The notes: generated by a model from the letters alone, not told the origin. A stretch of DNA of 64,000 nt from an uncultured delta proteobacterium (GCA_963727485.1 CAVSGM010000003.1:608001-672000); one strand, 5' to 3'. Numbered from the stretch's first letter, positions 1-64,000 are shown. Numbers and translations are program-made.

Positions 1-48
1 GAGCAGGGGGATGGTCCAGGCGGCGACGGCGTTGACCACCTCACGCAT
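1..48 (-). CDS. spmB: Spore maturation protein B-like (nucleoside-recognition/Gate domain) membrane protein, 5' fragment running off the window
   Basis: ATG at 48-46 overlaps the spmA stop. Reads MREVVNAVAAWTIPLL..., like SpmB N-termini. spmA-spmB synteny. Confidence 0.6.
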   Translation of the reverse strand, partial: MREVVNAVAAWTIPLL

Positions 49-646
49 CGCGGCGGGCCTCGGGGATGCGGTAGCGCCGCCACCGGGAGAGGACCTTGGC
101 CAGGACGATGGCCACGGTGGTGCTCACGGTGGTGGCGAGCAGGGTGGGCAGCACGATGTCCGCGGGCTGGGTGGCGCCGGCGGCGGCGCGCAGGGCGATG
201 ACCGTCGCCGGGACCAGCTGCACCGAGGAGGTGTTGATGGCGAGGAAGAGGGCCATGGCGTCGGTGGCGACCTCCTGCTCGGGGTTGAGGGTCTGGAGGT
301 CCTGCATCGCCTTGAGGCCCAGCGGGGTGGCGGCGTTGCCCAGGCCCAGCATGTTGGCGGCGATGTTCATCACCATCGAGGCCATGGCCGGGTGGTCGGC
401 GGGGACGTCGGGGAAGAGCCGGGTCATCACCGGGCGCACCACCCGGCCCAGGGTCTTCACCAGCCCGGCCTCCTCGGCGACCCGCATGATCCCCAGCCAC
501 AGGGCCATGACCCCCACCAGGCCGATGGAGAGGGTGACCGCGGCCCCGGCGGAGGTCATCGCCGAGGTGCCCACCTGGTCCATGTGGCCGGTGAAGGCGG
601 CGAAGACCACGGCGACGACCACCAGCGCGACGAAGACGACGTTCAT
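41..646 (-). CDS. spmA: Spore maturation protein A-like (nucleoside-recognition/Gate domain) membrane protein
   Basis: Motifs MALWLGIMRVAE, ANMLGLGNAATPLGLKAM and LAINTSSVQLVPATVIALR typical of SpmA. Start placed at ATG 646 (the track starts at TTG 655). Confidence 0.88.
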   Translation of the reverse strand: MNVVFVALVVVAVVFAAFTGHMDQVGTSAMTSAGAAVTLSIGLVGVMALWLGIMRVAEEAGLVKTLGRVVRPVMTRLFPDVPADHPAMASMVMNIAANMLGLGNAATPLGLKAMQDLQTLNPEQEVATDAMALFLAINTSSVQLVPATVIALRAAAGATQPADIVLPTLLATTVSTTVAIVLAKVLSRWRRYRIPEARRDA

Positions 647-770
647 GGGCGTCAAAGGCTAGCCCCGGATCCCGGGGCCCGGAAGTTTCCGGCCGGTTGG
701 GGGTTCACGGCCCCGTGGCCATGGGCGGGCGGCGCCGGGCAGGCTAGGATGCGCCGCCGAGGAGGGGACG

Positions 771-1571
771 ATGAGGGTCTACGTCAGCGCCGACATCGAG
801 GGGATCGTCGGGTCGGCCGCCTGGTCCCAGGCGACGGTCGGCACCCCCGAGTACCCCGAGCTCGCCGCCCGGATGACCCGGATGGTCGCCGCGGTCTGCG
901 AGGGGGCGCTCGCCGCCGGGGCCACCGAGGTCCGGGTCCGGGACGCCCACGCCACCGGCCGGAACCTGGTGCCCGAACACCTCCCCGCCGGCGTCGGCCT
1001 CACCCGGGGCTGGAGCGGCCACCCCCTGTCGATGGTCGAGGGCGTGGAGGAGGGCTTCGACGCGGCGATGTTCGTCGGCTACCACGCCCGGGCCGGGTCC
1101 GGGGGCAACCCGCTGGCCCACACCCACTCCTGGTCCCAGGTGATGGAGCTGCGCCTCGACGGCCGGCCGGTCTCCGAGATGGACCTCTACGCCCGGGCTG
1201 CCGCCCTCTTCGAGGTCCCGGTGGTGCTGGTCAGCGGCGACGAGGCGGTGTGCGCCGAGGCCAAGGCGCTCATCCCCGAGGTGACGACCGTCCCGGTGCT
1301 CCGGGGGGTGGGGGCGGCGTCGGTGAGCGTCCACCCGGCGGACGCCGCCGCGGCCCTGCGCGAAGGGGCCCGGGCCGCGCTCACCGCCGGCCCCGACCGC
1401 TGCCGCTTCCCCATTCCGGGTCACACGCGGCTGGAAGTGCGATACAAGGACCCCGCCCGGGCCTTCCAGGCCGGGTTCTACCCCGGAGCGCGCCTGGTGG
1501 ACGACACCACGGTGGCCTTCGAGGCCGACGACTACTTCGAGATCCTCCGCGCCCGGGCCTTCCTGGTGTAG
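771..1571 (+). CDS. dppA: D-aminopeptidase, peptidase M55 family
   Basis: N-terminal VYVSADIEG, then DAH, FVGYHARAG, LAHT and VSGD motifs of the M55 family. GGAGG RBS upstream. Confidence 0.9.
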   Translation: MRVYVSADIEGIVGSAAWSQATVGTPEYPELAARMTRMVAAVCEGALAAGATEVRVRDAHATGRNLVPEHLPAGVGLTRGWSGHPLSMVEGVEEGFDAAMFVGYHARAGSGGNPLAHTHSWSQVMELRLDGRPVSEMDLYARAAALFEVPVVLVSGDEAVCAEAKALIPEVTTVPVLRGVGAASVSVHPADAAAALREGARAALTAGPDRCRFPIPGHTRLEVRYKDPARAFQAGFYPGARLVDDTTVAFEADDYFEILRARAFLV

Positions 1572-1665
1572 GGCGGGACACCGCCAACGATCCCGCGCGG
1601 TTTGACCAGCCGGGGGTGGCGGGCTACAAAACGCGCCGACTCGGATTCCCATCTCCGGAGGGGAC

Positions 1666-3648
1666 ATGCTCCACGTGCACAGCGCCAAGCGCCCGGCTTC
1701 CCGGGCCCTGCTCCTCGCCCTCGCGGCCCTCCTCGTGCCCGGTGCGGCGTTCGCCGCCGGGCCGAAGGCCGCCGGTGCCACCGTGGCCCAGGCCACGCCG
1801 ACGAAGGACGCGGCCGCGAAGCCGACACCCGCGGCTCCGGCCAGGTCCACCGCCCCGGCCAAGGACGAGCCGGCGGCCCAGGACGCGGCGGCCCAGGAGA
1901 AGCCCGCCCCCGCCGCCGGGACCCCGAGCCTCTCCGAGGTGGAGAAGAACCTCTCCCCCGGCCTCCGGGCGGCCCTCCACGCCGCGGTGAGCCAGGCGGT
2001 GGACACCCAGGTGAAGGCGGCCCTCGAGAAGCAGAAGGCCGAGATGCAGGCCCAGGTGCGGGCGGCGGTGGCCGCGTCCATGGCCGCCGAGGCCTGGCAG
2101 CCCGAGAAGTGGCAGGTGGAGCCCAAGAAGAAGCTCGACTTCTTCGAGATGCACGGCTACTTCCGCGGCCGCGGCGACGCCTTCGTCAACTTCGACCTCA
2201 ACGAGGGCACCGATCCCCACGGTCAGCCCCTCTTCCCCCGGCCGGCGTGGAGCCACGCCAACGCCGACACCCTGGCCACCGGGAACCAGCGCCTCCGCCT
2301 CGATCCCACCCTCAACGTCTCCGAGGACATCCAGGTCAAGGCCACCGTCGACGTCCTCGACAACCTGGTCTGGGGCTCGACGCCGGACACCTTCCCGGCG
2401 AACCCCAACACCCAGACCGAGCCGCTGCTGGCCTTCACCAACTCCGCGGTACCCCCCGAGGCGGGGGTCAACGCGGCGATCAACTCCATCAGCGTCAAGC
2501 GGGTGTGGGCCCGGATCCGCACCCCGGTGGGCGTGCTCCGCTTCGGCCGGATGCCCAGCAACTGGGGCCTCGGCGTGCTCACCAACGACGGCAACTGCCT
2601 CGACTGCGACTATGGCGACACCGTCGACCGGGTGATGTTCGTCACCAAGATCGGCGACTACTACGTGGCGCCGATGCTCGACACCCCGGCCACCGGGCCG
2701 ATCCTCCAGCGCCAGGACACCTACCAGGGCCAGCCCTTCGACCTCGCCCAGCGCGACGACGTGCAGCAGTACGTCCTGGCGGTGAAGAAGTACGACGCCC
2801 CCGAGGACATCAACAAGATGGTCCTCGACGGCAAGGTGGTCGTGGACTACGGCCTCTACAACGTCCTGCGGGTGCAGAACATCGCCCCCAAGAACGCCCA
2901 GATCTACAACAACGGTGAGCTCAACCGGTCCGACTTCGTGCTGCGCAACATGTGGGCCTACATCCCCGACGCCTGGGTCCGGGTGAACGCCGGGAAGCTG
3001 CGGATCGAGGCCGAGGCGGTGGGCGTGTTCGGGCACATCGGCAACGCCGCCAACACCAACCTCACCGACGCCGCCGTGAGCGTCACCCAGTTCGGCGCCG
3101 TGGCCCAGGCCGAGTACAAGGCGGTCCACGACCGGCTGCACCTCCAGCTCGAGCTCGGCTTCGCCTCCGGCGACAGCGCCCCGGGCATGGGGATCCGCGG
3201 GGCCGGCCTCCCGGTCTCCGCCGGCACCATCGACGGCCCCCAGTACAACGTCGATCCCACCCGCGGGCCCATCGACCACACCTGGAACAACTTCAAGTTC
3301 AACCGGGACTACCACGTCGACCTGATCCTCTGGCGGGAGATCCTGGGCCAGCTCACCGACGCGATGTACATCAAGCCCCAGCTCTCCTACGACCTCACGG
3401 ACACCGGGAGCTTCAGCTTCCTGGTCTCGGCCATCTACAGCCGCACCGTCTTTGCCTCGAGCACCCCGGGCAACGCCAACGACCTGGGCATCGAGGTCGA
3501 CGGCACCCTGCGCTACAAGGCCTCCGACGGCTTCTACGCCCAGGCGCAGTACGGCATCCTCTTCCCCCTGGCGGGGCTCACGGTGACCACCGGTCAGAGC
3601 CCGGCCATCGCCCAGACCGTCCAGGGGATGCTGGCGGTGGAGTTCTAG
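1666..3648 (+). CDS. Outer-membrane beta-barrel protein, TIGR04551-like (myxobacterial)
   Basis: Signal peptide and Ala/Pro-rich linker, then GYFRxR, DVLDNLVWGSTPD, GRMPSNWGLG and NDGNCLDCDYGDTVDRVMF motifs. C-terminal Phe. Confidence 0.75.
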   Translation: MLHVHSAKRPASRALLLALAALLVPGAAFAAGPKAAGATVAQATPTKDAAAKPTPAAPARSTAPAKDEPAAQDAAAQEKPAPAAGTPSLSEVEKNLSPGLRAALHAAVSQAVDTQVKAALEKQKAEMQAQVRAAVAASMAAEAWQPEKWQVEPKKKLDFFEMHGYFRGRGDAFVNFDLNEGTDPHGQPLFPRPAWSHANADTLATGNQRLRLDPTLNVSEDIQVKATVDVLDNLVWGSTPDTFPANPNTQTEPLLAFTNSAVPPEAGVNAAINSISVKRVWARIRTPVGVLRFGRMPSNWGLGVLTNDGNCLDCDYGDTVDRVMFVTKIGDYYVAPMLDTPATGPILQRQDTYQGQPFDLAQRDDVQQYVLAVKKYDAPEDINKMVLDGKVVVDYGLYNVLRVQNIAPKNAQIYNNGELNRSDFVLRNMWAYIPDAWVRVNAGKLRIEAEAVGVFGHIGNAANTNLTDAAVSVTQFGAVAQAEYKAVHDRLHLQLELGFASGDSAPGMGIRGAGLPVSAGTIDGPQYNVDPTRGPIDHTWNNFKFNRDYHVDLILWREILGQLTDAMYIKPQLSYDLTDTGSFSFLVSAIYSRTVFASSTPGNANDLGIEVDGTLRYKASDGFYAQAQYGILFPLAGLTVTTGQSPAIAQTVQGMLAVEF

Positions 3649-3653
3649 ACGCC

Positions 3654-5054
3654 TTGCCTCGGAAGAGACAGCCGGACCTCCTGCGGGGGCGCTTCGGTGC
3701 CGCCCTCGACGCGGTGGTGGCGCGGCTGAACGCCTCCATCGCCTTCGATCGGCGCCTGGCCCCCGAGGACGCCGAGGGCTCCATCGCCCACGCGCGGATG
3801 CTCGCCGCCCGGGGCGTGATCCCCAAGCAGGATGCGAAGGCCATCGCCCGGGCCCTGCCGGGGGTCCTCGCCGACCTCCTCGCCGGGCGGATCCACGAGG
3901 ACCCGGCCCTCGAGGACGTGCACATGCACCTGGAGTCGGCCCTCACCGCCCGGATCGGCGACGCGGGCCGGCGCCTCCACACCGGTCGCTCCCGCAACGA
4001 CCAGGTGGCCCTCGACCTGCGCCTCTACCTGGTGCGCCGGGGGATCCCCGAGGTCGACCAGGCGATCCGGGCGCTGATGGCCGCCCTGGTGGCCAGGGCC
4101 GCCGACCACGCGGACACGGTGATGCCCGGCTACACCCACCTCCAGCGGGCCCAGCCGGTCACCCTGGGGCACCACCTGCTGGCCTACGTGGAGATGCTCC
4201 ACCGGGACCGGGGGCGGCTGGCCGACGCCAAGGGCCGGACCGACGTCTCGCCCCTGGGGAGCGGGGCGCTGGCGGCGACGCCGTTTCCCGTGGACCGGCA
4301 GGCGGTGGCGCGCGACCTGGGGCTGGCGGGGGTCACCCGCAACTCCATGGACGCGGTGGCCAGCCGGGACTTCGCCCTGGAGACCCTGGCGGCCATCGCC
4401 ATCGCCATGACCCACCTCTCGCGGCTCAGCGAGGAGCTGGTGATGTGGAGCTCGGCGGAGTTCGGGTTCGTGGAGCTCGACGACGCCTTCTGCACCGGCT
4501 CCAGCATCATGCCCCAGAAGAAGAACCCCGACGTCGCCGAGCTCTGCCGGGGCAAGGCCGGGCGCACCTACGGCAACCTCATGGCGCTGCTGGCCACCCT
4601 GAAGGGCCTGCCGCTGGCCTACGACAAGGACCTCCAGGAGGACAAGGAGCCGCTCTTCGACTCCATCGACACCGCTCGCGACTGCTTCACCGCCACCGCC
4701 GGGCTCGTCCGCACCGCCCGCTTCGACACCGAGCGGATGCACGCGGCGCTCCGGGGGGCCTACCTCTCGGCCACCGACGTCGCCGACTTCCTGGTGGAGC
4801 AGGGGGTGCCCTTCCGGGACGCCCACCGGGTGGTCGGGGGGATGGTCGCCGAGTGCAGCCGCCGGGGGATCGAGCTCGACGCGCTCACCGACGCCGAGCT
4901 GAAGGGCTTCCACGGGAAGCTCGGGCCGGCGGTGCGGGCGGTCCTCGACCCGGTGAAGAGCATCCGCCGCCGGTCGGTCGTCGGGGGCCCGGCGCCGAGG
5001 CGGGTGCGCGCCGAGGTCAGGCGCTGGCAGCGGCGCCTGGAGGCCGAGGGGTGA
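3654..5054 (+). CDS. argH: Argininosuccinate lyase
   Basis: HTGRSRNDQV, MPGYTHLQRAQPV and GSSIMPQKKNPD signatures. Start inferred at TTG 3654 inside track ORF 2952..5054. Confidence 0.95.
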   Translation: MPRKRQPDLLRGRFGAALDAVVARLNASIAFDRRLAPEDAEGSIAHARMLAARGVIPKQDAKAIARALPGVLADLLAGRIHEDPALEDVHMHLESALTARIGDAGRRLHTGRSRNDQVALDLRLYLVRRGIPEVDQAIRALMAALVARAADHADTVMPGYTHLQRAQPVTLGHHLLAYVEMLHRDRGRLADAKGRTDVSPLGSGALAATPFPVDRQAVARDLGLAGVTRNSMDAVASRDFALETLAAIAIAMTHLSRLSEELVMWSSAEFGFVELDDAFCTGSSIMPQKKNPDVAELCRGKAGRTYGNLMALLATLKGLPLAYDKDLQEDKEPLFDSIDTARDCFTATAGLVRTARFDTERMHAALRGAYLSATDVADFLVEQGVPFRDAHRVVGGMVAECSRRGIELDALTDAELKGFHGKLGPAVRAVLDPVKSIRRRSVVGGPAPRRVRAEVRRWQRRLEAEG

Positions 5055-5209
5055 GGCGCCGGGTCGCCCTCACCGCCCTCGCGGCGGTGCTCTGTCTTGC
5101 GGGGTGCGGGGTCAAGGCGCCGCCCCGGCCGCCGGTGACCCAGCCCGGCCCGCAGCCGGCGCCCAAGGGCGTCAAGAAGGCCGCCAAGGCCGACTGCCCC
5201 CCGAACTGA
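5051..5209 (+). CDS. lptM: Small lipoprotein, LptM/YifL/LppL-like
   Basis: VRRRVALTALAAVLCLAGCGVKAPPRPP: lipobox LAGC followed by CGxKxP. Sits directly upstream of lysA, as lppL does in Pseudomonas. GTG overlaps the argH stop. Confidence 0.7.
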   Translation: MRRRVALTALAAVLCLAGCGVKAPPRPPVTQPGPQPAPKGVKKAAKADCPPN

Positions 5210-6475
5210 ATGCACCACTTCGACTACACGGAGGGACGCCTCCACGCCGAGGGCGTCCCCCTCGCGCGCCTCGCCCAGGAGGTGGGCACGCCGGCCTACG
5301 TCTACAGCCGCGCCACCCTCACCCGGCACTTCCGGGTCGTCGACGCCGCGCTTTCGGGCCACCCGCACCTGGTGTGCTTCGCGGTGAAGGCCAACTCCAA
5401 CCTCGCGGTCCTGGGGCTCCTCGCCGAGCTCGGCGCCGGCTTCGACATCGTCTCCGGAGGCGAGCTCGCCCGGGTGCTCAAGGCCGGGGGCGATCCGGCC
5501 AAGGTCACCTTCTCCGGGGTGGGCAAGACCGAGGACGAGCTGACCCTCGCCCTCGAGGCGGGGGTCCGCAGCTTCAACGTGGAGAGCGAGGGCGAGCTCG
5601 AGGCCCTCGACCGGGTCGCCGGGCGCCTGGGGAAGCGGGCGCCGGTGAGCCTCCGGGTGAACCCCGACGTCGACCCCAAGACCCACCCCTACATCGCCAC
5701 CGGCCTCGAGGCGCACAAGTTCGGGATCCCCAGGGACCGGGCCCGGGCGCTCTACGGGAAGGCGGCGGCCCTGGGGCACCTGGAGGTCTGCGGCGTCGAC
5801 TGCCACATCGGCTCCCAGCTCACCGACCTTTCGCCCTTCGTCGACGCCGCCGAGCGGATGCTCGAGCTGGTGCGGGACCTGCGCGCCGACGGACACCCCA
5901 TCCGCCACCTGGACATGGGCGGGGGCCTGGGCATCCCCTACGACGGCGAGACCCCGCCGCTCCCCGACGCCTGGGGGGCGGCCCTCAAGGACGCCGTCGC
6001 CCCGGTCCCCGACCTCGAGCTGGTGGTCGAGCCCGGCCGGGTCATCGCCGGGAACGCGGGGATCCTGCTCACCCGGGTGCTCTATCTCAAGGAGACCGGG
6101 CGCAAGACCTTCGTCATCGTCGACGCCGGGATGAACGACCTCGCCCGGCCGTCCCTCTACCAGGCGCACCACGCCATCTGGCCCGTGGACGCGCCGGCCC
6201 ACGACGCCCCCGAGGTGGTCTGCGACGTGGTCGGCCCGGTCTGCGAGAGCGGGGACTTCTTCGCCCGGGACCGGGCGCTGCCCAAGGTGCGAGCCGGCGA
6301 CCTGGTGGCGGTGATGTCGGCCGGGGCCTACGGCTTCACGATGGCCAGCAACTACAACTCGCGTCCGCGGCCCCCAGAGGTGCTGGTCGACGGTGGTGAC
6401 TACCTTGTGGTCCGCCGCCGGGAATCGATCGCCGATCTCATGCGTGGCGAGCGGACCCTCACCGGCGGCGGCTGA
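5210..6475 (+). CDS. lysA: Diaminopimelate decarboxylase
   Basis: FAVKANSN (PLP Lys), [17 protein letters not shown] and SNYNSRPR motifs. Confidence 0.97.
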
Positions 6476-6511
6476 CGCCCGCGCCGGCCCCCACGACCCC
6501 AAGGAGGACCC

Positions 6512-7393
6512 ATGGCCCGTTTCACCGGAGCGTTCCCCGCCATCGTCACCCCCATGAAGAATGGCGAGATCGACGTCCCCGCCCTCAAGGACCTCGCCGC
6601 CTGGCAGGTGGCCGAGGGGATGACCGGCATCGTGCCCTGCGGCACCACCGGCGAGGGCGCCACCCTCACCCCCGACGAGACCCTCACCGTGGTCCGGGCG
6701 GTGAAGGACGCCGTCGGCGACGGGGTGCCCCTCATCGTCGGCACCGGGAGCAACGACACCGCCCGCACCATCGAGCTGACGAAGAAGGTCGCCGAGCTCG
6801 GCGTCGACGCGGCGCTGGTGGTCACGCCCTACTACAACAAGCCCAGCGCCGAGGGCCTCTTCCTCCACTACCAGGCGGTGGCGAAGGAGGGCGGGCTGCC
6901 GGTGGTGATGTACAACGTCCCCGGCCGCACCGGCACCGACATGAGCCTCGAGAGCATCGTCCGCTGCGCCGGGATCGACGGGGTGGTGGGCATCAAGGAC
7001 GCCTCCAAGACCATGGAGAAGGACCTGGAGATCCGGATGCAGGTCCCGGACGACTTCTCGCTGCTCTCCGGCGACGACTTCACCATCCTGCCCTTCGTCG
7101 CCTGCGGCGGGGACGGGGTGGTCACGGTGGTGGGCAACGTCGCGCCCAAGGACACCGCTTCGGTGGTCAGCGCCTTCGCCCAGGGCGACGTCGCCGAGGC
7201 CCGGCGCCTCCAGGCAAAGCTGTTGCCCCTGACCCGGGCGCTCTTCGCCGAGTCCAACCCCATCCCGGTGAAGGCGGCCCTGGCGATGATGGGGCGCATC
7301 ACCGAGGAGTACCGCATGCCCCTGTGCCCGCCCTCGGACGCGGCCCGGGCGGGGCTGAAGCAGGCGATGCAGGCCTACGGGGGGCTGCTCTGA
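6512..7393 (+). CDS. dapA: 4-hydroxy-tetrahydrodipicolinate synthase
   Basis: CGTTGEGATL, VTPYYNKP, YNVPGRT, GIKDAS and ESNPIPVK motifs. Confidence 0.97.
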   Translation: MARFTGAFPAIVTPMKNGEIDVPALKDLAAWQVAEGMTGIVPCGTTGEGATLTPDETLTVVRAVKDAVGDGVPLIVGTGSNDTARTIELTKKVAELGVDAALVVTPYYNKPSAEGLFLHYQAVAKEGGLPVVMYNVPGRTGTDMSLESIVRCAGIDGVVGIKDASKTMEKDLEIRMQVPDDFSLLSGDDFTILPFVACGGDGVVTVVGNVAPKDTASVVSAFAQGDVAEARRLQAKLLPLTRALFAESNPIPVKAALAMMGRITEEYRMPLCPPSDAARAGLKQAMQAYGGLL

Positions 7394-8217
7394 TGGCGAA
7401 GACCCGGGTGGTGGTCACCGGCGCCTCCGGGCGCATGGGCGCGCGGATCATCCACATGGTCCGCGAGGATCCGGGCACCGAGCTGGTGGGCTCCACCGAG
7501 CGGCCGGGGACGGCGGCGGTGGGCCTCGACGCCGGGCTGGCGGCGGGCCTCGGGGCCCTGGAGGTCCCGGTGAGCGAGGGCCTGGAGAAGTCCTTCGAGA
7601 CCGCCGGCGCGGCCCCGGAGGTGGTCATCGACTTCACCCACGCCGACGCCTCCGCCGAGCACGCGCGGATCTGCGCCGAGCACGGGGTGGCGCTGGTGGT
7701 CGGGAGCACCGGCTTCGACGACGAGACCCGCGCCAAGGTCGAGGCCGCGGCGACGAAGATCCCGGTGGTGATGGCGCCGAACATGAGCGTGAGCGTGAAC
7801 CTCATGTTCCTCCTGGCCCGGCAGGCCGCGGCGATCCTCGGTGAGGGCTACGACGCCGAGATCTTCGAGATCCACCACCGGATGAAGAAGGACGCCCCCT
7901 CGGGGACGGCGCTGCGCCTCGGGGAGGTGGTCGCCGAGGCCACCGGCAAGGACCTCCGGGAGGTCGGGGTCTACAACCGCCACGGGATGACCGGGCCCCG
8001 CACCGACGCCGAGATTGGCATCCAGTCGGCGCGGGGGGGCGACGTGGTCGGGGAGCACACGGTGTTCTTCTTCGGCGACGGAGACCGGGTGGAGCTGACC
8101 CACCGGGCCACCAGCCGGGCGACCTTCGCCCGGGGGGCGGTGCGGGCGGCGCGGTGGGTGGTGGGCCGCGCGCCGGGGCTCTACGGGATGGCCGAGGTGC
8201 TCGGCTTCGAGGGATGA
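7393..8217 (+). CDS. dapB: 4-hydroxy-tetrahydrodipicolinate reductase
   Basis: [26 protein letters not shown] and [11 protein letters not shown] motifs. ATG 7393 overlaps the dapA stop. Confidence 0.96.
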
Positions 8218-8218
8218 G

Positions 8219-8996
8219 GTGAGCGCGCGCTACCTGCGATATCTCGACGAGGGGGCGGCCCGCTTCGGCCGCCTCGAGGACGACGGCCGGGTCACCGCCC
8301 TCACCGCGGCCCCCTGGCTCGGGGGCGAAGCCGACGGCCGGCCCCAGGCGGTGGCCGCGTCGGCCTGGCTCGCCCCGGTGACCCCCACCAAGGTGGTCTG
8401 CGTGGGCCGGAACTACGGCGCCCACGCCCGGGAGCTGGGCAACGAGGTCCCCACCGAGCCCCTCATCTTCCTCAAGCCCCCCAGCGGCGTCGTCGGGCCC
8501 GGCGCGGCCATCGAGATCCCCGACGGGGTCGGCGAGGTCCACCACGAGGCGGAGCTCGGCGTGGTCGTGGGCCGGCGGCTCCGGGGCGCGGGTGAGCGAG
8601 GCCGAGGCCCTGGCGGCGGTCTTCGGGCTCACCTGCGTCGACGACGTCACCGCCCGGACCCTCCAGCGCGCCGAGAAGCACTTCACCCGGGCCAAGGGCT
8701 TCGACACCTTCTGCCCGGTGGGGCCGGTGGTGGTCGAAGGCGCCGATCCCGCCGCCGACCGGGCGGTGCGCTGTACCGTCGACGGGGCGGTGCGCCAGGA
8801 CGGCCGCACCGGCGACATGATCTTCGGGGTGGCGGCGCTGCTCGCCTTCATCGCCTCGGTGATGACCCTGGAGCCTGGCGACCTGGTGTCCACGGGCACG
8901 CCCGAGGGGGTGGGGCCCATCGAGGTGGGGCAGACGGTCACCGTCGAGGTCGAGGGGGTGGGGACCCTGGTGTCCCCGGTGGTCCGCCGAAGGTGA
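8219..8996 (+). CDS. Fumarylacetoacetate hydrolase family protein (apparent frameshift near 8585-8592)
   Basis: [19 protein letters not shown] and HHEAEL in one frame. [22 protein letters not shown] and [17 protein letters not shown] in the next frame. Confidence 0.88.
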
Positions 8997-9403
8997 CCAC
9001 CGCCTACCTGGCCCTGGGGACGAACCTCGGTCCGCGCCGGGCGATCCTCGCGCGGGCGCTGGCGCTCCTCGAGGCGGACCCCCGGGTGACCGTGGCCGCG
9101 GTCTCGCCCTTCGAGGAGACGGCGCCCCTGGGTCCCACGCAGCCGCCGTTTCTCAACGCGGTGGCGCGCCTTCAGACGACGCTCCCGCCGGAGGTGCTCC
9201 TGGCCCTGTGCCACCGGGTGGAGCGGATCCTGGGGCGGGTGCGCAGCCGCCGGCGCTGGGGGCCGCGCACCCTCGACCTCGACCTCCTCGCCTACGACGA
9301 TCGGGTGATCCGCCGGGCCGGGCTCACGGTGCCGCACCCGGGGGTGACCCGGCCCTTCGTCGCCGGGCCGCTGGCCGCCCTGCGCCCGGAGGCGCGGCCG
9401 TGA
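8993..9403 (+). CDS. folK: 2-amino-4-hydroxy-6-hydroxymethyldihydropteridine diphosphokinase
   Basis: [27 protein letters not shown] and LTVPHP motifs. GTG 8993 overlaps the previous stop. Confidence 0.93.
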
Positions 9404-10320
9404 GCCAGCCGCTGGGCCGCCCGCTCCTGCGCACCTGGGTCGGCGTGGTGCTCATCAGCTTCAGCGGGGTCTTCGTGCGCCTCGCCCACACCGAGCCCGC
9501 CCGGGCGGCGCTCCTGCGCTGCGCCTACGCGCTGCCCTTCCTGGTGCCGCTCGCCCTCTGGGCCAACCACCGCGCGGGCCGCGGGTGGCGGCGGGCGATC
9601 TTCCCCCTGGCGCTGGTCGCCGGCGGGCTCCTCGGCGCCGATCTGCTCGTCTGGCACCGGTCCATCGGCATCATCGGGGTGGGGCTGGCCACGGTGCTCC
9701 CGAACCTCCAGGTGGTCATCGTCGGGGTGCTGGGGATCCTCCTGTTCCGGGAGCGGCCGAAGGTGACCTTCTGGCTGGCCCTCCCGGTGGTCCTCGGGGG
9801 CGTGTGGCTGCTCGCGGTCTTCGGCCGCCCGATCCGCGCCGGCGGGGTGGTGGTCGTGGGCGTGCTCCTGGGGGTGCTCACCGCCGGCTTCTACTCCGGG
9901 TACCTGGTGCTGCTGCGCGTGGCGCGCCTCCGGCGTCCCGAGCTCGGGGCCTTCGAGACCATGGCCGCCGCCACCCTCGGGGGCGCGATCGTCGCCGGGA
10001 CCTTCGCCGGGCTCGAGGGGGTGGCGGGGCCGGCGCCGACCCTCCAGGCGAACCTCTGGCTGCTCGCCCTGGCGGTGGGCTCCCAGGTCATCGGCTGGGT
10101 GCTCCTCTCGTCGTCGATCCACCGGCTGCCGGCGGCGCTGACCAGCGTGGCGCTGCTCCTCCAGCCGGTGCTCGCCATGATCTGGGGCGCGGTGATCTTC
10201 GCCGAGCCCCTGGGCGCGCCCCAGGTCGGGGGCGCGGTCCTCATCCTCGCCGGGGTGGCCCTGGCGCACCGGGCGGTGGTCCAGGGGACCCGGGCCCCTT
10301 CGCCGCCGGCCACCTCGTGA
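9400..10320 (+). CDS. DMT/EamA family transporter
   Basis: About 10 hydrophobic segments in two EamA-like halves. [21 protein letters not shown] motif. Confidence 0.85.
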
Positions 10321-10334
10321 TATAGGGGGCCCCG

Positions 10335-11594
10335 ATGTCCCGCCGAGCCGCTTCCGTCCTCCTGGTCCTCCTCCTCGCCGCCGCCGGCTGCGACGCCCCC
10401 AAGGTGATCTCCCGGCAGGCGCCCAAGGACGACAACCTCATCGACACCGGCGCCGCGCCGCAGGTGCCCTCGGGCAACGCCGACCTCCTCCAGAAGGTCG
10501 ACGCCATGAAGGCCCGGCTGGCCAAGATGCACAAGCCGGTGGCGATCCTCCTGGCGCTGGGGAACCTCTACTACGACAACGACCGGTGGCCCGACGCCAT
10601 CGACGCCTACCGCCAGGCCATCGAGAAGGCCGAGCCGGCGATCAAGGCGCGGGAGGCCCTGGTGGCCCGGAAGGTGCGGCCGGCGAAGACCCCGCCGGAC
10701 GCCTGCACCGGCCGGGACGACGGCGACTTCACCAAGGGCGTGGCCGAGGCCGAGGCCCTGGCGAAGCGCGGACGCCGCGGCGAGGCGCTCGCCTGCTACG
10801 ACGCGACCCTCAATCCCATCGCCACCGCGCTCGCCCGGCGCGGGGCGGCGTGGTCCATGCTCGACCGGGAGTCCGCCGCCCAGGCCGATCTCGACCAGGC
10901 GCTCAAGCTCCAGCCCCGGCGCCCGGAGATCCTCTACCTCCTGGGGGCGGTGATCTTCCAGAACCTGGGGGCCCAGCCCGACCCGGCGCAGGTGAAGGCC
11001 GGGCAGAAGGCGTGGGAGCAGTTCCTGAAGGTGGCGCCCAGCAACCCCCGGGCGCCCCAGGTGCGCCAGGCCCTGGCACAGGTCAAGCAGATGCTCGCCC
11101 AGCAGTCCGGGGCGGCGCAGCCGGCGGCCGCGGCCCCGGCGGCCGGCGGTGCGCCCGCAGGTGGCGGTGCGCCCATGGCCGGTGGCGGGGCCCCGCCCAT
11201 GGCGGGCGGCGGCGCACCCATGGCGGGCGGCGGGGGCGGCGGGATGCCCCCGGTCCTCGCCATGGCCGAGCAGCAGCTCGACAGCGGCAACGCCCAGGCG
11301 GCGCTGGGCATCTGCAACCAGTTCCTCCAGGTGGCCACCGGCTTCCCGGCGGCCCTGGTGATGAAGGCCCGGGCGCTGATGGCGCTGGGCCGCGGCACCG
11401 AGGCGGGCCCGCTCCTCGACCAGGCGCTGCAGAAGGACCAGAGCGGCCGGACGCTGGCGGCCATGGCCGAGTACCAGGCCACGGTGAACAAGGACGTGGC
11501 CAAGGCCCGTGCCGACTACCAGAAGGCCATCGCCGCCGACCCGGCCTACGCCAAGCAGGCGGGGCTGAAGAAGAAGCTCGCGGCGCTGAAGTAG
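10335..11594 (+). CDS. TPR-repeat lipoprotein
   Basis: Lipobox AAGC. TPR-like helices (LGNLYYDNDRWPDAIDAYRQA; ARADYQKAIAADPAY). Gly/Ala/Pro/Met linker. Confidence 0.75.
   Translation: MSRRAASVLLVLLLAAAGCDAPKVISRQAPKDDNLIDTGAAPQVPSGNADLLQKVDAMKARLAKMHKPVAILLALGNLYYDNDRWPDAIDAYRQAIEKAEPAIKAREALVARKVRPAKTPPDACTGRDDGDFTKGVAEAEALAKRGRRGEALACYDATLNPIATALARRGAAWSMLDRESAAQADLDQALKLQPRRPEILYLLGAVIFQNLGAQPDPAQVKAGQKAWEQFLKVAPSNPRAPQVRQALAQVKQMLAQQSGAAQPAAAAPAAGGAPAGGGAPMAGGGAPPMAGGGAPMAGGGGGGMPPVLAMAEQQLDSGNAQAALGICNQFLQVATGFPAALVMKARALMALGRGTEAGPLLDQALQKDQSGRTLAAMAEYQATVNKDVAKARADYQKAIAADPAYAKQAGLKKKLAALK
11140..11250 (+). repeat. Low-complexity coding repeat (AGGGAP[P]M)n in the TPR protein linker
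   Basis: AGGAPAGGGAPMAGGGAPPMAGGGAPMAGGGGGGM, with degenerate tandem DNA units. Confidence 0.8.
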
Positions 11595-11602
11595 GCCCCG
11601 GC

Positions 11603-12607
11603 CTAGAGCACCTTGGCCGCGAGCAGGTCCTGGACGTCCAGGAGCCCCACCAGCTTGCCCCGGGCGTCGACCACCGGGAGCTGGTCGATCTTCGCCTCGC
11701 CGAGGAGCTCGGCGGCCTCGGACACCAGGTCGTCCGGCGACACGGTCCGCGGCCGGTGGCCCATGACCTCGGCCACGGGCTGGTCGAAGTCCGGGGTGCC
11801 GTGCTCCACCAGCCGGCGCAGGTCGCCGTCGGTGAAGATGCCCACGAGCTTGCCATGGCCGTCGACGACGCTGGTGGCGCCGGGGCGGCCCGGGGTCCGG
11901 GTCATCACCGCCACCGCCTCGCGCACCGGGGCGTCCCGGCGGACCACCGGGGAGGCGTCGCCCACGCGCATCACCTCCGAGACCTTCATCAGCTTGCGGC
12001 CCAGCGACCCGCCGGGGTGGAGCCGGGCGTAGGCCTCGGGGGTGAAGTCGCGGGCCTTGCTCACCGCCATGGCCACCGCGTCGCCGAGGGCGAGCAACGC
12101 GATGGACGAGGCGGTGGGCGCGAGCCCCATGGGGCAGGCCTCCGCGACCGGGCCGATGGAGAGGACCTCGTCGGCGAGGGTCGCCAGGGTCGAGGCCGGG
12201 GCGCCGGTCAGCGCCACCACCGAGGCGCCGAAGGTCTTCACCGCCTCGACCAGGCGGACCACCTCGTCGGTCTCGCCCGAGTGGGAGAGCGCCAGGACCA
12301 GGTCCTCGGCCAGCACCCGGCCGAGGTCGCCGTGGAGGGCCTCGGCGGGGTGGAGGTAGAGGGACGGGGTGCCGGTGGAGGCGAGGGTGGCCGAGAGCTT
12401 CTGGGCCACGAACCCGGGCTTCCCGAGGCCCGTGACCACCACCCGGCCCCGGCAGTCGAGGAGGCGCGCCACCGTGCGGGAGAAGGCGCCGTCGAGGTGG
12501 GCGGCGATCCCGGCGACCGCGGCGGCCTCGGCCTCGAGGACCGTGCGGGCGTAGTCCAGGTGGGGATCGGCCGGCGGTTGGCGCCGGGGTTTCTTGGCGG
12601 TGGCCAC
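11603..12607 (-). CDS. kdsD: Arabinose-5-phosphate isomerase KdsD/GutQ (SIS + CBS pair)
   Basis: VVVTGLGK, TLASTGTP, HPAEALHGDLG, LAPTASS and HPGGSLG, then CBS domains. Start inferred at GTG 12607 after a GGAGG RBS. Confidence 0.92.
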   Translation of the reverse strand: MATAKKPRRQPPADPHLDYARTVLEAEAAAVAGIAAHLDGAFSRTVARLLDCRGRVVVTGLGKPGFVAQKLSATLASTGTPSLYLHPAEALHGDLGRVLAEDLVLALSHSGETDEVVRLVEAVKTFGASVVALTGAPASTLATLADEVLSIGPVAEACPMGLAPTASSIALLALGDAVAMAVSKARDFTPEAYARLHPGGSLGRKLMKVSEVMRVGDASPVVRRDAPVREAVAVMTRTPGRPGATSVVDGHGKLVGIFTDGDLRRLVEHGTPDFDQPVAEVMGHRPRTVSPDDLVSEAAELLGEAKIDQLPVVDARGKLVGLLDVQDLLAAKVL

Positions 12608-12731
12608 GGCCCCTCCATACCACCAAACCCCCTGGATCCCCACGGCGTGCGGGCCCCCGGATTGACCCCGGGCCCCCGGGCCCGCTACATGAGCGGGGCC
12701 CCGCCAACCCCCGCTGCAGGAGACACGACCC

Positions 12732-13380
12732 ATGAAGCTGTTCATCGACACCGCCGACGTCGAGGAGATCCGCTCGGCCAACGACATGGGCCTCCTCGAC
12801 GGAGTGACCACCAACCCCACCCTCATCGCCCGGACCGGCCGGCCCTTCGAGGAGGTCATCCAGGAGATCTGCGGCATCGTCAACGGCCCGGTCTCCGCCG
12901 AGTGCCTCTCCACCGAGGCGGACGCCATGATCGCCGAGGGCCGCAAGGTCGCGAAGCTCGCCGACAACGTGGTGGTGAAGATCCCGCTGACCATGGACGG
13001 CCTCAAGGCCACCAAGGCCCTGTCCACCGATGGCATCAAGGTCAACGTGACCCTGTGCTTCCACCCGGTGCAGGCGCTCATGGCCGCCAAGGCCGGCGCC
13101 ACGTTCATCTCGCCCTTCGTGGGCCGCCTCGACGACATCGCCACCGACGGGATGGCCATGGTCGCCGACATCGTGAGCATCTACGACAACTACCTCTTCG
13201 ACACCGAGGTCCTCGTCGCCAGCGTCCGCCACCCCATGCACGTCCTCGACGCGGCGCGGATGGGCGCCCACGTGGCCACGGTGCCCTACAAGGTGATCTG
13301 CGCAGCTGGTGAAGCACCCGCTCACCGACATCGGCCTCGAGCGCTTCCTCGCCGACGCACGGAAGGCCCAGGGCAAGTAG
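12732..13380 (+). CDS. tal: Transaldolase / fructose-6-phosphate aldolase family (apparent frameshift near 13299)
   Basis: [26 protein letters not shown] and SPFVGRLDD. The conserved tail [18 protein letters not shown] continues in another frame to TAG 13378-13380. Confidence 0.92.
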
Positions 13381-13384
13381 GGCG

Positions 13385-14811
13385 TCAGGGCGTCTTGGCC
13401 TCGGGACCGCCCTCGCCGGCGGGCCCGAGGACCGCGAAGTAGTAGAGCTCGAAGAGCGGGTCGTCGCTCGGCCGGTAGTGGTTGGACCGGGCCACCGTCT
13501 CCACCGCCAGGCCGTGGCCCGCGAAGAGGGCCCCGGGGTCCCCGTGGCCGAAGACGAAGGGCTCGCCCATCTTCGCCATGCCCTCCACGAAGGACCGCGC
13601 CGCCTCGGGGGCGTCCCGGCCCACGACCTCGGGGGTGACGAGGTCGAGCCACAGGCGGCTCGCGGGGTGCCGGCGGACCAGGCGGGCGAGGCGCCCGAAG
13701 ATGTCGTGGGCCCGCGGCGCCTCGAAGTACATGGAGCACCCCTCGTAGACCACGAAGACCGGGGCGGCGGGGTCGAAGCCCCCGGTGCCCGCGAGGACCT
13801 CGGCGGGATCGTCGAAGTCGAGGTTCAGGGGCACCGCCATCCGGTCGCAGGCCGGCAGCGCGTGGCCCGCCAGGACCCGGGCGCGCTCCTCGAGCATCTC
13901 CGGGAGGTCGAGCTCGAACCACCTCACCCCGGCGCGGTCGGCGAAGCGGAACGGCCGGAAGTCGAGGCCCGCACCGACCAGCACCACCTGGGTGACGCCG
14001 GCGTCGAGGGCCGCGGCCAGCGACGCGTCGGCGTGGGCGGTGCGCGCCTCGACCATGGGGGCCAGGGGCGGGAGCACCTCCAGGAAGCGGTCGCCGAGGA
14101 GCTCGCCGTGGCGCCCGGCGGCGGCCCGGGACCAGGGGTCGTCGTAGAGGCGGTCCGGCCGCCCGGCCTCGCGCCCCCGCACGTGGGCGATGAGCCGCGC
14201 CGAGCTCTTGAGGAGGTGGCGGTACATGGTGCTCCCGCGCTTCTCCGGGGCGCTCGGGCGCAGGCTCGCCGCGTGCTTGAAGTAGTAGGTGAGCCGCCCG
14301 ACGGCGACCGGGGTGCCCGACCTATCCCCTGGAAGCGCACCTCCAGGGGGACGAGCTGGGTCTCGCCGGCCCAGAACCGGTCGCGGATCCCGGCGCGCGC
14401 CTCCTCGGGGACCACGCACACCGCCTCCAGGTCCTCGCAGCTCGGCTCCAGGTACTTGAGCTCCGCGCTCACCAGCCACAGGAGGATCGCCTCTGTGCCG
14501 AAGACCGGGTGGATGCCCACCACCGGCACCCCGCGCACCAGGCTCGCCAGCGCGCTGCCCCCGATGTAGTCCCCGAGCATCCCCACCAGGAGGGCCTGGT
14601 GGGTGCCGTGCTGGTTGGTGTTCTCCCGGGTGAGGGGGAGCACGCCCCGGCAGCCCCCGTCGGTGACCTCGGTGAGGTGGATGCCCGAGCGGGCCACCGC
14701 GGGGATGGCCTCGGCGAGGAGCTCGGAGACCAGCTCCGGGGCCATGCGCTGGGCGAGGTCGTCGGCGAAGGGCAGGGCCTCGGAGGCGGCGCGCCCGGTA
14801 TCGTGTCCCAT
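13385..14811 (-). CDS. Hotdog-fold (thioesterase-like) domain fused to an LCM/Rv-type SAM-dependent methyltransferase (apparent homopolymer frameshift near 14326)
   Basis: N-terminal half: [16 protein letters not shown]...AELKYLEP. C-terminal half: ART...[30 protein letters not shown]. One extra G in a G4 run joins the two frames. Confidence 0.7.
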
Positions 14812-14929
14812 GTGGGTCCCCCTGGTGATCGTGGCGTGGGTGCCCGGGTGCACCGGGTCCAGGGGAGCGTGCCAGGGGCCCCGGGCGCCGGCAATCCCCG
14901 GCCCTGGGTGCGGGTCGGCCCCGATCCCC

Positions 14930-14973
14930 TTGACAGAAATCGCCCGGGGCGCGACTGAATGGGCGCTCATTCG
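14930..14973 (+). promoter_or_regulatory. TTGACA -35 box plus near-palindromic TetR operator TGAATGGGCGCTCATTCG
   Basis: TTGACA at 14930-14935. GAATG-GGCGCT-CATTC inverted repeat at 14957-14972, just upstream of the TetR ORF. Confidence 0.6.
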
Positions 14974-14975
14974 TT

Positions 14976-15695
14976 ATGGCCCACCGCGTCACAACGCCCC
15001 TCGAGGGCCCCCGGGACGACGCCGACGCGTCGCCGGCGCGCACCGACGCCCCGGTCGCCGCCCCCGCCCCCGAGCCCGCCGCCGATCGCCGCAAGGGCGA
15101 CAAGGGCCGGCGCATCCTCGACGCCGCCATCGACGTCTTCGCCGAGAAGGGCTTCTTCAACGCCACCGTGGCCGAGGTCGCCCGCCGCGCCGGCGTCGCC
15201 GACGGCACCATCTACCTCTACTACAAGGGCAAGGACGATCTCCTCATCCGCCTCTTCGAGGAGATCATGGCCAACATCAACGGCACCTTGCGCCGGGCCA
15301 TCGCCGGCACCGAGGGCGCCGCCGATCGCCTCCGGGCCGTGGCCGCCGCCCAGGCCGAGCTGGTCATCGAGACCCCGGCCATCGCCGAGGTCATCTGCGT
15401 CGAGCTCCGCCAGTCGTCGAAGTTCGTGAAGGAGTACGACAACCCCGGGTTCCGCGAGTACCTGGGGATCCTCGCCGAGGTCATCGCCGAGGGGCAGGCG
15501 GCGGGCGAGCTCGCCGACGGGCCCGCGGCCCAGGTCGCCGCCCGGTCGTTCTTCGGCGCCCTCGACGAGCTTCACCTCTCCTGGTGCCTAGCCAGGAAAC
15601 ACCATTTTGACCTGAGGCAGGCCTCCCGGGAGATCACCGAGATCTTCGTCCGGGGCCTGCTCACGAACCCCCCACCGCAGAGGAGCACCGAATGA
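14976..15695 (+). CDS. TetR/AcrR family regulator, FadR(YsiA)-like
   Basis: [56 protein letters not shown] and FFGALDE motifs. Heads an acyl-CoA dehydrogenase/ETF operon. Confidence 0.9.
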
Positions 15696-16846
15696 TCGAC
15701 TTCGAGATCACCGAGGAGCAGAAGGCGCTGCAGGACACCGCGCGCCGCTTCGCCCAGAACGAGATCATCCCCGTCGCCGCCGCCCACGACGAGTCCGGCG
15801 AGTTCCCGGTGGAGGTCTACAAGAAGGCCCACGAGGTGGGCCTGATGAACCTGTGCATCCCCGAGGCCAACGGGGGCCTCGGCGCCAGCTTCCTCGACAC
15901 CTACCTGGTGGTCGAGGAGATCGCCTACGGCTGCGTGGGCATGGGCACCTCGATGATGGCCAACGAGCTGGCCCTGATGCCCATCGTCCTCGACGGCACC
16001 GAGGAGCAGAAGAAGCGCTTCCTCGAGCCGATGACCGAGCGCCTGAAGTTCGCCGCCTTCGGGCTCTCCGAGCCCAACGCCGGCTCCGACGTCGCCGGGC
16101 TCCAGACCACCGTGAAGCGCGAGGGCGACTACTACATCGTCAACGGCGCCAAGCAGTGGATCACCAACGCCGGCCACGCCGAGCTGTTCACCGTGTTCAC
16201 CACCCTGGAGCGGGGCAAGACCCACAAGGCCGGCGTGGCCCTGGTCATCGAGGCCCCGGACGGCAAGCTCCCCGAGGGCATGACCGTCCTCAAGAAGGAG
16301 AACAAGATGGGCCAGCGGGCCAGCGACACCCGCGCCATCACCTTCGACAACGTGAAGGTCCCGGTGCAAAACCGCCTCGGCGAGGAGGGCCAGGGCTTCA
16401 TGGTCGCCATGCGCACCCTGGACCACACCCGGCCCATGATCAGCGCCAGCGCCGTGGGCGTGAGCCGCCGGGCCCTCGACGAGTCGGTGGCCTACGCCAA
16501 GGACAGAAAGCAGTTCGGCCAGCCCATCGCCAACTTCCAGGGCATCCAGTTCATGCTCGCCGACATGGCCAAGGCCACCCACGCCTCGCGGCTGCTGGGC
16601 TACCAGTCGGCCTGGGCCCTCGACAAGAAGAAGCCCTCGCCGCTGGTCAGCTCGTTCGCCAAGTGCTTCGGCGCCGACACCGCCATGGAGGTCACCACCA
16701 ACGCGGTGCAGATCTTCGGCGGCTACGGCTACACCAAGGACTACCCGGTGGAGAAGCTGATGCGCGACGCCAAGCTCCTGCAGATCTACGAAGGCACCAA
16801 CCAGATCCAGCGGGTGGTCATCGCCCGCGAGCTGCTCCGCGACTGA
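15692..16846 (+). CDS. Acyl-CoA dehydrogenase
   Basis: [30 protein letters not shown] and [22 protein letters not shown]...[10 protein letters not shown]. Confidence 0.96.
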
Positions 16847-16888
16847 CGCGGACGGCATTTCCCCAACTGCAACGAAAGGTAGACGGTC

Positions 16889-17680
16889 GTGAAGATCCTG
16901 GTGACCGTGAAGCGGGTCGAAGACCCGGAGTCCAAGATCAAGGTGAAGCCCGACGGCTCGGGCATCGTCACCGAGGGCGTCAACTACAAGGTGAACCCCT
17001 TCGACGAGATTGCCGTCGAGGAGGCCCTGCGGCTGCGCGACGCGCACCAGGGCGAGGTGATCGTGGTGTCCGTGGGCACCGACGCCTCGACCACCGAGAT
17101 CCGCTCGGCGCTCGCGATGGGCGCCGACCGCGGGGTGCTGGTGAAGACCGAGGGCATGGTCGACTCCGACGCCGCCGCCCGGCTCATCGTCAAGGTCATC
17201 GAGTCCGAGAGCCCGGACCTGGTGATCATGGGCAAGCAGGCCGTCGACGACGACCAGGGCCAGGCGGGCCAGCTCGTCGCCGAGTACCTCGGCTGGGGCC
17301 AGGCCACCCAGGCCTCCAAGCGCGCCAGCCTCGAGTCCGACGACGAGAAGGGCAAGGTCCCGGCGCTGGTCTTCGAGGACGGCAAGCTCACCGTGACCCG
17401 TGAGGTCGACGGCGGCCTCGAGGACCTCAAGGTCACCCTCCCCGGGCTGGTCACCGCCGACCTGCGCCTCAACCTCCCCCGCTACGCCTCCCTGCCCGGG
17501 ATCATGAAGGCGAAGAAGAAGGAGGTGAAGGAGGTCACCCCCGCGGACCTCGGCGTCGACGTGGCCCCCAAGGTCAAGGTCGTCACCATGAAGCCGCCTC
17601 CGGTGCGCCAGGGCGGTGAGATCGTCCCCGACGTCCAGACCCTCGTCACCAAGCTTCGGACCGAGGCCAAGGTCCTCTAG
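16889..17680 (+). CDS. etfB: Electron transfer flavoprotein beta subunit
   Basis: [31 protein letters not shown] and [14 protein letters not shown]. Confidence 0.96.
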
Positions 17681-17689
17681 GAGATCGTC

Positions 17690-18649
<960 letters not shown>

Positions 18650-18655
18650 CCGGAG

Positions 18656-19753
18656 ATGAACGCGTCACCGCTCGAGGTGAACGCCGGGGGCAAGACGAGC
18701 CCCGAGGAGGCCCAGGCGCAGATGCGGCGTCTGGGCCTTCGGCGCATCGTGGTGCCCATCCCCTTCGAGGAGGAGGGGCCGGTCAACGTCTTCGTCCTGG
18801 AGAACGGGCCGGAGCTCGGCGGGGTCACCCTCTTCGACACCGGGGTGCTCACCCCCGAGGGCCAGGCGGCCCTGGACGGAGGGCTCACCGCGCTGGGGCT
18901 CGAGGCCCGGGACGTGCGCCGGGTGGTGGTCTCCCACGGCCACCTGGATCACCTGGGCAATGCCCACCGCTTCCCCGAGGCGACCCTCCACGTCCACCCC
19001 GGGGACCGGGCGAAGCTCGTCCCCGATCCGGCGGCGGTCGCCGGGCTCGATCGGCGGTGGCGGGGCCTCTACCGGGCGCTGGGGCTCTCGGACGGTGCCA
19101 TCGACGGGCTGGAGCGCCGGCGCCGGTGGCTTGAGACCATGCAGGTGGCGCCCCCGGCCGACCGGGTGCGGGACCTCGCCGACGGCGAGCGCCTCGCCTT
19201 CGCCCAGGTTGAGGCCGAGGTCCTCCACGTCCCCGGTCACACCCCGGGCCTCTGCGTGCTCTGGTTCGCCGACGCCGGGGTGATGCTCACCGCCGATCAC
19301 CTCCTTCAGCACACCTCGCCCAACCCGGTGATGGAGCCGGGCCCCGGGGGACCCGGCGCCCTCGGTGGCAAGGACCGGTCGCTGGTGCGCTACCTCGAGA
19401 GCCTCGCCCGGGTCCGGGCCCTGCCCATCCGGTGGGTGGCCCCGGGGCACGGGCCGCTCTTCGAGGGCGCCGACGCCCTCATCGACCGGCTGCTGGGCTT
19501 CTACGACCGGCGCCAGGATCGGCTGGTGGACTTCCTCCGGGCCCACCCCGGGGCGAGCACCCGGGAGGTCGCCGCCGAGGTCTTCGCCCGGGCCTACGAC
19601 AAGGCCCTGTTCCTGGTGCTCTCGGAGGTGCTGGGGAACCTCGAGGTCCTCGCCGGCCTGGGGCGCATCCGGGGGGCGCTGGACGACGCCGACGTGCTGA
19701 AGATGGTGGGCCGACGTCGGGGCGCCGGGATAGGGAAAGACCCGGAGCCTTGA
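18656..19753 (+). CDS. MBL-fold metallo-hydrolase with C-terminal winged helix
   Basis: SHGHLDH, PGHTPG, DHLL and PGHG motifs. The tail may be frameshifted near 19700 (alternative end [12 protein letters not shown]). Confidence 0.88.
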
Positions 19754-19778
19754 CGGCCCCCGCCGGCCGCGGTCCAAT
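19750..19778 (+). promoter_or_regulatory. Putative sigma70 promoter for the PqqD/RRE gene
   Basis: TTGACG (19750-19755), 17 nt spacer, TCCAAT (19773-19778). Confidence 0.4.
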
Positions 19779-19804
19779 CGGCGAAGACCTGGGAATTCCT
19801 GTCG

Positions 19805-20104
19805 ATGCGCGACCTCCTGAAGCTCTATCCCCGCCACCACCCCGAGTCCGCCGGCCGTGTCCTCGACGGCGAGGCGGTGGTGGTGACCCCGGCGGACAGC
19901 CGGATGCACACCCTCAACGAGGTGGGCACCTTCCTCTGGGATTGGGCGGACGGGGCGCGGAGCGTGGCCGAGCTCGCCGAGGCGGTGGAGACCCGGTTCG
20001 AGGTCGACGCCCAGACGGCCCGGAGCGACACCGCGCAGTTCGTCGCCGACCTGGAGGCCCTGGGCATCCTGGTCCTCGACGAGGCGCCGGGGAGCCCGGG
20101 GTGA
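19805..20104 (+). CDS. Stand-alone PqqD family protein (RiPP recognition element, RRE)
   Basis: 99 aa. RVLDGEAVVV..., HTLNEVGTFLWDWADGARSVAELAEAVETRFEVDAQTARSDTAQFVADLEALGIL is the classic PqqD/RRE pattern (LNxxGxxxW...DG...L). Confidence 0.92.
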   Translation: MRDLLKLYPRHHPESAGRVLDGEAVVVTPADSRMHTLNEVGTFLWDWADGARSVAELAEAVETRFEVDAQTARSDTAQFVADLEALGILVLDEAPGSPG

Positions 20105-20141
20105 CGGGGCTCACGGTGGCCGAACGCCCGGGATGGTTGTC

Positions 20142-20150
20142 TGGTAGGCT
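20142..20150 (+). promoter_or_regulatory. Putative extended -10 element (TGnTAGGCT) upstream of the giant lipoprotein
   Basis: TG-G-TAGGCT at 20142-20150, about 100 nt before ATG 20247. Confidence 0.3.
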
Positions 20151-20246
20151 GAACGCGGGGCCGGCGCCTGGGCTCGGAGGCGCACGGCTCGACCCGAGAC
20201 GGCGGACGGTTGGGGTGTCCAAGGCCGCTGGATGCACGGAGGGGCG

Positions 20247-23200
20247 ATGAGAAGCACCTGGAAGCACGCGGCTGCGGGCCTGGCCCTGGTGACGCTGGCC
20301 GTCACCGGTGGTTGCGACTGTGGCAAACAGACGAACACCTGCAGCCGGCCCACGGTGACCATCACCTCGCCGAAGGACGGGACCACCCTCTCGGCGGCCG
20401 ACGACAGCAACGCCAGCCTCGCCGGGGTGCAGGTGACCGTGAAGGCCACCACCGACACCTGCGTCCAGAACGACTCCACCGCCACCCTGGTGGTGAACGA
20501 CGACACCAACCTCGCCCGGTCGGCCTTCGTGACCGCCGGGAAGGTGAGCTTCCAGAACGTCACCCTGGTGCCCGCCGACGCCGCCGGCGACCTCACGATC
20601 ACCGTGAGCATCCGGGACAAGGGCACCGGGCTGGTGGCCAAGAGCACGGTGAACCTGGTGCTCCAGACCTCCGGGGGCCCGGTGTGCCGGTTCACGGCGC
20701 CCACCGACGGCCAGACCCTCGGCGCCTCCGACGACGCCGACGCCAACACCCCCGGCTTCCAGCACGACGTCACCGTCACCTGCGACACGGATCTCACCGG
20801 GACCCCGGCGAACCTCACCATCGACGGGGCGCCGGTGCCCTCGGCGATCTTCGCCGGGCAGACCGTGACCTTCCCCAAGGAGACCTTCTCCGAGGGGCAG
20901 AACGTCCTCTCGGCCTCGGTGGCCACCGGCGCCGGCACCTGGAACGGGAAGGCGAACGTCACCGTCGACACCCCCGCCTGCGAGATCCACCTCTCGCCCG
21001 CCGGGGCCAAGGTCTTCAACCTCGACGGCGACCCGCCCCGGCTCCCCGGGCGCCAGGCCATCGCCGACGCCGACGCCACCGCGCCGGGGATCCAGGCGGC
21101 GTTCACCGCCACCAGCCCCGACTGCCAGGGGAGCGACGCGGTGCTGGTGGTCGACGGCACCGACGCCAAGACGGTGAGCGTGACCGGGACGTCGGTGGAC
21201 TTCGGCACCGTGGATCTCCCGGATGGCACCGACGTCCCGGTGTGGATCGACGTGCGCCAGGCCACCGGGGGCACCGGGCCCACGGGTCGCTCGGTGACCC
21301 AGAGCTTCGTGGTCTCCTCGGCCCGGCCGTCGCCGGTGGTGACCTTCCCCGCCCAGAACGGGACCCTCGGGCCCGCCGCCGACACCGACGGCGATCCCTC
21401 CAACGGGATCCAGGCCGACCTCTTGGTCGAGGCGCCGAACCTCGCGGCGAACAGCAGCCAGACCGCAGGCGATGGCGCCCTCATCGAGGCGACCCTCACC
21501 GAGGTGTCCACGGGCACCCAGACCACCCTCACCTGCCTGGTGGGCGTGGACCACTGCGTCGACGCCACCGACCCCAACGTCTACCACCTGCCCCTGGACC
21601 TCGCGACCGACGGAGCCTGGAAGGTCACGGTGAAGGTGACGGGGCCCGCGGGGAACGTGGGCACCGCCGGCCCGGTGGACTTCGCCTCGAACGCCAACGC
21701 GGTGGGGGTCTCCATCGACTCGCCGGCGGCGGGGGCGAGCGTGAGCCTGGCCACCGCCGGGGTCACCGGGACCACGGTGCCGGTGCAGGTCTCCGCCCAG
21801 GGCGTGGCCGCGGGGGCGCCGGTGACGGTGCTGTGCACCGGGGCCACGGCGCCGGCCCAGGGCACCCTCGACGCCAGCGGCACCGCCACGGTCCCGGTGG
21901 ACTTCGGCAGCGCGCCCTGTGACGGGGTGCAGACCAGCTGCACCGCCACGGTGACCACCGGGGGCTCGGACCTCACCAGCGCCAAGGTCGACTTCCACGT
22001 GGACCTCACGGCGCCGACGCTGGCCATCGTGGCGCCGGCGGACGGGGCCACGGTCTTCGACTCCTCGGTCTCGGTGGAGGTGGTCAGCCAGTGCCTCGAG
22101 GACGGGCAGACCATCACCGTGACCAGCGACGGCGGCGCCACCGGGAGCGCCAAGGCGTCGGGGAACGCCGCGGTGGTGCCCCTGACCCTCCCCAGCGGCA
22201 CCCACGTGCTCACCGCCGCCGCCACCGACCAGGCGGGCAACCCGGCGACCAGCTCGCCTTCGAGCCTCACCGTCGACGCCAACCCCCCGAGCGTGGTCTT
22301 CGTGGCGCCCACCGACGCCCTGGTGCTCACCGGCGCCGACGACGCCGACACCTCGAAGGCCGGGTTCCAGCACGACGTGACCGTCCAGGTGGCCAACAAG
22401 CCCGCGGGCACCGAGGTGGTGCTCCTGGTGGGCTACGACGACGGGGGCCAGACCGTGTGGCGCGCGCCCCTGGGGCCGGTGGCCACCTCGGGGGCCAGCC
22501 TCAAGGCGACCTTCCCGGCGGTGGATCTCCCGGAGGGGGCGTTCCAGCTCGAGGCGGTGGCGACGGGTCCCTCGGGGCTCAAGGGCCAGAAGACCATCGG
22601 GCTCACGGTGAACACGGGGCTGCCCAGCTGCAACATCGTGGCGCCCACCGACGGCGCCTCCCTGGGGCTCCCCGCCGACGCCAACGCCAATCCCTCGGAC
22701 GGGATCCAGACCGACGTCCGGGTGCGGACCTCGGCGGCCGACGGCAAGACGGTCTCCCTGACCCTGGTCGACGGGACGGGGACCAGCCACACCCTCACCG
22801 GGACGGTGAGCGGCGGCGAGGCGGTGTTCTCCTCGGTGTCGTTCACCACGGCGACCGGGTCGCAGACCGGGCAGAACACCCTGGACGCGGTGTGTGACGC
22901 CGGGAGCGCCAGCCCCGGCCACGCCCTGACCAACCAGGTCGACGTGGACCTCGAGCCGCCGGCGGCGGCGCTGGTGACCCCGGTGGACGGCACGGTGTTC
23001 AACGCCGCCAGCCTCGACCAGAGCGCCGACCCCGGGTTCCAGGTGGACGTGGTGGCCAAGGCCACCAACCCCTCCAGTGGCCAGAGCGTGAAGGTGGGCG
23101 CCACCGGGACGTTGTCGGTGACCTGCGGGGGCCAGGCGCAGGCGCCGCAGACCACGACCTTCGACACCTGGCAGGGCCAGATCGAGGCGCGGTTCAAGGC

Positions 23201-26200
23201 GACCCTGGTGGACCAGCAGAGCTGCACCTTGAGCTTCGTGGCCACGGACCTCGCCGGCAACAAGAGCGCCCCGGCGACGGCGACGGTGGCGGTGGACCGG
23301 GTGCCGCCGACGGTGGCGATCTCGGCGCCGGCGGACGGGACCCTCTTCGGGGCGGTGGACGACGCCTCGGCGGGGACCGCCGGGTTCCAGCACGACGTGA
23401 CGGTGACCTACTCGGGGGTGGAGAGCGGTCAGCCGGTGCACCTGTTCTTCACCCGGCTCTCCGCCGGGGGCACTGCGGTGGAGGATCCCGGCAGCCCGCA
23501 CACGGTGGGGTCGGGGTCGCTGACCGGCTACACCTTCCCGGCGGTCACCTACACGCCGAACACCGATGACCAGGTGACGATCCAGGTGACGGTGACCGAC
23601 GCCGCCGGGAACCAGGCCTCGGCGTCGGTGGGGGTCACGGTGGACATGACGGCGCCGCAGGTGGCCATCACCCGGCCCACCAGCGGGGGCGCGTGCATCA
23701 ACGTGTTCAACGACTTCGACTTCTCCAAGCCGGGGATCCAGACCCAGGTGAACGTCGACACCTCGGGGGTGGCCAACGGGCTGCCGCTGACCTTGTGCAG
23801 CACCACGGGGACGGGGACGGCCTGCGGGACCAGCGGCTTCTTCCAGGTGGCCCAGAGCACGGTGAGCGGGAACACGGTGTTCTTCCAGTCCATCGACCTC
23901 ACCGAGGGCAGCCAGCAGCTCGAGGCCGAGAGCGCCGACCAGGCCGGCAACACCGCGGCCTCGGCGCCGGTGACGGTGTGCGCCGACTCCATTCCCCCGG
24001 TGGTCACGGCGCTGACGGTGCCCGCGGACACCAACGGGGACGGGTCGGTGAGCGCCGCCGAGCTCCAGGCGGCCGGCGGCCAGCTCTGCTTCGACGCCGC
24101 GGTGACCGGGGCCGACGGGCGGACCCTGACGATCTACACGAACAACCCGGCGGCCAAGACGGTGGTGGGCACGGGGACGGTGTCGGGTGGCGCGGTGCAG
24201 GTGTGCGGGAGCGTGCCCGAGGGCGGGCAGCAGATCACCGCCTATGTCACCGACGTCAACGGCAACCCCAACCTCAACGCCTCGAACCCGACCATCACCG
24301 ATCCGGCGGCGGTGATCCCGCTGGTGAAGGACACGGTGCCGCCGACCCTCACGGTGACGGCGCCCAGCGGCACGGTGCTCAACGGGACCACGGACGGGAA
24401 CACGGCGACGCCCGCGTGGGACGGGGCGTTCACGGTCGCGAGTGACGCCGAGGGCCAGACGGTCACCTTCACGGTGGACGGGGCCGCGGCGGGCACGGCG
24501 GTGGTCACGGGGGGCACGGCGAGCGTGAACGTGTCGCTCGGGAACAACACCAGCCACACCCTGGCGGCGGTGGTCACGGACGCGGCGGGGAACCAGAGCA
24601 CGGTGTCCCAGACGGTGCAGGTGGACACCACGCCGCCGACGGTGACGATCACCTCGCCGACGGGCGGGAGCTTCGTGAACACCAACTCGGTGGCGGTGAC
24701 GGTGAACGTGACCGGCTCCTCGGCGGGGAGCCCGCTGACGATCACGCGGACGGACACCTCGACCCAGCTCGCCAGCACCACGGTGGCGGCGACCCAGCCG
24801 CAGACGGTGACGGTGAACATCGCCGACGGGACGCCCACCCTGGTGGCCACGGCCCAGGACTCGGCGGGCAACGTCGGGACCTCGAGCCCGGTGAGCTTCA
24901 CGGTGAAGACCACCGGCTGCTCCATCGTGTTCGTGACGCCGTCGACGGCGACGGTCACCTGGAACGCCTCGGACGACGCCGACCCGGCGACGCCGGGCCT
25001 CCAGACGACCCTGGTCGCCGAGACCAGCAACTGCCAGGGCCGGACCATCACCCTCCTGAAGAACGGCACCCAGGTGGCGGCGACCGCCTCGGCCGCGGGC
25101 ACCGGCCAGGCCTCGTTCCCGGTGACCCTGAACGACGGCGAGACCGGGACCTTCACCGCCCAGATGACCGACCAGGCGAACAACGTCACCTCGTCGAGCT
25201 TCACCTTCACGGTGGACATCACCGCGCCGACCCTGGCGTGGACCGCGCCGACGGCCACCAAGCTCGCCTACGTGACGGCCACCAACCCCACGGTGGGCAC
25301 GGTGGTGAACGGGTACCTGCGCATCGCCGACACCGGCGCCGCGCCGGGGGCCCAGGCGTCGTTGTCCTTCGACGCGACGGGCGCGCAGGGTGGGACCCTG
25401 GTGATCACCCTGGGCGCCACCACGGTCTACTCGGCCTCGGTGACCGCCGACCCCCAGACCGTGACGCAGACGGTGACCCTGCCCCAGGACGCGGCGGGGA
25501 CCCTCACCGCGACGCTGACCGACGCCGCCGGGAACGCGGTCAGCGTGACCCGCGACGTCCTGGTGGACGTGGTGGCGCCGGCCGCCCCGACGGTGACGAC
25601 GTCACTGGTGAACGACCGGACGGCGACGGTGGGCGTGACCTGGACCGCGGTCGGCGACGACGGGGCCGCCACCGGCACCCCGGCGGGCTACGAGGTCCGC
25701 TGGGCTACGTCCCCGATCACCGACGACGCCACGTTCTCCACCGCGACCCTGGCGACCACCGCGGCGCCCACGGCCACGTCGTACTCCCTGACGCCGCTGC
25801 CGCCGCTGAACACCTACTCGGTGGCGGTGCGGGCCAAGGACGAGCTGGACAACATGTCCCCGGTGACCGTGGGGACCGACGTGGCCAGCCAGGCGAACAT
25901 GTGGACCGAGCAGCTGATCAATGGCGAAGGCGGGTACTTTGCCTTCGGCATGACAAGTCGAGGTGCAGACCTCAACCATGACGGCTACGACGACCTTGTC
26001 GTCGGTGCCTACAACTACACGGTCTCCAATCCGTCGTCTGGAACGGGGGCGGGCCGTGGCGCCGTCTACATCGTCTACGGGGGACCGGATCCGACCAATC
26101 TCACCGTGCAGAAGATCGTCGGCCAGACCGACGGTGAGAACTTCGGATACCGGATCGACACCGGCGACGTGAACGGCGACGGCATCCCCGATCTCATCGT

Positions 26201-27194
26201 TGGTGGCGCCGGCTACAACTCGGGCCAGGGTCGCGCCTTCATCTACTTCGGCGTGGACAGCACCAAGGGCGTGACCCAGATCAATTCCGCCAGTGCCATC
26301 GAGCTCCGCGGCACCAACGCCACCACCGGACAGTTCGGGCGGTCGTTCGCGGTCGTCGGTGACGTGAACGGCGATGGCATCCAGGACCTGGCGGTATCCG
26401 CCCGGCAGGAGGGGCCGAACAAGGAAGGCAAGGTCTACGTCTTCTACGGGCGCTCGGCGGCCACATGGCAGTCGGACGCCACGGCGAAGGGCTACCTGGA
26501 CACCAGCGATGCCAACCTGAGCTTCATCGGGACCACCACGGACGGCAACTTCGGCTACCGCTTCGGCCTCGCCGGCATTGGGGACATCGACGGTGACGGC
26601 AAGAGCGACCTGGTAATTCCGCAGTACTACACGGACCCGTCCAGCGTCGCGAGCAACAGCCTCTACGTGTTCCGCAGCTCGGACTTCCTGACCGCGGCCC
26701 AACCGGTGCCGGCGAGCGCGGCATTCCAGCATCTGGTGCCGACCGGATCGAGTCGCATCGGGTTCGATGGCCTGACCCTCTCACCGGACGGTACCTCCAA
26801 CTACCTCGTCGAGACGGACATCGCGGCAGCCACGGCGCGGCTCTACTCCATCGGGAGCAGTGGTCTGGCGACGCCTCCCGCCGAGTCCCTCGCCGCGCCG
26901 CCAGTCACGACCAACTACGGATACAGCGTCGCAGCCGGGGACTTGAACGGAGACGGCCGAACCGACCTCGTCCTGGGGAGCAATGGCTCGGCTACCAACA
27001 AGGTCTACCTTTATTTCAATCGCGGACAGAGCCCATTCTTCGGCAACGGTGCTCCTGATACAACTCTCCAGCGTACTGGCTTCTTCGGGACCAGCGTCTG
27101 GGTGGGTGACATCAACGGGGACGGCAAGCTGGACCTTGCAGCGGGCGCCGTGAACGACAATGGGGGCTTGGGCTACGTTCATATCTGGTACTAG
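20247..27194 (+). CDS. Giant (~2315 aa) surface lipoprotein: many Ig-like repeats, EF-hand-like loop, FN3 domain, C-terminal FG-GAP (integrin-alpha-like) beta-propeller
   Basis: Lipoprotein signal ...LAVTGGC-DC. Thr/Val-rich beta repeats (ATDxAGN; VDxTPPTVTITSP). DTNGDGSVSAAEL at ~24027. FN3-like WTAVGDDG...YEVRW...YSVAVRAKDE. Several GDxNGDGxxDLxVG and GAVYIVYG repeats. GGAGG RBS before ATG 20247. Confidence 0.9.
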   Translation: MRSTWKHAAAGLALVTLAVTGGCDCGKQTNTCSRPTVTITSPKDGTTLSAADDSNASLAGVQVTVKATTDTCVQNDSTATLVVNDDTNLARSAFVTAGKVSFQNVTLVPADAAGDLTITVSIRDKGTGLVAKSTVNLVLQTSGGPVCRFTAPTDGQTLGASDDADANTPGFQHDVTVTCDTDLTGTPANLTIDGAPVPSAIFAGQTVTFPKETFSEGQNVLSASVATGAGTWNGKANVTVDTPACEIHLSPAGAKVFNLDGDPPRLPGRQAIADADATAPGIQAAFTATSPDCQGSDAVLVVDGTDAKTVSVTGTSVDFGTVDLPDGTDVPVWIDVRQATGGTGPTGRSVTQSFVVSSARPSPVVTFPAQNGTLGPAADTDGDPSNGIQADLLVEAPNLAANSSQTAGDGALIEATLTEVSTGTQTTLTCLVGVDHCVDATDPNVYHLPLDLATDGAWKVTVKVTGPAGNVGTAGPVDFASNANAVGVSIDSPAAGASVSLATAGVTGTTVPVQVSAQGVAAGAPVTVLCTGATAPAQGTLDASGTATVPVDFGSAPCDGVQTSCTATVTTGGSDLTSAKVDFHVDLTAPTLAIVAPADGATVFDSSVSVEVVSQCLEDGQTITVTSDGGATGSAKASGNAAVVPLTLPSGTHVLTAAATDQAGNPATSSPSSLTVDANPPSVVFVAPTDALVLTGADDADTSKAGFQHDVTVQVANKPAGTEVVLLVGYDDGGQTVWRAPLGPVATSGASLKATFPAVDLPEGAFQLEAVATGPSGLKGQKTIGLTVNTGLPSCNIVAPTDGASLGLPADANANPSDGIQTDVRVRTSAADGKTVSLTLVDGTGTSHTLTGTVSGGEAVFSSVSFTTATGSQTGQNTLDAVCDAGSASPGHALTNQVDVDLEPPAAALVTPVDGTVFNAASLDQSADPGFQVDVVAKATNPSSGQSVKVGATGTLSVTCGGQAQAPQTTTFDTWQGQIEARFKATLVDQQSCTLSFVATDLAGNKSAPATATVAVDRVPPTVAISAPADGTLFGAVDDASAGTAGFQHDVTVTYSGVESGQPVHLFFTRLSAGGTAVEDPGSPHTVGSGSLTGYTFPAVTYTPNTDDQVTIQVTVTDAAGNQASASVGVTVDMTAPQVAITRPTSGGACINVFNDFDFSKPGIQTQVNVDTSGVANGLPLTLCSTTGTGTACGTSGFFQVAQSTVSGNTVFFQSIDLTEGSQQLEAESADQAGNTAASAPVTVCADSIPPVVTALTVPADTNGDGSVSAAELQAAGGQLCFDAAVTGADGRTLTIYTNNPAAKTVVGTGTVSGGAVQVCGSVPEGGQQITAYVTDVNGNPNLNASNPTITDPAAVIPLVKDTVPPTLTVTAPSGTVLNGTTDGNTATPAWDGAFTVASDAEGQTVTFTVDGAAAGTAVVTGGTASVNVSLGNNTSHTLAAVVTDAAGNQSTVSQTVQVDTTPPTVTITSPTGGSFVNTNSVAVTVNVTGSSAGSPLTITRTDTSTQLASTTVAATQPQTVTVNIADGTPTLVATAQDSAGNVGTSSPVSFTVKTTGCSIVFVTPSTATVTWNASDDADPATPGLQTTLVAETSNCQGRTITLLKNGTQVAATASAAGTGQASFPVTLNDGETGTFTAQMTDQANNVTSSSFTFTVDITAPTLAWTAPTATKLAYVTATNPTVGTVVNGYLRIADTGAAPGAQASLSFDATGAQGGTLVITLGATTVYSASVTADPQTVTQTVTLPQDAAGTLTATLTDAAGNAVSVTRDVLVDVVAPAAPTVTTSLVNDRTATVGVTWTAVGDDGAATGTPAGYEVRWATSPITDDATFSTATLATTAAPTATSYSLTPLPPLNTYSVAVRAKDELDNMSPVTVGTDVASQANMWTEQLINGEGGYFAFGMTSRGADLNHDGYDDLVVGAYNYTVSNPSSGTGAGRGAVYIVYGGPDPTNLTVQKIVGQTDGENFGYRIDTGDVNGDGIPDLIVGGAGYNSGQGRAFIYFGVDSTKGVTQINSASAIELRGTNATTGQFGRSFAVVGDVNGDGIQDLAVSARQEGPNKEGKVYVFYGRSAATWQSDATAKGYLDTSDANLSFIGTTTDGNFGYRFGLAGIGDIDGDGKSDLVIPQYYTDPSSVASNSLYVFRSSDFLTAAQPVPASAAFQHLVPTGSSRIGFDGLTLSPDGTSNYLVETDIAAATARLYSIGSSGLATPPAESLAAPPVTTNYGYSVAAGDLNGDGRTDLVLGSNGSATNKVYLYFNRGQSPFFGNGAPDTTLQRTGFFGTSVWVGDINGDGKLDLAAGAVNDNGGLGYVHIWY

Positions 27195-27202
27195 GTGAGA
27201 AC

Positions 27203-27364
27203 ATGGAAGAGTCGCGCAACAAGGAGCAGCGTCGGCGGTACGCGCCTCCGGCGGTCTCCACCGAGAGCCTGCCGCTGCTGCCGCTCGTGGAGTTGACCTC
27301 GGGCGGCACGGGCATCGGTGGCAACAGTCTGCCGAAGAAGCCAGGGCAACCACCCCCGCAGTAA
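27203..27364 (+). CDS. Putative RiPP precursor peptide, 53 aa (not in the ORF track): MEESRNKEQRRRYAPPAVSTESLPLLPLVELTSGGTGIGGNSLPKKPGQPPPQ
   Basis: ATG 8 nt after the giant gene's stop, with an AGGTGAG RBS-like site. Basic stretch plus YxxP motif and LxxLT-S|G, like RRE-binding lasso-type leaders. Gly/Ser/Thr/Lys/Pro-rich putative core. Flanked by PqqD and kinase genes. Confidence 0.75.
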   Translation: MEESRNKEQRRRYAPPAVSTESLPLLPLVELTSGGTGIGGNSLPKKPGQPPPQ

Positions 27365-27413
27365 CGCTGGGTGACGTCCGCGAGGCTCGCTACGTGTCTC
27401 CCGATCTTGAGCC

Positions 27414-28070
27414 ATGGACTGCCGCCGGTCCCTGGGGGCTCGTGCGGGTCGAGCGCGGTCGCCCAGACGTGGTGGACTGCGGATCGCAGTAGGCACCGCC
27501 AGACCAGTTGGAGTGGAGGTTTCTGGCGAACGGTACTTGGTGGCGCCCTGTCCCGATGGGGTCATGGGGCTGGTCCAACGCGCCATCCTGGCCGCGCATG
27601 TTGAATCGAGCGGGGGCTTTGTACTTCACGCCTCGGCGGTCGTCTCCGAGGGCGTTGACGCAACCCTCTTTCTGGGGCGGAGCGGGTCGGGCAAGACCAC
27701 GGTCTCCACCCAGGCGAAGGGCGCCCTTCTTGGGGACGACACCGTCGTCATCTGGCGCGGCGAGAGGGGCCTGGAAGTGGTTTCCACACCCTTTGTGAGC
27801 GATGGCGGGCGCTTGGCGGAGACACGCAGCGGGACGCCGCGCGCCGTGTGTACGCTTCGGTGGGGCACTTCGCCTCGGCTAGATCGCCTTGACGACCGCG
27901 TCGCGTTGCGGGCGCTGGTGGAGAGCATCTATCGTCCACTCGGTCCGACCCTCAACCTGGCGGTCGCCAAGAGCCTCTTGGATCTCGTCGGCATGACCAG
28001 GGCGTACCGGCTCACCTTCCCTCGCGAGTACCGCTTCGATCCATCGATTTTCGAGACCGAGGCAGGGTGA
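27414..28070 (+). CDS. HPr kinase-related P-loop protein (HprK-related/ScmC-like)
   Basis: LHASAV, Walker A GRSGSGKTT, LLGDD and STPF, the HprK-like signature. N-terminus uncertain (may begin at GTG 27371 with a frameshift). Confidence 0.8.
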   Translation: MDCRRSLGARAGRARSPRRGGLRIAVGTARPVGVEVSGERYLVAPCPDGVMGLVQRAILAAHVESSGGFVLHASAVVSEGVDATLFLGRSGSGKTTVSTQAKGALLGDDTVVIWRGERGLEVVSTPFVSDGGRLAETRSGTPRAVCTLRWGTSPRLDRLDDRVALRALVESIYRPLGPTLNLAVAKSLLDLVGMTRAYRLTFPREYRFDPSIFETEAG

Positions 28071-28081
28071 ACGTCGCTCCT

Positions 28082-29176
28082 CTAGAGAAGCAAGGGGAAC
28101 GGGATGGGTGCGCTGAGGGCTGACTCACCTGCGGTCTCGCGCGCCCAGCCCAGGGCGTCGTCAATCTCCCCGCCATGCCGCGACCGAAGCTCGGCCAGCT
28201 CCGTGGCCCTCTCCGTGCGTCCGTAGGTCCGTCCGGACTTGGCATGTCTCCCGAGCAGAGGGGCCAATCGCGTCTCCGCATCCGGGATCGCCTCCAGGCC
28301 GAAGAAGCTGGCCGCGGCGTCGACCGCGGCCCCGACGTCCTGTACCAACCGCTCGGTGGACAGCGTCCGTAGCCGGTCCGCTCCGAGCTTCGCCGAGGCA
28401 TCCCGAATCGCAGACATGTGACTGGTCCAGAGCGCGACCGCGATGCGGCCTGGAGGCATCTGGGGATGGGGCATCTCGGCGCCAGGGACCAGCGGCAAGA
28501 ACCCGCGCTCGAACCACGTGGCCCGTTGTCGGAGCCACTCACGGCGCTCCTCCGACTTGATGGCGGACGCGATGAAGGTGGCGGGGGAGGTGAAGAGGAA
28601 GATGCCCCGGCTCTCGGGCCGGGCACGGAAGAGCTGTTCCAGCCCGAGCGTCGCCGAATCGGACGCCTTGACGATGGTCGCTACCTGGCCGGTTCGGTGG
28701 CGCGCCAGGAGATGGAGAACCAGCCGCAGGGCCTCGATGGCCTCTTGGCGGCGGGTCGGCTCGCTCGCCGTCTTGGCGAGGGCCTTCACGGCGCCGTGGA
28801 GCCCCTCCGGTTCTCGGCGAGCCAGCGAGCGCGTTGTTGCCGCGAGGGCTCGAGACATCAGCGTGGACCCGCAAAACGCGTGGTGAAGGATGAAGTGCAG
28901 GGGGTCCGAAGGGGGCCTCGCCTGTGCGAATCGTCTGAGGAGGTAGGGGAGCGGTAGAAGGATCGCGTCTGGCGTCGCCTCTCGAATGGCCACCACGCCA
29001 TGGAAGGCCAGGGCGGCATGACGCGCCCAGTCTGCCGGCACGAAACCCATCGTGCCCTCCTCGAGGTCGACCGTGACCGGCTCGAGATCGGGCGACTCGA
29101 AGAGGTGAGCGAGCTGGGCGACCAACCGCTGCGCAGCTTCGGGGTCGTTGATCGCTGGACGGCCAGGCTTCTCCAC
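28082..29176 (-). CDS. Sulfotransferase-like P-loop protein
   Basis: FILHHAFCGSTLMSRAL (5'-PAPS-binding-like RxGST/CGST loop), REP, IVKxS and IFLFTSPATFIAS (LxRxP-like 3'-phosphate motif, Arg absent). Start inferred at GTG 29176. Confidence 0.65.
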   Translation of the reverse strand: MEKPGRPAINDPEAAQRLVAQLAHLFESPDLEPVTVDLEEGTMGFVPADWARHAALAFHGVVAIREATPDAILLPLPYLLRRFAQARPPSDPLHFILHHAFCGSTLMSRALAATTRSLARREPEGLHGAVKALAKTASEPTRRQEAIEALRLVLHLLARHRTGQVATIVKASDSATLGLEQLFRARPESRGIFLFTSPATFIASAIKSEERREWLRQRATWFERGFLPLVPGAEMPHPQMPPGRIAVALWTSHMSAIRDASAKLGADRLRTLSTERLVQDVGAAVDAAASFFGLEAIPDAETRLAPLLGRHAKSGRTYGRTERATELAELRSRHGGEIDDALGWARETAGESALSAPIPFPLLL

Positions 29177-29252
29177 GGCGCAAGTGTAGGCGAGCACCCT
29201 CGGCGCCACCAATCGCTGGCTTGGCGTGCTAGCCTCGGGGCCAGGCAACTCC

Positions 29253-30081
29253 ATGGAGTCACACCTGGAAGGACTGTCGGTTGGCCGCTCCCTTTGGCCA
29301 GTCGCTGCGGGCGGTTCCCGGCTGCGGGCGGTCGGGCAATCCCCCAAGGTGGGCGAGGTGGTGGTCTATCGGCTGGGGCAGGGGCTGCGAGCACACCGGG
29401 TGCTGGCGGTGTCACAGGGGAGCCTCCTGGTCCGTGGTGACAACCCCATGGTGCCGCTTGAGCGCGTCTCGGCGGACCAGGTCGTCGGGGTCTGGCAGCC
29501 AGAGGGTCTCCGATCCCGCTTGACCCTCGGGGCCGTCACCGGCGGCGCCATCGGCACCCTGGCGCTGGCGGCCAGCCGCGTGGCGCGTGTCCGCGGCGCG
29601 CGGGCAATGGCGAACCTGGTGCCGAGGGCGGCCCCCGGCGGGCTCCACGTGGTGGTCGCCACCGAGGACCCCAGCCAGCTGGCCGTGAGCCTCGGTGAGG
29701 TGGGGCTGCTGCGTCCGTTTCGAACGACTGTCGAGGTTCAGTTCGCGTTGCTGACCGGGACGGGCTTCGCGGTGCTGGCTCGGGCCGAGCAGGGCACGGT
29801 AGCGGCACTCCGCGCGCTGCCTCAGGCAGATGCGCTGCTCCTGGGTATCACCGTGAAGCGCCGCTACCGCGGCCAGGGGCTCGGACGCCGGCTCCTCGAC
29901 GCCGCGCTCGCCGAGGCCCGCCGCCGCGAGAGCCCGCAGCCTCCTCGCCGACATCCGCCGCGACAACACCGCCAGCCTCCGCCTCTTCCAGGGCGCCGGG
30001 TTCACGCGCGTCGCCGAGGCCGTCCTGGTGGCCCCGGGCGACGGCGTGCTCTTCGACCGGTACGCTCTCGACCTCGGATGA
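29253..30081 (+). CDS. S24/S26-family (signal-peptidase-like) peptidase fused to a GNAT acetyltransferase (apparent frameshift near 29930)
   Basis: GRSLWP (GxSMxP-like catalytic Ser), GEVVVY, AHRV and RGDN...V...QVVG. Then GNAT motif A VKRRYRGQGLGRRLL, continuing in another frame as DNTASLRLFQGAGF...DLG* (TGA 30079-30081). TG-C-TAGCCT extended -10 at 29227-29235. Confidence 0.72.
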
Positions 30082-30151
30082 CGAGGCGACCGGCGGCCCG
30101 GCGCGCACCACCACCCGGCACCCGGCCCGCACCTGGGTTACAGTGGTCCCC

Positions 30152-31123
30152 GTGCAACCCGCCGCCCAGCCCCAGTCCTCCGATCCGGTCCTCTTCGCCC
30201 GGCGGATGCGCGAGAACATCGCCCGCGCCGTGGTGGGCAAGGACGACGCGGTGGACACCTGCCTCGCCGCCCTGGTGGCCGGGGGGCACATCCTCCTGGA
30301 GGACGTGCCCGGGGTCGGGAAGACCACCCTGGGGCGGGCCGTCGCCGCGAGCCTCGGGGTCAGCTTCGCCCGGGTGCAGTTCACCAGCGACCTGCTCCCG
30401 AGCGACATCGTGGGCAGCGCCATCCCCGACCGGCGGGCCGGGGCGACCCCGGGGCAGCTGGTGTTCCAACAGGGGCCGATCTTCGCCAACGTGGTCCTCG
30501 CCGATGAGCTCAACCGCACCACGCCCCGCACCCAGTCGAGCCTCCTGGAGGCCATGGCCGACGGGAAGGTCACCGTCGACGGGGTGACCCACCCGCTGCC
30601 GTCGCCGTTCCTGGTCATCGCCACCCAGAACCCCCTGGAGCACCACGGGACCTACCCGCTCCCCGAGTCGCAGCTCGACCGGTTCGCCGTGCGCCTGACC
30701 CTCGGCTACCCGGCGCAGGCCGAGGAGCGGCGGCTGCTCCTCGGGCGGGGGCTCGAGGAGCCGGTGGACGCCCTCACCCAGGTGGCCTCCGCCGACGACG
30801 TGGTGCGCCTCCAGGAGGCCGCCACCTCGGTGCGCGTCGATCCCAGCGTCGCCGACTACGCGCTCGCCGTCGTCGCCGCCACCCGGCAGAGCGATCAGCT
30901 CGCCGCCGGCGCCTCCACCCGCGCCGCCCTCGGCCTCATGGCCCTGGCGCGGGCCCGGGCGCTGCTCCAGGGACGCGACTTCGTCAGCCCCGACGACGTC
31001 AAGCGCCTCGCCCGGCCGGCCCTGGCCCACCGCCTGGTGCCCCTCTCCGGCGTCGATCCCAGCCGCGCCGAGACCGCCGCCATCCTCGACGAGATCCTCG
31101 GGCGCGTCCCCGTCCCCGAGTGA
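30152..31123 (+). CDS. moxR: MoxR family AAA+ ATPase
   Basis: GHILLEDVPGVGKTT, RVQFTSDLLPSDI, DELNRTTPRTQSSLLEAM and GTYPLPESQLDRF. Confidence 0.95.
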   Translation: MQPAAQPQSSDPVLFARRMRENIARAVVGKDDAVDTCLAALVAGGHILLEDVPGVGKTTLGRAVAASLGVSFARVQFTSDLLPSDIVGSAIPDRRAGATPGQLVFQQGPIFANVVLADELNRTTPRTQSSLLEAMADGKVTVDGVTHPLPSPFLVIATQNPLEHHGTYPLPESQLDRFAVRLTLGYPAQAEERRLLLGRGLEEPVDALTQVASADDVVRLQEAATSVRVDPSVADYALAVVAATRQSDQLAAGASTRAALGLMALARARALLQGRDFVSPDDVKRLARPALAHRLVPLSGVDPSRAETAAILDEILGRVPVPE

Positions 31124-32112
31124 GAAGCCGGACCGTGGAGGCGACGCGGGACCGAGGCCGGCGGGGCGGCGCCACCGGGCGACAGACGCGACGGCGCTTC
31201 GGCCGCATGCCCCGTACCCTCAAGGTGACCCGCGAGGGCCGGTACTACCTCGCCATCACCCTGGGCATCGGCTTCGCCGCCACCAACACCGGCAACAACC
31301 TGCTCTTCCTCACCCTGGGGATGCTGCTGGCGCTGATCATCCTCTCGGGGCTCCTCTCCGAGGCGGCGCTCCGGCGCCTCGAGGTCGTGCGGGTGCTGCC
31401 TCACGAGGCCCGGGCCGGCGAGCCCGTGCTCGCGGGGATCCGCATCGCCAACGGAAACCGGATGCTCCCCGCCATCGGCCTCGCCGTGGACGAGGTGGAC
31501 CCGGAGAACACCGAGAGCCACCCCGGCCGCCTCTTCCGGATCGCCGCCGGGGGCAACGCCCGCATCGACCTGCGCCTCGTGCCCACCCGCCGCGGTGAGG
31601 TCCACCTCCGCGCCGTCCGCGTCACCACCGCCTACCCCTTCGGGATCTTCGCCAAGACCCGGGAGTTTCCCCTGCCCGGGCGCTTCGTCGCCTGGCCCGG
31701 GCGCACCGAGGTCCACGTCGCCGGCGCCCGCGAGGGCCGGGGCGACGCCGGCCTCGCCCGGGTCTCCCGCGGCGGCGGCGAGGACTTCCACGGCCTCCGG
31801 GAGTTCCGTGAGGGCGACGAGGCCCGGCACATCCACTGGCGCAGCTCCCTTCGCCAGGAGCAGCTCATGGTCGCCGAGCGCGAGGCCCTCCAGGGACGCC
31901 GGGTCACCGTGACCCTGACCCCGGCCGCCGGCGCCGCCTTCGAGCAGGCCGTCCGCGAGGCCGCCGCCCGCGCCGAGGTCCACCTGGCCCGGGGCGACGA
32001 GGTGGGCCTCGAGGGCCCGAACCTCCACGTCCCCTTCGGCGCCGGGGCCGGCCACCGCCGCCGGCTCCTCACCGATCTCGCCCTGGTCGAGGCCCCGGGG
32101 GCGGCGCCATGA
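31120..32112 (+). CDS. DUF58 domain-containing protein
   Basis: AATNTGNNLL, YPFGIF and DFHGLREFREGDEARHIHWRSS. Standard position after moxR. Confidence 0.9.
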   Translation: MRSRTVEATRDRGRRGGATGRQTRRRFGRMPRTLKVTREGRYYLAITLGIGFAATNTGNNLLFLTLGMLLALIILSGLLSEAALRRLEVVRVLPHEARAGEPVLAGIRIANGNRMLPAIGLAVDEVDPENTESHPGRLFRIAAGGNARIDLRLVPTRRGEVHLRAVRVTTAYPFGIFAKTREFPLPGRFVAWPGRTEVHVAGAREGRGDAGLARVSRGGGEDFHGLREFREGDEARHIHWRSSLRQEQLMVAEREALQGRRVTVTLTPAAGAAFEQAVREAAARAEVHLARGDEVGLEGPNLHVPFGAGAGHRRRLLTDLALVEAPGAAP

Positions 32113-34163
32113 GCTTCGGCCACGCCCAGCGCCTCGCCACCCTCCTCACCGCCGTGGCCGCGTTCTCCGCCATCGCCGTGGGCGGCGCCATGAACCCCGT
32201 GTTCGTGGCGCTCTGGTACCTGGGCGCAGTCGTCGCCTTCTTCCTCGCCGACGACGCCATCGAGGGGAAGTGGGTGATCACCGCGGCGCTCGTCGCCGTC
32301 CCGGTGATGGTGGCCCTGGCCCTGCGCGGCCTCGACCCCATCCTCGCCACCGCCTACTTCGCCTCGGTGCTCCTCCTCGCCCGGGTCCTCGCCCGCGAGG
32401 GCGCCGGGGCCCACGCCCAGATCCACCTGCTGGCGGTGCTGGTCCTCGCCGGCGGCGCCGCCCTCTCCGGCGACGTCACCTACCTGCTGGCCTTCGTCGC
32501 CTTCCTCTTCGCCGCCACCTGGGCCCTGCTCCTCACCCACCTGCGCCGCGAGGTCGACCCCGCCACCCTCGACCTCCCGGTCCGCGAGGTGGTCGGCCCC
32601 GGCCTCGCCACCGGGGTGCTCGTCCTCACCGCCGTGGCCCTGGTGGCCACCGCCGTGACCTTCGTCGTCTTCCCCCGGACCCCCTTCGGCCTGGGGTTCC
32701 GGCGCCCCATCGGCGGGGGCACCGCCGGCCTCTCCAATCAGGTGAGCCTCTCGGGCTTCGGCCGGATCAACGGCGACACCCGGGTGGTCCTCCGGGTGCG
32801 CACCCCCGACCGGGCGCCGCGCTCGCGCCTCGACCTCTACTGGCGCGCCCAGGTCTTCGACCGCTACGACGGCCACGGCTGGACCGGCCACGCGCGCCCC
32901 CGCCCCGGCGCCCGCCTCCAGCTCGGGGTGCGGCTCCGGAGCCCGGTCTCGAAGAAGCTGGTCAAGCTCCGGGTGCAGCTCGTCGAGCCCCTCGGCGTCG
33001 ACGTCCTCCCCGTCCCCGACGACACCGTCTACGTCCGGTTTCGGGGCATGGACGGCCGCGGCCACCTCGGCCTCGCCCGCCGCGCCGCCCACCTCGTGGT
33101 GCGGACCGACGGCCGCCTCACGCCCCCCATCCGCTACCGGGTCTTCCTCGATCCCGCCCTCGAGGTCACCGACCCCACCCCGCCCACCGCCGCCGATCTC
33201 GCCCTGCCGCCCCAGGACCCGCGGACCGTGGCGCTGGCCGCCCGCCTGAAACAGGAGGCCGGCGACGGCGACGCCGCCCTGGCCCGCCATGTCGCCGGGT
33301 GGCTCTCGAGCACCTTCGGCTACACCACCGAGCTCCCCGGGGCCAACCCCTCCCTGGCGCACTTCCTCTTCGATCGGAAGCGCGGCCACTGCGAGTACTT
33401 CGCCACCGCCATGGCCGTGCTCCTGCGCCTGGAGCACGTCCCCGCCCGGGTGGCCACCGGCTTCTACGGCGCCAGCTGGTCCGACGCCGGGGGCTACTAC
33501 GTGGTGCGCCGGGGGAGCGCCCACGCCTGGGTGGAGGCGTGGATGCCCGGGCGGGGCTGGGTGCGCTTCGATCCCACCCCCGCCGCCGACCGCGGCGCGC
33601 AAAACGGCGACGACCTCTGGACCCGGCTCTCGGACACCTGGGACGCGGTGCAGTCCGCCTGGTCCAACTTCGTCCTCGACTACGGGTTGGGCAACCAGGT
33701 GCAGATGTTCCTCTCCGCCGCCAAGGCCCTCCGCCGCTTCAGCCGCGCCTTCTCCGGGCACGACCGGGGCGGGGTGCTCACCCGGGGCCTCCTGGCCCTG
33801 GTGCTGGTGGGCGCCTTGTTCCTGGGGATCCTCGCCTGGCGCCGCCGGCGCCCCCAGGCCTGGCGGCGCCTCACCACCGCCGATCGCCGACCGCCCCGGG
33901 TGCGCCGGGCCGTGGCCGTGGGACGGCTCTTGCGCCGGGTCCTCGCCGAGCCCGGCCCCAGGCCCGCCGCGACCCCCGAGGAGCTCCTCGCCGACCTGGC
34001 GACCCGGCGCGGCGGCGACGACGGGCTCACCCACCGGGCGGCGATCCTGGTGGCGCGCTACCAGCAGGTGCGCTTCGGGGGCCGGGGCCTGGGGCCCGCC
34101 GAGGCGAGGCGCCTGAAGGCCAAGGCCCGGGCCCTGGGGCGGGACCTGCGCCGACCTGGGTGA
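32109..34163 (+). CDS. Membrane transglutaminase-like protein (TgpA/DUF3488 family)
   Basis: N-terminal TM helices, YWRAQVFDRYDG, GHCEYFATAM (Cys), AHAWVE (His) and FDPTP (Asp). Confidence 0.92.
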   Translation: MSFGHAQRLATLLTAVAAFSAIAVGGAMNPVFVALWYLGAVVAFFLADDAIEGKWVITAALVAVPVMVALALRGLDPILATAYFASVLLLARVLAREGAGAHAQIHLLAVLVLAGGAALSGDVTYLLAFVAFLFAATWALLLTHLRREVDPATLDLPVREVVGPGLATGVLVLTAVALVATAVTFVVFPRTPFGLGFRRPIGGGTAGLSNQVSLSGFGRINGDTRVVLRVRTPDRAPRSRLDLYWRAQVFDRYDGHGWTGHARPRPGARLQLGVRLRSPVSKKLVKLRVQLVEPLGVDVLPVPDDTVYVRFRGMDGRGHLGLARRAAHLVVRTDGRLTPPIRYRVFLDPALEVTDPTPPTAADLALPPQDPRTVALAARLKQEAGDGDAALARHVAGWLSSTFGYTTELPGANPSLAHFLFDRKRGHCEYFATAMAVLLRLEHVPARVATGFYGASWSDAGGYYVVRRGSAHAWVEAWMPGRGWVRFDPTPAADRGAQNGDDLWTRLSDTWDAVQSAWSNFVLDYGLGNQVQMFLSAAKALRRFSRAFSGHDRGGVLTRGLLALVLVGALFLGILAWRRRRPQAWRRLTTADRRPPRVRRAVAVGRLLRRVLAEPGPRPAATPEELLADLATRRGGDDGLTHRAAILVARYQQVRFGGRGLGPAEARRLKAKARALGRDLRRPG

Positions 34164-34197
34164 GGCGCCGGGCTCGACCATGGTACACGGCACCGCC

Positions 34198-35166
34198 GTG
34201 CCCGAGCCCGCCCCCATCCCCGACGCCCTCGCCGCCGACCCCGTCCTCCGGGGGCGCGCGGGTCTCGGCCTCGTCGGGAGCCCCCTGCGCCTCGACCCCG
34301 AGCTCGCCGCCGAGCTCGCCTTCGTCTCCGGGGCGGCGGTGGGCCGGCGCCTCGGGGGCCACCGCCGCATCCTCGCCACCGCCGACGTCCTCGCCGCCTC
34401 CGGGATCGAGGCGGGCCCCCGGGCCCTGCCGCTCTCCTTCGGGCGGCCCTTCGACCTCGGGGGCCTGCAGCTCGAGGCGGTGCCCTCGGGGCACCTCCGG
34501 GGCGCGGCGCAGCTGCGCATCCTCACCCCCGCGGGCCTCGAGGTCTGCTACGCCCCGGGCCTGCGACGCTGCCCGGGGCGCACCGTGCCCGGCGCCACCG
34601 TGGTCCCCTGCGAGGTGCTCGTCCTCGAGGCCCCCTTCGCCGAGCCGACCGGCGCGCTCCCCTCCCGGGAGGTGGCCCTCCGCCAGGTCCTCGCCTTCGT
34701 CGACGCCGCCCTGGCCGACGGCGTCACCCCGGTGCTCCGCGCCGAGGCCCCCGGCGCTCCGGCGGAGCTCCTGGCCCTCCTCGCCGACCACGATCGCCCG
34801 GTGCGGATCCACCGCCGCCTCCGCCGTCGCCTCGCCGCCGCCGGCCTCCTGCCCCGGGGCACCGGCGCCTTCCCCGGGCCCGTGGCCCCCGGCGAGACCG
34901 TGATCCTCCCGCCGGAGGTCGAGGCCCCCGCGGGCGCCCGGGTGTGCCGGGTGGGGCCCGCCGCCCTCGCGGCCCCCGGCCCCGACGCCGCCGTCGCCTA
35001 CGCCGACCACGAGGACGACCCGGGCCTGCTCGCCCACGCCCTCGACACCGGCGCCCGCCGCATCCTCACCTTCGGCCCCGGGGCCACGCGCCTCGCCGGC
35101 CTCCTCGCCGACGCCGGCCTCGACGCCGCCGCCCTCGCCCCCGCCGAGCAGCTCGAGCTCCTCTGA
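34198..35166 (+). CDS. MBL/beta-CASP-like protein related to ligase-associated DNA-damage exonucleases, metal motif degenerate
   Basis: PFDLGG..LEAVPSGHLRGAAQL and CEVLVLEAPFAEP resemble PAGHxLGSAQ/CDxLxxExTF motifs. The expected HxHxDH reads AFVSGAAVG. Confidence 0.6.
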   Translation: MPEPAPIPDALAADPVLRGRAGLGLVGSPLRLDPELAAELAFVSGAAVGRRLGGHRRILATADVLAASGIEAGPRALPLSFGRPFDLGGLQLEAVPSGHLRGAAQLRILTPAGLEVCYAPGLRRCPGRTVPGATVVPCEVLVLEAPFAEPTGALPSREVALRQVLAFVDAALADGVTPVLRAEAPGAPAELLALLADHDRPVRIHRRLRRRLAAAGLLPRGTGAFPGPVAPGETVILPPEVEAPAGARVCRVGPAALAAPGPDAAVAYADHEDDPGLLAHALDTGARRILTFGPGATRLAGLLADAGLDAAALAPAEQLELL

Positions 35167-36125
35167 TGCCCGTCTCCTGGAAGATCGCCGACGACGACGC
35201 GGGCCTGCGGGTGGACAAGTTCCTGCGCCGGGAGCTGCCCCGGGTGCCGCTCTCCCACCTGTTCAAGCTCCTGCGCACCAAGAAGGTCCGCCTCAACGGC
35301 AAGCGCGCCAAGGGCGACGACCGCCTCGCCCCGGGCGACGAGCTGATGGTCCGCGGCGATCCCGAGCGCCTCGCCGCCGGCGCCCGGGCCGTGGGCCGGG
35401 GCCCGCCCACCACGCGCCGGGACTTCGAGGTGATCCACGACGACCCGCACCTGATGGTGGTGACCAAGCCCGCGGGCCTCGCCATCCACCCGGGCACCGG
35501 GATCTCCGGGGCGACCCTCGTCGACCAGGTCCGGGCCCACCTCGACGCCGACCCCGAGGCCCAGGGCTTCACCCCGGCGCCGGCCCACCGCCTCGACAAG
35601 GAGACCAGCGGGGTGGTGCTGGTGGCCCGGACCCGCACCGCCATGGCCGGCCTCACCGCCGCCTTCACCAAGGGCGAGGTGCACAAGACGTACCTGGCGG
35701 TGGTCAAGGGCCGGATGACCGGGCGCGAAGGCGAGATCGACCTCGCCCTCCAGGCCCACCAGCAGACGGCCAAGAGCAAGGCCCAGCGCGGCGCGAAGTA
35801 CCAGCCGGCGGTGACCCACTGGCGGGTGGTCTCCGAGTCCGGCCAGCTGAGCCTCCTGGAGGTGAGGCCCGGGACCGGGCGCACCCACCAGATCCGCCGG
35901 CACCTGGCGGCCGTCGGCCACCCCATCGTCGGCGACCGGCGCTACGGCGACTTCCCGTTCAACCGGGAGGCCAAGGCCACCTTCGGCATCTCGCGCCAGC
36001 TCCTCCACGCCTGGCGCCTCGAGCTCGCCCACCCGGTGACCGGCGCGCGGCTCTCGTTCGTGGCCCCGCCGCCGGCGGACCTGGTCAAGGCCCTGGCGGC
36101 GACGGGGCTCACCCTGCCGGACTGA
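35166..36125 (+). CDS. RluA/RluC family pseudouridine synthase (S4 + catalytic domain)
   Basis: RVDKFLRR (S4), KPAGLAIHPG, HRLDKETSG, TGRTHQIRRHL and GHPIVGDRRYG. Confidence 0.93.
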   Translation: MPVSWKIADDDAGLRVDKFLRRELPRVPLSHLFKLLRTKKVRLNGKRAKGDDRLAPGDELMVRGDPERLAAGARAVGRGPPTTRRDFEVIHDDPHLMVVTKPAGLAIHPGTGISGATLVDQVRAHLDADPEAQGFTPAPAHRLDKETSGVVLVARTRTAMAGLTAAFTKGEVHKTYLAVVKGRMTGREGEIDLALQAHQQTAKSKAQRGAKYQPAVTHWRVVSESGQLSLLEVRPGTGRTHQIRRHLAAVGHPIVGDRRYGDFPFNREAKATFGISRQLLHAWRLELAHPVTGARLSFVAPPPADLVKALAATGLTLPD

Positions 36126-36138
36126 GGCCCGGCGCCGG

Positions 36139-39100
36139 TCACACCTCCAGGCGGTCGCCCTTCCGGGAGATCCACCGGTAGAGCACCGGCAGCAGGAAGA
36201 TCGACAGGGCCACCCGGGAGAGCAGCCCGCCGACCACCACCTGGGCGAACGGTCGCTGGCTGTCCGAGCCGATGGCGTGGGAGAAGGCCGCGGGCAAGAG
36301 GCCCACGCACGCCACCAGGGCGGTGATGAGGATGGGCCGGAGCCTCACCGCGGCGCTCTGGCGCGTCGCCTCCTCGATGGACGCCCCGCCGAGGCGCAGC
36401 TTGTTGGCGTAGCTGATGTAGATGACGCCGGTCTGCACCGAGATCCCGAAGAGCGCGAGGAAGCCCAGCCCCGAGCTCACCGAGAGGTTGGTGTGGGCGA
36501 GCCACAGGGCCAGGAGCCCCCCCTCGGGCATGGTGAGGATCACCGAGAGGGCGATGAGCACCGGGTACTTGAGATTCCCGTAGAGGGCGAAGATGATCAG
36601 GAAGATGAGCACCAGGGTCAGGGGCACGATGAAGAACATCTCGTGCTTCGCCGCCAGGTAGTCCGAGTACTCGCCGCCCCACTTCAGCTCGTAGCCGGTG
36701 GGCAGCGGCACCGCCTGCTTCACCGCCTTGCGCGCCGCGGCCACCGCCGAGCCCAGGTCGCGCCCCACCACCGAGAACTGCACCCCGATGTACCGGGCGC
36801 CGCCCTCGCGGTAGATGAACGACGCGCCCTGGCCGACCTTCAAGGTCGCGAAGGTCGACAGGGGCAGGCGCTGGCCGCTGGGCGTGGTGACCAGGAGCCG
36901 CCCGATGGCCTCGGGGTTGTCGCGGAAGCGCTTGCCCATGCGGACCACCAGGTCGAAGGCGCGCTCGCCCTGGATCACCTGGGTCGCCGGGACCCCGCCC
37001 ACCGCGGCCTCGATGAGCCCGTTGACGGTGTCCACGTCGACGCCGTAGCGGGCGAGCTTCTTCCGATCGATCTTCACGTCGAGGCTCGGCTGGCCGAGCT
37101 CCCGGACGATGGTCACGTGGCTGATGCCCCGGACCGGGGTGATGGCGTCCTTGATCTTGTCGGCGATCTTCTGGAGCCGGTGGAGGTCGGGGCCGAAGAC
37201 CTTGACCGCCAGCGCGCTCTTGAGACCGGTGGAGGCCTCGTCCACCGCGTCCTCGGCGGGCTGGGTGTAGTTGAAGATGATCCCGGGGAACCGCTTGAGC
37301 TTGTCGCCCATGGCGGCGATGAGGGCGTCCTTGGAGCGGATCCCACCCTTCCACTGGTCGTAGGGCTTGAGGCCCACGTAGAACTCCACGTTGTAGAAGC
37401 CCGTGGGATCGGTGCCGTCGTCGGGGCGGCCGAGCTCCGAGCTCACCGTGGTGACCTGGGGGAAGCCCATGAGCACCTGGCGGATCTCGGGGCCGATCTC
37501 CTTCGCCTTGTTGAAGCTGATGGTGTACGGCATCGTCGCCCGCACCCACAGGGCCCCCTCGTCGAGCTTGGGCATGAACTCGCTGCCGATGCCCAGCAGG
37601 GTGAGGCTGGAGAGCGCCAGCGCCACCACCCCCACGCCCAGCGTGATCCGCGGGTGGGCGAGGCAGCGGTCGAGGGTCTTGAGGTACCAGCCCTTGAACC
37701 GGTGGAAGATCCGCCCCTCGCTGTCGCGTACGTTCTTGAGGAAGAGGCTGGAGAGCACCGGGAGCAGGGTCAGGGAGAAGAGCAGGGTGCCGAGGAGCGC
37801 GAACACCACCGTGTCCGCCATGGGCGAGAAGAGCCGCGCCGAGGGCCCGGTGAGGGCGTAGATCGGCAGGTACCCGGCGATCATCACCGCGGTGGCGTAG
37901 AAGATCGGCCGGCCCACGTCGTTGGCCGCGCCGAGGAGGACCTGGCTCATCGCCGTGGAGGCGCCGGCGGCGTTTCGCTCACCGAGCTCGCGGAAGATGT
38001 TCTCCACCATGATGACCCCGGCGTCGACCAGGATCCCGAAGTCCACCGCCCCCAGCGACAGGAGGTTCACCGGCACGTGCCGTCCCTTGAGCAGGAGGAA
38101 CGCGGTGGCCAGCGCCAGGGGGATGGTGGCGGCGACGATGAGCCCCGTCCGGAAGCTCCGGAGGAAGAGCATCAGGATGAGCGTCACCAGCAGGATCCCG
38201 AGCACCAGGTTGTGCTCCACCGTCCGGGTCGTCAGCTCGATGAGGTCGGTGCGGTCGTAGAACGGGTGGATGCGCACGTCCCGGGGGAGCACGTGGGCGT
38301 TGAGGTAGGTGGTCATCTTCCGCACCGCCCGGAGCACGGTCTGGGCCGCGTCCCCGGTGCGCAGGAAGATCACGCCCTCCACCGCGTCGTTGCGTTTCAT
38401 GTACCCGAACTCGCCGAGGCGGGGGGCGTGGCCGAGGCGGACCTTGCCCAGGTTCTTCACCCGGATGGGGATGCCGTTGTGGGTGGCGACCACCACGTTG
38501 CCGATGTCGGGCAGGTCCTTGAGCCGGCCGAGGCCGCGCACGTAGTAGAACTGCCCGCCCTGCTGGTAGAAGCCGCCGCCGGCGTTCTGGTTGCTCGAGC
38601 CCAGGGCGCTGACCACGTCGGCGACGCCCACGTGGTAGGTGTTCAGGGCGTTGGGATCGAGGACCACCTGGTACTGGCGGGTGGTCCCCCCGAAGCCCGA
38701 GTCGTCGGCCACGCCGGGGATGGCCTTGTAGCGCCGGTAGAGGACCCAGTCCTGGATGACCTTGAGCTCCTGGGGGGAGCGGTCGGGGCTGTCGAGGACG
38801 TAGCGGTAGATGAGCCCCGAGGGCGAGGCGAGCGGCGACATCGACGGGCTGACCCCGTCGGGGAGGTCGGCGTCGCCCATCCGCTGATGGATTTGCTCGC
38901 GGTTGAAGTAGGGGTCGCTCTTGTACTTGAAGACCAGGTGGATGCTCGAGAGCCCGTAGAGGGAGATCGAGCGCTGGACCTCGAGCCCCGGGGTGCCGTT
39001 GAAGGCGGTCTCCAGGGGGATGGTGATGAGTCGCTCGACCTCCTCGGCGGCGTGACCCGGCCACTGGGTCACGATCTCCACGTCGGGGGGCGAGAGGTCG

Positions 39101-39219
39101 GGGTAGGCGTCCACCGGCATGGTGTGGAACGCCCAGAACCCGGCCACCAGGACCGCCAGCGCCGCGGCGATGACCACGAAGCGCTGGCGAAGGGCGGTGC
39201 CAATGAGCTTGTGGATCAT
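36139..39219 (-). CDS. czcA: Heavy-metal efflux RND permease (CzcA/CusA family)
   Basis: MPVDAYPDLSPP, EEVERLITIP, LGAVDFGILVDAGVIMVEN and RLRPILITALVA. Confidence 0.92.
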   Translation of the reverse strand: MIHKLIGTALRQRFVVIAAALAVLVAGFWAFHTMPVDAYPDLSPPDVEIVTQWPGHAAEEVERLITIPLETAFNGTPGLEVQRSISLYGLSSIHLVFKYKSDPYFNREQIHQRMGDADLPDGVSPSMSPLASPSGLIYRYVLDSPDRSPQELKVIQDWVLYRRYKAIPGVADDSGFGGTTRQYQVVLDPNALNTYHVGVADVVSALGSSNQNAGGGFYQQGGQFYYVRGLGRLKDLPDIGNVVVATHNGIPIRVKNLGKVRLGHAPRLGEFGYMKRNDAVEGVIFLRTGDAAQTVLRAVRKMTTYLNAHVLPRDVRIHPFYDRTDLIELTTRTVEHNLVLGILLVTLILMLFLRSFRTGLIVAATIPLALATAFLLLKGRHVPVNLLSLGAVDFGILVDAGVIMVENIFRELGERNAAGASTAMSQVLLGAANDVGRPIFYATAVMIAGYLPIYALTGPSARLFSPMADTVVFALLGTLLFSLTLLPVLSSLFLKNVRDSEGRIFHRFKGWYLKTLDRCLAHPRITLGVGVVALALSSLTLLGIGSEFMPKLDEGALWVRATMPYTISFNKAKEIGPEIRQVLMGFPQVTTVSSELGRPDDGTDPTGFYNVEFYVGLKPYDQWKGGIRSKDALIAAMGDKLKRFPGIIFNYTQPAEDAVDEASTGLKSALAVKVFGPDLHRLQKIADKIKDAITPVRGISHVTIVRELGQPSLDVKIDRKKLARYGVDVDTVNGLIEAAVGGVPATQVIQGERAFDLVVRMGKRFRDNPEAIGRLLVTTPSGQRLPLSTFATLKVGQGASFIYREGGARYIGVQFSVVGRDLGSAVAAARKAVKQAVPLPTGYELKWGGEYSDYLAAKHEMFFIVPLTLVLIFLIIFALYGNLKYPVLIALSVILTMPEGGLLALWLAHTNLSVSSGLGFLALFGISVQTGVIYISYANKLRLGGASIEEATRQSAAVRLRPILITALVACVGLLPAAFSHAIGSDSQRPFAQVVVGGLLSRVALSIFLLPVLYRWISRKGDRLEV

Positions 39220-40323
39220 CTAGCGCTCCAGGGAGTCGGCGAACTGGACGAAGAGGGCGCCGTCGCCGAGGACGTGCTCCCCGGGCTTCAGGCCCTTGGT
39301 GACGATGGCGTCGCCGCCGACCTGGTCGCCGAGGGTGACGTGGCGGCGGGCGAAGGTGCCGGGGGCGCCGGACTCGACGTAGACGAAGGGCAGGTTGTCC
39401 TCGTCGCGGAGCACCGCGGACTCGGGGATGAGGAGCGTCTTCTCCGGGGTCGCCGGCTCAATCGCGGCGTTGACGTACTGGCCGGACTTGAGGAGCCCGC
39501 CGGGGTTCTCGGTGGAGATGCGCACCGGCACCGTGAGGGTGTCGGGGTCGATGGAGGCACCGATGTAGGTCACCTTGCCGGTCAGCGGCCCGTCGAGGAC
39601 CGGGGAGCGGATCACGGCGACGTCGCCCACCGACACCCGGCGCAGGTCCTCCTGGTAGAGCTGGCCCATCACCCACATCGCCGAGGGATCGGTGATGGTG
39701 AAGCAGGCGGTGCTCCCGGCGTCCACCGCGTCGCCCACGGCGATCTTCCGGTCGACCACCACCCCGGCGATCGGCGAGCGGAGGAAGGCGTGGCCGGCCC
39801 CGGAGCCGGTGATCCGCACCCGGCGCTGGTCGGTGTCCACGGTGGCCTGGGCGCTCTCCACGTCGAGCTGGGCCTGCTGCAGGGCCTCGAGGGAGATGGC
39901 CTTGTGCGCATAGAGGTCCTGGTCCCGGGCGAGGATCGCCTGGGCCACCTTCAGCGCCGCCTGGTCGCGCTTGAGGGCGGCGGCGGAGTCGGAGGAGTCG
40001 GGGCTGGCGATGGAGAGGAGCCTTTGGCCGACCTTCACCGTATCGCCCTCCCGGACCAGGACCTTGTCGACCTTGCCGCTGACCAGCGGCATCACCTCGC
40101 TGGTCTTGAGGTCGTCGAACTGCACCACCGCCGGGACCACCAGGGGCCGGCGCACGGCCTTGGCCGCGACGGTGACCAGCTTGAGGTGGCCGAGCTGGGC
40201 CTGGGGCACGGTGAAGAGCGAGGCGTGCTCGTTCCGGGTCACCTTGGGGTTGGTGCCCTGGGGGCCGCTGCAGGCGGCGACGAGGGCGAGGACGAGGGAA
40301 GCGGTCAGGGTACGCAAGCTCAT
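39220..40323 (-). CDS. czcB: RND periplasmic adaptor subunit (CzcB/CusB family), lipoprotein
   Basis: Lipobox VAAC. GKVDKVLVREGDTVKVGQ and LRSPIAGVVVDR (lipoyl/hairpin). ATG 40323 overlaps the tolC stop. Confidence 0.9.
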   Translation of the reverse strand: MSLRTLTASLVLALVAACSGPQGTNPKVTRNEHASLFTVPQAQLGHLKLVTVAAKAVRRPLVVPAVVQFDDLKTSEVMPLVSGKVDKVLVREGDTVKVGQRLLSIASPDSSDSAAALKRDQAALKVAQAILARDQDLYAHKAISLEALQQAQLDVESAQATVDTDQRRVRITGSGAGHAFLRSPIAGVVVDRKIAVGDAVDAGSTACFTITDPSAMWVMGQLYQEDLRRVSVGDVAVIRSPVLDGPLTGKVTYIGASIDPDTLTVPVRISTENPGGLLKSGQYVNAAIEPATPEKTLLIPESAVLRDEDNLPFVYVESGAPGTFARRHVTLGDQVGGDAIVTKGLKPGEHVLGDGALFVQFADSLER

Positions 40324-41609
40324 GGCGTGTCCTCCCCGGCGATGAACCGGAGGGTGGCCGCGGCCAGCATCGTGCGCGCCAGGGAAGCGCGGTAGGCGAT
40401 CTCCACCTGGCGATAGCTGTCCTCGGCGTCGAGGTAATCGAGGAGGGAGCCGCTGCCCAGGTCGTAGGCGCGGCGGCTGATGTCGAGGGATTGCCGGGCG
40501 GCGTCGAGGAGGTGCCCGGTGTAGGCGGCGAGCTGGGCCTTGGCGGTCTGCCACTCGCTCACCGCCTTTCTGGCGTTGGCGGCGATCTGGAGGCGCAGCT
40601 TCTCGGTGGTGAGCCGCGCCTGGGAGGCGGCGGCCTCGGCGGCGGTGACGTTGCCCTGGTTCCGGTCGAAGATCGGCAGGGGCACCGAGAGGGCGAGGTC
40701 GTAGTTGCCGGCGCCCGTGGGGTCGGTGTTGTAGTTCACCGCCACGTCGAGGTCGGGGATGGGCTGGCGCCGCGCCTGGTCGAGGAGGGCGTCGGCCGCC
40801 TGGGCGTCGGCCTTCAGGGCCAGGTAGTCCGAGCGGTGGGCCAGCGCCGTCCGGTAGAGGGCGGTGGCGTCCGTCGGGGCCTGGGTGGGGGGCGCCGCCA
40901 GGGACCCGGCGAGGGTGAAGCCCGGGGCCAGGACGTCCTCGCCCACCAGCGCCCGGAGATCCGCCCGGGCGCCGACCAGGGCCTCCTTCGCCTCGCGGAC
41001 CGTGTCGTCCTCGGCGAGGGCCTGGATGCGCAGCTTGAGGACCTCGCCATAGGCGATCTTGCCGTCCCGGTAGCGCAGCTCGTTGAGGGCCAGCGACTGG
41101 CCGAACCGCGCGCGGGCCTGCTGCTCGAAGTCGAGCTGCGCCTCGTCGAGGAGGACGGTGACGAAGGCGGTCTCGACCTGGAGCACCAGCTGGCGGCGGG
41201 TGGCGCGGCGGGTGGCGCGGGCGGCGTCGAGGCCCGCCTTGGCCGCGTCGATCCCGGCGCCGCGCTTGCCCCCGATGGGGATGGGCCACTCGAGGCCGAA
41301 CTGGTTGGGGATGGGCGCGCCGGCCGGGGAGATCCCGGTGCCGCCCGCGGCGACGGTGAGGCTGGGGTTGGGCAGCACCGACGCCTGGACCAGCGCCCCC
41401 CGGGCGGCGACCACGTCGTAGTCGGACGACCGGCTGTCGGGGTTGTGGGCCAGCGCCAGCTTCACCGCCTGCTTCAGGCCAAGGTGGTGGGCCGGGGTGT
41501 CGGTGGCGGGGGTGGGGGGACGGCCGTCCCCGGGGGCCGCGGCGTGGGCGGCGAGGGGGACGACGAGGAGAACGGAGGCGAGGGCGGGGCCCAGGCACGA
41601 CGAACGCAT
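40320..41609 (-). CDS. czcC: TolC family outer-membrane efflux protein (CzcC-like)
   Basis: ALAHNP, LPNPSL, VPLPIFDRNQG and YDLGSGSLLDYLDAE. Confidence 0.9.
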   Translation of the reverse strand: MRSSCLGPALASVLLVVPLAAHAAAPGDGRPPTPATDTPAHHLGLKQAVKLALAHNPDSRSSDYDVVAARGALVQASVLPNPSLTVAAGGTGISPAGAPIPNQFGLEWPIPIGGKRGAGIDAAKAGLDAARATRRATRRQLVLQVETAFVTVLLDEAQLDFEQQARARFGQSLALNELRYRDGKIAYGEVLKLRIQALAEDDTVREAKEALVGARADLRALVGEDVLAPGFTLAGSLAAPPTQAPTDATALYRTALAHRSDYLALKADAQAADALLDQARRQPIPDLDVAVNYNTDPTGAGNYDLALSVPLPIFDRNQGNVTAAEAAASQARLTTEKLRLQIAANARKAVSEWQTAKAQLAAYTGHLLDAARQSLDISRRAYDLGSGSLLDYLDAEDSYRQVEIAYRASLARTMLAAATLRFIAGEDTP

Positions 41610-41721
41610 GAGGCGCTCCCGATGGGCGCCGGTGGCGGATCGACCGCGAGGTGGATCCGTCCCCGGACGCGGGACCTTGGGGTCATCCGGCCGTGGGCGG
41701 CCGGACGTCAGACGCGGCAGG

Positions 41722-42108
41722 TCAGGCCGCGGGGGGGCCGTGCTTGGGCGCCCGGTCGAGGATCGCCCGGCCCGCCGCCGGGGCGGCGGGGGCGCGGGCG
41801 AGGGCCGGGCGGGGGGGCGGCGCGGTGGCGACGACCGCGCCCACCGGGCGGGTCACCGGCCGCATCGCCGCGAGGACCGGGCAGCGGCTGCCGGCGTCGG
41901 CCGGATCGTCGTGACCCCGGGAGACCCCGTGGCGGGTGGGCCCGGTGGCCTGGGCCGACCGGCCGTCGAGGTCCTCGATGTGGTGGTGGACCGGACACCA
42001 GCGGTGCTCGGTGGTGGCGAAGTGGAGATCGCCAGCCAGGGGCACCAGCCCCAGCATCACGGCCACCAGGGCCGCGGCGGGGCGCAGGGTCTTGAGGGAA
42101 CGGGTCAC
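41722..42108 (-). CDS. Small His/Cys-rich exported protein upstream of czcCBA (CzcI/DUF2946-like)
   Basis: Hydrophobic N-terminus, HFATTEHRWCPVHHH...RCPV, Ala/Pro linker and C-terminal RAPKHGPP. Start inferred at GTG 42108. Confidence 0.6.
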   Translation of the reverse strand: MTRSLKTLRPAAALVAVMLGLVPLAGDLHFATTEHRWCPVHHHIEDLDGRSAQATGPTRHGVSRGHDDPADAGSRCPVLAAMRPVTRPVGAVVATAPPPRPALARAPAAPAAGRAILDRAPKHGPPAA

Positions 42109-42280
42109 GGGGGTCCGACTCCGAGCCTCATCCCCTAGGCCGCCGACGGCCCTCGTGTCAAGGGACGACCCGGCGGTCCGCTTCTTGTCCCCAGGCCCGG
42201 GATGGCCTACAAAGTGACCGGTCCGCCCGGGGCCGGACGGTCCCTCCGGGGAGCGCCGGTGACGGGCCGCCACCCCGAGG

Positions 42281-44938
42281 ATGTCCATGGAAGATCCCAA
42301 GGATCCCGGGTCCGGGACCGGGCCCGAGACACCGGACGCGACGCCCCCCGCCGCGCCCGCCGCCGCTTCGGACACCGAGGTCGAGCGCGTGGGCGAGGGC
42401 CTCGAGCTCGAGCACCCGAGGCCCCGTCGCCGGTGGAGCTTCAAGCGCCGCCTGCTCATCTTCGGCGGCGGCGGGCTCCTGGCCCTGGGGCTCCTGGGCT
42501 TCCTCGGGGCCTGGAGCGTCGTCTGGTACTACTCCGACGACCCGAGCCTCCCGGCGTTCCACGGCCTGAAGGACTACCGGCCGCCGCTGGTCACCGACGT
42601 CTACTCGGGCTCCAACCAGCTCATCGGCGAGTTCTACAACGAGCGCCGGCGCCTGGTGCCCTATGACCGGATCCCCAAGAAGCTGGTCCAGGCGTTCATC
42701 GCCACCGAGGACACCCGCTTCTTCGACCACCCGGGCATCGATCCCATCGGCATCGGCAAGGCGATCCTCGACAAGCTCCTCCACGGCGGCAAGCTCCGCG
42801 GCGCCTCCACCCTCACCCAGCAGACGGCCAAGGCCATCCTGATGTCGCGCTGGGGCTTCGAGAAGGCCACCGCCCGCAGCCTCCACCGGAAGATCATCGA
42901 GATGATCCTCGCCTTCCGGCTGGAGAAGATCTTCTCCAAGGAGCAGATCCTCGACATCTACCTGAACCACGTCTACCTGGGCCACCACGCCTACGGGGTC
43001 CAGAGCGCCGCCGAGAACTACTTCCGCAAGAACGTCTGGGACCTCTCGCTGGGGGAGATGGCGCTGCTCGCCGGCCTGCCCCAGGCGCCCAGCGCCTACT
43101 CGCCCTACTCGAACCCCGAGGCGGCGAAGAAGCGCCGGGCCCACGTCCTGGAGCGGATGTACCACGAGGGCATGATCACCGAGGGCGAGCGCGACGCCGC
43201 CAACGCCGAGCCGGTGCACGCCTACCAGGTGGCCGACGTCTTCCACGACACCGCGCCCTTCTTCACCGAGCACGTGCGCCGGACCCTGGTCGACCGCTAC
43301 GGCGACAGCCGGGTCCTCAACGACGGGCTGCAGGTCTACACCACCGTCGACCTGGAGAAGCAGCGCTACGCCCAGGAGACCATGATCCAGGGCCTGCGCG
43401 AGGACGACAAGCGCCAGGGCTACTCCGGGCCCCTCTACCGCGTGCCCCACGCCCAGTGGAAGAAGTTCGCCCACACCTACGAGACCAAGGTCCTCCACGG
43501 CCGTCCCCTCGAGGTCGGCAGGTTCTACGTGGCCCTGGTCACCCGGGTCACGGCCAACGAGGCCAGGGTCGAGGTGGGGCGCACCCGGGGCGTGCTGCCG
43601 CTGGTGGGGATGCGCTGGGCCCACGCGCCCAACCCCGAGCTCTACTACCCCACCTCGCTCATCGACGACTGCCGCAAGGCGCTCAAGCGCGGGGACGCCA
43701 TCCTGGTCCGCCGGGTCACCAAGGACAGCTACCCCACCGACGATCCCCAGTACCTCAAGGGCGTCCCCGGTGACGGCACCCCGCTCTTCTCCCTGGAGCA
43801 GGAGCCCGAGCTCCAGGGCGCCATGGTCTCCCTCGACCCCAACTCCGGGTACGTGGTCGCGATGATGGGCGGCCTCGACTTCGACCTCTCCGAGTACAAC
43901 CGCGCCTTCCAGTCCTGCCGTCAGCCGGGCAGCGCCTTCAAGCCGCTGTACTACTCGGCGGCCATCGCCAACCTCAACTGGACCCCGTCGACCATCATCG
44001 TCGACTCGCCCATCGTCTTCGACGACCCGTCCACCCAGCTGCGGTGGAAGCCCGACAACTACGAGAACAGCTTCAAGGGCGACGTCACCATGCGCACGGC
44101 GCTGGTGCACTCCATGAACGTCCCCTCGGTGAAGGTGCTGCAGGCGGTGGGCATCAACAAGGCGGTGGCCTGGGCCCACCAGCTCGGGATCACCACCGAC
44201 ATCAAGAAGAACCTCTCCATCGCCCTGGGGAGCTCGTGTGTCACCCTCTACGACCTGACCAAGGTCTACGCCCTCTTCGATCGCTACGGGAAGCGGGTGA
44301 AGCCCACCTTCATCCGCCGGGTGGTCGACCGCGACGGCAACGCCCTCGAGGACCGCACCGTCTACTTCGATCCCTGGGCGGGGCTCAAGGAGCGCATCGG
44401 CGCCGGCTACGCGCGCCTCTTCGAGCGCCCGCGCCAGGTCATCCCCGAGACCGCGGCGTTCCTCACCACCCAGCTGCTGCGCCAGGTGGTCCTCCACGGC
44501 ACCGGCGCCCGGGCCCAGCGCCTGGGCAAGCCCGCGGCGGGGAAGACCGGGACCACCAACGACTCCTTCGACGCCTGGTTCATGGGCTTCACCCGCGACC
44601 TCGTCACCGGGGTGTGGATCGGCTACGACACCTACGAGCACCCCATGGGGCGCTACGAGACCGGGAGCCGCGCCGCCCTGCCCATCTGGCTCGACTACAT
44701 GCAGAAGGCGCTCGCCGACCGGGACCAGGCCGACTTCGATCCGCCGGCGGACATCGCCGACAAGATCGTCACCGTCGACGTCGACGCCGAGACCGGGAAG
44801 CTCTTCAACCCCAAGCTCAAGCGCGACCACGTGAAGATGGACTTCCTCAAGGGCACCGAGCCCACCGAGATGGAAGGCGAGACCAAGGTCTCCGGCACCG
44901 GGTCCAGCGACTTCTTCATGCACGACTCCGGGCTCTGA
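42281..44938 (+). CDS. mrcA: Penicillin-binding protein 1A (transglycosylase/transpeptidase)
   Basis: EDTRFFDHPG, GASTLTQQ, RQPGSAFKP (SxxK), SMN (SxN) and KTGTTND. Confidence 0.95.
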   Translation: MSMEDPKDPGSGTGPETPDATPPAAPAAASDTEVERVGEGLELEHPRPRRRWSFKRRLLIFGGGGLLALGLLGFLGAWSVVWYYSDDPSLPAFHGLKDYRPPLVTDVYSGSNQLIGEFYNERRRLVPYDRIPKKLVQAFIATEDTRFFDHPGIDPIGIGKAILDKLLHGGKLRGASTLTQQTAKAILMSRWGFEKATARSLHRKIIEMILAFRLEKIFSKEQILDIYLNHVYLGHHAYGVQSAAENYFRKNVWDLSLGEMALLAGLPQAPSAYSPYSNPEAAKKRRAHVLERMYHEGMITEGERDAANAEPVHAYQVADVFHDTAPFFTEHVRRTLVDRYGDSRVLNDGLQVYTTVDLEKQRYAQETMIQGLREDDKRQGYSGPLYRVPHAQWKKFAHTYETKVLHGRPLEVGRFYVALVTRVTANEARVEVGRTRGVLPLVGMRWAHAPNPELYYPTSLIDDCRKALKRGDAILVRRVTKDSYPTDDPQYLKGVPGDGTPLFSLEQEPELQGAMVSLDPNSGYVVAMMGGLDFDLSEYNRAFQSCRQPGSAFKPLYYSAAIANLNWTPSTIIVDSPIVFDDPSTQLRWKPDNYENSFKGDVTMRTALVHSMNVPSVKVLQAVGINKAVAWAHQLGITTDIKKNLSIALGSSCVTLYDLTKVYALFDRYGKRVKPTFIRRVVDRDGNALEDRTVYFDPWAGLKERIGAGYARLFERPRQVIPETAAFLTTQLLRQVVLHGTGARAQRLGKPAAGKTGTTNDSFDAWFMGFTRDLVTGVWIGYDTYEHPMGRYETGSRAALPIWLDYMQKALADRDQADFDPPADIADKIVTVDVDAETGKLFNPKLKRDHVKMDFLKGTEPTEMEGETKVSGTGSSDFFMHDSGL

Positions 44939-44990
44939 GGCGGGGGTCAGAGGCCGGGAGGTCCGGCGGGCCCTGGCGCCCCGAGGGCGC

Positions 44991-46019
44991 TCACAGGCCC
45001 CAGTAGGGAGACAGGGCCAGGCGCACCCGGCTCGCCGTGCGCCGGGCGGCCTCCGAGGGCTCGCCGAGGTCGCCTGGATCCTCGGCCCCGCCGGTCATCA
45101 CCGTGAGCCCCGCCCGCACCCCGGCGACGAGCCCCGAGAGGTCGTAGCCCCCCTCGAGGGCGTAGACGATCCGCCCCCGGCAGTGCCGCCGCGCCCAGGC
45201 CTGGTAGAGGCCGAAGAGGGCGCGGTAGCCGGCGGCGGTCATCCGCATGCCCCCCAGGGGATCGAGGTGCCAGGTGTCGAAGCCCGCGGAGACCAGGATC
45301 AGGTCCGGGCGGTAGACGTCGACCAGGGGCTCGACCACCGCCTGGTAGAGGTGGAGGAAGTCCGCGTCGCCCATCCCCGGGGGGAGCGGGAGGTTGACGG
45401 TGTAGCCCTCGCCCTCGCCGGCGCCCACCTCGTCGACCCAGCCGGTGCCCGGGTAGAAGGGGTGGCGGTGGGTCGACACGTAGAGGACGTCCCGCCGGCG
45501 CCAGAAGGCGCGCTGGGTCCCGTTGCCGTGGTGGACGTCCGGGTCGAGGACCAGGACCCGCTCGCGTCCCCGCTCGGCGATGGCGTGGGCGGCGGCGACG
45601 GCGACGTTGTTGAAGAGGCAGAAGCCCATGGCGGCGTCGGCCTCGGCGTGGTGCCCCGGGGGGCGCACCAGGGCGAAGGCCCCGGCGGCCGTCCCGTCCA
45701 TCACCGCGTCGACCCCCTGGCACACCGCCCCGGCGGCGAGACGGGCGGCCCGGTAGGAGCCGGCGCTGGCGCAGGTGTCCGGGTCGAGCCAGGTCTCGGG
45801 GACCCCCTCGGTGGCGGCGATCCGGGCGACGTAGCCGGCGTCGTGGATCCGGAGCAGGGCGGCGTCGCTGATCGCCCGGGGGGCGGCGGTGACGGTGCCC
45901 GGGACGGGGTGGGCGTCGAGGTCGGCGTGGACCGCCCGGAGGCGCTCGGGACGCTCCGGGTGCCCCGGTCCCGGCCGATGGTCGAGGAAGGCGTCGTCGC
46001 GGAGGACCAGGACGTCCAC
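44991..46019 (-). CDS. Histone deacetylase family (AcuC/HdaH-like) amidohydrolase
   Basis: HPERPERL, RPPGHHA, GFCLFNNVA, DVHHGNGTQ, SAGFD and LEGGY. Confidence 0.95.
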   Translation of the reverse strand: MDVLVLRDDAFLDHRPGPGHPERPERLRAVHADLDAHPVPGTVTAAPRAISDAALLRIHDAGYVARIAATEGVPETWLDPDTCASAGSYRAARLAAGAVCQGVDAVMDGTAAGAFALVRPPGHHAEADAAMGFCLFNNVAVAAAHAIAERGRERVLVLDPDVHHGNGTQRAFWRRRDVLYVSTHRHPFYPGTGWVDEVGAGEGEGYTVNLPLPPGMGDADFLHLYQAVVEPLVDVYRPDLILVSAGFDTWHLDPLGGMRMTAAGYRALFGLYQAWARRHCRGRIVYALEGGYDLSGLVAGVRAGLTVMTGGAEDPGDLGEPSEAARRTASRVRLALSPYWGL

Positions 46020-46103
46020 CTCGTCAGCCTATGCGCCGGTCCCGGGTGCGGGCAAATCCTGCGGGGAGAATCGCAAAAAGCCTTGTGTTGTCGCACGCTT
46101 TTG

Positions 46104-46133
46104 TTGACCGGTGCGCGCGCCGTCGCCTATCAT
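46104..46133 (+). promoter_or_regulatory. Putative sigma70 promoter of the MCP gene, with AT-rich upstream element
   Basis: TTGACC (46104-46109), 18 nt spacer, TATCAT (46128-46133). AT-rich imperfect inverted repeat at 46075-46103. Confidence 0.55.
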
Positions 46134-46248
46134 CGCCAGGATCCGGAGGCCCGCCCGTACAGGGGGCGGCCCGTCGAGACGCCCACCTCCCAGAGTGCCC
46201 ACCCGGGCCCGGGTCCCGCCCCCGCGGACCGGGTCGAGGATGCGATCG

Positions 46249-48339
46249 ATGATGAAGCTGCTCCAGCGTTTGGGTCTCAAGTACAACCTGATGTTCGGGC
46301 ACGCCGTCCTCCTCCTGGTGGCGGCGGCGTACCCGGCCTGGTACCTGGGCAGCCAGGTCGACGACATCCTCCAGGCGAGCCTCGCGCGCCGGGGGCAGTC
46401 CATCGTGGCGGAGATGTCGGCACGGGCGGCGGTTCCCCTCCTGCAGCAGAGCCCCGAGGAGGCGAGCCGGGTGGTGGACGACGCCTTCCTCGACGATGAC
46501 GCGGCGTTCGCCGCCGTGGTTGCCGCCGACGGTCGCGTCCTCGCCCAGCGGTCGGGCCGGGGCTTCTCCGAGGATCCCAAGGCGGTGATCGACGCGGCGA
46601 AGACCGCGGTCGGGGCCGCGCCGGTCAACCAGGGTGACTACCTGCGCCTGGCCCGGGCGGTGAGCGGGAGCGCGCTGAAGGCCGCCACCGGCCGGGGCAG
46701 CGGCCACACCGAGGGCTACGTGGTGTTGGTGGTCTCCAAGGCGGGGGTGAAGTCCTCGGTCCACGCGGTGGCCTTCTCCCTGGTGGCGTCGCTGCTCGCC
46801 ATCGCCCTGCTCTTCTTCGTGGCGTCGTACTTCATGACCCGGTCCCTGGTGCTGCGGCCCCTGGCCACCATGAAGGCCGCCGCCTACCGCCTCGCCGACC
46901 TCGACCTCACCGGCCGCGCCGAGAAGTACACCGACGACGAGCTGGGGGAGATGTCCGACGCCCTCAACCGCATCGGCGGCAACCTCCACGGGGTGGTGGG
47001 CCGGGTCCAGGGGGTCACCGGCTCCCTGGCCTCGGTCTCCGAGCGCGTGGCCCGCACCAGCGAGACGGTGGCCCAGGGCGCCACCGCCACCGCCACCGGC
47101 GTGGAGCAGACCAGCTCCTCGATGCAGGAGATGCTGGCGAGCCTCAAGGGCATCGCCGAGAACGTCGAGGTCCTGGCCCAGAGCGCCGAGGAGTCGAGCT
47201 CGAGCATCCTGGAGATGGCGGCCACCAACGACGAGGTGGCCCAGAACATCGCCTCCCTGGCGGCGAGCGTCGAGGAGACCACCACCGCCATCGAGCAGAT
47301 GACCTACTCCATCAAGGAGGTCGCCCAGAACGTCGAGGACCTCTCCTCCACCGCCGAGGAGACCAGCTCCTCGATGAACGAGATGGACGTCTCCATCGGG
47401 CAGGTCGAGTCCAACGCCAACGAGACCGCCAAGCTCGCCGAGCAGGTCTCCGCCGACGCCCAGACGGCGACCGGGGCCCTGTCCAAGACCATCGACGGCA
47501 TCGACAAGATCCGCGAGTCGTCCCAGACGGCGGCCGACGTCATCGAGACCCTGGGCCAGAAGATCGCCACCATCGGCAACATCCTCAACGTCATCGACGA
47601 CGTCGCCGAGCAGACCAACCTCCTGGCGCTGAACGCCGCCATCATCGCCGCCCAGGCCGGTGAGCACGGCAAGGGCTTCGCGGTGGTCGCCGACGAGATC
47701 AAGGACCTCGCCGAGCGCACCGGCGCCTCCACCAAGGAGATCGCCGACCTCATCCGCTCGGTGCAGGACGAGTCCCGGAACGCCATCAGCGCCATGGAGC
47801 GCGGGGTCAAGAGCGTCGACGAGGGCGTCCGCCTCTCGGGCGAGGCCGAGAAGGCCCTGCAGCAGATCACCGCCTCGGCGGGCAAGGCCACCCAGATGGT
47901 CAAGGCCATCGCCCGGGCCACGGTGGAGCAGGCCCGGGGCTCCAAGCAGGTCACCGGGGCCATCAACCGCATCGCCGAGACCGTCCAGGAGATCGCCCGG
48001 GCCACCAGCGAGCAGGCCCGGGGCTCCGAGCAGATCATGAAGTCCGCCGAGCGGATGAAGATCATCACCAAGCACGTGGAGCGCTCGAGCCAGGAGCAGA
48101 GCCGGGGCTCCAAGCAGATCACCCAGGCCATCGAGTCGATCTCCGAGATGGTCCAGCAGCTCAACCGCGCCCAGAAGGAGCAGACCAAGGGCGCCGAGCA
48201 GGTGATGCTGGCGGTGGAGAACATCAAGGAGGCCACCGACGTCCAGGGCGCCAGCGTCAAGGACCTGGAGAACGCGGTGGACACCCTCGCCGAGCAGGCC
48301 GACGTCCTCCGGGGCGAGGTCCGGCGGTTCCAGACCTGA
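46249..48339 (+). CDS. Methyl-accepting chemotaxis protein (2 TM, HAMP, very long signalling domain)
   Basis: [39 protein letters not shown] hairpin tip. DELGEM HAMP motif. Start ATG 46240 or 46249. Confidence 0.93.
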
Positions 48340-48356
48340 GCGGGCGGGGCGGCGGG

Positions 48357-49052
48357 CTATCCGGGGTCGTCCGGGTCGGTCACGGCCCACGATCCCTGGC
48401 GGGTGGGTTGCGCCAGCGCCGCCTCCAGGGCCCGGGTGAACTCGGGCCGGGGCCAGAGCACGGCCCCGAGCGACAGGAGGTGGGGCGTGGGCACCTGGCA
48501 GTCGACGAAGGCGAAGTCCCAGCCTCGGAGGCGCTCGACCAGGGTGGCCAGCGCCACCTTGGAGGCGTTGTCGGCCTCATGGAACATCGACTCCCCGAAG
48601 AACGCCCCGCCCAGGGAGACGCCATAGAGCCCCCCGACCAGGCGCCCCTCCTGGCGCGCCTCCACCGAGTGGGCGAGGCCCCGGCGGTGGAGCGCGACGT
48701 AGGCCCGGCGCATCTCCGAGGTGATCCAGGTGCCGTCCTGCCCGGGCCGGGGCACCGAGGCGCAGGCGTCGATCACCGCCTCGAACTCCGTGTCGTAGGT
48801 GACCTCGAAGCGTCGGCGCGCCTTGCGCAGGCTCCGGGACACCACCAGGGCGTCCAGGGGGAGGACGCAGCGGGGGTCGGGGGCGTGCCACAGGATGGGC
48901 AACCCCTCATTATACCAAGGGAAGATGCCCATGGCGTAGGCGGCGACCAGGCGCTCGGGCGTGAGGTCGCCCCCGACCGCCAACAGCCCGGTGTCGTCGG
49001 CGAGCTCGGGGTCGGGGAAGGCGATTTCCTCATTCAGGCGGAAGACCGGCAC
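48357..49052 (-). CDS. aat: Leucyl/phenylalanyl-tRNA--protein transferase
   Basis: [41 protein letters not shown] and NASKVAL. Start inferred at GTG 49052 (MPVFRL). Confidence 0.95.
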
Positions 49053-49154
49053 CGCTTCGAGGGTAATCCCAATCGAGGCGGCGGACGAGGCCAGTGGCGC
49101 TGGCGTCCCGCGCCCGGCCGGAGTATCTAACAGCTTGCAAGCGCGGAGCCGACC

Positions 49155-49661
49155 ATGTTCAACCTGGGATTCAGCGAGGTGGTGGTCATCCTCGTCCTCG
49201 CGCTGATTCTCCTTGGGCCCAGCAAGCTCCCCGACCTGGCCCGGAGCATCGGCAAGGGGATGCGGGAGATCAAGAAGGCCACCGACGACCTCAAGGGCGT
49301 CTGGGACGAGGAGGTCTCGGACACCCTCCGGGACGAGGTCCCGCGTCTCAAGCCGCCGGACATCCGGGCCGCGGCGCGCCAGGCCCTCGATCAGGCCTGG
49401 CCCGACGACCTCCCCGGGCGCCCCGGGCCCGGGAACCAGGCTGCGTCCGAGGACCACGGTCCCGAGGTCGCCGATCCCGGCGGCCCGCACCTGCCGGGGC
49501 CCGCCGCAGCCCCGCGGCTGACCGCCGACGCCGCCACGTCCCAGGCCGCCGACGCCCCCGCCGCAGCACCCGCCGGCGCAGCCGCCGCAGCACCCGCCGG
49601 CGGCGTCGACCCCGCGCCTGATGCCTCGGAGCCCCCAGGTGGCGACAAGCACTCAGCCTAG
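49155..49661 (+). CDS. tatB: Twin-arginine translocase TatA/TatB subunit
   Basis: [34 protein letters not shown]. Lies directly upstream of tatC. Confidence 0.88.
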
Positions 49662-50478
49662 ACCGCCGGCCGCCGAGCCCGAGGCGCCGGGCCTCCAACT
49701 CACCTTCCTCGAGCACCTCGAGGAGCTGCGCACCCGGATCATCCACGCGGTGATCGCCTTCGGCGTGGCGCTCATCGTCGGCTGGTTCCTCGCCCCGCAC
49801 CTCTTCCACTGGCTGATGCTGCCGGTGCTCGACGCCCTGCCCAAGGGCGACCAGTCGCTGGTCTACACCTCGGCCATGGAGACCTTCTTCGTCCTCCTGA
49901 AGGTCGATCTCTACGCCAGCATCTTCATCGCCGCGCCGGTCTTCCTCTTCGAGCTGTGGAAGTTCGTGGCCCCGGGCCTCTACGCCCGGGAGCGGCGGAT
50001 GGTGCTGCCCTTCGTCCTCTCGGGGACGGTGATGTTCATCGGCGGCGCCATCTTCGCCTACTACGTCATCCTCCCCAACGCCTTCGAGTTCCTGCTCCAG
50101 TTCAACAACTCCCTGAGCTGGACCACGCCGATGCTGACGCTCAAGGAGCAGCTCTCGCTGGTGCTCTTCCTCGAGCTCGCCTTCGGCGCCATCTTCGAGA
50201 TCCCGCTGCTCATCGCCTTCCTGGCGCTCATCGGGATCATCGACGCCAAGATGCTCTCCAAGTACCGGCGCCAGGCCATCGTCGGCGCCGCCGTCTTCGC
50301 CGCGGTCCTCACCCCCACCACCGACCCCTTCAACATGACCCTGATGTTCGTGCCCACCTACCTCTTCTACGAGGTGGGCATCTTCCTGGCGCGGATCATC
50401 GGGTCGCGTCGCGCCGAGCGCGCCGCCGCCATCGCCGCCGAGGAGGCGGGGTACGTGGACGCCGGCGACGACCGGTAG
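49639..50478 (+). CDS. tatC: Twin-arginine translocase subunit TatC
   Basis: [27 protein letters not shown] and [10 protein letters not shown]. Start at GTG 49639 (or ATG 49621). Confidence 0.95.
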
Positions 50479-50624
50479 GCCAGGGCCACCGCCGGGGGCA
50501 GGCGTCGGGTCGGGTGGTAGGCTTCCGTCCGGGTGCCCCCCCCCGGGAGCCCCTGGCCCTGCTCTGGTCGCCCCACCGCCGGCGCTCCGACGACGAGGCC
50601 GGTGACGCCGAGGCCCTGGCGGCG

Positions 50625-51029
50625 ATGCTCCCGGGGCACGGGTTCCGGGTGCTCGCGGCGCTGACCGCGCCCCTGGCCGTCCTGGGGGTGCTCCTCGCCG
50701 GCGCGGTCGTCGCCGCTTTCGGCCGGGCCGGCCTCTTCGGCTGGTCCTTCGTGGCGGTGTGGATGGCGCCGCCGGTGGCGCTGCGGACCGGGGCCCTCCT
50801 CCTCGGCGCCTGGGCCGTGGCCCCGATCCTCCACGCCGACGCCCGGTGGCTGCGCCAGCACGCGGGCTACGTCGTGGGCCTGCTCTTCTCGGAGCTCCTG
50901 CTCCACGCGAGCGGCCGGGCGGGCATGGACATCGACCGCCCCAACGTCATGAACGTGCTCTTCCACTGGAGCGCGGTGTACCTCGGCGCCATCGTCGGCG
51001 GGGTCATGTGGTGGCGTCGTCGCCACTGA
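50625..51029 (+). CDS. Hypothetical membrane protein
   Basis: About 4 hydrophobic segments, host-like codon usage. Start uncertain. Confidence 0.45.
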   Translation: MLPGHGFRVLAALTAPLAVLGVLLAGAVVAAFGRAGLFGWSFVAVWMAPPVALRTGALLLGAWAVAPILHADARWLRQHAGYVVGLLFSELLLHASGRAGMDIDRPNVMNVLFHWSAVYLGAIVGGVMWWRRRH

Positions 51030-52326
51030 GGCCGGCGAGGATCTCCCGCGCCCGCTCCACCCGGAAGCACTTCTCGCGCTGGAGCTCGGAAGCGACCTGG
51101 AGGACCTGGTCGCCCTCGGCGCCGGCCTCGATGGCCACGGTCCGGGCGTGGAGCGCCATGTGGCCCCGCTGGATCCCGTCGGTGGCCAGCGCCTTGAGGG
51201 CGGCGAGGTTGCTGGCGAGGCCCACCGCGGCGCCGAGGCCGGCGAGGTCCCGGCCGCCTGTGACCTGGCTCATCTTCAGGGCCAGGCGCACCCCGGGGTG
51301 GGCCCGGGCGGCGCCGCCGACGATGCCCACGGCCAGCGGCAGCTCGGCGACGCCCTCGAGGAAGCCGTCGGCGCCGGCGCGCCACACCGCCAGGGGCCCG
51401 TACTGCCCCGAGCGCGCGGCGTAGGCGTGGGCGGCGGCCTCGGCGGCGCGCCAGTCCTGACCGGTGGCCAGCAGCACCGCGTCGAGGCCGTTCATGAAGC
51501 CCTTGTTGTGGGTCACCGCCCGGTAGGGGTCGACCTCGGCGAAGTGGCTGGCGGCGACGATGCGGTCCACCACCACGCCGCCGTCGGGCCAGCGGCTGTC
51601 GCGCAGGGACTCGGGGGCCACCCGGCAGGTCACCCGCACCAGGCGCTTGTCGGCGTAGTTGGAGAGGATCCGCAGGCCCGCCTCGCCGCCGGTGATGGCC
51701 TCGAGGTGGGGGGCCAGGCCCTCGGCCACGGTGTTGAGGAGGTTGGCGCCCATGGCGTCGAGGCAGTCGACGAGGACGTGGACGCAGAGGGTCCCGGTCC
51801 GGGCGCCCTCGGCAGGGGGGAGCACCCGGGTCTCGATCCCGCGGGTCCCGCCCCCGCGGCGGACCATGTTGGGGATGAAGGCGTTGGCCTCCTCCACCAG
51901 GGTCTCGGCCTCGGCGGCGACCTTCCGGGCCGCGGCCTCGGGGTCGAGGAGGCCGACGATCTGCACCTGCGCGGCCATCACCGACTCGGTGGTCTCGACC
52001 TCGAAGCCCCCGGCGTCGCGCACCAGCCGGGCGGCATTCGACGCCGCGGCGACCACGCTGGGCTCCTCCACCGCCATCGGGGCCACCCGCTCGGTGCCGT
52101 CGATGAGGAGGTTGAGGCACAGGCCGAGCGGCAGGCCGTGGACCCCGATGACGTTCTCGCTCATCCCGTCGGCGATGGTGAGGTCGAAGCCCCCTGCGGC
52201 GCCGGGGCCGGAGAGGGTGGCGGCCTCCTCGGTGGTGAGCCAGCCCGCGCTCACCAGGCGCTCGAGGCGCTCGGCCAGCGGGAGCTTGTAGAACCCGGGA
52301 AGACGTGCGGTTCGCTGCTTGGTCAT
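51004..52326 (-). CDS. mvaA: Hydroxymethylglutaryl-CoA reductase, class II
   Basis: ENVIG, PMAVEEPSVVAAAS, DAMGAN, ILSN, THNKGFMNG, TGQDWRA and GIQRGHMALH. Confidence 0.95.
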   Translation of the reverse strand: MTKQRTARLPGFYKLPLAERLERLVSAGWLTTEEAATLSGPGAAGGFDLTIADGMSENVIGVHGLPLGLCLNLLIDGTERVAPMAVEEPSVVAAASNAARLVRDAGGFEVETTESVMAAQVQIVGLLDPEAAARKVAAEAETLVEEANAFIPNMVRRGGGTRGIETRVLPPAEGARTGTLCVHVLVDCLDAMGANLLNTVAEGLAPHLEAITGGEAGLRILSNYADKRLVRVTCRVAPESLRDSRWPDGGVVVDRIVAASHFAEVDPYRAVTHNKGFMNGLDAVLLATGQDWRAAEAAAHAYAARSGQYGPLAVWRAGADGFLEGVAELPLAVGIVGGAARAHPGVRLALKMSQVTGGRDLAGLGAAVGLASNLAALKALATDGIQRGHMALHARTVAIEAGAEGDQVLQVASELQREKCFRVERAREILAGLSGDDATT

Positions 52327-52336
52327 GACGCTGCCT

Positions 52337-53300
52337 TCACGCGGCGCCGGTGAGACCGGCGGAGTCGAGGTGGAGGTCGAGGACCTCGAGGCCCTTGGCC
52401 TCGAGGGCCGACCGGACGCGCGGTCGGTCGGCGGGGTCGACGTCGGGGACGAAGACCAGGAGGAGGTCGCCGGCGCCGGCGCCCGAGGGCTTCACCGCGC
52501 CGTCGAACCCGGCGGCGGCGTCCCGGGCGGCGGCCAGCGCCTCCCGGCCGGCACCGGCACCGAGCTCGGCGAGGTCGGCGATCCGGGCGAGGAGGGCGTC
52601 GGCGTCGCGTACGGCCCGGGCGACGCCCAGGCCGCTGCGCAGCCGCGCGGAGAGGACGCTGCCGGCGGCGGCGGCGTCCTCGAGGACGGCGCGGCCTTCG
52701 GGGCCCTCGAAGCGGGCGAGGGCCCGGGCGGTGGACACCGGGGTGCCCCCGGCGACCACCAGGGGCAGCGAGGTCTCGGGGAGCGCGATGCCCTCGGCCA
52801 CCAGGGCGTCGTCGCCCCGGCCCGGGTCCCGGAAGCGCACCACGCCCCCGAGGACGGCGGTGGCCACGTCGGCGCCGCTCCCGCCTCGGGCGGCGCGGTG
52901 GGCGGCGCGGGCGGCGAGGAGGACGCGGCGGCGGACCTCGGGGTCGTCGAGGTCGTGGCCGGCGGCGGCGAACACGCTCCCGGTGACACACGCGATCCAG
53001 GCGGCGCTGGAGCCGAGGCCGAGCTTCTTGTCTCCGGCGTGGAGGGCGGCGGTGTCGACCACCGGTACCCCCGGGGGGAGCGACGCGGGGTCGGCCCCGG
53101 CGGCGGCACGTCGCGGCGTCGAAGAACGCCCGGGCCTCGGGGGTGGCCTCGGCGTCCGAGGCGCCGGTGGCGACCCCGTGGCGGTCGACGGCCATCACCA
53201 GGCCGGTGCCCCCGGCGAGGAGGCCGTACTCCCCGGAGAGGACCACCTTCCCCGGGGCGCGCACCCGGGGCCAGGGCGCGGCGTGGGTGGCGACGGCCAT
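52337..53300 (-). CDS. Phosphomevalonate kinase-like GHMP kinase (apparent frameshift at ~53060-53110)
   Basis: APGKVVLSGEY in one frame. KLGLGSSAA, GSGADVA and KPSGAGAGD in the next. Position inside the MVA operon. Confidence 0.8.
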
Positions 53301-54361
53301 CACCGCGTGCCTCCGGCCCGGCCCCAGGGGGCCTGGGGATCGACCTCGTGGCTGACGACCTCGAGGGGCCCGCCCACGGCGGTGACCCGGACGGTCTGGA
53401 CCCCGCGCACCGAGAGGAGGGCGGCCTTCACCGTCTCCTCGTCCTCGGGCAGGCAGATGACCTTCACGTTGGGGCCGGCGTCGGCGGTGAACGCCGCCAG
53501 GGTCCCGCTCTTCCGCAGGGCCCAGACCTCGTGCATCACCTCGATGGAGGGGCCCCGGAGGAACTGCACCGGGGGCCGCGAGGTGGCGGTGAGGGCGTGG
53601 AGCTTGAGGGCCGAGTGCTCGGCGATGCTCGCCAGCTGCTCCAGGTCCCGGCCCTCGATGGCGTCCCGGCACTCGGCGAGGTCGGCGCCCCAGGTGTCGA
53701 GCCAGGCGGGGTAGTAGGGCGAGGTGGCGGCGGTGCGGGCCATGGCCGGGGTGGAGCCGATGGGCTTGTAGCCGGCGTCGACCACGACCACCAGCACCCG
53801 CAGGTCCCAGTGGCGCTCGGTGGCGACCTGGGCGGTGCGGGCGTCCCAGGTGCCGTCGTCCGCCTGGTAGGGCACCAGCTCCACGAAGCCCCCGTGGATG
53901 GACCGGGCGGCGGACGCCGAGCCCAGGCGGGCGAGGCCGGCGAGCTCGTCGTGGCTCGCCTCGATGCCCGCGGCCTTCACCGCGGCGCCGGCCAGCGCCG
54001 CGAAGCCCGAGGCCGAGGAGGCGAGCCCCGCGGCGGTGGGGAAGTAGTTCACGGTGCGCACCGAGGCGGCGCCCAGCGGCCGGCCGTGGTCGGTGCCCAG
54101 CTGGCGGACCCGGTCGAGGAAGGCGGCGACCCGGGCGGACTCGCGCCCGGTGGCGGTGCGGCCGTCGAGGACCACCAGGTCCTCGCCTTCGCGCTCGGAG
54201 AAGGCCACGGTGGTCTCGGTGGTCAGGGCCGAGAGGGTCACCGAGAGGGACCCGGTGGCGGGGACCCGGCGGGCCTCGTCGACCTTGCCCCAGTACTTCA
54301 CCAGGGCGACGTTGGCGCAGGCGCGGGAGGTGGCGGCGACGGGACGATCGATGAGCTTCAT
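53300..54361 (-). CDS. mvaD: Diphosphomevalonate decarboxylase
   Basis: NVALVKYWGK, SLSVTL, NYFPTAAGLASSASGFAAL, RLGSASAARS and DAGPNVK. Confidence 0.95.
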   Translation of the reverse strand: MKLIDRPVAATSRACANVALVKYWGKVDEARRVPATGSLSVTLSALTTETTVAFSEREGEDLVVLDGRTATGRESARVAAFLDRVRQLGTDHGRPLGAASVRTVNYFPTAAGLASSASGFAALAGAAVKAAGIEASHDELAGLARLGSASAARSIHGGFVELVPYQADDGTWDARTAQVATERHWDLRVLVVVVDAGYKPIGSTPAMARTAATSPYYPAWLDTWGADLAECRDAIEGRDLEQLASIAEHSALKLHALTATSRPPVQFLRGPSIEVMHEVWALRKSGTLAAFTADAGPNVKVICLPEDEETVKAALLSVRGVQTVRVTAVGGPLEVVSHEVDPQAPWGRAGGTR

Positions 54362-55296
54362 GACGTGGCCACCGCGGCGAGAGGGAAGCTCCGGGCCCAG
54401 CGGCTCTGCGCGGTGAGGGCCCGGAGAACGTGGGGGGCGCGGGCGGGGCGGGCAAGGGCGACGACGCAGCCGCCGCCCCCGGCGCCGGTGAGCTTGACGC
54501 CCAGGGCCCCGGCGGCGTGGGCGGCGGCGCAGGCGGCCTCGAGGCCGGGGGTGCCGAGGCCGAGTCGCACCAGGTGGGTCTGGGCCTCGTCCATGGCCGC
54601 GCCGAGGGCCGCGAGCTCGCCTTTGGCGAGCTGGTCCGGGGCGGCGGCGGCGAGCGCCCCGAGGCGGGCGTAGGCGTCGGCGCCCTCGGCGTCGGCGTCG
54701 CGATGCTGGCGGACGCGCTCGATCATCTCCCGGGTCGGGGGCCGGTCGCCAGTGTCGGCGACGACGAGGACGAAGCGGGCGCCGGGGACCACGGGGGCGA
54801 GGCCCTCGCCTGTGCGGAAGACCCCCACGCCCCCGGCGGCGGCGACGGCGGCGTCGGCGCCGGAGGGGCGGCCGTGGAAGACCGACTCGGATCCGGCGGC
54901 GAGCTCGGCGGCCACCTTGGCGGCGGCGAGGTCGTGGCGCCCCCCGGCCCGGGCGACGGCCCGGAGGACGGCGACGGCGAGCGCCGCCGAGCTCCCCAGG
55001 CCCACGCTCGGGGGCACCCCGGCCTCGACGTTCACCAGGACCTGCCGGTCGCGCTCGGGGAGCCCGGCGGCGGCCAGGGCGGCGTCGAGGGCGGCCAGGG
55101 CCCGGGCGGGGGCGTCGCCCTCGGGGTCGGCCTCGGCCTCGAGGTCCCAGGGGCGCACCGACACCCGGAGGGCCTCGGCGCGCTTGACCACCCGGGCGGT
55201 CATCCCGGCGGCGAGGCCGGCGACGAGCGCCGGGGCGCCCTCGACCACCACGTGCTCGCCGAGGAGGATGGTTTTGGCGTAGGCGTCTCCGGTCAT
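54358..55296 (-). CDS. mvk: Mevalonate kinase
   Basis: KTILLGEHVVVEG, PPSVGLGSSAA, HGRPSGAD and KLTGAGGGGC. Confidence 0.92.
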   Translation of the reverse strand: MTGDAYAKTILLGEHVVVEGAPALVAGLAAGMTARVVKRAEALRVSVRPWDLEAEADPEGDAPARALAALDAALAAAGLPERDRQVLVNVEAGVPPSVGLGSSAALAVAVLRAVARAGGRHDLAAAKVAAELAAGSESVFHGRPSGADAAVAAAGGVGVFRTGEGLAPVVPGARFVLVVADTGDRPPTREMIERVRQHRDADAEGADAYARLGALAAAAPDQLAKGELAALGAAMDEAQTHLVRLGLGTPGLEAACAAAHAAGALGVKLTGAGGGGCVVALARPARAPHVLRALTAQSRWARSFPLAAVATS

Positions 55297-56366
55297 CGTG
55301 ATGGCTCCGTGAGGGGGTCCCAGGCGGCGAGCCGGGGCCCGAGGACCTTGGGGGCCCGCCACAGGTCGTGGACCTTTGCCGAGCCGGTGAGCAGGCAGAT
55401 GGCGCGCAGGCCGTCGACGAGGCCCTGGAGGAACGTGCGCGCGCCCTCGGGGCCACCTTCGCGGTAGGCGACGAGGACCGGCTGGGCGAAGGCGCAGGCG
55501 TAGGCGCCCAGCGCGATGGCCCGGGCGGCGTCGAGGGCGGTGCGCAGGCCCCCCCCGGCCACGCGCACCAGCGGCAGGCCCTGGAGGAGCAGAAGCGAGG
55601 CCCCCGTGGGGATGCCCCACTCGCCCAGGAGCTCGCCGACCCAGGCCCGGGCGGGGTCGCGCTCGGCCTCGACGCGGACCCAGGAGGTGCCGCCGGCGCC
55701 GCTGACCTCGACCCGCTCGACGCCGGCGGCCATCAGCGCCACGGCCGCCTCCCGGGAGAGGCCGCAGCCGGTCTCCTTGACCACCACCGGGACCTCGAGG
55801 TGCTGGACCAGGGTCCGCACGGCGTCGAGGCCGCCGCGGAAGTCCCGGTCGCCGGCGGCCTGGGTGAGCTCCTGGGCGGGGTTCAAGTGCAGCGCCAGGC
55901 CGTCGGCGTCCACGGCGCGGACCAGCTCGGCGACCTTCTCCGGCCCCAGGTCCCGGGCCTGGACCAGGCCCAGGTTCCCCAGGATGGGTACGTTCGGCGC
56001 CTGCTGGCGCACCCGGAAGCTCTCGGCGAGCCCGGGCTGCTCGGCCATGGGCCGCTGGCTGCCCAGGCAGAAGCCCAGGCCCAGGTCCTCGGCGACGGCG
56101 GCGAGGTCGGCGTTGGTCCGGGCGGCGGTGTCGGTGCCGCCGGTCATGGCCCCGATGAGGATGGGGGCCTTCAGGGTGCGGCCGAGCCACTCCACCGAGA
56201 GGTCGACCTCGTCGAGGGCGCGCTCGGGGAGGGCCTGGTGGACCAGGTGGACCTCCTCCAGGAGGGTCGTCGCCTCGCGGAAGGCGCCGCGCCCGCTGGC
56301 GGTGATCTCGAGGTGGGCGTTCTTGCGCGCCTGGATGTCGTCGGTGGGGGCCACGCAGTGCGTCAT
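55293..56366 (-). CDS. fni: Type 2 isopentenyl-diphosphate isomerase
   Basis: RKNAH, HQALPE, IGAMTGG, GSQR, HLNPAQE, VKETGCG, GAGGTSW and WGIPT. Start ATG 56366 or GTG 56354. Confidence 0.95.
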   Translation of the reverse strand: MTHCVAPTDDIQARKNAHLEITASGRGAFREATTLLEEVHLVHQALPERALDEVDLSVEWLGRTLKAPILIGAMTGGTDTAARTNADLAAVAEDLGLGFCLGSQRPMAEQPGLAESFRVRQQAPNVPILGNLGLVQARDLGPEKVAELVRAVDADGLALHLNPAQELTQAAGDRDFRGGLDAVRTLVQHLEVPVVVKETGCGLSREAAVALMAAGVERVEVSGAGGTSWVRVEAERDPARAWVGELLGEWGIPTGASLLLLQGLPLVRVAGGGLRTALDAARAIALGAYACAFAQPVLVAYREGGPEGARTFLQGLVDGLRAICLLTGSAKVHDLWRAPKVLGPRLAAWDPLTEPSR

Positions 56367-56746
56367 ACCGTGTCGGGACGGGGAGGTAAACGGCGGGTCC
56401 CCAGCGTCGGTGCAAAGGTCGCGCCGGGGGGCTTCGACCCCCGGGGCACGGGGCTTCAACAGCCGGCGGTCGCTGGTTTCGTCCACGGCGTGGACGTGGG
56501 GCGACAACGGCGTGGTCGGCGGGCCGCGGTCGGGCTGGGGGTGGAGCGGGGCATGTACGGGATGGCGTCGATGGGTTGGTGCATGTATAGGGTCTGCACA
56601 ACTATTACTGCAACTGGTGCAGACACCCCACATCCCCGGTGCCCAGGGGTAAGGACGGCGGCGTGGACGGTCCCGGACCCGGCTGCTAGCTTCGCGCGTT
56701 CTTAGCCGGTGGCGAGGATGCCACCGGGACGCAAGTGGAGGCAGTG

Positions 56747-58756
56747 ATGCGCGAAGTGAACCTCGGGCCCGCGAGTCGGCTCGGTACGTGGTGTGTGGTC
56801 CTGGCGGCCGCAGTCGTCCTGGCGGGGTGCGGCAACTCCAACGGAGCCGCGCTGGAGCCGACCTGCGGCACCGGCGAGGTGGCCTGTGGGAGCGGCAGCG
56901 CGGCCTACTGCGCCAACCTCCAGAACGACAACGCCAACTGCGGGTCGTGCGGCAGCGCCTGCCCCACCGGCCAGGCGTGCACCAACGGGACCTGCGCGGC
57001 GAGCTGCGGCACCGGGATGACCAAGTGCGGCACCGGCCAGGCCGCCTACTGCGCCAACCTGGACAGCGACAACGCCAACTGCGGGGCCTGCGGGACGGTC
57101 TGCCCGGCGGGCGAGGCCTGCACCGGCGGCGCCTGCGCGGTGACCTGCGGGGGCGGCCTCACCGAGTGCGGCACCGGCGGCACGGCCTTCTGCGCCAACC
57201 TCCAGAGCGACAACCTCGACTGCGGGAGCTGCGGGAACGCCTGCCCGGCGGGGACGGTGTGCGCCGGCGGGACCTGCGGCGTCACCTGCAGCCCCCCGAT
57301 GGCCGCGTGCCCCAGCGCCAACGGCAAGACCTGCGTGGACCTGAAGACCGATGACCACAACTGCGGCAGCTGTGGGGCCACCTGCGTCGCCTCCACCGCC
57401 TGCGTGAACGGGACCTGCTGCACCGCCACCACCTGGTTCCAGGACGCCGACGGCGACGGCTTCGGCAACCCGGCGGTCACCAAGACCGCCTGCCCCCAGC
57501 CCGACGGGTATGTCGCGGACAACACCGACTGCGACGACACCAACCCCAACGTCTACCCGGGGGCCACCGAGATCTGCGACGGGGTCCAGGACGACTGCGC
57601 CAACACGGCCTGGACCAGCGACGCGGGCCTGGCGACCTTCATGGACGGCACCGGGGCCATCACCGACTGGTCGTCGAAGCTCGCCGCCGGGACCCAGGCC
57701 ACCCCGGTGACCATCGCCCTGGACACCGAGGGCACCCTCAACGTCTGCGGGGGGACCTGGTACGCCGGGTTCACCGTCGGGGCCAACGTCGCCATCGTCG
57801 GCCACGGCGGGCGGGACGCCGTCATCCTCGACGGCGGGGACCAGCAGCGGGTGGTCACCAGCCCCAGCGGCGGCACCGCCTACGCCCTCGAGCTCTCGGG
57901 CGTGACCCTGGCCCACGGGAAGTCCACCGCCAACGGCGGCGCCATGCGCCTCCTCAACGCCGGCCAGGTGAAGCTCACCGACGTGGCGGTGACGGCCAGC
58001 ACCGCCGTCAACGGCGGCGGGATCTACGCCCTGTCTCCGCTGGACCTGGAGCGGGTTTCGATCTCGGGCAACACCGCCGTCGACTCGGGGGGCGGCCTGC
58101 TCACCGTGGGCGCGGTGACCGCCGACTGGCTCCAGATCACCGGCAACCAGGCCACGGCCGCCCAGGGCGGCAACGGGTACGGCGGCGGCTGGGTGATCGA
58201 CGACACGGCCCCGGTGACCCTCACCGTCTCCAACCTCAGCGTGGATCGGAACACCGCCCTCCAGGGCGGGGGGATCCTGGTGCGGGGCCTCAACTCGGCG
58301 CCGCCGACGCTCACGGTCACCGGGGGCGAGATCAGCGGCAACAGCGCGGTGAGGCGCGGCGGCGGCCTGTGGATGTCCCAGGGCGACGTCACCCTCACCG
58401 GCCTGACCATGGTGGGCAACCGCGCCGACACCGGCAACCTCGCGGTCACCCTGGCGATCTTCGGCGGCGCCGCCAACGTCAGCGCCGGCACCCTCACCTT
58501 GAACGGGTGCACCGTGCAGGACAACGTCGACGAGTACGGCACCCCGCCCGGGGTGGGCGGCATCTGGACCAAGGGCACCCTGAAGGTGACCGACTCCCAC
58601 TTCGGGTACAACTGCATCTGGCTGCTCTCGACCCACGTCTGCGTGACCCCGTCGTCGAACCTCACCGCGGCCGACGTGGTGAGCGGGACCTCGAACAACG
58701 CCTACGTGCTGAGCGACCCGGCCAACGTGACCTGCGACGCCCAGAGCTGCCAGTAG
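56747..58756 (+). CDS. Cys-rich surface lipoprotein: four 47-aa Cys repeats, MopE-like metal-binding motif, Pmp-like beta-helix
   Basis: Lipobox LAGC. DxxNCGxCGxxCxxGxxCxxGxC repeats, then WFQDADGDGFG...DCDD...PGATEICDGVQDDC, then NxAxxGGG(I/L) repeats. Confidence 0.85.
   Translation: MREVNLGPASRLGTWCVVLAAAVVLAGCGNSNGAALEPTCGTGEVACGSGSAAYCANLQNDNANCGSCGSACPTGQACTNGTCAASCGTGMTKCGTGQAAYCANLDSDNANCGACGTVCPAGEACTGGACAVTCGGGLTECGTGGTAFCANLQSDNLDCGSCGNACPAGTVCAGGTCGVTCSPPMAACPSANGKTCVDLKTDDHNCGSCGATCVASTACVNGTCCTATTWFQDADGDGFGNPAVTKTACPQPDGYVADNTDCDDTNPNVYPGATEICDGVQDDCANTAWTSDAGLATFMDGTGAITDWSSKLAAGTQATPVTIALDTEGTLNVCGGTWYAGFTVGANVAIVGHGGRDAVILDGGDQQRVVTSPSGGTAYALELSGVTLAHGKSTANGGAMRLLNAGQVKLTDVAVTASTAVNGGGIYALSPLDLERVSISGNTAVDSGGGLLTVGAVTADWLQITGNQATAAQGGNGYGGGWVIDDTAPVTLTVSNLSVDRNTALQGGGILVRGLNSAPPTLTVTGGEISGNSAVRRGGGLWMSQGDVTLTGLTMVGNRADTGNLAVTLAIFGGAANVSAGTLTLNGCTVQDNVDEYGTPPGVGGIWTKGTLKVTDSHFGYNCIWLLSTHVCVTPSSNLTAADVVSGTSNNAYVLSDPANVTCDAQSCQ
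56864..57420 (+). repeat. Four tandem 141-bp coding repeats (47-aa Cys-rich unit)
   Basis: Units begin at 56864, 57005, 57146 and 57287 (TGC codons exactly 141 nt apart), sharing TGCGCCAACCT...GACAAC...ACTGCGG in units 1-3. Unit 4 is more divergent. Confidence 0.9.
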
Positions 58757-59015
58757 CCCGTGTGCACCAGGGGAACAGGTGGGGAGGGTGCCAAGGCACG
58801 CTCCGCACCCTGACTTCAACGTGACCGCCGACCGCTAGCGGACCCTTGGCCCGGCCGACAAGGAGGCCAAGGAGGCCACCGCCGGCGGCCCCGAAGACTA
58901 CGGGGCCCCACAGGGCCGAGGTGACCGCCAGCCCCACGGCGACGCCGACGACCGGGAGGATCGTCGGGTCGATGGGGGTGCGCGTCGGCTCGTCGTCATA
59001 CTTCTCTACTTTCAT
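58662..59015 (-). CDS. Possible small membrane protein
   Basis: MKVEKYDDEPTRTPIDPTILPVVGVAVGLAVTSALWGPVVFGAAGGGLLGLLVG: glycine-zipper-like TM pair. The 3' end overlaps the convergent gene and is doubtful. Confidence 0.35.
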   Translation of the reverse strand: MKVEKYDDEPTRTPIDPTILPVVGVAVGLAVTSALWGPVVFGAAGGGLLGLLVGRAKGPLAVGGHVEVRVRSVPWHPPHLFPWCTRATGSSGRRRSRWPGRSARRRCSRSRSPRRPR

Positions 59016-59671
59016 CTCTGCTGCGGATACACGTGGCCTGGCTCCACGGCGGGCGAATCCCGCCCGCGGATCGCAGTCCATTGCACCCAGGATGAGTTTG
59101 AGGGGCACGCCGAACCGGGTGTGGGTCCAGTTGGTGCCGACCTCCTCCGCGTCGGCTCAGGGCGTTCGTCCGGGAGGTCTGACCCGTAGCCAACCCGCAC
59201 CACGGCAAGCGGTGGGGTCGGAACGGACTCATGAGAAGGTAACCGGCCATGATGAGGTGTCAACGGGGCGGGACACACGGTTGGTGGTACTCAGCGCAGC
59301 AAGGGCCAGGGCTACGAGCACGCCGAGCCGGTGATCAGGCACCCTTGCTTGGTGGAGACGGTGTCTCGACAACTGCTGTCTAGAGCAAGGTGGCCGCGCT
59401 TCCTACACTCCATATTCATGCCAAGCCGAAGCGATCCTGTGTCCGTTCCCTGTTCAGGCGCCAAGGATACGTTGGGTTGGACGTCCCGGAACGCATTTCG
59501 TGGTTGGACGAGTGGGGTCCGCCCACCGACTTGGAGGCGCGACTCGCCCGGAAGCGTCTCTGCCATTCCCGCCAGTGAGTCGTCAGCGCGCGGCTTGAGC
59601 GGGCCCCCGGTCGACGCGTCGGGAGCGCGCGCGGTGCGCCAGACTGGCCACGCGCGGGCCCAAGACCGCGG

Positions 59672-59701
59672 TTGACACGCCGGAAGCCGCCTACCTATGT
59701 T
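59672..59701 (+). promoter_or_regulatory. Putative sigma70 promoter for the leuB-thiolase-leuA operon
   Basis: TTGACA (59672-59677), 18 nt spacer, TATGTT (59696-59701). Confidence 0.55.
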
Positions 59702-59760
59702 CCCCACGCCCTCGGGCGCACCTCCTCAACTTGGCGCGCCCGGGGACGAGGAGGCTCATC

Positions 59761-60820
59761 TTGGCGCGCATCGCGGTCATCCCCGGCGACGGCATCGGCC
59801 CCGAGGTCATGGCCGAGGGCCTGAAGGTCCTGAAGGCGGTCGGTGAGGCGGAAGGTCTCGCCTTCGACACGGTCACCTTCGACTACGGCGCCGAGCGCTA
59901 CCTGAAGGACGGCACCACCCTCCCGGACGAAGGCCTCGCCGAGCTCCGGGACGCGTTCGACGCCATCCTCCTCGGGGCGCTGGGCGACCCCCGGATCCCC
60001 GACATGCGCCACGGCCGGGAGATCCTCCTGCGCCTGCGCTTCGACCTCGACCTGTTCATCAACCTGCGGCCGGTGCGCCTCCTCGACGCCCGCCTCTGCC
60101 CCCTGAAGGGCAAGGGGCCGGACGAGGTGGACCTGGTGGTGTTCCGGGAGAACACCGAGGGCATCTACGTGGGCGCCGGGGGGATCTTCAAGAAGGACAC
60201 CCCCGACGAGGTGGCCATCCAGGAGGACGTGAACACCCGCAAGGGGGTGGAGCGGATCATCCGGGCCGCCTTCGAGTACGCCCGCGAGCACGGGCGCAGG
60301 CTCGGTGTGCATGAGCGACAAGTCCAACGCCATGCGCTTCGCCGGCGACCTGTGGCAGCGCACCTTCAAGGCGGTGGCCGCCGACTACCCCAAGATCGAC
60401 GCCTTCCACCTCTTCGTCGACGTGCTGACCATGGAGCTGGTCCGGGCGCCGGAGCGCTTCGAGGTCATCGTCACCAACAACCTCTTCGGGGACATCGTCA
60501 CCGACCTCGGGGCGCAGATCGCCGGCGGCATCGGCCTGGCCGCCTCCGGGAACATCCACCCCGGCGGCGCGGCCCTCTTCGAGCCGGTCCACGGCTCGGC
60601 CCCGGACATCGCCGGCCAGGGCGTCGCCAACCCCCTGGCCACCATCCTCTCCATCCAGATGCTCCTCGAGCACCTGGGCCACGAGGGCGCCGCCGCCCGC
60701 GTCGACGCCGCCGTGCGCCGCGCCCTCGCCGAAAAGATTCTCACCCGGGAGCTCGGCGGCGACCGCTCGACCGCACAGGTCGGGGACTTCGTCGCCGCCG
60801 CCGTCCGAGCCCCCACCTGA
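59761..60820 (+). CDS. leuB: 3-isopropylmalate/isocitrate dehydrogenase family (apparent frameshift near 60301)
   Basis: IPGDGIGPEV, NLRPVR and RENTEGIY, continuing in another frame as DKSN, NLFGDIVTD and FEPVHGSAPDIAGQGVANP. TTG start after GAGGAGG. Confidence 0.88.
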
Positions 60821-60832
60821 CGGAGACACGAG

Positions 60833-62026
60833 ATGAAGAGCACCCTCGCCAAGGACATCGTCTTCCTCGCCGGCAAGCGGACCCCCTTCGGGACCTTCGG
60901 CGGCACCCTCAAGAGCCACTCGGCCACCGACCTCGGGGTCATCGCCTCCAAGGCCGCCCTCGAGCAGGCGGGGATCTCCCCGGACAAGGTGGACCACGTC
61001 ATCTTCGGGAACGTGATGCAGACCTCGCCCGACGCCATCTACCTGGCGCGGCACGTGGGCCTGAAGAGCGGGGTGCCCATCGAGCGGCCCGCCTACGTGG
61101 TCAACCGCCTCTGCGGCTCGGGCTTCCAGTCGCTGGTGAGCGGGGCCATGGAGATCCTCGTGGGCGGCGCCAACGTGGTGCTCGCCGGCGGCACCGAGTC
61201 CATGAGCATGGCGCCCCACAACATCTACGGCGCCCGCTGGGGCATCCCGCTCGGGAAGAGCGAGCTCCAGGACAGCCTGTGGTCGGCGCTCACCGACAGC
61301 TACAACGGCATGCCGATGGCGATCACCGCCGAGAACCTGGGCGTGAAGTACGAGCTCACCCAGGACCAGGTTGACGCCTACTCGGTCCGCTCCCAGAAGG
61401 CCTGGGCGGCGGCCCAGGAGGCCGGGCACTTCAAGGACGAGATCGCCCCGGTGGAGATCCAGAAGCGCAAGGAGACCCTGAGCTTCGAGGTCGACGAGCA
61501 CCCCCGGCCCCAGACCACCCTCGAGAGCCTGAAGAAGCTCCCCAAGGTGTTCAAGAAGGACGGGCTGATCCACGCGGGCGCCGCCAGCGGCATCTGCGAC
61601 GGCGCCGGGGCGATGATCGTCGCCGACGGCGCGTGGGCCGAGAAGGAGGGCGTCAAGCCCATCGGGCGGATGCTCGCCTGGGGCGTCGCCGGGGTGGAGC
61701 CCAGCCTCATGGGCATCGGGCCCGCGCCGGCCATCCGCCAGGTCCTGGAGAAGACCGGGACCGACGTCGGCGCCTGGGACCTCATCGAGGTCAACGAGGC
61801 GTTTGCGCCCCAGTACCTGGCCGTGGAGAAGGAGCTGGGCCTCGACCAGGCGAAGACCAACGTCGACGGCGGCGCCATCTCCATGGGCCATCCCCTTGGC
61901 GCGTCCGGGACGCGTATTACAATGCACCTGTTGTACGCGCTCAAGGCCCGCGGCGCCCGCTACGGGATCGGCTCCGCCTGCATCGGCGGCGGTCAGGGCA
62001 TCGCGGTGGCGGTGGAGGTTCTCTAG
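60833..62026 (+). CDS. Acetyl-CoA C-acyltransferase (thiolase)
   Basis: NRLCGSG (Cys), GGTESMS, NEAFA, GHPLGASG and CIGGGQG. Confidence 0.96.
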   Translation: MKSTLAKDIVFLAGKRTPFGTFGGTLKSHSATDLGVIASKAALEQAGISPDKVDHVIFGNVMQTSPDAIYLARHVGLKSGVPIERPAYVVNRLCGSGFQSLVSGAMEILVGGANVVLAGGTESMSMAPHNIYGARWGIPLGKSELQDSLWSALTDSYNGMPMAITAENLGVKYELTQDQVDAYSVRSQKAWAAAQEAGHFKDEIAPVEIQKRKETLSFEVDEHPRPQTTLESLKKLPKVFKKDGLIHAGAASGICDGAGAMIVADGAWAEKEGVKPIGRMLAWGVAGVEPSLMGIGPAPAIRQVLEKTGTDVGAWDLIEVNEAFAPQYLAVEKELGLDQAKTNVDGGAISMGHPLGASGTRITMHLLYALKARGARYGIGSACIGGGQGIAVAVEVL

Positions 62027-63367
62027 GTGCCCAAGAAGCACAACGGCAAGCACAGCGGCACGGCCCACCACCCGAGCGAGTCGGAGATCGTCTACGACTG
62101 GAACAAGCTCGACGTGGTGGCGCCGCTGACCCGGGGGCCGGTCGAGTTCTTCGACGAGACCCTCCGGGACGGCATCCAGTCGCCCTCGGTCACCGACCCC
62201 ACCATCGAGGACAAGCTCGAGCTCCTCCACCTGATGGACCGCCTCGGCATCGACGCCGCGGACATCAGCCTCCCCGGCGCCGGCAGGCGCGCGGTGGAGG
62301 ACACCATCGTGATGTGCGAGGAGATCGTCCGGTCCAAGCTGAAGCTGAAGCCGGCCTGCGCCGCCCGGACGGTGGTCAAGGACATCGAGCCCATCGCCGA
62401 GATCAGCCAGAAGGTCGGCATCCCCCTGGAGGTCTACGCCTTCATCGGCTCCAGCCCCATCCGCCAGTACGCCGAGGACTGGGACCTGGACCGGATGCTC
62501 AAGGCCAGCAGCGACGCCATCGACTTCTCGGTGGCCCACGACCTCCCGGTGGTCTACGTCACCGAGGACACCACCCGCAGCGCCCCCTCGACCCTCGATC
62601 GGCTCTTCCGCAACGCCATCGACCACGGGGCCACGGCCCTGTGCCTCTGCGACACCGTGGGCCACGCGACGCCGGACGGCGTGCGCCGGCTCATCCACTG
62701 GACCCGCGACCTCATCCGGGGCCTGGGCGTCGACGTGCGCATCGAGTGGCATGGCCACAACGACCGGGGCCTGGGGGTGGTCAACGCCATCTTCGCCGCC
62801 GAGTACGGGGCCAAGCGCGTCCACGGCACCGGGCTCGGGGTCGGCGAGCGGGTGGGCAACGCGGCGATGGACCAGCTGCTGCTCAACTTCAAGCTCCTCG
62901 GCGCCATCGACAACGACCTCACCGACCTCCTGCTCTACGCCCAGTCGGTGAGCCGGGCCTGCAAGGTGCCCATCCCCTACAACTACCCGCTCGCCGGCTC
63001 GGACGCCTTCCGCACCGCGACCGGCGTCCACGCCGCGGCCATCATCAAGGCCGAGACCAAGGGCGACGCCTGGCTCGCCGACCGCATCTACTCCGGCGTC
63101 CCCGCCAGCGAGTTCGGCAAGGTCCAGGAGATCGAGATCGGCCACTACTCGGGGCTCTCCAACGTGCGCTACTGGCTGCGCCAGCGGCGGCTCCCCGAGG
63201 ACGAGGCGCTCATCGAGGCCATCTTCGAGCGCGCCAAGGGCGGCAACCGGGTGCTCACCGAGGACGAGGTGATGGCGGTGGTCAACCGTCACCTCGGGGA
63301 GGCGACGGGTCGGAAGGGTGGTGCCCGCAGGCCCACCGACCCGGGGGCGGAGGCGGGGCGGCACTGA
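62027..63367 (+). CDS. LeuA-family DRE-TIM metallolyase (2-isopropylmalate synthase-like, no C-terminal regulatory domain)
   Basis: DETLRDGIQ, CDTVG, HGHNDRG, GVGERVGN and ATGVH. Confidence 0.88.
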   Translation: MPKKHNGKHSGTAHHPSESEIVYDWNKLDVVAPLTRGPVEFFDETLRDGIQSPSVTDPTIEDKLELLHLMDRLGIDAADISLPGAGRRAVEDTIVMCEEIVRSKLKLKPACAARTVVKDIEPIAEISQKVGIPLEVYAFIGSSPIRQYAEDWDLDRMLKASSDAIDFSVAHDLPVVYVTEDTTRSAPSTLDRLFRNAIDHGATALCLCDTVGHATPDGVRRLIHWTRDLIRGLGVDVRIEWHGHNDRGLGVVNAIFAAEYGAKRVHGTGLGVGERVGNAAMDQLLLNFKLLGAIDNDLTDLLLYAQSVSRACKVPIPYNYPLAGSDAFRTATGVHAAAIIKAETKGDAWLADRIYSGVPASEFGKVQEIEIGHYSGLSNVRYWLRQRRLPEDEALIEAIFERAKGGNRVLTEDEVMAVVNRHLGEATGRKGGARRPTDPGAEAGRH

Positions 63368-63417
63368 ACGCCCCATCGCCGTGAACTGGACGCGGGCTGA
63401 AGGACGGAGGTCGGGCC

Positions 63418-63633
63418 ATGACTGCAGGGCCGAACGAGTTCACGGGCGTGAAGCTCTTCTCCACCACCCTCGCCAGGGACCGGGAGGTCATGGGCGAGAC
63501 GGTGACCCGGTGGCTCAAGGAGCACCCGGGCATCGAGATCGTCGACAAGATCCTCACCCAGTCCTCCGACCGGGAGTTCCACTGCGTGGCCCTCACCCTC
63601 TTCTACCGGGAGAAGGATCCCGGAAAGAAGTAG
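63418..63633 (+). CDS. Conserved small hypothetical protein of myxobacteria
   Basis: FTGVKLFSTT.ARDRE..GE.VT.WL...QSSD.EFHC pattern recalled from Myxococcales small proteins. GGAGG RBS. Confidence 0.7.
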   Translation: MTAGPNEFTGVKLFSTTLARDREVMGETVTRWLKEHPGIEIVDKILTQSSDREFHCVALTLFYREKDPGKK

Positions 63634-63640
63634 CCCGCCG

Positions 63641-64000
63641 ATGAATCCGCAGGGCATGGGCGGGGGCCAGGGGCCCCTGGGGATGATGCTCACCCCCTGG
63701 GTGAAGCGTCTGATGATCGCCACCGGGGTGCTCTCGGTCATCGGGGGCGTGGCGATGGCGTGGATGCACTCGCCGGCGCCCCTCTACTTCGTCCTCGAGC
63801 CGGCGGCGGTCTACGGGCGGGGCGCGGTGCTGCCCGGCATCCCGGCCATCTGGCAGCTGTTCACCTACCCCTTCTTCGCCCTCGAGCCGTTGGGCCTCAT
63901 CTTCGGGCTCCTGCTCTACGGCTGGTTCGCCGGGGCCCTCGAGGACTGGTGGGGCTCCAAGCGGTTCCTGCGCTTCTTCCTCATCGTGAGCATCGGGGCC
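63641..64000 (+). CDS. Rhomboid-superfamily membrane protein, truncated by the window end
   Basis: LTPWVKRL, WQLFTYPF and LEDWWGSKRFLRFF are rhomboid/DUF1751-type motifs. Frame is open to the window end. Confidence 0.75.
   Translation, partial: MNPQGMGGGQGPLGMMLTPWVKRLMIATGVLSVIGGVAMAWMHSPAPLYFVLEPAAVYGRGAVLPGIPAIWQLFTYPFFALEPLGLIFGLLLYGWFAGALEDWWGSKRFLRFFLIVSIGA

Follow-up and report, generated by a model that had tools for sequence, protein, structure and literature searches.

The cassette described here is real and widespread, and combines a predicted chemistry like that of the linear polyphosphorylated peptides (LPP) of Bacillota, in which one core Ser is polyphosphorylated, with a fixed link to a polymorphic integrin-like surface protein. 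It lies in a stretch of 64,000 nucleotides from an uncultured delta proteobacterium (hereafter the window). The new element is its constant association with a predicted integrin-alpha-like propeller; the expected chemistry resembles that of LPP, known from the lppAKBSDN system of Paenibacillus alginolyticus (Popov et al. 2026, PMC13381572). For Bacillota that paper demonstrates cleavage by a signal peptidase of archaeal type, dependent on the RRE, together with HprK-type phosphorylation of a linear YxxP peptide, so the chemistry is not undescribed, contrary to a first-pass annotation of the window. We put at slightly under an even chance the reading that we prefer, in which the cassette matures a short peptide and the mature peptide is the allele-matched partner of the predicted integrin-like tip of the surface protein. 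The features are as follows.

19805..20104, plus strand: stand-alone RRE (PqqD fold), 99 aa; PF05402, E 3.6e-18
20247..25940, plus strand: giant lipoprotein, residues about 1-1898, comprising a signal peptide with Cys, an Ig-like stalk and fn3; Pfam Big_13 and fn3
25940..27194, plus strand: predicted C-terminal integrin-alpha-like FG-GAP beta-propeller (the tip), same ORF as the stalk; structure model
27203..27364, plus strand: precursor peptide, 53 aa; ORF and motifs; E 9e-6 with the family profile
27394..28070, plus strand: HprK/PEPCK-type P-loop kinase; motifs; frame broken near 27476 in the assembly
28082..29197, minus strand: sulfotransferase-fold protein in a variable slot between kinase and peptidase; start at 29176 or 29197
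29226..30081, plus strand: archaeal/ER-type signal peptidase I domain (Ser, His) with fused GNAT; start at 29226 or 29253; frame broken near 29930

All six genes of the RRE-to-peptidase cassette are thus present at about the positions first assigned to them, and the RRE, the giant lipoprotein, the peptide and the minus-strand sulfotransferase-like gene stand as annotated. The flanks consist of a metallo-hydrolase gene and MoxR-DUF58-transglutaminase genes, and the cassette has no MsbA-like exporter. Rfam gave no match, and promoter and terminator scans remained at chance level.

By extension from LPP, as described in PMC13381572, the RRE would bind the YxxP leader, the kinase would modify a Ser or Thr that follows the Tyr at a distance of some 19-20 residues (Thr32/Ser33 in the window), and the SpI-type peptidase would cut just before the modified residue, removing the leader. 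Judging from its fusion to the peptidase, the GNAT may then cap the new N-terminus, acetylation being optional, and peptide and tip would interact on the cell surface and thereby determine which cells are recognised as self or partner, a step suggested by the evolutionary patterns presented below. The main gap in this mechanism is the export route, the cassette being without a transporter; by length and N-terminus, no MsbA-like exporter was recognised in the gene maps either. A neighbouring EamA gene was rejected as a dedicated exporter because it is kept in lineages that have no tip (13/13 in genus g13, 12/12 in family f3) and was not found in any of the five genomes of the window's own family.

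Distribution and make-up of the cassette

Searches with the RRE and the kinase produced 89 gene maps (window included), of which 40 contain a giant gene bearing the tip. The conserved order is RRE, giant Ig/FG-GAP lipoprotein, YxxP peptide, HprK-like kinase and signal peptidase I, the last with or without GNAT. A [YW]xxP peptide stands directly behind the giant in all 40 loci, and the RRE is upstream of it in 38, both misses being at contig ends. The kinase is likewise present in 40/40, a count that is not independent because most loci were found through the kinase, while the peptidase was detected in 34 (at a loose threshold) and the GNAT in 21. This is more than chance: a strict leader pattern is found behind 39 of the 40 giants, whereas among the remaining genes of these loci that encode 250-690 aa it follows 10 of 534, a control in which a further 43 genes, situated at the ends of loci, were unscorable.

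To avoid the circularity of a set seeded with kinase and RRE, we also searched with the tip alone. The tip is present, in one copy each, in 60 of the 251 genomes of the phylum, spanning seven families and two classes; it was found in 0/37 genomes of family f3, 0/18 of genus g13 and 1/28 of g21. Twenty-two hits fell outside our alignment and 21 of these were examined. The peptide was present in 19 (15 with the strict pattern), the two misses being a locus cut by a contig end and a broken giant, and the RRE was upstream in 17, the remaining four loci being cut. The kinase was adjacent in ten of these tip-first loci and was not found in eight for which 1.9-6.6 kb of downstream DNA is available. 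As the peptide is kept in those eight, we regard RRE, giant and peptide as the invariant trio. The co-occurrence of a PqqD protein, a large FG-GAP protein and a YxxP peptide, which the first-pass annotation had proposed as a check, is accordingly wide in Myxococcota, and its inclusion of the giant gene as a fixed part of the system agrees with the peptide's position in both sets. Many loci lie behind etfB-etfA, which points to an old and mostly vertical inheritance of the cassette, with losses.

We refer to the group as Myxococcota because Stigmatella aurantiaca, S. erecta and Hyalangium spp. have homologues of the peptide, which carry the annotation of hypothetical protein. These matching precursors in named species also make the idea of a peptide partner directly testable, and the surface protein to which the LPP-like machinery is consistently tied in two classes of Myxococcota is a concrete candidate for that partner.

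The window peptide has a K/R-rich start, the leader motif YAPPAV, Thr32/Ser33 and a Gly/Pro-rich core with neither Cys nor aromatic residues; there is no Asp or Glu after residue 30 and no membrane-spanning stretch. Its gene starts 8 bases behind the stop codon of the giant, and across loci the start lies between -26 and +28 bases from that codon. Read-through fusion of giant and peptide was rejected, since the intergenic gap varies in frame. The leader begins with a K/R-rich stretch, continues with [YW]xxPx[VLI]x[ST] and has two hydrophobic residues at Tyr+15/16, the columns reading S/T-E-x-L/I...L-F/L; Y or W, P, and V/L/I are all present in 39 of 40 peptides, and 26 of 40 have Ser or Thr at Tyr+19. 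The leader is conserved and the core hypervariable, 32 of the 40 cores containing two or more Cys. A Cys-free core type with a GP[FYE]R[DE]xP-like end is found in families f1, f7 and f12, and the window core, by its sequence, seems to be a degenerate form of this type. That the peptide ORF is conserved, failing which the first-pass annotation would have counted as refuted, is borne out by four close relatives, among which each pair differs by 4-6 synonymous and 1-4 non-synonymous codon changes, with the core unchanged.

The RRE family profile matches PbaB1 (9x90), TbiB1, TfuB1 and LppB (9x8z), the last at 3e-8. The giant (2315 aa) has a TGGC that resembles a lipobox, Ig repeats of the Big_13 type, an fn3 domain and six matches to FG-GAP; repeated DxD...GxQ motifs run through the Ig-like region of the stalk, and Pfam detects no signalling domain. 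The last 424 residues, which form the tip, were modelled with a pLDDT of 91.2 and a pTM of 0.92, and the model aligns along its entire length with integrin alpha propellers (integrin alphaM: Z 34.2, rmsd 2.8 A, 342 aligned residues). At the sequence level the tip matches the integrin alpha propeller with an E of 2e-29. The tip is thus predicted to have an integrin-alpha-like beta-propeller fold. The likeness is one of sequence and predicted fold: in contrast to integrin alpha, this is a bacterial lipoprotein with its propeller at the C-terminus, encoded in a cassette that has no beta-subunit gene, and the common fold says nothing about the function of the tip.

Common history of tip and peptide core in one clade

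GC at fourfold sites is about 0.99-1.00 in the stalk and drops to 0.77 at about 25940, the fn3/propeller border, with GC3 staying near 0.8 from the tip through the peptidase. Tip fourfold GC is below that of the stalk in all 40 first-set loci and in 16 of 18 tip-first loci. The corresponding counts for control genes are lower, at 26 of 84 long genes of the genome and 20 of 34 long genes in the loci; this control under-samples Ig-repeat genes, its filter having excluded the window's own giant.

Over 31 loci, core similarity was not associated with tip similarity given stalk, kinase and RRE (r -0.10, p 0.83). Nine of the 40 loci were omitted from this comparison (four near-duplicates, one cut, four without a called component), and most cores are unalignable at its depth. 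A narrower clade of 13 loci from four genera gives a different picture. Here the stalk tree follows genus, and the tip tree groups L030 and L123 (genus g24) with L063 and L132 (g47) and L125 (g44) at bootstrap 100. All five have one core type, CTG-x3-C...CC. A partial Mantel test of core against tip given stalk yields r 0.42 and p 0.003 (the pairs are not independent), and AU tests reject g47 as a clade on the tips (p 0.002) and the five-locus group on the stalks (p 6e-6); the clade was chosen after two of the five loci had been noticed in an earlier tree. In this clade, tip and peptide core have a common history that is unlike that of the stalk. Taken together, the trees, the Mantel test and the AU tests indicate that in this clade tip and peptide travel together, whether through exchange or because both were retained.

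Joint inheritance of tip and peptide as swappable versions suggests lock-and-key recognition. The first-pass annotation had suggested that the peptide might act as a ligand, and it is evolutionary evidence of this kind that speaks for the suggestion. A complex prediction for tip and precursor (the L032 pair) scored 0.02, with a mark of 0.32, and speaks neither for nor against it. A more specific proposal, which we find possible though doubtful, is a RiPP-keyed adhesion in which a stalked integrin-alpha-like receptor and a phosphorylated, often disulfide-looped peptide ligand form matched alleles that are swapped between genera, as a second, peptide-based self-recognition code beside TraA. Were the peptide to bind the propeller in an allele-specific manner, we would be dealing with a bacterial integrin-like receptor that has a ribosomally made, modified ligand and, if so, with a new recognition system in social bacteria.

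The tip and the peptide lie side by side on the DNA, and a single recombination tract could therefore carry both without any interaction between them; linkage alone could suffice. This leaves room for a rather unlikely but substantial alternative, that an LPP-like linear phosphopeptide acts alone, as a signal or in the matrix, and is merely co-regulated with the adhesin. The set of RRE, kinase and SpI is the same as in LPP (PMC13381572), the 31-locus test was negative, and related cassettes adjoin another large partner, a C25 gingipain-like protein in place of the giant, which makes the partner appear exchangeable. Independent action fits less well with the peptide keeping its tip neighbour even where kinase and peptidase are not adjacent, or with the tips of the five same-core loci, whose similarity to their nearest counterparts across genera is 0.54-0.61 versus 0.27-0.38 for the usual tip in this clade.

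We think it unlikely that the peptide is instead a dedicated accessory that serves the giant within the cell or its envelope, as a cap, folding aid or switch for its own tip, and carries no intercellular signal. Cytoplasmic kinase and peptidase would still leave such an accessory in need of a route to an exported domain, and new alleles of tip and core would be more easily explained by selection for different specificities; yet the short distance between the giant's stop and the peptide's start is as expected for coupled translation, no exporter is present, and co-inheritance with the tip fits a self-pairing accessory equally well.

Tailoring enzymes and the state of the window copy

The kinase has the His, Walker A and DD motifs, which are kept across loci, and its profile matches PEPCK and HprK structures. 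Its identity is therefore as first annotated, but the start given at 27414, which belongs to the frame used downstream of the break, is probably an artefact: in a contig from run X2 (depth 3.3) an additional base follows 27476, which yields a GTG start at 27394 and a protein of 225 aa. Similarly, the peptidase and GNAT domains are both present, but the stretch 29253-30081 is not the single ORF that had been described, a break near 29930 placing the last GNAT motif in another frame. Contigs from runs X3 and X6 (both of study P1) have one base fewer at 29929-29931 and restore a continuous peptidase-GNAT frame. Each indel site is covered by one or two low-depth contigs.

The peptidase matches TIGR02228 at E 0.005, below the cut-off, and its family profile matches SEC11A at 2e-9, SEC11 being the closest. 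The window copy has the catalytic Ser and His, with a Glu close to where the third catalytic residue would be expected, whereas the LPP peptidase has a Ser/His/Asp triad; it is also without the N-terminal helix through which LppS docks on its RRE. Across the 40 loci, six have no detectable peptidase and five have Cys in place of Ser. The GNAT domain of the window belongs to PF00583, and the acetylation proposed on its account would be optional, given its presence in 21 of 40 loci.

Two frameshifts, a short peptidase N-terminus and a degenerate Cys-free core motif could be taken to mean that the tailoring genes of the window's genome are decaying and that the adhesin works alone. We consider this improbable. 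Neither frameshift is present in contigs of near-identical strains and other loci of the assembly are also fragmented, so assembly error is the likely source of both breaks, and the same short N-terminus occurs in the peptidase of G001.

The slot between kinase and peptidase is variable. In the window it contains the minus-strand gene of sulfotransferase fold, ending at 28082 (PF13469, E 0.0019; Atlas 0.98 to sulfotransferase clusters), in which the family motif H-x-A-F-C-G-S-T-L is intact. The family is large, with 1311 representatives at E<=0.001. Sulfation had been put forward as one possible modification; with this gene present in one of 61 loci, that of the window alone, it is at most a local extra. 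Two of 13 scanned relatives are fused to a PF14907 NTP transferase, a type of enzyme used by LPP and lasso clusters, and these fusions weakly tie the family to peptide tailoring. The window's genome has a single PF14907 match, which belongs to a polysaccharide locus on contig C3 at a distance of about 450 kb.

In other loci the slot contains an M1-peptidase-like lipoprotein (G003) or a radical SAM gene. The latter was reported absent, which is correct for the window, but five of the 40 related loci have one, including those of the two nearest relatives, G002 and G003. A search of the whole genome for enzymes acting in trans, also proposed initially, recovered, on contig C2, an rSAM/SPASM-RRE-HprK fusion that has a counterpart in G002 and looks like a separate system because it has RRE and kinase domains of its own. 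We consider it very improbable that a radical SAM enzyme, encoded in cis at some loci and acting in trans here through the C2 fusion, introduces the defining modification and makes the product a cross-linked RiPP, given that 35 of 40 loci show no such gene and that Cys and aromatic residues are missing from the window core.

Comparison with known systems

In PMC13381572, LPPs are called restricted to Bacillota and their biological role is left open; four SpI rows in its table are from Myxococcota (clusters 3, 11, 11 and 14), none of them scored as LPP. The cassette is like LPP in its discrete RRE, YxxPxV leader, HprK-like kinase, probable archaeal-type SpI, hypervariable core and lack of a cyclase. 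Unlike LPP, it has neither the NTP transferase nor the MsbA exporter, and does not match the full LPP leader consensus, YxxPxVLxHQxIxFETxxS, of which HQxIxFET is missing; with all three absent, we do not file it as a member of LPP. In addition, its GNAT is often fused to the peptidase, its cores are often Cys-rich, and it is found in Myxococcota, always behind a giant FG-GAP lipoprotein.

Paeninodin-type lasso clusters also have a YxxP-type leader, a discrete RRE and an HprK-like kinase (PMC13381572). The cassette differs from them in having no cyclase and no Asp or Glu in the core, and no B2 peptidase was found in the genome. In lasso peptides, an Asp or Glu acceptor stands at core position 7-9. 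A lasso system was therefore rejected, as the window core has no such acceptor and PF13471, the B2 peptidase, was not found in the genome, which is 93% complete; nor were YcaO, as the first-pass annotation had said of the window, or a C39 domain, and none of the Asn-synthase matches in the genome is near any RRE.

The HPr-rel-A, SynChlorMet and GeoRSP cassettes (TIGR04352/04353, TIGR04248, TIGR04302) likewise combine a PqqD-like protein with an HprK-related kinase, sometimes together with rSAM/SPASM. All scores fall short of the curated NCBIfam cut-offs, the RRE reaching 27 of 35, 30.6 of 100 and 31.8 of 100 bits, and a related kinase 23 of 200 bits. No full-text description of these three cassettes was found in the literature, nor any description of the present cassette in the literature searched, from which most subscription journals were outside the scope.

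Two analogies concern how such a system might work. In the ComQXPA pherotypes of Bacillus (PMC13432125), a polymorphic peptide, its modifier and part of the receptor evolve as a unit. The myxobacterial TraA, from the phylum of the window, is a surface receptor that is polymorphic and serves kin recognition; according to published descriptions TraA binds TraA, and no processed peptide takes part. We claim homology with neither system.

The kinase family that marks the giant-linked cassettes also marks two further sets. Cassettes of RRE, rSAM and kinase adjoin C25 gingipain-like proteins in Myxococcota, Acidobacteriota and Anaerolineales. A second myxobacterial cassette lies beside miaA, in the order peptidase, RRE, small lipoprotein, 1000-aa propeller protein, peptide and kinase, and here too the peptide is placed behind a large, signal-peptide-bearing beta-propeller protein, an arrangement in keeping with the matched-partner reading. 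The miaA- and C25-linked cassettes make a large exported partner a recurring feature. Among the miaA-linked peptides listed, seven of eight have Ser at Tyr+18, as in LPP.

Cassettes adjoining miaA and gingipain-like genes

A second cassette adjoins miaA (loci L075-L082 and L040) and is found in genera g13 and g21, from both of which the giant Ig/FG-GAP lipoprotein is mostly absent. Its genes run in the order peptidase, RRE (RiPP recognition element), 170-aa lipoprotein, PQQ-type propeller protein of about 1020 aa, peptide and kinase, and the peptide carries the motif YxxPAILWEQxFVALAQxS, with two Cys in most. Further RRE/HprK cassettes adjoin C25 gingipain-like proteins (L039, L071, L084, L085, L088, L090, L104 and L105); these span Myxococcota, Acidobacteriota and Anaerolineales, and most include a radical SAM protein.

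Peptidase, leader and kinase variants

At L024, L029, L060, L061 and L073, the catalytic Ser of the signal-peptidase-like enzyme is replaced by Cys. In a clade without an adjacent peptidase (L030, L063, L125, L126, L128, L129 and L132) the leader ends in LLxC, a sequence that resembles a lipobox but is without the long hydrophobic region. Comparison of L054-L056, L058, L059 and L064 against L125-L130 places the kinase gene and the RRE-giant-peptide genes of genus g44 on different contigs.

Other loci of the source genome, and L043

Contig C2, L041:8554-8910: stand-alone RRE
Contig C2, about 1832800-1835300 (L041:11000-13303), and L043: radical SAM/SPASM-RRE-HprK fusion
Contig C3, about 170000-192000: Asn-synthase-like, NTP-transferase and sulfate-activation-like genes in a polysaccharide locus
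Window, 30143-34163: MoxR ATPase, DUF58 and transglutaminase-like genes, 3' of the cassette
Window, 51004-56366: gene run that, by its N-termini, looks like a candidate mevalonate pathway

Ahead of the stand-alone RRE lie an RRRFL motif and a run of hydrophobic residues that together look like a twin-arginine signal; export of an RRE would be odd. No precursor was identified for the fusion, which has a counterpart in the related genome G002 and is interrupted by a frameshift in the source assembly (G000). Apparent frameshifts also break up many genes of the polysaccharide locus. The MoxR ATPase, DUF58 and transglutaminase-like genes look like an ordinary neighbour module, and they lie behind the cassette in G003, another close relative, too.
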